Shown piece after piece: positions 1 through 64,000 of a stretch of 64,000 bases of DNA. Source of the DNA: Dendrobates tinctorius (Eukaryota). Made by a program: the position numbers and the translations under genes. The DNA is taken from contig NW_027361688.1 in the NCBI RefSeq assembly GCF_039654945.1, positions 1,550,001 to 1,614,000 on the forward strand. Direction: 5' to 3'. Below the pieces are notes generated by a model, which saw only the letters and a program-made list of their open reading frames with translations, was not told the DNA's origin and ran no database searches. How positions within the stretch are numbered: the stretch's first letter is position 1; the number at the start of each line of letters is the position of its first letter.

Positions 1-1413
1 AAAATGGATGAAATCTTCGTGTAGATTGGATTTTCTCCACAGACGTTCGGCGCACCTGGAGCACCGCTGCAGGAAACGTGTTTGCACCGTGTGCCAGGGT
101 TGTCGCCGTCTGCGTTGTGGTGTTCTATTTATAGGGGGTGCAAATTCATCCAGGGCACTTTGAAGTGTTTCATTGTAATGCTTCAATGCAGAATCAGGAC
201 AGGAGAGGGAGGAGATAGGGGCCAATGAAGACTGCAAGTTCTTCATAAGTTTCTGGGTGTTAATGGCCTGTATGTTTCTATAAGTCTGGACAGTGGGGGT
301 GACCTGAGCAGCCTGGCAGTTCTTGAAAGAGAATGAAAGAAGATTGTGGTCAGAGAGCGGGAGAGGGGAGTTTGCAAAATCATCCACTGCACAAAGCCGA
401 GAGAAGACCAAATCGAGGGAGTTTCCGTCTTCATGCGTTGGAGAATTAGTAAGCAGCGAAAGGCCAAATGAGGAGGTTAGAGATAAAAGGTGAGTAGCAG
501 ATGGGGAGAGGGGAAGAGCAATGGGGATGTTGAAATCACCCATGATGAGGGTAGGGATGTCACAGGAGAGAAAATGTGGAAGCCAAGTGGCAAAATGATC
601 CAGGAACTGATGGGAGGGGCCGGGAGGACGATACACCACCGCCACTCGCATGGAGAAGGGGGTGTAGAGTCTGACGGCATGGACCTCAAAAGAAGGGAAG
701 ACAAGTGAGGGTACTTGAGGGATAACCTGAAAGGTACATTTTGGTGATAGGAGCAGACCAACGCCTCCACCAGCTCTATTGTCTGATCTTGGGGTATGAG
801 AGAAGTGAAGCCCCCCGTATGAAAGAGCAGCAGCAGCAGCGGTAGTGTCTGACTGCTGGATCCAGGTTTCAGTAAGAGCCAGGAGGTTAAGAGAATTAGA
901 AAGGAAGAAGTCATGAATGAAGGAGAGTTTGTTACACACTGAGCGAGAATTCCAAAGTGCACAATTAAGAGAGACAGATGGCATGCAGGGAATATTAATA
1001 AGATTAGAGGGGTTTCTGAGTGTAGCAGTCGGGAGGTTTGACTTTCTATAACATGGGGGACCAGGGTTGGGAGCAATGTCTCCTGCGACTAGGAAAAGGA
1101 GGATAGAAAGAGTGAGCAGATGGTTAAGTGATTTGTGAGAGCGTCTCTGATGTTGAATGGTGGGACTGACTGGATCTGTGCAGTTTAACAACGTGAAAAG
1201 AGCATGAGTGCTATACATAGGAGAGGAAAGAAGCGAGGGGCCAATGTGAATGGAGTGTAGAGAGTTAATGCCAGGGCGGTTGATGTGTGTGAATGCAGCG
1301 GCCAGGATTAAAATTACACAAATGCATATGGTATATATTTGTTGTCCTCCAAATGTACAGGGAGTAGATGTATATAAATGTCTTACCTGTCTCCAGCCCT
1401 GTCTCACTGCCAT
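1..1413 (-). CDS. L2/CR1-group LINE ORF2, N-terminal part (2A-like peptide + APE endonuclease); runs off the left edge
   Basis: My translation from ATG 1413 (aacATGg) finds no stop down to base 1. APE motifs: WNSRS, LALTETW, GGGVG, VVYRPP, GDFN, PTH..GN.LDL, SDH, then the PW linker. Not in the ORF track, presumably because it has no stop in the window. Confidence 0.9.
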   Translation of the reverse strand, partial: MAVRQGWRQVRHLYTSTPCTFGGQQIYTICICVILILAAAFTHINRPGINSLHSIHIGPSLLSSPMYSTHALFTLLNCTDPVSPTIQHQRRSHKSLNHLLTLSILLFLVAGDIAPNPGPPCYRKSNLPTATLRNPSNLINIPCMPSVSLNCALWNSRSVCNKLSFIHDFFLSNSLNLLALTETWIQQSDTTAAAAALSYGGLHFSHTPRSDNRAGGGVGLLLSPKCTFQVIPQVPSLVFPSFEVHAVRLYTPFSMRVAVVYRPPGPSHQFLDHFATWLPHFLSCDIPTLIMGDFNIPIALPLSPSATHLLSLTSSFGLSLLTNSPTHEDGNSLDLVFSRLCAVDDFANSPLPLSDHNLLSFSFKNCQAAQVTPTVQTYRNIQAINTQKLMKNLQSSLAPISSLSCPDSALKHYNETLQSALDEFAPPINRTPQRRRRQPWHTVQTRFLQRCSRCAERLWRKSNLHEDFIHF

Positions 1414-2405
1414 GTTATAACTGCCAGTACTTTGATAAATTGTACTTGGATAAAGTGTGCATAAATGCCCCCTGCATAAATGCTATCCCCAAGCTATGTC
1501 TGAATATATAGGAGGATAAGACTTAGAACTTTTTTTTTTTTTTGGGCTCTCTCTTCTCGTTAATCAATCACACTAAATTGAGACACCAGGACCCAATAAA
1601 ATGTTGTGGTCAAATAAACACATGTCCAGCACTACATGGATCATAAAGCACTTTGAAAAGTTTCTTGACCTCACAACATAAGGGGACAAGCAGAGTAAGT
1701 TGAAAAAAAACTATATACCATATAGAAGCTTGCAGAGTTGAAAACACAGAGATAGCATTCAGGATTAACTGCTTGCTGACATTGAATGGAGACACAGGAG
1801 TGGATTCAGAGCAGAGATTGGAAAAGCTGGTTACCATATAGAAGCTTGCAGAGTTGAAAACACAGAGATAGCATTCAGGATTAACTGCTTGCTGACATTG
1901 AATGGAGACACAGGAGTGGATTCAGAGCAGAGATTGGAAAAGCTGGTTACCATATAGAAGCTTGCAGAGTTGAAAACACAGAGATAGCATTCAGGATTAA
2001 CTGCTTGCTGACATTGAATGGAGACACAGGAGTGGATTCAGAGCAGAGATTGGAAAAGCTGGTTACCATATAGAAGCTTGCAGAGTTGAAAACACAGAGA
2101 TAGCATTCAGGATTAACTGCTTGCTGACATTGAATGGAGACACAGGAGTGGATTCAGAGCAGAGATTGGAAAAGCTGGTTACCATATAGAAGCTTGCAGA
2201 GTTGAAAACACAGAGATAGCATTCAGGATTAACTGCTTGCTGACATTGAATGGAGACACAGGAGTGGATTCAGAGCAGAGATTGGAAAAGCTGGTTACCT
2301 GTATGAAGAGAATAGAGATGCGTGTCACATTCATCCATGTTATAACTGCCAGTACTTTGATAAATTGTACTTGGATAAAGTGTGCATAAATGCCCCCTGC
2401 ATAAA
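1410..2405 (-). repeat. 71-bp direct repeat (1410-1480, 2335-2405) bracketing the putative LINE 5' region
   Basis: ccatgttataactgcc...ccccctgcataaa is present twice, identical. Confidence 0.85.
1717..2299. repeat. 116-bp tandem repeat, 5 copies
   Basis: The unit accatatagaagcttg...gaaaagctggtt starts at 1717, 1833, 1949, 2065 and 2181. Confidence 0.95.
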
Positions 2406-2705
2406 CAAGTCTTTATTATCTCACATTAAAAGAATATCAAACATTTATAGATATATATGAGGTGAAATAGGGAAAAACATTCCAGATTACAGAGCAGGTA
2501 GTCACCCCTACAAATCATGAGTATGACAATGGGCCAAAAAAAACGCATTATATGAATAAAATCATGCAACATGGTGCTAAAAATAACAGCAGCGTGCGGC
2601 TCTAAAGAATTTATTAATCCGTATCGGGTTCATACCCAGTATCAATAATGCCAATGTCACTCACCCATAGTAGAGTTTGCAGAAAAGGTGGGACACCCTG
2701 CTCGA

Positions 2706-2741
2706 CCCCGACGCGCGTTTCGCCACGGCTTTCTCAAGGGG
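2706..2741 (-). ncRNA. Minimal hammerhead-ribozyme-like motif (Penelope-like element remnant)
   Basis: Minus strand reads CCCC-UUGAGAAA-GCC(GU)GGC-GAA-ACGCGCGU-C-GGGG: stem I, variant core, stem II, GAAA, palindromic stem III. Confidence 0.5.
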
Positions 2742-3475
2742 AGGCATTCCGTTTTTCCCTGCATTTTTTCTGTTGTTTGCAATGGGACAGTTCAGTATAA
2801 GTTTGCTAGAAGAATGAGGACAAATCTTTAGTCACATCTGAACGCAGGGACAGTCTTGGACCTAAGGTCCAGAAGAGGTTCAGAGAGTTATACCTCTGCC
2901 TCCCTGATAAAGACGATGTGAGCCGGGTGGCAGAGTGAGGTGAAGATGGTGGATCTCAGGACAGGACAGGGACAAGGGCTGATGGGATCACCAAACCAAG
3001 GGAATATCACTAAAAGAGACTTTGTCTAAAGGCCCCTTTACATTTAGCGATGCACCAGCGAGCCCGACCACAATACGACCTGATCAGGATCGCTGGTGCA
3101 TCGCTAAATGGTCGCTAGTGAGCTGCCAAACAGGCAGATCTCAGTAGCGATGCAGCAACGGTCGTTACTTACCTGTCAGACGTGGCGATGACGTCCTCCG
3201 CCCGCGTCAACGCGTCGCTCCTCGGCACCAACAGGAAGCCGCTGACGAGAAATGGACATGCACGATCTCGCGCGATCACTGATAACCAGCAGGGGAGCCG
3301 GTCGGAGGTAAATATAACATGTAGCGATATCGCTGCTGCGTCACAAAATCGGTTACGCTTTAGCGATATCTCTATGTGTGAAGCACCCATAAGGCCGGGG
3401 TCAGATTTGCAAGAAACTCGGACGAGTCTCGTACGTCAATATCCATCACTCGGATCGTAGCGTTCAGCCGCATTT

Positions 3476-4374
3476 TGTTAGGCGTCGGATTCCTGGCACT
3501 GCACAGCGGGAATCCAGAGCCAGACATCCTGCGGTCTCCCATTCTCCTCCGACCGCTCGGACTCCTGCTCAGCAATCTCGGCGAGCCAGGCATTCCCCGC
3601 AGACTCGTTCTGTGAGCCTGGATGTTGCTGCCACCTCTGGTGCAGCAATGATAACGCAACCTGCTTTGCAGGGAACTGCTCTAGAGGCTAAGTCCTCGCG
3701 CCGTGCGACTGGGCATGCCCGCAACTTGTCCTCTCAGTGGAGAGCAGGGGTCACATGTGAAGGTCCTATGTCGGATCTGATTGGTCCTTCCTATAGTACT
3801 GGAAGGTCCCGGAAGCGCATGGCTATAAAAAGCCTGCATGGCGGCTCGGCCATGCGCTAGTGTAGCATATTATGCTGTGTGTGTGTGTATGGTGATGAAT
3901 GCATGGACTGGTGTCTGACTTATTATGAAACCCCTTCCCTCGGATATTACGAATGGTGACAGTATGTTGGGTTAGTCAGCTCCAGATTGTGGCAGGCTAC
4001 ACGCCACTGAGCCTTCCTCACCTACACTAGCGTCCGTCGGTGCCCGGCTCCTCCGGCATCGTCGCTTAGCGGCTTCAGTTACGGCCGCGCTGCAGTAGTA
4101 GCAGCTTTTGGTGTTCGCGGCTGCGACGCCACACGTCGGCTGACCTGTGCAGCTAACAGGTTCAGCCTTTACGTCTAGTTCATACTTTGGCGTCTCTGTG
4201 ACTAAACAGAGTCCGCCCTCAGGCTCTCGGGTGACGTTAACCCGAGCGCTGTATCGCACTTCTAGCGTATCTGCCATTGTCCAGCAGCGGTCTTGTCATC
4301 TACCGCACGGTGGACCCCGGGCGGTGAACGCGCCTTCCATTATTTATATCTGGTGCGTTCCGCCGACCCTAACA
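3476..4374 (+). repeat. 5' LTR (899 bp) with TATA box at 3824
   Basis: tgttagg...cctaaca; near-identical to the 3' LTR once the hAT insert is removed. Confidence 0.95.
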
Positions 4375-4375
4375 T

Positions 4376-4386
4376 TACACTAGCGC
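4376..4386 (+). promoter_or_regulatory. Self-priming primer-binding site
   Basis: tacactagcgc is the exact reverse complement of gcgctagtgta (3854-3864), which lies 30 nt after the TATA box; there is no tRNA-type TGG PBS. Confidence 0.85.
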
Positions 4387-4402
4387 CCGGGTCTGGCTGG
4401 CA

Positions 4403-7400
4403 ATGGCAGACGTGCAGCAGCTGTAGCGCTACATTCGGCAGCTGGAGAGCAGGTTGGCGGCTATTGAGAGCACCAACTCAGCTGCGAATGCTGCGCTAGC
4501 TGCTGCTCAGACAGTCGCTGAGGCTGTCTCACGTGCGCCCACACTTTTGCCCCCGCCGACAATGTCTCGCCTCCCGCTCCCCGATAAGTTTTCGGGTGAT
4601 AGTGCCTCCTGTAGGGGATTCGTTAGTCAGTGCTCCATCCAGCTGGAGTTGCTGGCTGCACGGTTCCCTACGGAGCGGGCTAAGGTGGGATTTATTGTCT
4701 CTCTGTTGTCCGGCCGGGCATTACAGTGGGCCACGCCATTGTGGGAACGTGATGATCCCGTGGTACAGGGGGCTGCTCAGTTCCTCGCGGCTCTGAAGCA
4801 AGTCTTCTTGGGACCACGGGTCACCCACGATACGGCTCTCCAACTGTTATCTTTAACACAAGGGTCACTTTCGGTTAGCCATCATGCTGTCCGGTTTCGG
4901 ACACTGGCTTCCGAGTTAGAGTGGCCGGACAAAGTGTTGGTCCCGGTGTTTTGGAGAGGCCTGGCTGAGCACGTAAAAGATGCTCTAGCTACTAGGGAGA
5001 TTCCCACCAGTTTGGAGGAGTTGATCGCCGTTTCCACCCGCATTGATCTCCGCTACACGGAGCGCGGGTTGGAACGAGCGCAATCCAAACGTAGGGTTAA
5101 TTTGGCTCCCACCTTTACTGAGCCGCTGAAATTTCCCGCACAGGAGCACCCCTCCTCTGAGCCTATGGAGGTGTCTCGCACCGGCACTAAGTCGCGTCCG
5201 ATGCGAACCTCTGTGCGCTGTTATCAGTGCCGACAGTTGGGCCACTCGGCTGGCACATGCCCTCAGCGGCCGAAAAGACGACCACGTTCAGTGGCCGTAG
5301 GTGGTGGTCAATCCAAGGTGGGACCCTTTTCACCCAAACCGGTGTTCCGGGGTACATTAGATAGTGGGTCCTCCTCCTGGGAGGCAGAGGTAACCCTGGA
5401 TTCCGGGGCCGAGGGGAACTTTATGTCCTCGACTTTTGCCCAGAGACACGCTATCCCTCTGGTGATACTCCCCCAACCTCTGACCATCAGGGTGGTAAAT
5501 GGGGCACCGTTACCGTCTCAGGTGACCCATCAAACAGCCCCACTCGAACTCTCTATTTCACCCTCACATCGGGAGACTCTGTCCCTGCTAATTATGCCCA
5601 ATGGCATCGATCAGGTGCTCCTCGGAGTTCCCTGGCTTCGTTGCCACTCCCCGCATATTGACTGGGCTTCAGGGAGGATACTGGGCTGGGGCAAGGACTG
5701 TGAGGGAAGGTGCCTGAGGGGCAGCGTTCAGGTGGCTTCCACAGAAGTGCCTGCGGATCTCTCCGCGCTCCCCAAACCCTACCACCATTACGCGGACGTC
5801 TTCTCTAAGAAGTCTGCGGAGACGCTCCCACCGCACCGTTCCTATGATTGCCCGATTGATCTCCTGCCAGGCACAGAGCCTCCCCGAGGCTGTGTTTACC
5901 CTTTATCACTCCCTGAGACGGAGGCTATGTCCCAGTATATCCGGGAGAACCTGGCTAGGGGTTTCATCAGAAAATCGGTGTCACCGGCTGGTGCCGTGTT
6001 CTTCTTCGTACAGAAGAAGAACGGAGAGCTACGCCCCTGCATCGACTACCGAGGTCTCAATGCTATCACGGTTAAAAACAAATACCCCCTACCGTTGATC
6101 TCGGAGTTATTTGACAGGTTGCGGGGGGCCCGGATCTTTACTAAACTAGATCTGCGGGGTGCATACAACCTGATCCGCATTCGCGAAGGAGACGAATGGA
6201 AGACAGCTTTTAATACCAGGGATGGCCATTACGAATACCTGGTTATGCCCTTTGGCCTTTGTAATGCCCCAGCTGTCTTCCAAGATTTTGTCAACGACGT
6301 CTTCCGCGACATGCTCTCTACCTCGGTGGTGGTCTATCTGGATGACATACTCATCTTTTCGCCAGATTTGACCACCCACCGGAGAGACGTCTGCAGGGTC
6401 TTTGACCGTCTGCGGGCGAACTCGTTATTTGCCAAGCTGAAGAAGTGCCAGTTTGAGCAGGAGTCCTTGCCGTTCCTGGGCTATATCATCTCGGCCCAGG
6501 GGCTGGCCATGGATCCGGCCAAACTTCAAGCGGTAATGGACTGGCAGGAACCCCATTCCCTCAAAGCGGTGCAGCGCTTTTTGGGGTTTGTGAATTACTA
6601 CCGCCAGTTCATACCACACTTTTCCACACTGGTGGCCCCTTTGGTTGCTCTCACCAAGAAAGGAGCTAACCCCAATGCTTGGTCAGAACATGTCTCCAAG
6701 GCCTTCTCGGCTATAAAATCACATTTTGCTGGCGCTCCCATATTACATCGTCCCGATGTGGATAAGCCGTTTATCCTTGAGGTAGACGCTTCTTCCGTCG
6801 GTGCAGGAGCAGTCCTTTATCAAAAGGATGCTCAAGGTCGGAAGCACCCCTGCTTCTTCTATTCCAAGACCTTCTCACCGGCGGAGAAAAATTACTCCAT
6901 CGGCGACAGGGAGCTGCTAGCCATGAAGTTGGCTTTTTCTGAATGGAGACATCTCCTGGAGGGAGCCCGGTTTCCCTTTCTGGTATATACGGACCATAAA
7001 AACCTGGTCTATCTACAGACGGCCCAACGCCTGAATTCCCGTCAGGCCAGGTGGTCGCTCTTCTTCTCACGATTCCGCTTCACCCTCCACTACCTCTCTG
7101 GAGAGAAGAACGTCCGTGCGGATGCTCTCTCACGTTCAGTGGTCTCAGCGGACGAAGGAGAAGCTGAGCCTCGGTTAATTCTCCCGCCGGAGAGTTTTAC
7201 GACCGTGGCTCCAGTTGCGCTCGAATCGGTACCACCGGGCAAGACCTTGGTGCCTCCTCAGCTACGGCCGGAGGTCCTCGCCTGGGCACATGCCTCCAGA
7301 GTGGGTGGCCATTTTGGTAAAAAACGGACCGCCGAACTCCTGGCAAGGTCATATTGGTGGCCACATATGGCTCGAGATGTCAAGGAGTACGTGCAGGCAT

Positions 7401-8530
7401 GTGTTTCGTGTGCTCGGAACAGACCCTCTAGACAGAGGCCGGCGGGGCTGTTGTTTCCCCTGCCAGTGGCGGATAGACCATGGGAGATGGTTGGCATGGA
7501 CTTCATAGTTGGCCTGCCCAAGTCTGGTGGCAGTACGGTCATCTGGGTGGTCACCGACCATTTTTCCAAAATGGTGCATCTGGTGCCACTCGCACGCCTG
7601 CCTTCCGCTCGAGGTCTGGCCACCTTGTTCATTAAACACATATTCCGTCTACATGGCATGCCGGACAAAATCGTGAGTGACCGTGGTCCCCAGTTTGCGT
7701 CTCGGTTTTGGAGGGAGCTCTGCAGTTTACTCAGCATCGAGCTAAATCTATCCTCCGCTTACCATCCCGAGACGAATGGCTTGGTCGAGAGAGCCAATCA
7801 GACCTTGGTCACCTATTTACGACATTTTGTCTCTGCCAGGCAGGATGACTGGGCATCCTTGCTACCTTGGGCAGAATTTGCCCTAAACAATGCGGTGGCT
7901 GATTCCACTGGTCAGACGCCCTTTCTCCTAAACTATGGCCAACATCCACGTGTCCCTGTCCCGATGCCAGTGTCCTCCACTGACTCCAGGGTGGCAGACT
8001 GGGCAGTGGAGGCCCGGGACATTTGGGATCGCACTCAGGATGCTATCCGGGCATCTAAAGAAAGGATGAGGGCGTCCGCCGACATGCATCGGCGGCCCGC
8101 ACCAAGCTTCTCCCCTGGCGACATGGTATGGCTCTCCACCCGAAACATTAAACTGCGGGTTGAGTCTCCCAAGTTCGCACCGCGATACATTGGACCATTC
8201 AAGGTCCTCGAGCGACTTAGCTCGGTGGTCTACCGCCTGGCTCTACCTCCACATTTGGCCATTTCGGACGTGTTCCATGTGTCCCTCCTCAAACCAGTTC
8301 ACATGGTCCGGTTTTCTGAGTCATCTGCCGGGTCATCAGACTTATCGTCTGATGAGTTTGAGGTTAACGCCATCGTGGGGCGCAGGTTTGTCCGTGGCAA
8401 AAAATTTTATTTGGTGGACTGGAAGGGTCATGGGCCCGAGGCTCGGACCTGGGAGCCGGTGGAAAATATTCACGCACCGCTCCTGATCCCGGCCTTTGGG
8501 CGCAGTGAGGCTCAGAGGGGGGGGGGGTAA
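4403..8530 (+). CDS. Gag-Pol polyprotein (capsid, CCHC knuckle, protease, RT, RNase H, integrase, chromodomain); in-frame TAG at codon 8
   Basis: Motifs CYQCRQLGHSAGTC, LDSGA, YLDD, HHCC/DDE integrase, GPF and YLVDWKG...TWEP chromodomain. ATG 4403 is in frame with the 1358-aa ORF, with TAG at 4424-4426. Confidence 0.93.
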
Positions 8531-8741
8531 TGTTAGGCGTCGGATTCCTGGCACTGCACAGCGGGAATCCAGAGCCAGACATCCTGCGGTCTCCCATTCT
8601 CCTCCGACCGCTCGGACTCCTGCTCAGCAATCTCGGCGAGCCAGGCATTCCCCGCAGACTCGTTCTGTGAGCCTGGATGTTGCTGCCACCTCTGGTGCAG
8701 CAATGATAACGCAACCTGCTTTGCAGGGAACTGCTCTAGAG

Positions 8742-10262
8742 CAGTGGTCCCCAACCTTTTTTGCATCGGGGACCGGTTTCAAGCAAGACCATTCTTCCAT
8801 GGCCCGGCAGGGCGGGGATGGAGGTGTGGCAGGGGCGGGGCTTTGGTCATAAGGGGGCGGGGCTATGGACACGGTTGTAGTGTAGCAGTGCATACTTATA
8901 ATTAAATAACATTTATAATGTGACTCAACTCACCATAGGTTTTGAATAAGTGCTCCATCACCCCCTTCTCCCCATCATTGCCTTCACCCCATCACTCCCT
9001 TCTCCCCATCATTGCCTTCTCCCCATCACTGCTGTCTCCCCATCATTGCCTTCACCCCATCATTCCCCTCTCCCCATCATTGCCTTCACCCCATCACTGC
9101 CATCTCTCCATCATTGCCTTCACCCCATCACTGCTGTCTCCCCATCATTGCCTTCACCCCATCACTGCTGTCTCCCCATCATTGCCTTCACCCCATCACT
9201 GCTGTCTCTCCATCATTGCCTTCACCCCATCACTGCCATCTCCCCATCATTGCCTTCTCCCCATCATTGCCTTCACCCCATCACTCCCTTCTCCCCATCA
9301 CTGCCATCTCCCCATCATTGCCTTCTCCCCATCATTGCCTTCACCCCATCACTCCCTTCTCCCCATCATTGCCTTCTCCCCATCACTGCTGTCTCCCCAT
9401 CATTGCCTTCACCCCATCATTCCCCTCTCCCCATCATTGCCTTCACCCCATCACTGCCATCTCCCCATCATTGCATTCACCCCATCACTGCTGTCTCCCC
9501 ATCATTGCCTTCACCCCATCACTCCCTTCTCCCCATCATTGCCTTCAGCCCATCACTCCCCTCTCCCCATCATTGCCTTCACCCCATCACTCCCTTCTCC
9601 CCATCATTGCCTTCACCCCATCACTGCCGTCTCTCCATCATTGCCTTCACCCCATCACTCCCCTCTCCCCATCATTGCCTTCACCCCATCACTCCCTTCT
9701 CCCCATCATTGCCTTCACCCCATCACTCCCTTCTCCCCATCATTGCCTTCACCCCATCACTGCCGTCTCTCCATCACTCCCCTCATGGCCTTCTCCTCAT
9801 GTCCCCATCTCCTCCAGGGCCAGGCTACACAAACACAGACCAACACACACACAGACATACATGTACACACACACACATTATACATACATACATACACACA
9901 CAGAGACACACACAGACAGACATACATATACACACAGACACCTCCTCTCACCTGTCCGCAGCATCGCCCGCGCTTCCTCGCTCTTACACAGCAGCGGCCG
10001 CTCTCCTCTCTGTGTCAGTCAGACAGGAAGCGCGGGCGGCGGGCAGGAAGCTGGACAGGTCCTTGCAGCTCCGCTCCTGCTATTCCCTCTTGCAGGCAGC
10101 GGAGCTGCTTGATCGCTCCCTGCCCGCCGCTAAGAGCTGCTGCGCGCCGCCCCAGCCCCCGCTATGCCACTGACCGCCCCTGGCTCACCTTGTGTCCGCG
10201 GACCGGCAAGGGCACTGCAGCGGCCCGGTGCTGGGCCGCGGACCGGCGGTTGGGGACCCCTG
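8742..10262. mobile_element. Non-autonomous hAT (Charlie-like) element
   Basis: TIRs cagtggtccccaacc / ggttggggacccctg; 8-bp TSD CTCTAGAG, matching the NTCTAGAN target. Confidence 0.9.
8955..9940. repeat. About 17-bp ccccatca minisatellite followed by a CA-rich microsatellite, inside the hAT element
   Basis: Alternating ccccatcattgccttca / ccccatcactgctgtct variants. Confidence 0.9.
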
Positions 10263-12760
10263 CTCTAGAGGCTAAGTCCTCGCGCCGTGCGACTGGGCAT
10301 GCCCGCAACTTGTCCTCTCAGTGGAGAGCAGGGGTCACATGTGAAGGTCCTATGTCGGATCTGATTGGTCCTTCCTATAGTACTGGAAGGTCCCGGAAGC
10401 GCATGGCTATAAAAAGCCTGCATGGTGGCTCGGCCATGCGCTAGTGTAGCATATTATGCTGTGTGTGTGTATGGTGATGGATGCATGGACTGGATGCATG
10501 ACTTATTATGAAACCCCTTCCCTCGGATATTACGAATGGTGACAGTATGTTGGGTTAGTCAGCTCCAGATTGTGGCAGGCTACACGCCACTGAGCCTTCC
10601 TCACCTACACTAGCGTCCGTCGGTGCCCGGCTCCTCCGGCATCGTCGCTTAGCGGCTTCAGTTACGGCCGCGCTGCAGTAGTAGCAGCTTTTGGTGTTCG
10701 CGGCTGCGACGCCACACGTCGGCTGACCTGTGCAGCTAACAGGTTCAGCCTTTACGTCTAGTTCATACTTTGGCGTCTCTGTGACTAAACAGAGTCCGCC
10801 CTCAGGCTCTCGGGTGACGTTAACCCCAGCGCTGTATCGCACTTCTAGCGTATCTGCCATTGTCCAGCAGCGGTCTTGTCATCTACCGCATGGTGGACCC
10901 CGGGCGGCGAACGCGCCTTCCATTATTTATATCTGGTGCGTTCCGCCGACCCTAACACATTTATTTCTATACAGCTGAACACTCCGATTCGAGTGCCGGC
11001 GGCAGTCTCGGGTATTGACATGCGAGACTCGTCCGAGTTTCTCGCAAGTCTGACCCTGGCCTAAATCTGTACGCTGCAGCCATGTGTAAATGATTGCACA
11101 GTAAAGTCGGACCTGTTATCCTGGACCCAAGGTCTTCTGTCTTGTTTGTAGCCAAAATCAGTCCCTTGGACGGAGCGGTAACAAGGGCTCCAGAAGTAAA
11201 AGTGAGTAAAGAATGTACTCCACCACACCACAAACTCCACCCAGGCATCCGTTCAGAACAGGGGTTGTGGGGCAACCGGAACTCAGTTCCGGACCACAGG
11301 AAACCCTAACACGTGTACCCCGGCCCTGTTTCAGGCTCCCACACAGAAACCTCACACACATCAGCATTCACACACTCTGACTCTATACTACTGCTGTCCT
11401 CCATATCTTCACTCCATGACAGGCACAGAAATAGTTTTCTACAGTGCCACACTTCCATCAGCTATCGATCTCCCATCCTGTGCACGGAAGAGTTCGACAA
11501 ATCAATAGACAACCCTTAAACATCAACCTGACCAAAAATCTCCGGCATGTGTCCAGCGGTGCAGAGTGCTGTATGAAAACACACACAGGAAGAGTTCACC
11601 ACATTCACGTCAGCCTTCACCTCTGCTAAATAAGATGTCAGAACCTTCATATCTTCTCTACCACATAGCCCCGAACAGTTGTTCAACACTTAATTCTCTC
11701 CTCCTTACACCATTGCTCCTCCAACCTCCATCACTTCTGCAGAAGACTTTCCTGTACATTTGAAAAACAAGATCAACCAAATCATATTAAGCTTTAACCC
11801 CTACCTGACATTTGCAATATATATATATATATATATACACATACACGTCATGGAAGGGTAGGACTTCCTGACCGATGAAGCATATATGTTGTGTCGATCA
11901 CCAGCACACAGGACCTGACACCCGTCTCGCACTGCCAGGGGGGTGTATACGCACCGTTCTGGGCAGTTTAGCCTTCTAAATGCTGCTATTGATGACAGCA
12001 TTTCAAAGAAAGGGAGAAGGCGCTCCCTCTCTCTTCCAATTGACGTCATCGCAAGTGCCAGATTGTTACCATGGTGACCCGAGGTTGACGATAATCAGAG
12101 CACCAGGCTACGGCAAGCCCCTTAGACCATGAGCAGAGCATAGAGCAAAGAGGTTTGCATCACATTTTAATAGAAAACGACTAAAAAATGTTATAACCGA
12201 AAAATGGTACCAATAAAAACATCAACTTGTCCCAAATATGGAAAAATTATAGCACTCAAAATATGGTGATGCAAAATCTTATTTTTGGAAAAAAAAAAAG
12301 AAGCGTCTTTTAGTTTGTGACAGCAGCCAAACATAAAAAACACTATATAAATCTGGTATAGCTGTAATCGCACTGTCTAATAATTTATACCGCACGGGAA
12401 ATAGTGTAAACAAATAAATAAAACCAATTATTCACCTGCTGTTGATTTGTTCATTCTGCCTCTCAGAGATAGCAATGATCGGCTCGGGTTTCCATGTAAA
12501 TCTCTGAAAGACATGATAGTCTTAATTTGACATCGGCAGTAATTACCCTCCTTTGGGATCAGTTTAATCTCCAGCCATAAAAAAAATATTTTTCCTGAAC
12601 TAAAGATTTTGGGAACACGCTGCAAACACACCTTTCCGAGACTTGTATATGTTACCTGATGCTCAGCAAACGTTATGTATTATAGAAGATCACAGGTTGG
12701 TACATGTAAAAGGATTATTACCTACGGATAAGGAGCCAAGTGTCCATTTATTGCATCTTA

Positions 12761-13180
12761 GGCTACTTTCACACTAGCGTCGTGTGACGGACGTCGCACT
12801 GCGTCGTGCCTACGTACCGTCGCACGTTGTGAAAGTTTTTCACAACGGGGGCAGCGGATGCAGTTTTTCAACGCATCCACTGCCTCGTTGTAATGTCCAG
12901 GGAGGAGGGGGCGGAGTTTCGGCCGCGCATGCGCGGTCGAACATGGGGGACACGACGCACAAAACAACGTTACATGTAATGTTTTTGTGTGCGTCGCGGC
13001 CGCCAAAACACGACGCGTCCGTCGCAAGACGGATGCGACGTGTGGCCATACGTCGCAATGCGTCGCTAATGCAAGTCTATGGAGAAAAAACGATTCCTGC
13101 GGGCAACTTTGCAGGATGCGTTTTTTCTCCAAAACGACGCATTGCGACGTACGTCAGCCGACGCTAGTGTGAAAGTAGCC
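12761..13180. mobile_element. Palindromic Harbinger-type MITE
   Basis: TIR ggctactttcacactagcgtcg, TTA TSD. Confidence 0.85.
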
Positions 13181-15019
13181 TTAGAGGGATTATCTTAAGA
13201 AGAAAACAAAAAAGTTCCATAGACTGGATTAGGACACAGCGGAAGGCCCCTCTCTGAAATATATCAGGGATGCACTGAGAAATTGTCTCTGGAGTTGGTG
13301 GACCCTGTCTGTGCCTATATTACAAGTTGGCTTTTCGTTACTATTTGCAGCTTCCACTAAACCGGTTTGTCTTCATAATACGTCTTTTACAAGTGATTGT
13401 ATCCCATCACTTTTTGTTTTAACTTTCTGTGCTGCTTACTAAAAAAAAAAAAAATCTTATTTTGTGGCTGCTGTGATGCTCTCTGATTTGTGTAGCTAAT
13501 TTACTGTAATTATCAGTCTTTTTAATTTATATATCTTTAGATGCATGCCTCACGTTCCCATGTCAAAACACCCCAAAATGCCTTTTATTCTAGAACTGAA
13601 AAATAAAACAAATGCAATATAGAAATAAAAAAGTCTCACGGTACAGCGCTGAGCTCAGTGAATTCAACGCAGTTTAGGGGCCCGACTGGGAATGCATCCT
13701 GTGACCTGCGGTAACCTCGATGACGTCACCGCCAGTCACTGACGCTGAGCTTGCAGCAACTCACTCAGTGGTTTTCAGACTGGACGGTGGCATCTTGGCA
13801 TCATTCAGACTGAAAACTAAGTATCCCAGACATGGATTATGGTGTGGAACAAAACATCAGACAGGTGAAGGATATGGTTGTTTCTTTTTTTTTTTTTTTT
13901 TTTTAACAGGAGACCATGGCTTCAATGGAATGGACGATAGTTGAGTATTTTTGTTGTTTATTATTTTCTATTTTATACAGGAGACCATAGCTACAAAGGA
14001 ATGGGCGTTAGGTGAGTATAACTGTGTTTATTTTTAAATAAAAAGTAAACGTTTTTTTCTTTAATTTAAAATAAAGGACTTTATTCTGGCTGTGTCTTTA
14101 TTTACCATATAACTATAGACTTAGCAATGGACAGGCGTTTCATAGACGCCTCTCCATTATTAAGCTGTGGGCCTGATGTCACTAGACAATACAAAGGTGA
14201 CATCAACCCCACTGTTATGAACCCCCCTTTCCACTGTCACAGGGCAAATGGGAAAAGTTGGGCAAAGCGCCTGAATTGGCGCATCTAATAGCCACCCAAG
14301 GAAAGATGCATCTACCGGCAGCTATATTTAGGCTGGGGGGGGCCAACATCCATGACCCCTTACCAGCCTGAGAATACCAGCACCCAGCTGTCTGCTTTAG
14401 ATTGGATAGTTGCCAAAAATGGTGGGTACCCCATGCCTTATTTTAAAAATTTATTTAAATTAATATATATTTTTAAAAAAAACGTGTGGACCCCTCTATT
14501 CTTGATAACCAGCCTTGCTAAAGCTGACAGCTGAGAGTTGCAGCCCACAGCTGTCTGTTTTGCCAGGCTGAGTATCAAAATTAGAGGGAAACACGCCAAT
14601 TTTATATTTATTTGTAATGCAGACTGATAAATGCTCCCAGCTCCCGCAACCTACTCTTTCAGTTATTAATGGCAGCAGACGTAGGCTGTTGGAAGTAGCA
14701 GACCCATCAGCCGATGCCTGTGACTGTAGGTAAACTTTTTACCTCCAGTAACAGCTGCGGGCTCACGCTATCATTTGACAGTGTGGGAAACGCAGTGCTC
14801 TTACCGATGGTCATGATCTTACAGCCGATCAGTGCTACCGGTGTTTCTCGCATTGTCATGCAGATGACAGCGCGAAAAACACCTGGTGTTCGGGAGAGCC
14901 GAACTCAAACAGTAATAAGGACTTCCTGTGGAAGCACGTGTCCAAACAGTAGATGATTGGTATGGACACTGAACTTTACTGTCTGGGTTCACCCATCTCT
15001 ACTCACTACTTAACCCCAT

Positions 15020-16140
15020 CTCACCTATTCCCTAACCTCACCACAAGTATGGTCCCTAAGCTGTCTCTCCAACCTATGATTAACCTCTGGTCTTCCCTTC
15101 TGCTTTCAAAAATGCAACAATCACATCTATCCTGAAGAAATAATCCCTTGACCCAACCTATACCATCCAGCTACTACCCCATATTGCTACTCCCATTTGC
15201 CTCCAAGTTCCTGGAACATTGAACTTTTCCGCCACCTGTCAAACAACTCACTCTTTGCCAATCTACAATCTGGCTTCTGTCCCCACCACACAGACTGCCC
15301 TAATCAAAATTACAAAGCTATGTCTTCCCAAACCTTTCTCCTCCTGTACCAGTAGGTCACTTGTATTGTTTCATGATTACTTGTTTTTTTATGTTTACTC
15401 CTTTTCACATGTAAAGAGCCATGGAAGAAATGGTCATTATTATTATTATTAGGCAAAGGACAGCTATAAAAGGAGAAGTATAGAGAATTGTCTTTACCAC
15501 TCCCTCCTACTCTTTGTTCTCTTGACATCACAGACCTTGCCATCTCCTGGATTGTTTTTATTACTTTTTCAACTGCACATTTAGCATCTACCATTCCCAT
15601 ACTACCTCTTCATCCTGGCTGTGTCCTTCAAGACTCTGTCCTGGGACCCCCTACTCTTCTTAATTTATACCTTTGGCATGGGACAACTCATAAAGACCCA
15701 CGGCTTCCAGTACCACCTATACGCTTGATGACACTCAGATCTACAGCCCTGGCCCAGACGTCACCTCTTGCTCCAGAATCACACAAAGTCGGTATCAGTC
15801 ATGCCCTCCTCTTCATCAAACATCATACAGCTCAATGTGGAGAAAACCGAACTTTTCTTTCCTTCATCTCAATTAGCCCCCTATCCCATCTATCACTATA
15901 AATGACATCATGCTTTGCTTTGTACCAGAAATCTGCTGCCTCAGAGTAACTCTTGACTCTGTCCTGTCCTTCAAACTCTATATCCAAACCTTGACGACCT
16001 CTAACTTGAACTAACATAAAACGTAAAGGGCCGTCCATAATCTGTTTCCCCCATACATCTCCAAATAATTTCCAGGTACCTTCCCAGACGTAATCTCCGT
16101 TTCTCACAAGAGCGCTTTGTGTCCTCTACCCTCCTACCTT
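15020..16140 (+). mobile_element. Degenerate L2 LINE RT fragments
   Basis: Decayed GVPQGSVLGP (about 15620) and YADDTQIY (about 15720) motifs with frameshifts. Confidence 0.65.
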
Positions 16141-16829
16141 CCTTACCCAATTGCCACCAAAACTTCACCCAGGAATACACCATAATCTGTTTACTGAAAT
16201 GGTTATATACACAGATACAGGATATATATTGTATGTAACCACTTATTCACATGTAAAGCACCCTGGAATTAAGGGTGCTTTAATAATATATATGGATGCT
16301 ATAACACGACACACTATATAGGGGTATAAAGCACTATATGGAGGTGTGCAGTGCTACATGGGGATCATACCGCACTATATGGACAAAGGGTTTACAGCAA
16401 TATACAGATAACATACAGCACTATATAGAAAGTATACAATATATGGATGGAGGGTATACACTGTGTGAAGAATTTTAGGGGGTGCACAGATCTCAGCAGT
16501 GCCTCTAAACTCCTTGTCCTCTTGTGTCTTGCTCAGTGGTGGTCGGGCTCAGCCTCCTCACCTCCACATTGGTCTCCATGACTGAAATATGACAGCAGGG
16601 GAATACAATGGCTTCTTGGTTGCTTCACGTCTGATTCTTCTCACATCCTTGGCAGTTAATCTGTGATTCCCCCCCCCCCCTCACGTTTATTGTACCCTTG
16701 CCAATTCTATTATCGCACCAATATCTTGCTAATCTAAGGAGTGCTGCACCCTCTACAAGACTGCTAACAATTTGTCACTTCATAGAGTCAGTTAAATCTT
16801 TTGGCCATTTTTCCTTTAAAAAAAATTAA

Positions 16830-16980
16830 GAGCCTGATGAAGAGACCTGAGTAGTCTCGAAAGCTGCAATGTGTTACCATCTTTTCAGTTAGCCATTAAA
16901 AGGTATCAACCACTGAGTACTCTCAATTCTGAATATTTTTCTATCTACTGGCTAACATGGTACAAAGATATATATATTTC
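16830..16980 (+). mobile_element. Penelope-type pLTR fragment with hammerhead core
   Basis: CUGAUGA-A-GAGAC(loop)GUCUC-GAAA-GCU followed by gttagccattaaaaggtatc. Confidence 0.6.
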
Positions 16981-17858
16981 CTGTAATAATTCTGTACACT
17001 GATAAAGGGCGGGGCATCCTGAGACCACACCCATTATTACACATCACCTGATCTGCTGGAACAACACGACGTTCTTGAACTGTCCTCCCACCTCTCTTGT
17101 GGCTCCCTCTTTGACCGCTTACAATCTGGCTTCCGGCAGCACTGCTCCATAGAATCATAGAATCGTAGAGTTGGAAGGGACCTCCTGGGCCATCTGGTCC
17201 AACCCCCTGCTCAAAGCAGGATTCGCTAAATCATCCCAGTCAGATGTCTGTCCAGCCTCTGTTTGAAGACTTCCATTGAAGGAGAACTCACCACTTCTCG
17301 TGGCAGCCTGTTCCACTCATTGATCACTCTAACTGTCAAAAAGTTTTTTCTAATATCTAATCTGTGTCTCCTCCCATTCAGTTTCATCCCATTGCTTCTA
17401 GTCTTTCCTTGTGCAAATGAGAATAAAGTTGATCCTTCTACAATGTGACAGCCCTTTAGATATTTGTAGACAGCTATTAAGTCTCCTCTCAGTCTTCTCT
17501 TTTGCAAACTAAACATTCCCAAATCCTGCAACCTTTCCTCATAAGACAGGGTTTGCAGACCGGTCACCATTCTGGTCGCTCTTTTCTGAACTTGCTCCAG
17601 TTTGTTGATGTCTTTTTTAAAATGTGGTGCCCAAAACTGGACACAATATTCCAGATGAGGTCTGACCAAAGAGGAGTAGAGGGAAATAATGACTTCACGT
17701 GATCTAGACTGTATGCTTCTGTTAATACATCCTAGAATTGCATTTGCCTTTTTTGCTGCTGCATCACACTGTTGACTCATATTCAGTCTGTGATCTATTA
17801 GTATACCCAAGTCTTTTTCACATGTGCTGTCACTTAGCCCTATTCCTCCCATTCTATA

Positions 17859-19466
17859 CAGTGGGGAAAAAAAGTATTTAGTCAGTCAGCAATAGTGCAA
17901 GTTCCACCACTTAAAAAGATGAGAGGCGTCTGTAATTTACATCATAGGTAGACCTCAACTATGGGAGACAAACTGAGAAAAAAAAATCCAGAAAATCACA
18001 TTGTCTGTTTTTTTTTTCATTTTATTTGCATATTATGGTGGAAAATAAGTATTTGGTCAGAAACAAGCAATCAAGATTTCTGGCTCTCACAGACCTGTAA
18101 CTTCTTCTTTAAGAGTCTCCTCTTTCCTCCACTCATTACCTGTAGTAATGGCACCTGTTTAAACTTGTTATCAGTATAAAAAGACACCTGTGCACACCCT
18201 CAAACAGTCTGACTCCAAACTCCACTATGGTGAAGACCAAAGAGCTGTCAAAGGACACCAGAAACAAAATTGTAGCCCTGCACCAGGCTGGGAAGACTGA
18301 ATCTGCAATAGCCAACCAGCTTGGAGTGAAGAAATCAACTGTGGGAGCAATAATTAGAAAATGGAAGACATACAAGACCACTGATAATCTCCCTCGATCT
18401 GGTGCTCCACGCAAAATCCCACCCCGTGGGGTCAGAATGATCACAAGAACGGTGAGCAAAAATCCCAGAACCACGCGGGGGGACCTAGTGAATGAACTGC
18501 AGAGAGCTGGGACCAATGTAACAAGGCCTACCATAAGTAACACACTACGCCACCATGGACTCAGATCCTGCAGTGCCAGACATGTCCCACTGCTTAAGCT
18601 TGTACATGTCCGGGCCCGTCTGAAGTTTGCTAGAGAGCATTTGGATGATCCAGAGGAGTTTTGGGAGAATGTCCTATGGTCTGATGAAACCAAACTGGAA
18701 GTGTTTGGTAGAAACACAACTTGTCGTGTTTGGAGGAAAAAGAATACTGAGTTGCATCCATAAAACACCATACCTACTGTAAAGCATGGTGGTGGAAACA
18801 TCATGCTTTGGGGCTGTTTCTCTGCAAAGGGGCCAGGACGACTGATCCGGGTACATGAAAGAATGAATGGGGCCATGTATCGTGAGATTTTGAGTGCAAA
18901 CCTCCTTCCATCAGCAAGGGCATTGAAGATGAAACGTGGCTGGGTCTTTCAACATGACAATGATCCAAAGCACACCGCCAGGGCAACGAAGGAGTGGCTT
19001 CGTAAGAAGCATTTCAAGGTCCTGGAGTGGCCTACCCAGTCTCCAGATCTCAACCCTATAGAAAACCTTTGGAGGGAGTTGAAAGTCCGTGTTGCCAAGC
19101 GAAAAGCCAAAAACATCACTGCTCTAGCGGAGATCTGCATGGAGGAATGGGCCAACATACCAACAACAGTGTGTGGCAACCTTGTGAAGACTTACAGAAA
19201 ACGTTTGACCTCTGTCATTGCCAACAAAGGATATATCACAAAGTATTGAGATGAAATTTTGTTTCTGACCAAATACTTATTTTCCACCATAATATGCAAA
19301 TAAAATGAAAAAAAAAACAGACAATGTGATTTTCTGGATTTTTTTTTCTCAGTTTGTCTCCCATAGTTGAGGTCTACCTATGATGTAAATTACAGACGCC
19401 TCTCATCTTTTTAAGTGGTGGAACTTGCACTATTGCTGACTGACTAAATACTTTTTTTCCCCACTG
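17859..19466 (+). mobile_element. Tc1/mariner DD34E transposon, full length
   Basis: About 200-bp TIRs starting cagtgggg, TA TSD. Confidence 0.95.
18227..19249 (+). pseudogene. Tc1 transposase (340 codons) with one in-frame stop
   Basis: Two same-frame ORFs joined across TAA 18761-18763; [19 protein letters not shown]; D-34-E spacing. Confidence 0.92.
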
Positions 19467-19770
19467 TATATGCTTTTTTCATTTTTATTGCCCAGATGTA
19501 GTACTTTGCATTTCTCCCTGTTAAAAACCATTCTGTTAGTTACTGCCCACTTCTCCAGTTTATTTAAATCTTTTTGAATCCTCTCTCTCTCTTCTCTAGT
19601 ATTAGCTATCCCTCCTAGCTTTGTGTCATCAGCAAATTTAATCAGTTTACCCTCAATTCCTTCATCTAAATCGTTGATAAAGATGTTGAACAATACAGGG
19701 CCCAGGACAGAGCCCTGTGGTACCCCACTTGAGACATTCTTCCAACTGGATGTGCAGCCATTTACGACCT

Positions 19771-21810
19771 CCAGATATGACCTCCCTTCAAAACAGAATC
19801 CCTCAATGTCAGTCCGCTATTTCATTCTTCTTCTCCGCTAGATTTCTAAAACTTAATATAAACAAAGCAGAATTAATAATCTTTCCCCCATCTCACTCGA
19901 CCCCCCCCCCCCCAACGGACCTATCCATTAAAGTAAATGGCTGCCCACTCTCTCCAATCCCACAAGCTCGCTGCCTCGGGGTTATCCTTGACACTGATCT
20001 CTCTTTCACACCACATATCCAAGCTCTTTCCACTACCTGCCGACTTCAACTCAAAAATATTTCACGGATCCGTACATTCCTCAACCAAGGATCTGCAAAA
20101 ACCCTAGTTCATGCCCTCATCATCTCCCGCCTTGACTACTGCAACCTCCTGCTCTGTGGCCTCCCCTCTAACACTCACGCACCCCTCCAATCTATTCTAA
20201 ACTCTGCTGCCCGACTAATCCACCTGTGTTACGGGTTTGCGGACCGCACCAAATTATAAAGATGGAATAAGGTGCGTTCACAGCCCGGGGTCCACCGTGC
20301 AGAGATGGTAAACTGCTGCTTGGTAATGGCGGAGAACTAAGTGAACACCGAGGGGATATCCGCTGACCCGGTGTGCACAGGAGCGAACTCTGTTACCTCA
20401 CAGAGCCACTGAAACAAATGCCGGAGCCTGTTAATACTCACAGGGCTCGGCTGGGTGAGCACCAGCTGACGATCACAGAACTCTGCCTCAGAGACTCGGG
20501 GCTAGAGTCCCTCTAGACCACTAGCACTCAGCGCCACAGCTGTGGTGCCAGCAAGAGAAAAGAAAATATAAATTGCACCAAGTGCGCTCTGCACCGCTCC
20601 GGCGCACGCCACTAACCACCCAGAGCAGGGAGGAAAGCGCTTAACTAGCGCACGGCGCCGCTGTAAGGAGCGCTGCTGCTCGTGCGGTGCAGAGGTGCCT
20701 TGTGCTGGATGGCACTATATGGCGATAACACTCGTGTGGATAGCAGGATGCTCTGTGGCACATATACTATGCCACTACTGGCGCTGACTCACTCTGTAAC
20801 CCCTATACCATACACAACCAAAGGGAGGGGATCATAATGAGTCGGTCACCGTCTCATGCATCCATCTTCACACACACAACTACCCATAAGTCTATACTAG
20901 TGCATGGCCGAGCGGCCATGCAGCTTTTTTTACAGCGGCGTCCTTCAGGGACCTTCCCAGTAGAGGACCAATCCGAGCAGGAACGGGACCTGCGCATGTG
21001 ACCTCCGACCTCCAATGAGAGGTCGTCCCACGGGCATGCTCAGCACCCAAAAGACAGGACTTAGTCCCAGAAGCGTCTGCTTGCTGCTGACTCAAGCATG
21101 GAGTAATAGCAGAGCCAGAAGGAGCATCCAGATTCCTAGCATCAGCCTGCGCAAGATGCCTGGACCGATGTCTCTGCCGAGCATGAATCTCTGCGGCTGC
21201 AGAGGAATGGGAGACTGCAGAGGACATGGCTTGAGATTCCTCCTGTGCAGTGGGGGAAACTCGACGCCTAACACCTGTCCCCTTGCTATTCCCTGGCCTC
21301 TTCCCTCTGTCAATCCCTGCACTGGCTCCCCATTACCCAAAGACTCCAGTTCAAAACCCTAACCATGACATACAAAGCCATCCACAACCTGAGTCCCCCA
21401 TACATCTGTGACCTCGTCTCCTGATACTTACCTGCATGCAACCTCCCATCCACATAAGATAACCTTCTCTACTACCCTCTTATCTCCTCTTCCCACAATC
21501 GCATACAAGATTTCTCCCGCGCATCCCCCCTACTCTGGAACTCTCTACCCCAACATATCAGACTCTTACCTACCATGGAAACCTTTAAAAAAAAACCTGA
21601 ACACCCACCTCTTCTGACAAACCTGTAACCGCCGCACGACCAGCTCTACCCTTGCCTACTGTATCCTCACCCATCCCTTGTAGATTGTGAGCCCTTGTGG
21701 ACAGGGTCCCCTCTCATCCCTGTACTAGTCGTGACTTGTATTGTTTAAGATGACTGTACTTGTATTTATTATGTAAAGTGCCATATTATAAATGCGCTAT
21801 AATAATAATC
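19771..21810 (+). mobile_element. L2 LINE 3' fragment split by a solo LTR
   Basis: LKLNINK.E, ARCLGVILD, ISRLDYCN; resumes at 21274 and ends in an L2-type tail with (taa)n. Confidence 0.8.
20227..21273 (-). mobile_element. Solo LTR of a related Gypsy family
   Basis: TG...CA ends, CCTG duplication; minus strand begins tgttaggcgtcg and contains gctcggccatgcactagta, like the 3476 LTR. Confidence 0.85.
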
Positions 21811-22239
21811 TGCTCATCCTATCAGCATTCAAGTTTACACAGCTTGAAAGTGGAAAAGCTGCAAAGATACGGTCAAAATATCTGGCCTAATTGTATACAG
21901 TATATGGGCAAATACAGCAGAATATGGAAGGTGTATAAGACTATGTGGGTATAAAAAGCTATATGGGGAGTACAGAGCAATATATAGGGAGTATACATAT
22001 GTAGATATATCGCCAGAGTCGGACTGGGACACCGGTAAAATGCCCGGTGGGCCCCAGAGAGGAGGAAGAAAAAAAATTGGGGGGGGCTCTGAGCGAATGG
22101 GGCATGAGGTCTGTGAGTCGGGGGAGCCCGGTGCCAGCGCTGGCACGGGCACCCTTCTAATACTCACCTCTCCTCGACGCCTCATTCTTGGCAGCTGCAG
22201 TGTATTCAGCGCCCTCTGACTCTGCGATGTCTACTGTAT

Positions 22240-22495
22240 GGAGGAGCATGGGGCCTATAATACTGTATGGAGAAGCATTGCATGGGGCCCGTGATGTGCT
22301 GTACCTAGGAGCATTACATGGGCCCGTGTTTTGCTGTACGGAGGAGCTTTACATGGGGGCTGTTATGTGCTGTACAGAGGAGCATTACATGGGGCCAGTG
22401 ATGTGCTGTACAGAGGAGCATTACATGGGGCCCGTGATATACTGCATGGAGGAGCATTATATGCGGCCCATAATACTGTATGGAGGACTATGTGG
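22240..22495. repeat. Degenerate ~40-bp minisatellite
   Basis: Repeated tgctgtacagaggagcattacatggggccc. Confidence 0.7.
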
Positions 22496-22504
22496 TTGGC
22501 CATG

Positions 22505-22725
22505 TCATGAATAAGATTGCTTAGTGCAGTCGAAACGTGTCAACTGGGTCATGTCGACCATGTACATTTTTCCTTCGTATGCACAATTTCTTTTGAAAAA
22601 TAAAAAGAAAAAGGAAAATCCAGTCCTGTTGAGCCGGACTCAAATTTTTTCTATTATCCTTGATGTGAGGCCAGGGCAAGGCCGCTGTCTGAGCTCCAGG
22701 TGGATGAGTATAGAGCAACTGGTTT
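22505..22725 (+). mobile_element. Penelope-like pLTR remnant with degenerate hammerhead
   Basis: UGAAUAA-GAUUGC(loop)GCAGUC-GAAA-CGUG-UC at 22508-22541. Confidence 0.4.
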
Positions 22726-22726
22726 T

Positions 22727-23220
22727 ATGAGCGGTGGAATGCACAAAATAAAATTAAAATAAAGTGCGTTCACCGCTCGGGGTCCACCGTGCGGTAGATG
22801 ACAAAACTGCTGCTGAGAGAGGCAGATCACTTAAGGCGGTAATGTGCACATTTTTTAGCTGCACCTAGTGCACAAAAAGCAAACTCTGTTGCACTCACAG
22901 AGCTGCAAGCATGACCATATGCAGAAGCAGACTGTTTCACCCACAGAGCTGCAAGCATAAATGCATAAACAAAACCGTGAGTCTGTTTTAACCTCACAGA
23001 ACTCAGAGACACAGACGCGGTATACAGTCACAGGAGTCGCCCAGACAGGCGGGACAGGCTCCGTCTAGACCTACCGTTTAGACGTCTGGTACAGTGATGC
23101 TGCAACAGCAAACGCACACTGTGCTGCAAATGCCGCACAGCAAGAATAGAGCTGGTGGCAAGGCGCTGCAAAAAAGGTGAGGAGAATCCCACTCACTCTG
23201 TGAATGGGCAAGGTAGTGGC
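22727..23220 (-). mobile_element. Degenerate Gypsy LTR fragment
   Basis: gcgttcaccgctcggggtccaccgtgcggtagatg is the reverse complement of the U5 end of the 3476 LTR. Confidence 0.6.
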
Positions 23221-23675
23221 CATAGGGGCAGACATGGGGGACCAGGAATGGAACATTATTAAAGTGGAAATAAGGGTCTAGGATGGAGACATTATTACTG
23301 GAAGAGGCCCAGGATAGGGACCTTATTAGGCCACGGTCACACTGGCGAGGAATACGGCCGAGTAAGAGGAGCTAAAAGCACGCATTAGACACGGACCAAT
23401 GATTCTCTATGGGGTCCCTCGCACCAGCCATATATTTCTCATCCGTATTCTACGGTACGTGCCAATCGCAGCATGCTGCGATTTTCAGCGTACTACGCCC
23501 GTAATACGCCAATGCAAGTCTATGGGTGCGCAAAAAATACGGATTACACACGGACCACACATGTGACTTGCGAGAAATACGCACCAGGTGTCTTTTAGCA
23601 AAGCCGGCAATTCAGTGCACTATACAGTAAACTAACACTGACAGGTTTAATAAAGAAAGGATATATACACATAGA

Positions 23676-25397
<1,722 letters not shown>

Positions 25398-26151
25398 TTC
25401 TATGTGTCTATATCTATTCTTTGGTTTCTGTTAGAAACCCTGTCATAGGGCTCCATTATATGTCCATTTTGCAAGCCTGCGAGAAAATCTCGCCATACGG
25501 ATTACATACGGATGCTGACATGCGCAAAATACGCAACCACACCTTGCTTACGGATGACATACGGAGCAATATTTAGGGGTCATTCATCCGTATTACGCCT
25601 GTAAACTACGGACCGTATTTTGTGCAGGTTAGTGACCCCGGCCTTAAAGTGGACATTGGGGTCCAGGATGTGGACATTAAATAAAGGGGCCCAGGATCTG
25701 GCACTTTATTAAATAAAAGGGTGACATAATTACTGTATAGAGGTCAGGATGAGGAACATACATTATTGGTTTATGGTGGCAAGTCCGGACATAATTACTG
25801 TAGGGGGCAATCAGGGGACATCAAATTCAAAGAAGCTTTATTGGCAGGACTAAATACACATTGGCAGGACATTATTACTGCTGTAATTTAATTTACTTTT
25901 GAGGTTACTGTCTTCCATGGGGGAGAACAAAAGGGGGTCCTATAGTGTAGAAGTTGGGGATTGTGCTCAGGAAGCGATCAGCTATAGATAAGTGTTATTT
26001 TCTGCAGAGACGAGTCCTGGCTGGAAGAAGTGATGGCGGTCTACACTGGATGAAGATAAAAGACTTCAACTACAGACTTCACCGGTGAGTCAGTGTGTTA
26101 CTTGTACATTTACACTATATACTGTATACTGTGTACAGATCTCCTGTGTAT

Positions 26152-26440
26152 AATGAAAAGGAGCAGCATCCAGTCCGGGTGAAGAAATGTGCAAAAATTT
26201 ATTTCATCATGAAAATATATGTTTCGACCGACACACGGTCTTTTTCAAGTATGAAAAAGACCGTGTCGGTCGAAACATTGTATATTTTCATGGCGAAATA
26301 AATTTTTGCACATTTCTTCACCCGGACTGGATGGTGCTCCTTTTCATCTTCTTGGGACTTTTTATGTCCAACTGGGTCTTTGGACTTTGAGCGTGCATCT
26401 CCTTGATCCTGGAAGTGCTGCCAGCTATCCTCTTGTATGT
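26152..26440. mobile_element. Inverted pair of Penelope-like pLTR fragments forming a ~200-bp palindrome
   Basis: 26152-26250 is the imperfect reverse complement of 26251-26348; each arm has UGAAAAA-GACCG..CGGUC-GAAA. Confidence 0.6.
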
Positions 26441-28023
26441 CTCCTGTGTATAAGGTCACTGGTGATCACTGTATTATCTGTACACTGACACTATATACAG
26501 AGCTCCTGTGTATAATGACACTGGTGATCACTTTATTACCTCTACACTGACATTATCTACGCAGTGCCAGTGTATAAAGTCATTGGTGATCACTGTATTA
26601 TCTGTACACTGACACTATGTACAGAGCTCCTGTGTATAATGTCACTGGTGATAGCTGTATTATCTGTACACTATACACAGGAGCTCTGCACATAGTGTCA
26701 ATGTTACTGGTGATCACTGTATTACCTGTACACTATTTACAGAGCTCCTGTGTATAATGTCACTGGTGATCACTGTATTACCTGTACACTGACACTATAT
26801 ACAGAGCTCCTGTGTATAATGTCACTGGTGATCACTGTATTATCTGTACACTATATACAGAGCTCCTGTGTATAATGTCACTGGTGATCACTGTATTACC
26901 TGTACACTGACACTATACACAGAGCTCCTGTGTATAATGTCACTGGTGATCACTGTATTATCTGTACACTATATACAGAGCTCCTGTGTATAATGTCACT
27001 GGTGATCACTGTATTACCTGTACACTGACACTATATACAGAGCTCCTGTGTATAATGTCACTGGTGATCACTGTATTATCTGTACACTATATACAGAGCT
27101 CCTGTGTATAATGTCACAGGTGATCACTGTATTACCTGTACACTGACACTATATACAGAGCTTCTGTGTATAATGTCACTGGTTGTTAGGAATCTGTGTT
27201 CTGCCATACTTATGCAGAGATCCAGATCCTCACATTTGTCTCCAGAGGCTAAGTCCTTTCAGCCAGCTTCTGAGCATGCTCCTGGAATGAGCTCTCATTG
27301 GAGTTCAGGAGTCAGGTGCTCAGGTCATGCTCCTGATTCCATTGATTCAGCTCAGGGCTCTGGAGATTTCCGGAAGGTCCCGGTCACTATAAAAAGTGCG
27401 CATGACTGTTCCGCCATGCGCTAGTATTTTTCATACTTGCTGCTGTGTGTTTGGTGATGGATGCTTGGACTGGTGACTGACTCATTAAATATCCCCCTCC
27501 TTGGTTATTACGATTGTGTGAGTGATTGGGCAGCCGCCAGTAGCAGCGCCAGCTCCAGCTATAGCTTCTCAGCAGCCAGCGTCCTGCATCGCGCCAGCGA
27601 TATTGCGGTGTCTCCTCAGTGGCTCTGTTCACACCGCGCTGCGATTGCAGTTCTCCCACGTCTGCAATTGCGACGCCTCCTGTCCTATTTAACGGTAGGT
27701 CTAGAGGGAGTAGTCCTGCGGCCTAAGGCTACTTCTGTGACTCTAAATACCGTGACAGTTTCGCTGTTAGTCTGTGTCCCCAAACAAACTCAGCGTATTT
27801 TATACTTTTGCCTGCAGCTCTGTGAGCATAACAGAGCTCGCTTCAGTGCACTTAGGGTGCAGTTAACCCCGTGCACATTACCGCCACAGTGCTCTGCCTC
27901 TCTAGCAGCGGTTATATCACCTGCCGCATGGTGGACCCCGAGTTGCGAAGGCACTTCATTTATTTTTTATTTAGTGCCTTCCGCCACTCGTAACATAATA
28001 CTAGCGCCAGGGTTTGGCTAGAG

Positions 28024-28935
28024 ATGGCAGATTAGCAGCAGCTGTTACAGCTTGTGCGTCAGCTCGAGGCTCGTCTTGCTACCCTGGAGACGTCTCTCAC
28101 AGCTGCGCAGGCTACAGATGCTGCCGTCCAGGCACTCACAGATGCGGTAGGACGTATGTCCATGTCCGCCCTTGCACTGACAGTTACCCGCCTCCCGTTG
28201 CCCGATAAATATGATGGGGATGGCGCCTCCTGTAGGGGTTTTATAAGCCAGTGCTCGATACACCTGGAGCTGCTGGCTGCGCAATTCCCTACGGAGCGGG
28301 CTAAGGTGGCTTTTGTTATCTCCCTACTATCGGGCAAGGCGCTGGAATGGGCTACGCCTCTGTGGGAGCGTGGTGACCCCGAGATTCGGTCCGCGGCTAA
28401 CTTGCTAACTGCCATCAGGCAAGTTTTTCTCGGTCCTCGGGTGACGCATGATACGTCCCTACAGTTACTCGCCCTTACTCAGGGGTCACTCTCGGTTAGC
28501 CAGTATGCCGTCTGTTTTTGGAAACTGGCGTCCGAGTTGGAATGGTCCGACAAGGCCCTAATCCCCGTTTTTTGGCGAGGTCTAGCGGAGCATGTGAAGG
28601 ATGCTCTCTCTACTAGAGAGATTCCCACTAGCTTGGAAGAGCTAATCTCAGTCTCTTCACGTATCGATCTCCGTTTTTCGGAGCGCGGTATGGAGCGGGC
28701 TCACTCCCAGCGCAAATCCGTTTCGGCACCCAAATTTTTTGTACCCCTTGAGCTAGACGAGCCGGAGGTTCTACCTCCCGAGCCCATGGAGGTGTCTCGC
28801 ACCAACTTTAATACAGACTCTGACCAGGAATCCATCTGCGGTTGTCACCATGTCTGTGCGATTTCTCCGGAAGCCGGCTCCCCGCAAAGGTTGGAGTCTG
28901 AACCGGCTATCGAGACCTTTGTCTCACACATATAG
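28024..28935 (+). pseudogene. Truncated gag (TAG at codon 4; no pol)
   Basis: RLPLPDKYDGD..CRGFISQC..FPTERAKV is closely similar to the gag starting at 4403. Confidence 0.85.
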
Positions 28936-28944
28936 CATGTATAG

Positions 28945-29230
28945 CGCACTGAATTGCCGGCTTTGCTAAAAGACACCTGGTGCGTATTTCTCGCAAGTCA
29001 CATGTGTGGTCCGTGTATAATCCGTATTTTTTGCGCACCCATAGACTTGCATTGGCGTACTACGGCCGTAGTACGCTGACAATTGCAGCATGCTGCGATT
29101 GGCACGGACCGTAGAATACGGATGAGAAATATACGGCTGGTGCGAGGTACCCCATAGAGAATCATTGGTCTGTGTGTAATGCGTGCTTTTAACGCCTCTC
29201 ACTCGTCCGTATTCCTCGCCAGTGTGACCC
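28945..29230 (-). mobile_element. One arm of the 23329-type MITE, at the Gypsy deletion junction
   Basis: Reverse complement of about 23333-23620. Confidence 0.8.
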
Positions 29231-29609
29231 CGAACAGACTCAGCGTATTTGTTTATACTTTTGCCTGCAGCTCTGTGCGCATAACAGAGCTCGCTTCAGT
29301 GCACTTAGGGTACAGTTAACCCCGTGCACATTACCGCCACAGTGCTCTGCCTCTCTAACAGCGGTTATATCACCTGCCGCACGGTGGACCCTGAGTGGCG
29401 AAGGCACTTCATTTATTTTTTATTTAGTACCTTCCGCCAATCGTAACACTGGTGATCACTGTATTATCTGTACACTATGCACAGAAGCTCTGTACATAGT
29501 GTCAATGTTACTGGTGATCACTGTATTACCTGTACACTATATACAGAGCTCCAGTGTATAATGTCATTGGTGGTAATATTAGTGTTACTAGTATAGTGAT
29601 TTTTATTAA

Positions 29610-30083
29610 AGGGAACCTGTCACCAGGTTTGGCCGATATAAGATGTGGCCTCTGCCTTTCAGGGCTTATCTACAGCATTATATAATGCTCTAAATGCACC
29701 GATCCGACCTGAAAGATAAGAAAAATAAGTTTTATTATACTCAGAGCAAATTACTGCAGTGCACAGGTGCCAGGAAAGGTCAGAGGGCCAGCACCTGCAC
29801 ACTGCAGGAATTTTCTCTGCACTCAACAGGGCAGATTACTCCTGTGCAGGAGTGAGATGTCGGGGAGCCCGTGAAGCAAGCAGGAGGGCGGCATCTTAAG
29901 GAGATGGGTGTTGCAGGTCCGGGTCCAGCGCCTATCGGATCGGACAGCCCTCAGGTGAGTATAATAAAACTTATTTTTCAGGTCGGATCAGGGGCTTATC
30001 TACAGCATTATACAATGATGTAGCTAAGCCCTGAAAGGCAGTGGCCGCATCTTATATCGGCCAAAATTGCTGACAGGTGCAGT
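29610..30083. mobile_element. Kolobok/T2-type MITE
   Basis: TTAA flanks, agggaacctgtca left end, long internal inverted repeats. Confidence 0.65.
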
Positions 30084-30233
30084 TTAATGATCAGTATTGT
30101 AGTACTCTTACTATATGGTGGTAGTATGTGATCTGGTGGTATTTCTCTTGTATGTGGTAGTATTTGGTCACTTTGTGGAGGTAATATGTGGTCTGGTTGT
30201 GGTGTGGCAGTATGTCTCCTGTATGTGGTATAA

Positions 30234-30670
30234 GGCTAGTTTCACACTAGCGCTTTTGAGCGCAGCGACGGCCTGCGCACGGCCGCCGCTAAGCCCCGCC
30301 TCCGCCGGTAGCTCCGCCTACCGGCGCATGACGCTGCATGCGTCCCCTATCTTTGTCACTGGGGGCGCAGGCCGTGCGCAGTATGCGTTTGGCGGCGCAT
30401 GCGCCTTTTTGACGGTGCGCCGAGCGCAACCAAACTGCAGCAGGTTGCGTTTGGCGCAGGTCGGCGCACCTTCAAAAGGACGCATGCGACGCCAAACGCA
30501 TACTGCGCATGGCCTGCGCCCCCAGTGATAAAGATAGGGGACGCAGGACGCATGCAGCGTTCATGCGCCGGTAGGCGGAGCTACCAGCGGAGGCGAGGCA
30601 GGGGGTGGGGCTTAGCGGCGGCCGTGCGCAGGCCGTCGCTGCGCTCAAAAGCGCTAGTGTGAAACTAGCC
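30234..30670. mobile_element. Palindromic Harbinger-type MITE
   Basis: TIR ggctagtttcacactagcgc, TAA TSD; near-perfect foldback. Confidence 0.88.
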
Positions 30671-30850
30671 TAATTTGGTCACTATGTGGTCCGGTCATGG
30701 TGTGGTGGTATTTGTCCCCTGTATGTGATATTAGATATTTGGTCACTATGTGGTAGTAATATGTGGTGTGATTGTATTTGTTCCTTGTATGTGGTATTAT
30801 TGGTGTTGGTATAGTGGATTGTGTTGTGTATGGAGGTCACTTGTTCTTTA

Positions 30851-31067
30851 GGCCTGTTTCACACTTCCGTTTTTGTGTCCGCCAAACGGGTCCGTTTCCG
30901 TTTTTTTGACGGAAACGGATGCAAACGGATCCGTTTTTTAAAACCCGGATCCGCGGTAACCGCTATGGGACAAAAAACGGATCCTGCAAAAAAAATGGCG
31001 GATCCGTTTTTTAACGGAAACCAACGGATTTTGACGGATTTGAAAAAACGGAAGTGTGAAACAGGCC
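30851..31067. mobile_element. Palindromic Harbinger-type MITE
   Basis: TIR ggcctgtttcacacttccg, TTA TSD. Confidence 0.88.
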
Positions 31068-32180
31068 TTATCTGTAAGGGGAAGATTCTTGATTTCAAAC
31101 AGACTCCCTGTCCTGTGACTATTATACAGTAGCAAATATGCACCTACAGTGGTTCTGCGGTGTAAACAAGTAATCACCTAGCCTAAGGTCATGTTCAGTA
31201 CATTCAATGTTCGGTCAGTATTTTGTCTAAGTATTTATAATCCAAAACCAGGGGTGTTAAACACAGATGTGGTGAGCTGTCTAATACTTTTCCTCTGTTC
31301 CACTCCTGGTTTTGCCTTACAAATACTGAAATGTGTGAACGTGGCCAAAGGATAAGTTATAAGTGATAGATTGGTCTGACTGCTGGGACCTGCACCGATC
31401 TACAGAATGTGAACTCCTATCCCCAATAGTATAGAGCAGCATGTATGACTTGACTACTGATCTGTTCATTCCCTAAGGCTTTTTCTAGAAGCCCCCAAAA
31501 AGGATGAATGGAGCTGCGGTCAAACATCCCATCTGCAGCTCCATTTTAAAATGGGGACAGTAGAGCCTTTTATTTGATAAGTTCCCCAGCTTTCAGATCG
31601 GTGCGGTTTCCAATGGTCAGATTCCACCGATCAATAACTTACCTCCTTAACAATGGATAGCATCATTTAATGCAAACTACCGTAATTATACATCCCAGTT
31701 ATGATGGTGCAAAGTAGATGTGCAGGAGCCGCCTGTGATTTAGTCAACGCCGGCTCCACTATATCAGGGATGACTGCCAAGTCATTTGCATATAGCTGTA
31801 GGGTGGCCCCTAGTCAATTCCCCCTGTGGAGCACAGACAACCCAGTCCAGCCCTGCATACAGCACTATATGGGGACTACAGAACAGTAGATTACTATTTA
31901 TATAGCGCCATTAATTCCATGGTGCTGTACATGAGAAGGGGGGTTACATACAAAGTTATAGATATCAGAAGGATGAAGGGCATCATTTATTGTATAGCAG
32001 TATGCAGCACTGTATAGACATACACAGTATTAAATGGCTATTCATATATGGTGGGTATACAGCAGTATAAGGAGAAATTACTGCACTATATGAAGTTATA
32101 TAGCAATGTTTGTGAACAGCACTATAAGGTGGTATACATGACAGATCAGTACATACAGATCACACCAGAGATCAGCGGCG

Positions 32181-32222
32181 TCAGCTCTTGTGGGGACGGT
32201 GTGGGTGGCTCTTAGAAGAGCC
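32181..32222 (-). terminator. Histone 3' stem-loop + HDE (H2A copy 1)
   Basis: GGCTCT-TCTA-AGAGCC-ACCCA then CAAGAGCTG. Confidence 0.95.
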
Positions 32223-32260
32223 TTTGGGTTGTGTGGATGATACGGGGTCGGTGGCAGCGC

Positions 32261-33365
<1,105 letters not shown>

Positions 33366-33396
33366 TCTGCTCTGTGCTCTGCACCCACAACCCAAA

Positions 33397-33437
33397 GGCT
33401 CTTCTAAGAGCCACCCACCCCGTCTACATCAGAGCTG
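33397..33437 (+). terminator. Histone 3' stem-loop + HDE (H2B copy 1)
   Basis: GGCTCTTCTAAGAGCC-ACCCA...CAGAGCTG. Confidence 0.95.
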
Positions 33438-33749
33438 GGGCTGCTTTTGTTCTATTCTTACTGGGGAACATGTGATTGCACTGACTGACCACTGTTGATA
33501 AGATGCACAGATTGGGTTTCTGACGGAGCAAAGGTGAGAGAGAGAGGGCAAGATGAGATGCAGAACTGCTATATAGCTCTGTATAACACAATGTTTACCG
33601 TCCATATACTGCTCTACATATACTGATGTAACCAAACTAACATAGTAATATTACCCCCACATACTGATATATACATCTCTAAATTGTCCATAGCCTGCTG
33701 TGTACCCCCATATACATAGCTCTGTGTGCAGTGAAAATACAACTGTATT

Positions 33750-34170
33750 TCTTCATATAGTGCTATATTCCCTCCATATCCTGCTATATACCCTCCATAT
33801 CCTGCTGCATACCCCCATATAGTGCTATATACTCCATATCCTGCTGTATACCCCCATATAGTGCTGTATACCCCCATATAGTGCTGTATACCTCCATATC
33901 CTGCTGTATACCCCCATATAGTGCTATATACCCTCCATATTCTGCTGTATACCCCTATAGTGCTATATACACCCTCCATATCCTGCTGTATACCCTCCAT
34001 ATACTGCTATATACCCTCCATATCCTGCTGTATACCCCATATAGTGCTATATACCCTCCATATCCTGCTGTATTACCCCCATATACTGCTATATTCCCTC
34101 CATATCCTGCTGTATACCCCCTTATAGCACTATATACCCTCCATATACTGCTATATACCCTCCATACTGT
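33750..34170. repeat. ~20/41-bp satellite (atatagtgctatataccctccatatcctgctgtatacccc)
   Basis: Tandem units; same family as 46558-47480. Confidence 0.9.
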
Positions 34171-34730
34171 ACTGTGCTCATGTATCTCCTGCCACTATAA
34201 TCAAGTGATCGGCTTCTCCATTAATGACAATGTGAGATTCAGATCTAGAAATAGATCAGCCTTTAGTTGATCATTGATCAGGAGCCTCCACCGGTCTGGG
34301 GATGAAGGGTGTGTAATATCAGGGGAATATAACTGCTGATGTTTGTTTCATGTCATTTTTTTCAGGTTTAGCAACAAAAATCACTAAATATAGTGAGGGG
34401 CCCTGATGTCAAGGCAAGTGGTGGCAGCGACAGAAATGGGTAAAGTGGGCGCCGTTATTGAAGGGGTTAAATGACTTTGGGCGCTGATGTCACTCTGCAG
34501 ATACAGGCAGTGATGCCCCCACATTATCAGGGGGTCCCAGCAGGTTCTGGGCATCAGAACGTCAATTTTAAACATGTTAATAAGCAACTGGTGTTAAGGG
34601 GTTAACGAATTTGGGCCACAGATGGGTGAGAACAAAGGACACACACTCCACACTGTGAGGAATAGCCCTACAGCGGTGTGTAACCCCATACAGAGCGGTA
34701 TATACGGCCGTATGATGCTGGACACACAAT

Positions 34731-35160
34731 ACTCACATAGTGAGGAGTCTACAGCTCTCCTCAGCCTGACAGGAGCCGCCGCCATGACACCACGTGTTAC
34801 ACTGAGGAGAAGAAAGAGCGCGAGAAACTATCAGCCGTTGGGCGGGAATTTCATATTCAGTGCTCAGCCAATCAGCACTCAGTAGGGCTATAGCTCCGCC
34901 CACAGGGTCACTTCCCCGCAGACACTCAGTGTTAACCCTTCAGTGGCCGATGTTTCCGGCTCCCGCAGAGCAGAGTGCAGCCATCCAGGCACAGCGCGGT
35001 CACCAGCCCCTCCCCCAGCAGCAGGAGCTGCGGCTTCTCCTCACATGTGGGCGGAGCACAGAGCTGTTGGGGGTTTTGAATTTCCCGCACTTTTTCCTGT
35101 CATTTTCCCGCTTTTATCTCCAGGACGTTACATCTAGTCACAGAGCAATGGCGGCGTGAG
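34731..35160 (-). promoter_or_regulatory. Repeated promoter/first-exon-like cassette, copy A
   Basis: GC box, CCAAT at 34868, E2F-like GGCGGGAA, CTCTTTC initiator-like tract, ATG 34785, GTGAGT donor 34736. Confidence 0.55.
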
Positions 35161-35739
35161 ACCGAGAGAAATCACCGAGATCATCACTGGTCAGGGGAGC
35201 AAAGAGAGGACTAGGATGCGGAGACAGGCTGGGGCAGCGGAGGAGAGAACAGGGGACAAAAAAAAATGTAACCAGGGGTAAATCAGATCATAACTCATAT
35301 GAGGAAATTATATGGAAATAAATAGAATAAAGGGAACAGAAAAAAATCATACCCTTAATGGGACCAGCAGGACGACACATGGACATTGCCAGCTACAGTG
35401 GGCGAGGAGTAATGGTGGGGGGCATAGGAGTTTGGTGGTTCATGCATTTTGTACCTTTGATTTATCACTTTTTTCTCTACGCTTCATTTCCCCATTTAAA
35501 ACAGTAGCACACAAACAGCCCCAGCTCTGATGTAGACGTATCTATCAGTATGTGGGGGCGATATTACTATATGTTGTTTGGTTACATCAGTATATGAAGA
35601 GCAGTATATGGACGGTAAACATCATTGTCTTATACAGAGCTATATAGCAGTTCTGCATCTCCCTGCTGCTCATCTTGCCCCATCTCTCTCCCCTGTCCTC
35701 TATATCAGACCCAATCTCTGCCTCCTATCAACACAGTGT

Positions 35740-35780
35740 TCAGCTCTGATGTAGACGGGGTGGTGGCTCTTAGAAGAGCC
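35740..35780 (-). terminator. Histone 3' stem-loop + HDE (H2B copy 2)
   Basis: Stem-loop 35765-35780, HDE CAGAGCTG. Confidence 0.93.
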
Positions 35781-35811
35781 TTTGGGTTGTGGGTGCAGAG
35801 CACAGAGCAGA

Positions 35812-36915
<1,104 letters not shown>

Positions 36916-36953
36916 GCGCTGCCACCGACCCCGTATCATCCACACAACCCAAA

Positions 36954-36995
36954 GGCTCTTCTAAGAGCCACCCACACCGTCACCACAAGAGCTGA
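36954..36995 (+). terminator. Histone 3' stem-loop + HDE (H2A copy 2)
   Basis: GGCTCTTCTAAGAGCC, CAAGAGCTG. Confidence 0.95.
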
Positions 36996-38150
36996 CGCCG
37001 CTGATCTCTGGTGTGAGCTGTATTTTACACCAAACACTAATGTAAATGATAAAAAAAATCCCATCACTATTAAACTATAGACACTAACTATTGTGCTGTA
37101 AACAGCTTAGTGCTTGTAGCCTCTGCCTATAAAAAGCTTTAAACTACCAAATACTGCTTTACATCATCCATATACTGAGGAATGTTCCCCCATATAGTGC
37201 TGTATATACTCTGTCAACACATTTTGTTGAATATGCCCACATGGCTTTATACATCCACTGTATAGTGTATGCAGCACTATATGGTGAGTACACAACGATG
37301 CGTTCACCCCTCACATTTGCCATCAGCAGAGACTCACCGACTAATGTTCCAGCAATCTGAGAGCTCCCGCGATTCAAAATTGTTTATTCAAAGTGGATTA
37401 AACCTTGTACATGAATGAGAATATGATCTGAGGGAGGATATTGTGTTTCTAATCTGATGTTCCCTTGTTCGTAATCATATTTTCACTGATTGACCTGATG
37501 CAATCCATTGTGAATGAAAATCAGTGTGGAACACCTGATAAAGTATACAGCAGCATATGGAGGGGTAGAGGGCACTGTCACCCTACCCCTGCTCTGATTT
37601 AGTCTTAAATATCCTCCTTAATCTGAACCTCCCTCTTATCCAGGACTTGTGCTGTGCCAGTTTCCTGGAATGCACTACCCAGAATGAGCTGATTGGTACC
37701 CAGCCTCCACATTGTGTGGTTTGCAAATATCTCTTTATAGAGACTAATCACCTTATTTCATTAATCTAACTCTGCCCTCCCCCTTATTTTTCCTTAGTCG
37801 GTCCCTCTTATTCATCTGTCTCCACATCCTCCATGCACCCAATAGCACTTGGTCACTGTAGTTACACACATACTGGCTGAGTGCACTGAACGAGCACATT
37901 CTTCTCATTGTGTCCACCTGTTTCCGTATAGATTGTGAGCAGGGCTCGCACTCCCGGAACTGCTAGTTTGTAATATCTTTACATTGTAAAGTGCTGCCGA
38001 ATATATGTTAGTGCTATAGAAATAACATTCTTATTGTTATACCCCCTATAAAGCTTACTATGGTAATCTATTACTATATACCTCCACATAAATCATTACA
38101 GCAATATGATGCGGTATACCGCACTATAGTGCTGAATATATTACATATTC

Positions 38151-38262
38151 ACTCACGGCCTGAGAGCCGCCGCATGTTACACCCAGGAGAACAAAGAGCG
38201 GGAAGGTATCAGCCGTGTGAGGGAATTTCATCCTCAGCACTCAGTAGTGCTATGGCTCCGGC
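38151..38262 (-). promoter_or_regulatory. Repeated cassette, copy B (diverged; downstream of H3)
   Basis: cagcactcagtagtgctatggctccg core, ggaatttca, tgttacac, ATG 38175, GTGAGT donor 38156. Confidence 0.5.
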
Positions 38263-38529
38263 ATCAGGACAAGGTGAGGAGCCCTGGATGTAACAGTTCC
38301 CTGGGTAGCTGCATCTAGAGAAAGATTTCCTATACAAGATAATTACATCTCTGCACTTTATATTGATGTCAAATTAACCCTTTTTGCTCCTCAGGCACAC
38401 AATAAACTAAGTTTAGTTTATGAATTATTTCCATTAGTGAAACTCGCAACCAATAAAAGATAGCCCATCTCCACAGTACACATTGGAGGCTATTGACACA
38501 AAGACCCAGTGCAGGATCCGGATAGTTTA

Positions 38530-38575
38530 GGCATTGGCTCCTTAGTGGGGGAATTTGGTGGCTCTGAGAAGAGCC
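38530..38575 (-). terminator. Histone 3' stem-loop (H3) with weak HDE
   Basis: GGCTCT-TCTC-AGAGCC-ACCAA at 38560-38575; HDE AAGGAGCC. Confidence 0.9.
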
Positions 38576-38605
38576 TTTGTGCTGTCTTCAGTGCCCGGGG
38601 CGGAT

Positions 38606-39070
<465 letters not shown>

Positions 39071-39517
39071 TTATACTCATGGGATCGCTCTCATTGGTTT
39101 ACGTGAAACACACCCCTTATACTCCATTGGCTGTGTGCAACCAATCATTATGCAGGAGACGCTCAGCACAACTCCCAGTAATCTCGTTGTTCCCTCCTCC
39201 ATGAAGTGCTGCTGGGTATCCGCAGTTCACACTGGTCACAGGCTGCCATAATGCAGGAGAAGGTCACATCATGTCTACAGGAGGCTTCTGCAGCAGCGGC
39301 CTCTGATGACGCTTTACTTCCATATCCCTGTACACTGCTCTTTATAGTGAAGCCCCCTCATCATCATCACCACAGATCCCCCCCCAATCCTCACATAGCG
39401 TCCCACATCCAGACACAGGATGTGAGAGGGAAATGATCACCTGTCAGTAACATGAAAGCTCTGCCCCTATAAACACTATAATGGCGCTGATGACGGAATC
39501 AGAGGGTGAAACTTGGA

Positions 39518-40674
39518 CACTGATCACACAGCTCTGCCGGGACAAGGTGGTGGCACTGATCACACAGCTCTGCCGGGACAAGGTGGTGACACTGATCACA
39601 CAGCTCTGCCGGGACAAGGTGGTGGCACTGATCACACAGCTCTGCCGGGGCAAGGTGGTGGCACTGATCACACAGCTCTGCCGGGACAAGGTTGTGGCGC
39701 TGATCACACAGCTCTGCCGGGACATGGTGGTGGCACTGATCACACAGCTCTGCCGGGACATGGTGGTGGCACTGATCACACAGCTCTGCCATTACAGGGT
39801 GGTGGCACTGATCACACAGCTCTGCCGGGACATGGTGGTGGCACTGATCACACAGCTCTGCCATTACAGGGTGGTGGCACTGATCACACAGCTCTGCCGG
39901 GACATGGTGGTGGCACTGATCACACAGCTCTGCCGGGACATGGTGGTGGCACTGGTCACACAGCTCTGCCGGGACATGGTGGTGGCACTGGTCACACAGC
40001 TCTGCCATTACAGGGTGGTGGCACTGATCACACAGCTCTGCCGGGACATGGTGGTGGCACTGATCACACAGCTCTGCCGGGGCAAGGTGGTGGCACTGAT
40101 CACACAGCTCTGCCGGGACAAGGTTGTGGCACTGATCACACAGCTCTGCCGGGACATGGTGGTGGCACTGATCACACAGCTCTGCCGGGGCACGGTGGTG
40201 GCACTGATCACACAGCTCTACCGGGACAAGGTTGTGGCACTGATCACACAGCTCTGCTGGGACATGGTGGTGGCACTGATCACACAGATCTGCCATTACA
40301 GGGTGGTGGCACTGATCACACAGCTCTGCCGGGACATGGTGGTGGCACTGATCACACAGCTCTGCCGGGACATGGTGGTGGCACTGGTCACACAGCTCTG
40401 CCATTACAGGGTGGTGGCACTGATCACACAGCTCTGCCGGGACATGGTGGTGGCACTGATCACACAGCTCTGCCGGGGCAAGGTGGTGGCACTGATCACA
40501 CAGCTCTGCCGGGACAAGGTTGTGGCACTGATCACACAGCTCTGCCGGGACATGGTGGTGGCACTGATCACACAGCTCTGCCGGGGCAAGGTGGTGGCAC
40601 TGATCACACAGCTCTGCCGGGACAAGGTTGTGGCACTGGTCACACAGCTCTGCCATTACAGGGTGGTGGCACTG
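39518..40674 (-). repeat. 36-bp minisatellite (~32 copies) derived from a histone 3'-processing signal
   Basis: Minus-strand unit TCAGTGCC-ACCAC-CATGTCCCGG-CAGAGCTGTG-TGA, continuous with the stem-loop at 40668-40683. Confidence 0.92.
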
Positions 40675-40763
40675 AGAAGAGCCTCTGTGGGAGAACAGGG
40701 CAGCTTAATCTTATTTCTCGGCAGGGGCTTCTTGGCTTTTGCTGCCTTCTTAGTCACCTTCTT
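40668..40763 (-). pseudogene. H1: Histone H1 3' remnant (C-terminal codons, 3' UTR, mutated stem-loop)
   Basis: KKVTKKAAKAKKP, then after a 1-nt shift AEK-TAA (40711); GGCTCTTCTCAGTGCC-ACCAC; the upstream part is replaced by satellite-like DNA. Confidence 0.75.
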
Positions 40764-41019
40764 ATAGTGCTGTGTACCCCAGTATTGTGCTCTATTCCCT
40801 CTGTATAGTGCTATACTATATACTATTTATGAATCTAAAACATAATAGTTTTAGATTCATCCGTGTCGTAATTTATACTCTCCAAATTGTGCCGTAAATA
40901 TCTGTATAGTGCTGAAATCCCTCCATATAGTGCTATATACTGATGTATACATCAGAATAGTGGCAAATCCCCTATATAGTGCTATACATATCGTGAATAT
41001 AGTACAGTATTCCTCCATG

Positions 41020-42030
41020 TCACCCCCCATGTGGTGCTGTATATCGCCATATAGTGTCACCACCCATGTGGTGCTGTATATCGCCATATAGTGTCACCCC
41101 CCATGTGGTGCTGTATATCACCATATAGTGTCACGCTCCATGTGGTGTTGTATATCGCCATATAGTGTCACCACCCCATGTGGTGCTGTATATTGCCATA
41201 TAGTGTCACCCCCCATGTGGTGCTGTATATCGCCATATAGTGTCACCCCCATGTGGTGCTGTATTTCGCCATATAGTGTCACCCCCATGTGGTGCTGTAT
41301 ATCGCCATATAGTGTCACCCCCCATGTGGTGCTGTATATCGCCATATAGTGTCACCCCCCATGTGGTGCTGTATATCGCCATATAGTGTCACCCTCCAGG
41401 TGGTGCCGTATATCGCCATATAGTGTCACCCCCATGTGGTGCTGTATATCGCCATATAGTGTCACCCCCCACGTGGTGCCGTATATCGCCATATAGTGTC
41501 ACCCCCCACGTGGTGCCATATATCGCCATATAGTGTCACCCCCCACGTGGTGCCGTATATTGCCATATAGTGTCACCCTCCAGGTGGTGCCGTATATCGC
41601 CATATAGTGTCACCCCCATGTGGTGCCGTATATCGCCATATAGTGTCACCCCCCATGTGGTGCTGTATATCGCCATATAGTGTCACCCCCCCATGTGGTG
41701 CTGTATATCGCCATATAGTGTCACCCCCCCATGTGGTGCTGTATATCGCCATATAGTGTCACCCCCCATGTGGTGCTGTATATCGCCATATAGTGTCACC
41801 CCCCATGTGGTGCTGTATATCGCCATATAGTGTCACCCCCCATGTGGTGCTGTATATCGCCATATAGTGTCACCCCCCCATGTGGTGCTATATATCGCCA
41901 TATAGTGTCACCCCCATGTGGTGCTGTATATCGCCATTTAGTGTCACCCCCCATGTGGTGCTGTATATCGCCATATAGTGTCACCCCCCCATGTGGTGCT
42001 GTATATCGCCATATAGTGTCACCCTCCATC
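41020..42030. repeat. 36-38-bp satellite (gtgtcacccccc atgtggtgctgtatatcgccatata)
   Basis: About 27 units; length varies with the C-run. Confidence 0.95.
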
Positions 42031-42189
42031 CATAGTGCTGGATACAGGATATCACGCCTTATACACTGAATATCGGGCTGTATTCCTGGTTATGATGCGG
42101 TCTGTGCCCAAATACTACAATACTCCCTCCATATAGTGCTGTATACGGCCACATAGCGCTATATGATGTTTCCCTCCACACAGCGCTGA

Positions 42190-42432
42190 GCACCACGTGT
42201 TACACTGAGGAGAACAAGGAGCGCGAGAAACTATCAGCCGTTGGGCGGGAATTTCATATTCAGTGCTCAGCCAATCAGCACTCAGTAGGGCTATGGCTCC
42301 GCCCACAGGGTCACTTCCTGGAAGACACTCAGTGTTAACCCTTCAGTGGCCGATGTTTCCGACTCCCATAGAGCAGAGCAGACTGCAGCCATCGGGCACA
42401 GCGCGGTCACCAGCCCCTCCCCCAGCAGCAGA
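42190..42432 (-). promoter_or_regulatory. Repeated cassette, copy C
   Basis: Close match to 34787-35023. Confidence 0.55.
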
Positions 42433-42751
42433 AGCAAATCACTGATCATCATTGGGAATGTCTGAGGAGCAAAGGGTTATATCTTGTTGTTTACCATGAT
42501 ATAGCGTTATATACCTTCATATAGTGCTATATATCCCCCATATCCTGCTGTGTACCATCATACACCGTTTTATCTATTTTATATATAAGGTGTAGAAAAG
42601 CCGGAGGCTTGGATGGAATCCTACCAGAAATGCTGAGGTACAGCCCACCAGAAATACAGGCTGCAATGGTTAAACTGTTCAATATTGTGCTAAGTGCCGG
42701 CTACTTCCTTGTACGTGGAACCAAGGCCTCATCACACCCATCCACAAGAAT

Positions 42752-43089
42752 AAAGGATGGAATCTCCAGCGCTGGACTTCAGTTAAAAATACATCATTTA
42801 TTGTAAATTCTTAAAATCGAACAGAAAAAAGTGTGGATAAGGACATACAGGCAGATGGGGTCTCTGGTGGTCTCCAACCAACGCGTTTCGACCTAGAGGG
42901 TCTTACTCATGGTTCATCAATACAATAAATGATGTATTTTTAACTGAAGTCCAGCGCTGGAGATTCCATCCTTTATTTTGCTTCAGTCAACACCCCTGAT
43001 CAAGGTGACTCCGTGCGCAGGAGGATTATGGATCGCAACCGAGACTGGTGAGCTGACCTCCCTTCATTTTCCCTATCCTTCTATAATTA
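42752..43089. mobile_element. Penelope-like insertion with inverted repeat and hammerhead-like motif
   Basis: catccacaagaat duplicated at 42739 and 43090; inverted arms about 42749-42805 and 42920-42977; minus strand UGAGUAA-GACC(loop)GGUC-GAAA-CGCG at 42878-42912. Confidence 0.7.
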
Positions 43090-44466
43090 CATCCACAAGA
43101 ATGGGGACAGGTACGACCCAGCCAACTACAGAGGAATATGTGTCAGCAGCAACCTGGGAAAACTGTTCAACAGCATCCTGAACAAGAGGATCCTCAGTTT
43201 CCTCACTGAGCACAACGTCCCCAGCAAGAGCCAAGCAGGCTTCATGCCAAACCACCGCACTACTGAACACATCTACACCCTGCACAGCCTCATTCAGAGA
43301 CACGTCCACAATACAAAGAACGGGAAGATATACGCCTGTTTCGTGGACTTTAAAAGGCCTTTGATTCGGTGTGGCACCCAGACTTATCCCTGAAATTACT
43401 GGAGAGCGGAATAGGAGGAAAGACCTACGATGTTATGAAAAGCTCCTACACCGAGAACCTCTGCAGTGTGAGTGTGAGCGGCAGAAGAACGGCCTATTTC
43501 CAGCAGAGCCGGGGAGTCAGACAAGGCTGCAGCCCAAGCCCAACGCTCTTCAACATTTACATCAACGAGCTGGTTACCGCTCTGGAATCTTCCACAGCAC
43601 CAGGTCTCACCTTCCATGACGCGCAGGTGAAATTCCTGCTGTATTCAGATGACCTGCTGCTTCTGGCCCCAACCGAGAAAGGCCTCCAAGACAACCTGAA
43701 AATCTTAGAGAAATTCAGCTCCACCTGGGCTCTACCGGTCAACCTAAAGAAAACCAACATCATGGTGTTCCAGAAGAGAAAGAGAAAATCAGACCAGCAC
43801 CCTTCATTTATCCTCAACAACTGCGCCCTTACAGGAACGGACAAATATACCTACCTGGGCCTAGAGATTCACTGGTCAGGGAGTTCAAACAAGCCATAGA
43901 GACCCTGAAAGATAAGGCCTGCAAAACCTATGCCATCCGAAAGAAACTCTACCATCTGAAGCCACCAGTGAGGGTCTTGTTAAAAATCTTCGACTCTATC
44001 ATCGCCCCAATCCTCCTGTATGGCAGCGAAATCTGGGGTCCTCACACCTACCCAGACTGGTCAAGGTGGGATTCCAGCCCAACAGAAATATTCCACCTGG
44101 AATTCTGCAAGCACCTTCTCAAAGTCCATCGGAGCACCTCCAACAGCGCTTGCCGGGCCGAGCTGGGCAGATTCCCTCTACACCTAACGGTCCTAAAGAG
44201 GGCACTGTCATTCCGGGCTCACCTACAAAGGAGCAATCCAAGCTCCCATCACCATAAAGCCCTGACACATGTAGGTGAAACAGAAAAACCAGGACCCTTG
44301 GAACAGCCCACCCAAACCCAACCTGACCAGAACACCAATCACAACAACCTGACAAAAGCCGGAATCAGGAAGATGGTAGACGAAGGCCAGGAGAGGTACG
44401 TAAGTGACTGGAAGAACGACATCATCAGCTCACAGAAACCATGTACCGGAGTCTACAGAGAGACTA

Positions 44467-46018
44467 CAGTCATGGCCAAAAGTTTAGAGAATGACACAAA
44501 TATTATATTTTCACATGATCTGCTGCCCTCTGGTTTTTATGTGTGTTTGTCAGATGTTGTTATCACATACAGAAATATAATTGCAATCATATTTTGAGTA
44601 ACAAAAGGTTATATTGACAGAATGAGATAATACAGCAAGTCAATATTTGCAGTGTTGACCCTTCTTCTTCAGGACCGCAGCAATTCTCCCTGGCATGCTC
44701 TCAATTAACTTCTGGATCAAATCCTGACTGATAGTAGTCCATTCTTGCAAAATCAATGCTTTTATTTTGTCTGAATTTGAAGGTTTTTGTTTGTCCACCC
44801 GTCTCTTGATGATTGACCACAAGTTCTCAATGGGATTAAGATCTGGGGAGTTTCCAGGCCGTGGTCCCAAAATCTCTATGTTTTGTTCCCTGAGCCATTT
44901 AGTTATCACCTTTGCTTTATGGCAAGGTGCTCCATCATGTTGAAAAAGGCATTGATGATCGCCAAACTGCTCTTGGACGGTTGGGAGAAGTTGCTCTTGG
45001 AGGACATTCTGGTACCATTCTTTATTCATGGCTGTGTTTTTAGGCAAGACTGAGAGAGAGCCCATTCCCTTGGCTGAGAAGCAACCCCACACATGAATGG
45101 TTTCAGGATGCTTGACAGTTGGCATGAGACAAGACTGGTGGTAGCGCTCACCTGGTCTTCTCCGAATAAGCCATTTTCCAGATGTCCCAAACAATCGAAA
45201 AGGGGATTCATCAGAGAAAATGACTTTACCGCAGTCCACTCCCTGTACCTCTTGCAGAATATCAGTCTGTCCATGATGTTTTTTTCTGGAGAGAAGTGGC
45301 TTCTTTGCTGCCCTCCTTGAGACCAGGCCTTGCTCCAAGAGTCTCCGCCTCACAGTGCGTGCAGATGCACTCACACCTGCCTGCTGCCATTCCTGAGCAA
45401 GCTCTGCACTGCTGGTAGCCCGATCCCGCAGCTGAAACACTTTTAAGAGACGGTCCTGGCGCTTGCTGGTCTTTCTTGGGCGCCCTGGAGCCATTTTGGC
45501 AACAAGGGAACCTCTCTCCTTGAAGTTCTTGATGATGCGATAGATTGTTGACTGAGGTGCAATCTTTCTAGCTGCGATCCTCTTCCCTGTTAGGCCATTT
45601 TTGTGCAGTGCAATGATGACTGCATGTGTTTCTTTAGAGATAACCATGGTTAACAGAAGAGAAACAATGATGCCAAGCACCAGCCTCCTTTTAAAGTGTC
45701 CAGTGGTGTCATTCTTACTTAATCATAACAGATTGCTCCATTAACACAGGTGTGGGTGTTGATGAGGACAGGGCTGGAGATCAATCACTGAAACGATGTT
45801 AGCTGGTCCTTTTAAGGCAGGGCTGCAATGATGTTGAAATGTGTTTTGGGGGATAGAGTTAATTTTCTAGGCAAATATTGACTTTGCAAGTAATTGCTGT
45901 TAAGCTGATCACTCTTTATAACATTCTGGAGTATATGCAAATTGCCATTAGAAAAAATGAAGCAGTAGACTTTGTAAGAATTAGTATGTGTCATTCTCTA
46001 AACTTTTGGCCATGACTG
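44467..46018 (-). mobile_element. Tc1/mariner transposon with DD35E spacing
   Basis: TIR cagtcatggccaaaagtttagagaatgac, TA TSD. Confidence 0.95.
44640..45647 (-). pseudogene. DD35E transposase with compensating frameshifts
   Basis: GRPRK, FSDES, QHDGA-35-NPIE; the expected RLIFCKRYREWT segment lies in another frame. Confidence 0.85.
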
Positions 46019-46557
46019 TACAGACTGGCCCCATATCTGGAGAAAATCCCTGACCCCAGAGACCGCAAGATCCTGAGCCGGTATAGACTCAGTGCCCACA
46101 GTCTGGCCATCGAATCCGGCCGACACAGGCAGAGCTACAATCCTAGGGAGCAAAGACTGTGCCAACACTGTGACCAGGAGGCCCTGGAGAATCGACACCC
46201 ACTACACTGCCCCAAATACTCAGCAGTGAGGGACACTCACTTCAGGAGACTCTCACATCTCTTCCCGGATTTCATCACCATGAAGGAGGAAGAGAAAACA
46301 TATATCCTGCTGGGGGAAGAAGAGAGAGCAGTGGAGATAGCAGCGCAATATGTGAGCCAATGTAATAGACTGCGAGAAAAACAGCCATGATATGCCATGG
46401 ACTTCTGTGGCCCCCACCCTGGATCTGCCCCCATCCACCTTTCCTACAGCCCCTACCCAACATCCCTACAGTCCCTATCCCTATTCCCTCTTGTACACTT
46501 GCTTTGGCAAAACTAATGTGTATTTAGTCCTGCCAATAAAGCTTCTTTGAATTGAAT

Positions 46558-47480
46558 ATCCTGCTGTATACCTCCATATAGTGCTATATCCCCTTCATAT
46601 CCTGATGTATAGCTCCATATAGTGCTATATCCCCTTCATATCCTGATGTATACCGCCATATAGTGCTGCATACACTCATGTAGCGCTACATACCTTCATA
46701 TACTGCTGTATATATCCATATAGTGCTCTATACTCCATAAACTGCTATATACCCTCCATATACTGCTGTATCCCCCATATAGTACTATATACATTCCATA
46801 TCCTGCTGTATACCCCATATACTACTATATACCCTCCATATCCTGCTGTATACACCATATAGTGCTTTATACTCTCTATATCCTGCTGTATACCCGCATA
46901 TAGTGCTATATACCCTCCATATCCTGCTGTATACCCCGATATAGTGCTATATACCCTCCATATCCTGCTGTATACCCGCATATAGTGCTATATACCCTCC
47001 ATATCCTGCTGTATACCCGCATATAGTGCTATATACCCTCCATATCCTGCTGTATACCCCCATATAGTGCTATATACCCTAAATATCCTGCTGTATACCC
47101 CCATATAGTGCTATATACCCACCATATCCTGCTGTATACCCCCATATACTGCTATATACCCTACATATCCTGCTGTATACCCCCATATAGTGCTTTATAC
47201 TCTCTATATCCTGCTGTATACCCGCATATAGTGCTATATACCCTCCATATCCTGCTGTATACCCCCATATAGTGCTATATACCCTCCATATCCTGCTGTA
47301 TACCCGCATATAGTGCTATATACCCTCCATATCCTGCTGTATACCCCCATATAGTGCTATATACCCTCCATATCCTGCTGCATACCCCCATATAGTGCTA
47401 TATACTCTCCATATCCTACTGTCTAACCCCATATAGTGCTATATACCCTCCATATCCTGCTGTATACCCCCACATAGTGT
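46558..47480. repeat. ~20/41-bp satellite
   Basis: Tandem atatagtgctatataccctccatatcctgctgtataccc units. Confidence 0.95.
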
Positions 47481-47746
47481 CGTGTTCTTGTAAACAATTA
47501 CAGGGATGCATCAACGCAGAAGATGAGGACACTAATAGGTTAATCAAATATTTCTTGGATAAATTAAGAGTAAGTGGTGCTGATACCTACTAGTGGCCCT
47601 ACCACCTGCAGTGCGTCACAGTCATTATCTGTCCCGTTCCCGCCATCTCTGGCACTCTGTAGGTAATAGGAGCCGTAATATCGGCCTATGATACCACGCC
47701 GTTAGGCCCTAATCGCTTATTGATTAGTCACTTTCCACAACTGTTA

Positions 47747-48033
47747 GGCTATGTGCACACACTGCAGAATCACCTGCGGGTTTTTCCCCGCGGAACCGCA
47801 GGTAAAGTGACCTGCGGTTTCACACCTCTACTATGTTAAAGGTGTGAAACCACAGCGGAATCCGCAGAAACAATTGACATGCTGCGGTTTATAAACCGCA
47901 GCAAAACCACGCTGAAAAAAACGCAACGTGAGCACTGCGGTTTTGAAAACCCATAGGGTTACATGGTACTGTACCATGTCTGCGGAACTGCTGCGGTTCC
48001 GCAGGGCCAAAACCGCAGCGTGTGCACATAGCC
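47747..48033. mobile_element. Harbinger-type MITE
   Basis: TIR ggctatgtgcacac, TTA TSD. Confidence 0.8.
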
Positions 48034-49039
48034 TTACGCTGTCCAACTTCTCCCTTGAAGCATGGCCCCGGTCTCCCGTGTATCGAACGTGTACTTTGGA
48101 AATCAGAGCTCACAGGATCGTCCCCTCGTCACTGGCCTGGTCACCTCTGCTCCCTCGGATTACTTAGCTCATCTCCGGTTCTGGCTACCCAGCTCTGGTA
48201 ACTCATCCCCCCCAAAACCCCTTCCCCCTGTTTCTGGTTACTTGTCTCTTCGCTATATATGGTGGCCATAAACCAAACTTACGCTTCTCTAGCTTTTTTA
48301 TTCCTGCTTTTAATTGATTCTTTAATAAAAATTGTTGCTTTTCTCCTGATTGTGGTTTGTGGGATCTCTTCATTGTCCTGTAAGGACTCATATGGGACTA
48401 GTTTTGTACTTGATGTTAGACGTGCTCCGTTGATATTTGAACATTTATTGACTTACCGTAGGTATAAATTTTTGCAAAAAAAAGTTTAAAGTGAATAACT
48501 TGAATAATAAACTCTGTTTTTTTTCTATGTTCTCTGGTTTGCTTGTGTTCCCATCATGACTAGTGAATAGGAAAGATTGTGGGTGGGAGGACAAGAAGAC
48601 GCAGGTGACGAGAAGTGCCTGAGCTCCATTGGCTCAGCTGCCTTTATAGACGCCTTCCTCAATGTAGCGGTCGTATAGTCCTATACTACATTCCACATTC
48701 ACACAAGCTGCAACAAGAATTCCTAGGAACACTTGTTTCCCAATTATCAACTTTTTTTTTTGAAGAGGCCACCAATCATCCAACGAACAAGGAAAATCTA
48801 TTATCAGGCAAAATGATTTTTTAACCCCTTTCCAACCTTGACATATAGTTACACCTAAGGTCACCTCCCCCTATTTGCTGCGGGCTGAGCACACAACTTT
48901 TCCGGCACATGTCATCTGATTTCCCCTAATAGTCGCGAATGGAATCCCGATCCACCTTTGGCTGCTAACATGTTAAATGCCACTGTCAATCTCTGACATC
49001 GTCATTTAACATGCTCGCGCCGGAAGCGCATCGCATATT

Positions 49040-49282
49040 ATTATATATTTATATAGCGCCAATTATTCTATGGCGCTTTACATGTGAAAAGGGGAAATAT
49101 AGACAAGAATAATAAACATGTGTAAGACAAGGGACACACAAGTACATAAGGAGAGGAGACCCTGCCCGCGAGGGCTCACAGTCTACAGGGAGGGTGAGGA
49201 TAGAGTAGGAGAGGGTAGAGCTGGTTGTGTGGTGGTTCAGTAGACCGAGGATCATTGCAGGCTGTAGGCTTGCCGGAACAGG
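49040..49282 (-). mobile_element. L2-type 3' tail fragment
   Basis: Reverse complement of 55130-55370; tgtagactgtgagccctcgcgggcaggg core. Confidence 0.75.
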
Positions 49283-49729
49283 TCACTAATACCACCTATC
49301 GACAAATGTGTCACATGACCTTGTGTTGGTATGACAAGCCGGGATCTGCAGGAAACAACTGTGGATGTCATTTCCGGACAGCTATGAGTACCACCCAGCG
49401 GTCGGCGATCACAGCAAGTGAGCATTTCTGCTACTCAGCGCAGGGCTTCAGCCGTGCTCTGTGCAGCTCAGGCAATCAGATGATTGCAGCTTCTAGTGTC
49501 CCATGGAGACTGTGAAACCAAGTGTTAATTAAAAAAAAAAAAAAAAATAGCCTGTTTGTTGGGCTCTGTATGCATGTGTTGTGACAGTGAAACAGCCGCG
49601 ACACATGCAGCTGCGGCGCCGACCAGCTGATTATCGGGAGCGCTCCAGGTGACCGAAGCAGCTATTTGGGATCATCACGTATCCAAAGCTAGCCGATCAA
49701 CCCTATTATTGACTCATTTAATAAAAGCG

Positions 49730-50460
49730 GGGGTGTTCTAATTAGTCCCAGCGTGGAGTTCAATTAGTGATTTCATTTATGCTGTGAAGAAGCAAGTGCC
49801 AATAATGGCCCTCTATGAAAGAAAGGCAGCAAATGTTGGACCTGCTGATTTCAGCCCTTGGTCAGTGAGTCAAATGGGTCTTTCCAGACATTGTACAGAA
49901 GGAGAAAGAATTTCGATCAAGGAGTTGATTAGAGAGGGGAAAACATATAAAGAAAATAATTTGCTGCTCATTTTAGATTTCTAATGCTTTAAAATGGCAA
50001 TAAAAAAGAAACAAAGCACGTGGTAGGAAAAGAACGCCAACCATTCACATAGATTATGAAGAATGACAAAGAAGCTCCCTGTGATCAGGTCCAGGGAGAT
50101 CAGAGAAGATCTTCAGTCACCTGTGAGTCTTCCAACCACCAGAAGATGCCTACAGGAAGCCAAACTATGTGCAAGAAACCCTCATAAGGAACCATTGCTG
50201 ATTAACACAAAGACAAGTTGAAAAGGTTATAGTTTGCCAAAGAACACATTGACCGGCGGCCTAAGGAGAAGTGGTGCAACCTTCTACACACAGATGAGAG
50301 CAAGATTGCTTTGTACTGGGTCTAAAAGCCGCAGACAGTTTGTGAGACGACACCAACACTGAGTTTCAGCAGGACAACAACCTCAAACAGGGCAGATCAA
50401 CAATGTTGTGAAGAGGCCACGTAATCATCAGACCTCAGTCAGACTGAGAATTTGTGGCCT
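49730..50460 (+). mobile_element. Highly decayed Tc1 transposase remnant
   Basis: IKELIREGKTYKE, FAKEHID, KW.N.L.TDESK and QQDN motifs across frameshifts. Confidence 0.65.
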
Positions 50461-51164
50461 GGTCTCCTGGAGACCTCTACGGTTGTCACTGCCAGCTTGC
50501 TGTGAGCGCCCCCCAGTGGTCGGCGCTCATAACAAGTGAGCAATTCCACTACATAGAGGCGATCTGATCATCGCCTGTATGTATCAGAGCCGATCGGGCT
50601 ATGGCAGATTCTAGTCTCCCATGGAGACTATTGTGGCTCTGAGAATAAGGTGAGTGAAAAATGAAAATGAAAAAAACTCTGGGGGTTAAGGTTGGGGGAT
50701 GCAGGGAGAAAATTCCATGTACATGGTTAATTCAGGAAGCAAGGTGGAAGACAACATGGTTTCCTTCACATTCCCGTTCATCTAGTGCTGTATACACAGA
50801 TTGTGCTGTTGATGCCTCTATGCTTTCCACCCCCATATTGTACTGTATATCCTCATTCTGTTCTGCCACAAACATTGCAGTAAACGGACACATAATAGGT
50901 AGAATAATAATAGCAAATACCTCAAATTAGAAATCTAGTATAGTTTTTCAGATTTGTTGTCTTTTTCCTCATGTGCAATCGTTGCAGGACCTTAGTTATC
51001 CATGTTACATAGTTGCTAGTGTTGGTAATCATGGATATCTAACGTCCTGCAATAACTGCACACAAGGAAGGAGAAATAGCAAATCAGAAGAACTATACTA
51101 ATTTCTAATTGGAGGCATTTACTAATGTAGGGTCTTGGAGATGGAACTACCCCTGTAATCACAG

Positions 51165-51460
51165 CTCCCAGCCTGACAAGATCAGATCCACCGCCGCCAT
51201 CCTGACACCACATGTTACAGAGAACAAACAGCAGAAGAAACCATCAGCCCATGTGCACAGCCAATCAGCACTCAGTAGGGCTATGGCTCCGCCCACAGGC
51301 AGCACCAGATTACTCCCCCCCAGGCCCTCAGTGTTAACCCATTAGTGCCTGCAATGTATCCAGCTGCAGCAGCACAGGCTGCAATCATCCCAGCACAGGA
51401 CTATCAGCAGCCCCTTCCCCCTCTCCCTCCCCAGGAGCTGTAGCTTCTCCTCAGAAGATG
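51165..51460 (-). promoter_or_regulatory. Repeated cassette, copy D, directly downstream of H4
   Basis: cagccaatcagcactcagtagggctatggctccgcccacagg identical to copy C; ctcagtgttaaccc; ATGGCGGCG. Confidence 0.55.
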
Positions 51461-51481
51461 TGGGTGGCTCTTAAAAGAGCC
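51440..51481 (-). terminator. Histone 3' stem-loop + HDE (H4)
   Basis: GGCTCT-TTTA-AGAGCC-ACCCA, then GAGGAGAAGCT. Confidence 0.93.
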
Positions 51482-51513
51482 TTTGGGTTGTCAGGATAGA
51501 AAAGAGAATACAA

Positions 51514-52000
<487 letters not shown>

Positions 52001-52934
52001 GTTAGTGATTTTGAATTTCTCGCTCATTTTTTTCTCCCCTTCTACTGGGATGACACTAAAAATAGTCAGGAACCTGATTCCTCTCCCCGGTGACATCCTG
52101 CTCGGAGTAATTACAATGTGAGAGCCGGACCTGCAGATCAATCATTGACAATTATAGTGCAAGATTCTATACATAGAACAAAAGTCAAAATAAGCAACTC
52201 AAAATACCAAGGCCTCGCTCCCAGAATAGATGCATAAATGCAGAATTTGCATAAATTGATGGAATGCTCCCATAGATATAAAACACAAAGAAAAAGATGG
52301 ATTACATAAACCACCAAGAGGATAATAAAATCCAAACATTTGATTTAATCAAAATTACCTGCACATAATATGAGCCATATACAGGATAGTGGAACCAAAG
52401 AGAGGACTAGGATGCGGAGACAGGCTGGGGCAGCGGAGGAGAGAACAGGGGACAAAAAAAATGAAACCAGGGGTAGATCAGAACTCATATGAGGAAATTA
52501 TATGGAAATAAATAGAATAAAGGGAACAGAAAAAAATCATACCCTTAATGGGACCAGCAGGACGACACATGGACATTGCCAGCTACAGTGGGCGAGGAGT
52601 AATGGTGGGGGGCATAGGAGTTTGGTGGTTCATGCATTTGGTACCTTTGATTTATCACTTTTTTCTCTACGCTTCATTTCCCCATTTAAAACAGTAGCAC
52701 ACAAACAGCCCCAGCTCTGATGTAGACGTATCTATCAGTATGTGGGGGCGATATTACTATATGTTGTTTGGTTACATCAGTATATGAAGAGCAGTATATG
52801 GACGGTAAACATCATTGTCTTATACAGAGCTATATAGCAGTTCTGCATCTCCCTGCAGCTCACCTTGCCCCATCTCTCTCCCCTGTCCTCAATATCAGAG
52901 ACCCAATCTCTGCCTCCTATCAACACAGTGTTAT

Positions 52935-52976
52935 TCAGCTCTGATGTAGACGGGGTGGGTGGCTCTTAGAAGAGCC
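52935..52976 (-). terminator. Histone 3' stem-loop + HDE (H2B copy 3)
   Basis: Stem-loop 52961-52976, CAGAGCTG. Confidence 0.93.
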
Positions 52977-53007
52977 TTTGGGTTGTGGGTGCAGAGCACA
53001 GAGCAGA

Positions 53008-54111
<1,104 letters not shown>

Positions 54112-54150
54112 GCGCTGCCACCGACCCCCGTATCATCAACACAACCCAAA

Positions 54151-54192
54151 GGCTCTTCTAAGAGCCACCCACACCGTCACCACAGGAGCTGA
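54151..54192 (+). terminator. Histone 3' stem-loop + HDE (H2A copy 3)
   Basis: GGCTCTTCTAAGAGCC; HDE CAGGAGCTG. Confidence 0.93.
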
Positions 54193-54432
54193 CGCCGCTG
54201 ATTGTGATGTTCTGGTCTGTGTGTACTGATGTTATACAGAATCTCAGCCATAGAACAGAGTATACAGGAGCCGTAGCTGCACCTGGCAGTGGGTATAATC
54301 CTGTCACTATTGGGCTGGTACATTGGGACTGATGATGGTTAATCTGCAGTGACTAGCACTTAGTGGTCCGCTATCGGGTTTTACACCCTCCTCTCCCCTA
54401 TCCTCCATGTCCTGTAGTTGGAGGTGTGATCA

Positions 54433-54473
54433 GTGGTGACTCTGAAAAGAGCCTTTGTGGAAGGACAGGGCAC
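54433..54473 (-). pseudogene. Orphan histone stem-loop with H1-like 3' UTR
   Basis: CAAA-GGCTCT-TTTC-AGAGTC-ACCAC; the preceding tgccctgtccttccaca resembles the UTR of the H1 remnant; no CDS upstream. Confidence 0.7.
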
Positions 54474-55069
54474 ATCCAGTGTGTGCAGAGTATGGGGGGC
54501 AGTGTCCACATTAGGGGTCACAGGAAACAAAACCTAATAAGGTAAAATGTCATATAACCCCACCATCTCATTGCTATGTTTCATGTACTCCCTTATAGTG
54601 CTGTGTTCCCCAGTATAGTGCTATATACGAACATATAGTTCGGTATACATCGGCATAGTGCTTTATCCCCTCCATATTGTGCCATGTAATAATCTTTATA
54701 TAGCACCAACATATTCCGCAGCGCTTTAAAAATTCAACAGTTCATATACAACAGTCATAAGTAACAACATTAAAGATAATACAAGAATTAAAGCAAAATG
54801 ATGAAGCCGCTGCTGGTGAGAGATAACAATCCACAATGAGGTGGGGGAGACAGTACAAGAGTGTGTATACAGCGATGTAATTACAATGATGGTCCAGCCA
54901 TCTTGAGGGAATGCAGATGGATAAGGCTGCATGAGCGGTGGAGTTTAATGGACCATTATGATCAGAGAAGTAAAGAATGGGCTATATCTTTATATATAAT
55001 ATATATGAACCTTGATTAGGGATGTGATAGGCTGCTCTAAATAGATGTATTTTGAGGGATTGCCTAAAC

Positions 55070-55372
55070 TGCAACTCATCAGACTCTCACCATCAACAGA
55101 AACCTTCAAGAAGAACCTGAAGACCCACCTGTCCGACAAGCCTACAGCCTGCAATGATCCTCAGTCCACTGAACCACCGCCCGACCTGCTCTACCCTCTC
55201 CTACTCTATCCTCACCCATCCCTGTAGACTGTGAGCCCTCGCGGGCAGGGTCCCCTCTCCTTATGTACTTGTGTGTCCCTTGTCTTACACATGTTTATTA
55301 TTCTTGTCTATATTTTCCCTTTTCACATGTAAAGCGCCATGGAATAAATGGCGCTATATAAATGCATAATAA
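55070..55372 (+). mobile_element. L2 3' end fragment
   Basis: IRLSPSTETFKKNLKTHL plus an L2 tail. Confidence 0.75.
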
Positions 55373-55734
55373 ACTGTATCAGTTATAGTTATTACTATTT
55401 TTGGGGGAAGAGCATTCCAGAAAATTGGTGCAATTCATGAAGTTGGAAGTGGGAGGTATGGATTAGTGCGGATATTAGTTGAAAGTCTCTTGCGGAGTGT
55501 AATGTGCGGGAAGGTCGATATACAGTAATGAGGGGGCTGCACTGTGTACATCGGTATAGTGCAGGAATCTCTTCATATAGAGCTATATACTGATGTGTAT
55601 ACCAAGATAGTGCTGTTTTGTCCACCCATAGTACCAAACACCCCTATCTAGTGCTGTATATGTCCTTACAATGAAGTTATATTGTGCTATATATCCCTAT
55701 AGTGTTACATATCACTATAGTACAGTATTCCTCC

Positions 55735-56531
55735 ATATCACTTCCCATGTGGTGCTGTATATCTATCGCCATATAGTGTCACCCTCCATGTGGTGCCGTA
55801 TATCTCCATATAGTGTCACCCCCCATGTGGTGCTGTATATCGCCATATAGTGTCACCCCCCATGTGGTGCTGTATATCGCCATATAGTGTCACCCTCCAG
55901 GTGGTGCCGTATATCGCCATATAGTGTCACCCCCATGTGGTGCTGTATATCGCCATATAGTGTCACCCCCCACGTGGTGCCGTATATCGCCATATAGTGT
56001 CACCCCCCACGTGGTGCCATATATCGCCATATAGTGTCACCCCCCACGTGGTGCCGTATATTGCCATATAGTGTCACCCTCCAGGTGGTGCCGTATATCG
56101 CCATATAGTGTCACCCCCATGTGGTGCCGTATATCGCCATATAGTGTCACCCCCCATGTGGTGCTGTATATCGCCATATAGTGTCACCCCCCCATGTGGT
56201 GCTGTATATCGCCATATAGTGTCACCCCCCCATGTGGTGCTGTATATCGCCATATAGTGTCACCCCCCATGTGGTGCTGTATATCGCCATATAGTGTCAC
56301 CCCCCATGTGGTGCTGTATATCGCCATATAGTGTCACCCCCCATGTGGTGCTGTATATCGCCATATAGTGTCACCCCCCCATGTGGTGCTATATATCGCC
56401 ATATAGTGTCACCCCCATGTGGTGCTGTATATCGCCATTTAGTGTCACCCCCCATGTGGTGCTGTATATCGCCATATAGTGTCACCCCCCCATGTGGTGC
56501 TGTATATCGCCATATAGTGTCACCCTCCATC
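55735..56531. repeat. 36-38-bp satellite, second array
   Basis: Same unit and variant order as 41305-42030. Confidence 0.95.
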
Positions 56532-56690
56532 CATAGTGCTGGATACAGGATATCACGCCTTATACACTGAATATCGGGCTGTATTCCTGGTTATGATGCG
56601 GTCTGTGCCCAAATACTACAATACTCCCTCCATATAGTGCTGTATACGGCCACATAGCGCTATATGATGTTTCCCTCCACACAGCGCTGA

Positions 56691-56933
56691 GCACCACGTG
56701 TTACACTGAGGAGAACAAGGAGCGCGAGAAACTATCAGCCGTTGGGCGGGAATTTCATATTCAGTGCTCAGCCAATCAGCACTCAGTAGGGCTATGGCTC
56801 CGCCCACAGGGTCACTTCCTGGAAGACACTCAGTGTTAACCCTTCAGTGGCCGATGTTTCCGACTCCCATAGAGCAGAGCAGACTGCAGCCATCGGGCAC
56901 AGCGCGGTCACCAGCCCCTCCCCCAGCAGCAGA
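56691..56933 (-). promoter_or_regulatory. Repeated cassette, copy E
   Basis: Duplicate of copy C. Confidence 0.55.
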
Positions 56934-57090
56934 AGCAAATCACTGATCATCATTGGGAATGTCTGAGGAGCAAAGGGTTATATCTTGTTGTTTACCATGA
57001 TATAGCGTTATATACCTTCATATAGTGCTATATATCCCCCATATCCTGCTGTGTACCATCATACACCGTTTTATCTATTTTATATATAAG

Positions 57091-60000
57091 GTGTAGAAAA
57101 GCCGGAGGCTTGGATGGAATCCTACCAGAAATGCTGAGGTACAGCCCACCAGAAATACAGGCTGCAATGGTTAAACTGTTCAATATTGTGCTAAGTGCCG
57201 GCTACTTCCTTGTACGTGGAACCAAGGCCTCATCACACCCATCCACAAGAATAAAGGATGGAATCTCCAGCGCTGGACTTCAGTTAAAAATACATCATTT
57301 ATTGTAAATTCTTAAAATCGAACAGAAAAAAGTGTGGATAAGGACATACAGGCAGATGGGGTCTCTGGTGGTCTCCAACCAACGCGTTTCGACCTAGAGG
57401 GTCTTACTCATGGTTCATCAATACAATAAATGATGTATTTTTAACTGAAGTCCAGCGCTGGAGATTCCATCCTTTATTTTGCTTCAGTCAACACCCCTGA
57501 TCAAGGTGACTCCGTGCGCAGGAGGATTATGGATCGCAACCGAGACTGGTGAGCTGACCTCCCTTCATTTTCCCTATCCTTCTATAATTACATCCACAAG
57601 AATGGGGACAGGTACGACCCAGCCAACTACAGAGGAATATGTGTCAGCAGCAACCTGGGAAAACTGTTCAACAGCATCCTGAACAAGAGGATCCTCAGTT
57701 TCCTCACTGAGCACAACGTCCCCAGCAAGAGCCAAGCAGGCTTCATGCCAAACCACCGCACTACTGAACACATCTACACCCTGCACAGCCTCATTCAGAG
57801 ACACGTCCACAATACAAAGAACGGGAAGATATACGCCTGTTTCGTGGACTTTAAAAGGCCTTTGATTCGGTGTGGCACCCAGACTTATCCCTGAAATTAC
57901 TGGAGAGCGGAATAGGAGGAAAGACCTACGATGTTATGAAAAGCTCCTACACCGAGAACCTCTGCAGTGTGAGTGTGAGCGGCAGAAGAACGGCCTATTT
58001 CCAGCAGTGCCGGGGAGTCAGACAAGGCTGCAGCCCAAGCCCAACGCTCTTCAACATTTACATCAACGAGCTGGTTACCGCTCTGGAATCTTCCACAGCA
58101 CCAGGTCTCACCTTCCATGACGCGCAGGTGAAATTCCTGCTGTATTCAGATGACCTGCTGCTTCTGGCCCCAACCGAGAAAGGCCTCCAAGACAACCTGA
58201 AAATCTTAGAGAAATTCAGCTCCACCTGGGCTCTACCGGTCAACCTAAAGAAAACCAACATCATGGTGTTCCAGAAGAGAAAGAGAAAATCAGACCAGCA
58301 CCCTTCATTTATCCTCAACAACTGCGCCCTTACAGGAACGGACAAATATACCTACCTGGGCCTAGAGATTCACTGGTCAGGGAGTTCAAACAAGCCATAG
58401 AGACCCTGAAAGATAAGGCCTGCAAAACCTATGCCATCCGAAAGAAACTCTACCATCTGAAGCCACCAGTGAGGGTCTTGTTAAAAATCTTCGACTCTAT
58501 CATCGCCCCAATCCTCCTGTATGGCAGCGAAATCTGGGGTCCTCACACCTACCCAGACTGGTCAAGGTGGGATTCCAGCCCAACAGAAATATTCCACCTG
58601 GAATTCTGCAAGCACCTTCTCAAAGTCCATCGGAGCACCTCCAACAGCGCTTGCCGGGCCGAGCTGGGCAGATTCCCTCTACACCTAACGGTCCTAAAGA
58701 GGGCACTGTCATTCCGGGCTCACCTACAAAGGAGCAATCCAAGCTCCCATCACCATAAAGCCCTGACACATGTAGGTGAAACAGAAAAACCAGGACCCTT
58801 GGAACAGCCCACCCAAACCCAACCTGACCAGAACACCAATCACAACAACCTGACAAAAGCCGGAATCAGGAAGATGGTAGACGAAGGCCAGGAGAGGTAC
58901 GTAAGTGACTGGAAGAACGACATCATCAGCTCACAGAAACCATGTACCGGAGTCTACAGAGAGACTACAGTCATGGCCAAAAGTTTAGAGAATGACACAA
59001 ATATTATATTTTCACATGATCTGCTGCCCTCTGGTTTTTATGTGTGTTTGTCAGATGTTGTTATCACATACAGAAATATAATTGCAATCATATTTTGAGT
59101 AACAAAAGGTTATATTGACAGAATGAGATAATACAGCAAGTCAATATTTGCAGTGTTGACCCTTCTTCTTCAGGACCGCAGCAATTCTCCCTGGCATGCT
59201 CTCAATTAACTTCTGGATCAAATCCTGACTGATAGTAGTCCATTCTTGCAAAATCAATGCTTTTATTTTGTCTGAATTTGAAGGTTTTTGTTTGTCCACC
59301 CGTCTCTTGATGATTGACCACAAGTTCTCAATGGGATTAAGATCTGGGGAGTTTCCAGGCCGTGGTCCCAAAATCTCTATGTTTTGTTCCCTGAGCCATT
59401 TAGTTATCACCTTTGCTTTATGGCAAGGTGCTCCATCATGTTGAAAAAGGCATTGATGATCGCCAAACTGCTCTTGGACGGTTGGGAGAAGTTGCTCTTG
59501 GAGGACATTCTGGTACCATTCTTTATTCATGGCTGTGTTTTTAGGCAAGACTGAGAGAGAGCCCATTCCCTTGGCTGAGAAGCAACCCCACACATGAATG
59601 GTTTCAGGATGCTTGACAGTTGGCATGAGACAAGACTGGTGGTAGCGCTCACCTGGTCTTCTCCGAATAAGCCATTTTCCAGATGTCCCAAACAATCGAA
59701 AAGGGGATTCATCAGAGAAAATGACTTTACCGCAGTCCACTCCCTGTACCTCTTGCAGAATATCAGTCTGTCCATGATGTTTTTTTCTGGAGAGAAGTGG
59801 CTTCTTTGCTGCCCTCCTTGAGACCAGGCCTTGCTCCAAGAGTCTCCGCCTCACAGTGCGTGCAGATGCACTCACACCTGCCTGCTGCCATTCCTGAGCA
59901 AGCTCTGCACTGCTGGTAGCCCGATCCCGCAGCTGAAACACTTTTAAGAGACGGTCCTGGCGCTTGCTGGTCTTTCTTGGGCGCCCTGGAGCCATTTTGG

Positions 60001-61058
60001 CAACAAGGGAACCTCTCTCCTTGAAGTTCTTGATGATGCGATAGATTGTTGACTGAGGTGCAATCTTTCTAGCTGCGATCCTCTTCCCTGTTAGGCCATT
60101 TTTGTGCAGTGCAATGATGACTGCATGTGTTTCTTTAGAGATAACCATGGTTAACAGAAGAGAAACAATGATGCCAAGCACCAGCCTCCTTTTAAAGTGT
60201 CCAGTGGTGTCATTCTTACTTAATCATAACAGATTGCTCCATTAACACAGGTGTGGGTGTTGATGAGGACAGGGCTGGAGATCAATCACTGAAACGATGT
60301 TAGCTGGTCCTTTTAAGGCAGGGCTGCAATGATGTTGAAATGTGTTTTGGGGGATAGAGTTAATTTTCTAGGCAAATATTGACTTTGCAAGTAATTGCTG
60401 TTAAGCTGATCACTCTTTATAACATTCTGGAGTATATGCAAATTGCCATTAGAAAAAATGAAGCAGTAGACTTTGTAAGAATTAGTATGTGTCATTCTCT
60501 AAACTTTTGGCCATGACTGTACAGACTGGCCCCATATCTGGAGAAAATCCCTGACCCCAGAGACCGCAAGATCCTGAGCCGGTATAGACTCAGTGCCCAC
60601 AGTCTGGCCATCGAATCCGGCCGACACAGGCAGAGCTACAATCCTAGGGAGCAAAGACTGTGCCAACACTGTGACCAGGAGGCCCTGGAGAATCGACACC
60701 CACTACACTGCCCCAAATACTCAGCAGTGAGGGACACTCACTTCAGGAGACTCTCACATCTCTTCCCGGATTTCATCACCATGAAGGAGGAAGAGAAAAC
60801 ATATATCCTGCTGGGGGAAGAAGAGAGAGCAGTGGAGATAGCAGCGCAATATGTGAGCCAATGTAATAGACTGCGAGAAAAACAGCCATGATATGCCATG
60901 GACTTCTGTGGCCCCCACCCTGGATCTGCCCCCATCCACCTTTCCTACAGCCCCTACCCAACATCCCTACAGTCCCTATCCCTATTCCCTCTTGTACACT
61001 TGCTTTGGCAAAACTAATGTGTATTTAGTCCTGCCAATAAAGCTTCTTTGAATTGAAT
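57091..61058 (+). mobile_element. Duplicate of the 42590 LINE (Penelope-like insert at 57253-57590)
   Basis: Copy at +14501. Confidence 0.85.
58968..60519 (-). mobile_element. Duplicate DD35E Tc1 transposon (transposase 59141-60148)
   Basis: Copy at +14501 with the same insertion site. Confidence 0.95.
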
Positions 61059-61981
61059 ATCCTGCTGTATACCTCCATATAGTGCTATATCCCCTTCATA
61101 TCCTGATGTATAGCTCCATATAGTGCTATATCCCCTTCATATCCTGATGTATACCGCCATATAGTGCTGCATACACTCATGTAGCGCTACATACCTTCAT
61201 ATACTGCTGTATATATCCATATAGTGCTCTATACTCCATAAACTGCTATATACCCTCCATATACTGCTGTATCCCCCATATAGTACTATATACATTCCAT
61301 ATCCTGCTGTATACCCCATATACTACTATATACCCTCCATATCCTGCTGTATACACCATATAGTGCTTTATACTCTCTATATCCTGCTGTATACCCGCAT
61401 ATAGTGCTATATACCCTCCATATCCTGCTGTATACCCCGATATAGTGCTATATACCCTCCATATCCTGCTGTATACCCGCATATAGTGCTATATACCCTC
61501 CATATCCTGCTGTATACCCGCATATAGTGCTATATACCCTCCATATCCTGCTGTATACCCCCATATAGTGCTATATACCCTAAATATCCTGCTGTATACC
61601 CCCATATAGTGCTATATACCCACCATATCCTGCTGTATACCCCCATATACTGCTATATACCCTACATATCCTGCTGTATACCCCCATATAGTGCTTTATA
61701 CTCTCTATATCCTGCTGTATACCCGCATATAGTGCTATATACCCTCCATATCCTGCTGTATACCCCCATATAGTGCTATATACCCTCCATATCCTGCTGT
61801 ATACCCGCATATAGTGCTATATACCCTCCATATCCTGCTGTATACCCCCATATAGTGCTATATACCCTCCATATCCTGCTGCATACCCCCATATAGTGCT
61901 ATATACTCTCCATATCCTACTGTCTAACCCCATATAGTGCTATATACCCTCCATATCCTGCTGTATACCCCCACATAGTGT
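61059..61981. repeat. ~20/41-bp satellite (duplicate)
   Basis: Copy at +14501. Confidence 0.95.
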
Positions 61982-62247
61982 CGTGTTCTTGTAAACAATT
62001 ACAGGGATGCATCAACGCAGAAGATGAGGACACTAATAGGTTAATCAAATATTTCTTGGATAAATTAAGAGTAAGTGGTGCTGATACCTACTAGTGGCCC
62101 TACCACCTGCAGTGCGTCACAGTCATTATCTGTCCCGTTCCCGCCATCTCTGGCACTCTGTAGGTAATAGGAGCCGTAATATCGGCCTATGATACCACGC
62201 CGTTAGGCCCTAATCGCTTATTGATTAGTCACTTTCCACAACTGTTA

Positions 62248-62534
62248 GGCTATGTGCACACACTGCAGAATCACCTGCGGGTTTTTCCCCGCGGAACCGC
62301 AGGTAAAGTGACCTGCGGTTTCACACCTCTACTATGTTAAAGGTGTGAAACCACAGCGGAATCCGCAGAAACAATTGACATGCTGCGGTTTATAAACCGC
62401 AGCAAAACCACGCTGAAAAAAACGCAACGTGAGCACTGCGGTTTTGAAAACCCATAGGGTTACATGGTACTGTACCATGTCTGCGGAACTGCTGCGGTTC
62501 CGCAGGGCCAAAACCGCAGCGTGTGCACATAGCC
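62248..62534. mobile_element. Harbinger-type MITE (duplicate)
   Basis: Copy at +14501. Confidence 0.8.
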
Positions 62535-64000
62535 TTACGCTGTCCAACTTCTCCCTTGAAGCATGGCCCCGGTCTCCCGTGTATCGAACGTGTACTTTGG
62601 AAATCAGAGCTCACAGGATCGTCCCCTCGTCACTGGCCTGGTCACCTCTGCTCCCTCGGATTACTTAGCTCATCTCCGGTTCTGGCTACCCAGCTCTGGT
62701 AACTCATCCCCCCCAAAACCCCTTCCCCCTGTTTCTGGTTACTTGTCTCTTCGCTATATATGGTGGCCATAAACCAAACTTACGCTTCTCTAGCTTTTTT
62801 ATTCCTGCTTTTAATTGATTCTTTAATAAAAATTGTTGCTTTTCTCCTGATTGTGGTTTGTGGGATCTCTTCATTGTCCTGTAAGGACTCATATGGGACT
62901 AGTTTTGTACTTGATGTTAGACGTGCTCCGTTGATATTTGAACATTTATTGACTTACCGTAGGTATAAATTTTTGCAAAAAAAAGTTTAAAGTGAATAAC
63001 TTGAATAATAAACTCTGTTTTTTTTCTATGTTCTCTGGTTTGCTTGTGTTCCCATCATGACTAGTGAATAGGAAAGATTGTGGGTGGGAGGACAAGAAGA
63101 CGCAGGTGACGAGAAGTGCCTGAGCTCCATTGGCTCAGCTGCCTTTATAGACGCCTTCCTCAATGTAGCGGTCGTATAGTCCTATACTACATTCCACATT
63201 CACACAAGCTGCAACAAGAATTCCTAGGAACACTTGTTTCCCAATTATCAACTTTTTTTTTTGAAGAGGCCACCAATCATCCAACGAACAAGGAAAATCT
63301 ATTATCAGGCAAAATGATTTTTTAACCCCTTTCCAACCTTGACATATAGTTACACCTAAGGTCACCTCCCCCTATTTGCTGCGGGCTGAGCACACAACTT
63401 TTCCGGCACATGTCATCTGATTTCCCCTAATAGTCGCGAATGGAATCCCGATCCACCTTTGGCTGCTAACATGTTAAATGCCACTGTCAATCTCTGACAT
63501 CGTCATTTAACATGCTCGCGCCGGAAGCGCATCGCATATTATTATATATTTATATAGCGCCAATTATTCTATGGCGCTTTACATGTGAAAAGGGGAAATA
63601 TAGACAAGAATAATAAACATGTGTAAGACAAGGGACACACAAGTACATAAGGAGAGGAGACCCTGCCCGCGAGGGCTCACAGTCTACAGGGAGGGTGAGG
63701 ATAGAGTAGGAGAGGGTAGAGCTGGTTGTGTGGTGGTTCAGTAGACCGAGGATCATTGCAGGCTGTAGGCTTGCCGGAACAGGTCACTAATACCACCTAT
63801 CGACAAATGTGTCACATGACCTTGTGTTGGTATGACAAGCCGGGATCTGCAGGAAACAACTGTGGATGTCATTTCCGGACAGCTATGAGTACCACCCAGC
63901 GGTCGGCGATCACAGCAAGTGAGCATTTCTGCTACTCAGCGCAGGGCTTCAGCCGTGCTCTGTGCAGCTCAGGCAATCAGATGATTGCAGCTTCTAGTGT

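Follow-up and report, generated by a model that had tools for sequence, protein, structure and literature searches.

How does a histone cluster come to hold 32 tandem copies of what resembles a histone mRNA 3′-processing signal, and is such an array a relic or a functional element? The question is raised by an array upstream of an intact H3 gene in a 64-kb window, i.e., the whole stretch of DNA that was analyzed. The canonical 3′ signal of histone pre-mRNAs is composed of a stem-loop, an ACCCA motif, and an HDE and is served by SLBP and the U7 snRNP (PMC7026596). On balance, we favor the explanation that the array is a minisatellite from the 3′-processing region of a histone gene, probably H1, and a neutral relic of slippage and unequal exchange, with a family in other organisms.

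Structure of the array and variation among its units

The array consists of the following elements:

39524..40675, minus strand: 32 full 36-bp units with 13 distinct unit sequences
39516..39523, minus strand: partial 33rd unit, TCAGTGTC, which contains the downstream TCAGTG of a direct repeat and continues into the unique flank
40643..40652, minus strand: first HDE-like element, CAGAGCTGTG, 15 nt past the stem-loop

TRF detected a period-36 array at 39518-40675 with 32.2 copies, 92% matches, and 0% indels, which bears out the preliminary description of about 32 tandem units of 36 bp. Slicing of the minus strand from 40675 yielded 32 in-register units plus the partial 33rd unit. The units are thus arranged head-to-tail and in register, and their length is in the minisatellite range of 10-100 bp. 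A 23-mer across the unit junction had 32 matches with up to 3 mismatches, compared with none in 100 shuffles, and at the same stringency it did not match anywhere in the window outside of the array.

On the minus strand, each unit is made up of TCAGTGCC, which corresponds to the 3′ arm of the stem, ACCACC, a 9-nt variable spacer, the HDE-like CAGAGCTGTG, and TGA. The previously described succession of stem-loop 3′ arm, cleavage site, spacer, and HDE-like element was seen in every sliced unit, and the spacer types were all present as listed; the spacer of unit 1 is of the A-type (CCTGTAATGG). In all units, the AGAGCTGT core is located 15 nt past the stem arm and at the native distance from ACCACC.

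The order of units along the array is ABCDBCDADDAEFGDBCDADDDADADDBCHHH. Three-unit BCD blocks occur four times, and the identity between units peaks at lags 3 and 11-12, as would be expected of unequal exchange. TCAGTG is found at both ends of the array. Both the higher-order blocks of variants and the short direct repeat that bounds the array are typical of minisatellites.

At least 14 mutational events have occurred across the units. The spacer was the sole enriched part, with 8 events versus 3.5 expected (P=0.01). For the HDE-like 10-mer, 2 events compare with 3.9 expected, and its variability is not significantly below that of the other parts (P=0.21). The six singleton changes are distributed 2/2/2 on the stem arm, the spacer, and the HDE-like part, and one of them strikes the HDE-like core, which reads AGATCTG in this unit. 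The HDE had been called nearly invariant. This is correct as a description, because CAGAGCTGTG varies in 2 of the 32 units, but statistically the element is not distinct from the other non-spacer parts. The suggested comparison of HDE and spacer substitutions therefore revealed an enriched spacer and no measurable protection of the HDE core.

Remnant of a dead histone gene at the array head

Upstream of the array, the end of a histone gene has been retained, and a second copy of the cluster contains a paralogous region:

40725..40763, minus strand: histone coding-end remnant, H1-like, with 13 Lys/Ala-rich codons (KKVTKKAAKAKKP); truncated upstream at 40763/40764
40684..40724, minus strand: 3′-UTR remnant; the final 17 nt (TGCCCTGTTCTCCCACA) share homology with the UTR that precedes the orphan stem-loop of copy 2
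40668..40683, minus strand: degenerate histone stem-loop GGCTCTTCTCAGTGCC (GGCTCT-TCTC-AGTGCC), with a U-U mismatch at the fourth stem pair
54438..54453, minus strand: orphan stem-loop GGCTCTTTTCAGAGTC of cluster copy 2, a paralogue of the one at the array head, with no Lys codons upstream and no array
54411..54435, minus strand: single degenerate inverted unit (CACTGATCACAC--CTC--CAACTACAGG), directly after the copy-2 orphan stem-loop

Read along the minus strand, the first unit starts within the 3′ arm of the degenerate stem-loop. A histone stem-loop was defined as a 16-nt element with a 6-bp stem, a UYUN loop, and a score at or above the Rfam Histone3 threshold. The element at the array head, which has one non-standard stem pair, scored 21.7 bits (E=0.0075) and thus stayed below the gathering score of 34, while the live stem-loops of H3 and H4 in the window reached 33.7 and 38.6 bits, respectively. 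The repeated units did not match Rfam Histone3 at all.

The regions 40663-40702 and 54433-54472 match at 85%. The alignment of the 3′-UTR remnant with the copy-2 UTR had a score of 24, which was reached by 0 of 1000 shuffles (11.1±2.0). The inverted unit of copy 2 had a local score of 26 (shuffles 10.9±2.1, 0/2000); it is A-like, and its AGAGCTG core is disrupted. The alignment of the copy-2 unit in sense orientation was not significant.

At the array head, the stem-loop is followed after 15 nt by CAGAGCTGTG, and this first HDE-like element is probably the parent gene's own HDE. In the H2B genes of the window, of which there are three, the distance from the stem-loop to CAGAGCTG is 16-17 nt, and the downstream element of the H2A genes is CAAGAGCTG. 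The unit core AGAGCTG is identical to the core of these H2A and H2B elements and has nearly equal spacing. The reported match to the HDEs of the neighboring H2B genes was thus confirmed for the AGAGCTG core, with a spacing of 15 nt versus 16-17 nt. Taken together, the decayed stem-loop at the head, the copy-2 paralogue, the AGAGCTG core at the right distance, and TCAGTG at the boundary point to a histone 3′ end as the origin, in agreement with the preliminary description. These comparisons make it well supported that the unit derives from a histone 3′-processing region, of which it spans the stretch between the stem-loop 3′ arm and the HDE, both included. As in other gene-derived satellites, the unit has its counterpart in a piece of a functional gene.

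The 13 Lys/Ala-rich codons make H1 a plausible parent gene. The remnant codons are the window's sole K/A/P-rich stretch besides the H2B N-termini. The array is not situated directly 3′ of an intact histone ORF, as 13 codons remain. An intact H1 gene was not found in the 64-kb window, and H1 was also absent from the gene lists at the nine places in the source genome for which the exact H2A protein is listed. The stop codon that had been noted after the H1 codons ("aaaTAAg") turned out to lie in another frame, as would suit a gene that is dead; the Lys frame is open until its first in-frame stop, a TAA within unit 1. From the proposed dead H1 gene, the dead histone end was thus verified, and the identity as H1, judged from 13 codons, is plausible. 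The UTR remnant is also weakly similar to the H2B UTR (P about 0.01-0.02, uncorrected). The HDE is of the H2B type as well, and H2B may instead have been the parent, but H1 is favored, and the remnant codons are not an H2B C-terminus.

We hypothesize that the single-copy ancestor had TCAGTG in a mutated stem 3′ arm and a second TCAGTG 36 nt downstream, which together would have formed a short direct repeat. Replication slippage between the two words would have duplicated the 36-nt segment, and the growth to 32 units may have come from unequal exchange, in blocks of one unit or of three units (108 bp). The second TCAGTG that this idea needs, already pointed out in the preliminary description, is indeed present 36 nt downstream at the array end. 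Such an origin would explain why the unit carries the fossil of a cleavage region and a U7 element (AGAGCTGT), without the stem-loop. Most likely, the array is a relic that lacks its parent gene at the locus; its evolution is most likely neutral, within a spacer of the histone cluster that is unusually prone to minisatellites. Minisatellites account for 11.8% of the window, with 8 arrays of at least 10 copies. Kinship of the unit with the window's 34-, 36-, 37-, 41-, 62-, and 116-bp minisatellites was considered and rejected, as none of the alignments reached significance (best P=0.017, uncorrected over 28 tests).

Pairing with U7, transcription, and alternative explanations

The 5′ region of mouse/human U7 (PMC7026596) was used as a proxy, from which toad U7 may differ. 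The window's own H2A and H2B cores (AGAGCTG) fit this proxy. The duplex of the unit with the proxy has 9 bp and -13.5 kcal/mol, and the pairing is weaker than that of the H2B elements (-15.3 to -18.9 kcal/mol) and the H2A elements (about -15) and stronger than that of H3/H4. The value represents the 5th percentile of 24,886 random 45-nt windows and is within the top 5-7%. The recommended pairing calculation, made with the mouse/human proxy, thus gave 9 bp only, and about 5% of random windows paired equally well. For histone pre-mRNA, it has been reported that processing is severely inhibited once the duplex is shortened to 9-10 bp, and that a strong HDE-U7 duplex is required where SLBP is dispensed with (PMC7026596). 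As the units have no stem-loop, they have no SLBP site. By prediction, the array RNA folds into less structure than its shuffles do (z=+2.3), and therefore, the sites would be accessible. If the minus strand is transcribed, each unit would be at most an SLBP-independent, weak U7 site.

Four features in the neighborhood are relevant for transcription:

38606..39016, minus strand: intact H3 gene, on the array strand, 502 nt downstream of the array
39067-39076, minus strand: TATA box of the H3 promoter, with CCAAT boxes between about 39095 and 39130
38560-38575, minus strand: H3 stem-loop
42200..42330, minus strand: module about 1.5 kb upstream, previously termed a "cassette", that contains a GC box, CCAAT, and E2F-like sites

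Judged from its motifs, the module at 42200..42330 is promoter-like and could drive transcription into arrays. The E2F-like word has further copies at 34840 and 56744.

None of the sampled array words were present in three cane-toad RNA runs, and run X15 contained no array contig; with runs of 50-60 million letters and with contigs as the material searched, absence is not implied. Among the DNA runs, the array flank is present in X1-X4 only, which all come from one sample, the probable source of the assembly. Unit-like contigs, with 85-99% likeness and a word depth of up to 166, were found in the libraries of two other organisms, and they fall on array units only. The RNA label of these libraries is a guess, and the contigs are strandless. 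If they are truly RNA, the unit family is transcribed somewhere. A neutral array had been expected to be private to the locus; with these contigs, the unit family is not private. The tabulated differences between species affect unit positions 9, 14, 16, 17, 21, 22, 23, and 33 and spare the AGAGCTGT core. Position 33 is an A in the contigs of the other organisms, so that Watson-Crick pairing with U7 reaches 9 bp. One loose-end unit of organism C lacks the core entirely. A metagenome scan with a conserved junction 24-mer yielded no matches.

One alternative explanation is that the array is a functional landing pad, i.e., that its minus-strand RNA offers 32 accessible HDE-like sites for binding of the U7 snRNP. 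Transcription would reach the array by read-through, starting in the promoter-like module upstream or, where H1 is still alive, at the H1 gene. The sites would then bring about fail-safe cleavage and termination, protecting the H3 promoter that follows 0.5 kb downstream, or they would concentrate or sequester U7 locally within the histone locus body. In this case, minus-strand 3′ ends should recur at 36-nt intervals, each about 10 nt upstream of AGAGCUGU. The AGAGCTGT core is indeed at its native distance from ACCACC throughout, but it is not significantly conserved, one unit has a core change, and the loose-end unit of organism C does without it. An unstructured state is predicted for the array RNA, but duplexes of 9-10 bp are processed poorly (PMC7026596), SLBP-independence calls for a strong duplex, an SLBP site is missing, and by its energy the duplex falls into the top 5-7% of random windows. 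Deep contigs that keep the core and have the better-pairing A at position 33 stem from two RNA-labelled libraries of other organisms. However, the label "RNA?" was guessed, about 3,000 genomic copies would give an equal depth in a low-coverage DNA library, and none were seen in the cane-toad RNA runs. There is a precedent for U7 acting via HDE-like motifs in repeats (PMC11417402), whereas at this locus the parent gene is dead and the unit at the sister locus is inverted and decayed. A functional landing pad is thus unlikely. We also give little credit to the proposal that bufonids have conserved, transcribed HDE arrays behind H1 as multivalent, SLBP-independent U7 pads and that the array in the window has outlived its H1. 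If true, such arrays would serve fail-safe cleavage and termination between closely packed histone genes and/or the seeding or buffering of U7 in the histone locus body. The U7 sponge or terminator of the preliminary description was neither supported nor refuted. So far, function is not supported because of the missing SLBP site, the 9-bp duplex, the unprotected core, and the decayed inverted sister unit; the absence of a cane-toad RNA contig is a weak negative in addition.

Alternatively, the satellite might be transcribed passively, e.g., by read-through from histone or spacer promoters, with the histone-derived sequence playing no part and without relevance for U7. Contigs in the RNA-labelled libraries of other organisms and the promoter-like module upstream on the same strand would fit, but the kind of run was guessed, the contigs have no strand, and the cane-toad runs contained none. 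Parallels exist in newt satellites next to histone genes, for which transcription by read-through is established (PMC5615363), and in PcP190, a gene-derived frog satellite that is transcribed (PMC11675491). At the array locus, passive transcription is indistinguishable from the neutral reading, and we regard it, too, as unlikely. Very improbable is a role of plus-strand RNA from H3 upstream antisense transcription, in which 32 copies of ACAGCUCU, the U7 5′-end word, could mask HDEs. The H3 promoter is 440-500 nt away from the array end and points away, and the unit contains ACAGCTCT on the plus strand, but only 8 nt are shared with U7 and the idea is purely inferential. Lastly, long ORFs (385, 428, and 431 aa) extend across the array, and it could be supposed that one of the three open frames encodes a protein of 12-residue repeats, e.g., AELCDQCHHxVP on the minus strand. 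However, 36 nt are 12 codons, and any stop-free unit therefore yields long ORFs, and no promoter, start, or splice context is present. The 385-aa ORF gave one spurious match to a multihaem cytochrome and a 72-aa piece gave none, and this reading was rejected as having practically no chance of being correct.

Comparison with known systems

Compared to the canonical replication-dependent histone 3′ signal, the array head is a decayed copy, and the units keep the stem 3′ arm, ACCACC, and the U7-complementary core, with a spacing as in the window's H2A and H2B genes. In contrast, the units lack the stem 5′ arm and the loop, the duplex has 9 bp while good substrates have roughly 13-16 bp, and the array consists of 32 repeats that are detached from any gene.

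Human LTR12 repeats and lincRNAs contain U7-regulated HDE-like motifs; those of LTR12 are described as perfect matches and act through NF-Y at the level of transcription (PMC11417402). Both cases have matches to the U7 5′ end in repeated DNA outside of histone genes; in the array, however, the match comprises 8-9 nt, is in tandem, and is known from sequence alone.

PcP190 of hyloid frogs, which is derived from 5S rDNA, is likewise a tandem repeat, and its unit goes back to a part of a multigene-family member that is functional and transcribed. PcP190 has conserved and hypervariable blocks, occurs in several species, and has been reported to be transcribed (PMC11675491, PMC4201667). Conserved and variable blocks are also found in the array unit. 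The two differ in that PcP190 stems from 5S rDNA, has a unit of about 190 bp, and forms chromosomal blocks, whereas the array stems from a histone 3′ signal, has a unit of 36 bp, and extends over 1.2 kb.

In newts, satellites are interspersed with histone clusters and are transcribed by read-through on lampbrush loops (Diaz et al. 1981, as cited in PMC5615363). The array is likewise located in an amphibian histone cluster, with histone-type units upstream of it on its own strand, which by analogy makes read-through transcription plausible. As far as we know, the unit of the newt satellites does not stem from a histone processing signal.

Literature searches for histone-derived satellites or HDE arrays yielded no precedent. 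Thus, a tandem repeat born from a histone mRNA 3′-processing signal appears to be undescribed so far, and it would join the satellites already known to stem from functional parts of multigene families, such as PcP190 from 5S rDNA. If the family is transcribed, it would be a natural multimer of putative U7-binding sites inside a histone locus, and it would allow testing how far HDE-U7 pairing alone recruits the U7 snRNP, whether such pairing can terminate Pol II, and whether it contributes to the assembly of the histone locus body. If it is neutral, it would illustrate that a short direct repeat, generated by one point mutation in the stem-loop of a dead gene, can seed a minisatellite, and it would be a caution against inferring function from fossil motifs.

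Ordinary vertebrate minisatellites have units of 10-100 bp, show interspersion of variant repeats, and evolve by unequal exchange. The period, the copy number, the indel-free register, the higher-order variant blocks, and the boundary repeat of the array all fit this class, and seven other minisatellite arrays of such a kind are present in the same 64 kb. In contrast to ordinary minisatellites, the unit of this array has an identifiable functional ancestry.

The array and its histone-derived head

Tandem Repeats Finder resolved 39518-40675 into 32.2 copies with a period of 36, 92% matches and no indels. Cutting the minus strand from 40675 yields 32 in-register units with the consensus TCAGTGCC ACCACC ATGTCCCGG CAGAGCTGTG TGA and a partial 33rd unit, TCAGTGTC, which passes into unique sequence. 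At up to three mismatches, the 23-mer of the unit junction had 32 matches, none in 100 shuffles, and no site in the window outside the array. The array of about 32 copies of a 36-bp unit in the preliminary description was thus borne out. A coding-repeat reading was rejected. Rfam matches to a 'prion pseudoknot' on the plus strand (39938-39991, 40334-40387 and 39722-39773), far below threshold, were judged spurious and are due to the unit's CATGGTGGTGGC word.

The following elements, here called the head, lie directly upstream of the array:

40668-40683, minus strand: 16-nt hairpin GGCTCT-TCTC-AGTGCC
Between hairpin and codons, minus strand: UTR-like stretch of 41 nt
40725-40763, minus strand: 13 codons, KKVTKKAAKAKKP

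The head stem-loop, which has one non-standard stem pair, reached 21.7 bits (E=0.0075) with the Rfam Histone3 model, for which the gathering score is 34; the live stem-loops of the neighbouring H3 and of H4 reached 33.7 and 38.6 bits. The repeated units did not match this model, because they retain only the 3' arm of the stem. Only the H4 stem-loop passes the gathering score; the H3 stem-loop has the loop UCUC, and all six H2A/H2B stem-loops of the window (32207-32222, 33397-33412, 35765-35780, 36954-36969, 52961-52976 and 54151-54166) share the loop UCUA (GGCTCTTCTAAGAGCC) and are not among the matches that reach it. The 3' ends compare as follows:

H2B: stem-loop GGCTCTTCTAAGAGCC, 16-17 nt, then CAGAGCTG
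H2A, after the stem-loop: CAAGAGCTG
H3, after the stem-loop: AAGGAGCC
Array head: 15 nt after the stem-loop, then CAGAGCTGTG

The histone downstream element (HDE) at the array is of the H2B type, and the UTRs of the head and of H2B are weakly similar (P about 0.01-0.02, uncorrected). The 13 codons are the sole Lys/Ala/Pro-rich stretch in the window besides the H2B N-termini, and on them H1 is a plausible parent gene. H1 C-terminal codons followed by a stop had been proposed; the Lys/Ala-rich codons stood, and the stop did not, as the neighbouring 'aaaTAAg' is out of frame and the first stop in the lysine frame is a TAA within unit 1. This is what a dead gene would be expected to show. Because its stem-loop lies below the threshold (21.7 versus 34) and no ORF is attached, the array falls outside the family of histone 3'-processing signals in the functional sense. 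At this locus no gene remains for it to serve.

The sister locus and the growth of the array

The window is a histone cluster: three H2A-H2B pairs and single H3 and H4 genes lie among transposons and numerous minisatellites, and arrays occupy 11.8% of the 64 kb. The exact H2A protein occurs in assembly GCA_039654945.1 alone, given in PMC12822217 as that of Rhinella marina, the cane toad. Each H2B gene has a 128-nt N-masked stretch (33091-33218, 35959-36086 and 53155-53282). A Ty3/gypsy-type retrotransposon (3676-10957) has a 1358-aa gag-pol ORF (4454-8530), LTRs that are 98.6% identical (3676-4374 and 10260-10957), and a 34-bp, 24-copy minisatellite (8964-9776) between that ORF and the 3' LTR.

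The cluster is present in two partial copies, which match at 35200-37005 and 52396-54202 (about 98% identity) and at 41183-49499 and 55684-64000 (an 8.3-kb duplication, 99.6% identity). Between the matching blocks copy 1 is about 2.7 kb longer than copy 2, and the extra sequence holds H3 and the array. Judged by identity, the 8.3-kb duplication is much younger than the duplication of the H2A-H2B pair (about 98%) and the paralogy around the orphan stem-loops (about 85%). Within the 8.3-kb duplication lie minisatellites of 37 and 41 bp, a pair of reverse-transcriptase-like ORFs and a Tc1/mariner-like transposase ORF of 346 aa (44640-45680 and 59141-60181).

Copy 2 contains a paralogue of the head stem-loop:

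54438-54453, minus strand: orphan stem-loop GGCTCTTTTCAGAGTC

Its upstream UTR is homologous to that of the head (score 24, shuffles 11.1±2.0, 0/1000), and it is followed by CACTGATCACAC--CTC--CAACTACAGG (within 54411-54453, minus strand). The latter aligns with the antisense of the unit (score 26, shuffles 10.9±2.1, 0/2000), and no significant alignment was found in the sense orientation. Copy 2 therefore has one inverted, degenerate unit, in which four bases of the AGAGCTG core are gone. Its position beside the stem-loop indicates that the segment adjoined the stem-loop before the two copies diverged, and its orientation points to an inversion of about 29 bp relative to copy 1, directly after ACCAC. 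Inverted as it is, this unit cannot act as an HDE, and no function has preserved it at that place. The Rfam score and the paralogous stem-loop with its homologous UTR show that the head is a genuine, old, decayed histone 3' end, and the unit spans the 3' arm, the cleavage region and the HDE. Together with the type and distance of the HDE, they uphold the proposed origin of the unit from a histone 3'-processing signal.

TCAGTG occurs at both array boundaries, in the mutated stem arm of the head and in TCAGTGTC at the tail, and supplies the short direct repeat that the earlier idea of a slippage seed required. In the succession of unit types, ABCDBCDADDAEFGDBCDADDDADADDBCHHH, a block of three units, BCD, appears in four places, in one of them mutated to FGD, and the mean identity of units to one another has its peaks at lags 3 and 11-12. 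Such a pattern is characteristic of unequal exchange in which multi-unit blocks take part. Because unit 1, adjoining the stem-loop, has an A-type spacer (CCTGTAATGG) and the single unit of copy 2 is also A-like, the CCCGG types probably derive from an ancestral A type. A decaying H1 gene would have undergone slippage in its 3' flank, which seeded the minisatellite, and unequal exchange would then have expanded it.

Pairing with U7 and mutation within the units

The mouse/human U7 5' region, AAGUGUUACAGCUCUUUUAG (PMC7026596), was used as a stand-in for frog U7, and the H2A/H2B cores present in the window are compatible with it. The predicted duplexes were:

Array unit (each): 9 contiguous bp, -13.5 kcal/mol
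H2B elements: -15.3 to -18.9 kcal/mol
H2A elements: about -15 kcal/mol
H3 element: -10.0 kcal/mol
H4 element: -8.7 kcal/mol

Among 24,886 random 45-nt windows from the same sequence, the value of the unit falls at the 5th percentile, and 7% of the windows reach -13. According to PMC7026596, processing is severely impaired once the duplex is shortened to 9-10 bp, and a strong duplex is needed for processing independent of SLBP. The units have no SLBP site. Each unit is therefore predicted to be a weak U7 site at best. When folded, RNA of the head and five units has less structure than its shuffles (z=+2.3; 199/200 shuffles fold at least as well), and thus the 32 predicted sites would be exposed.

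The unit variants require at least 14 mutational events:

HDE-like 10-mer (unit positions 24-33): 2 observed, 3.9 expected, P=0.21 for two or fewer, at low power
Stem arm: 3 observed, 3.1 expected, not significant
Spacer (unit positions 15-23): 8 observed, 3.5 expected, P=0.01

The spacer is the only one of these parts to deviate from expectation. Its AAT/CCC block may be a single event, and it also holds the unit's only CpG. The six singleton, and thus young, changes fall twice each in the stem arm, the spacer and the HDE-like part, and include AGATCTG in the core. A nearly invariant HDE beside a variable spacer had been described; the variability of the spacer held, and protection of the HDE did not emerge from this low-power test. 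The unit is better described by a variable spacer than by a protected HDE.

Transcription, spread and competing readings

Two features bear on a possible terminator role:

Minus strand, the strand of the array: intact H3 gene, ATG 39016, TATA 39067-39076, CCAAT between about 39095 and 39130
42200-42330, minus strand: promoter-like module with GC box, CCAAT and E2F-like sites, about 1.5 kb upstream of the array

About 440 nt thus separate the end of the array from the H3 TATA box downstream, and a 37-bp minisatellite lies between the array and the promoter-like module. The cluster spacers carry five copies (34795-34906, 38175-38268, 42198-42309, 51265-51299 and 56699-56810) of a module of about 110 bp, all in one orientation, that combines a GC box and an inverted CCAAT with E2F-like words (AAATTCCCGCCC, TTTCTCGCGC); two of these copies lie shortly past the 3' ends of H3 and H4. 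The module resembles a cell-cycle-type promoter without a known gene.

DNA runs X1-X4, probably of the source sample, contain the unique flank adjoining the array. The sampled words were absent from three small RNA-labelled runs of the source organism (cane-toad), one of which, X15, had no contig on 40424-41017. Runs of organism B (X5-X8) contained 4-7% of the sampled words of 39017-39517, between array and H3 start, probably from conserved words of the H3 promoter or 5'UTR. Unit-like contigs were found in organisms C (X25 and X27) and D (X26), whose RNA label is guessed: 27, 20 and 2 contigs of 43-326 nt, strandless, 85-99% alike, found with a bias towards look-alikes of the array, and with a word depth of up to 166, a value that a low-coverage DNA library would equally give for a sequence present in about 3,000 genomic copies. 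They are confined to array units (40424-40653); upstream is almost empty, and the stem-loop, the UTR and the H1 remnant have no contig. At unit position 33 these contigs have A where the array has G, so that a G-U pair with U7 becomes A-U; the other listed differences are at positions 9, 14, 16, 17, 21, 22 and 23. Their loose ends hold more diverged units, one with AGAGATGT and one without the core altogether. Because of these contigs, the unit family appears to be private neither to this locus nor to one species, contrary to the privacy that the preliminary description had tied to neutrality.

We consider it fairly probable that the array is a neutral minisatellite, seeded by slippage in a decaying H1 3' flank, grown by unequal exchange and belonging to a bufonid family. 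A U7 landing pad or terminator, as the preliminary description had suggested, would have 32 predicted sites exposed in unstructured RNA at its disposal, but the 9-bp duplex, the lack of an SLBP site and the inverted, single, disrupted unit of copy 2 make it unlikely, and what is measurable here does not support it. Passive transcription that does not involve U7 is about equally doubtful, and a U7-like transcript from the plus strand is very improbable. In summary, the observation was confirmed and the origin supported, whereas the function was not.

Literature searches did not turn up any tandem repeat described as descending from a histone 3'-processing signal. Action of U7 outside histone genes has a precedent in the HDE-like motifs of human LTR12 repeats (PMC11417402). 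In its workings the array is like any ordinary minisatellite. It resembles in its gene-derived ancestry the frog satellite PcP190, which descends from 5S rDNA (PMC11675491, PMC4201667), and its setting recalls that of the newt satellites amid histone clusters, which are transcribed by read-through (PMC5615363).
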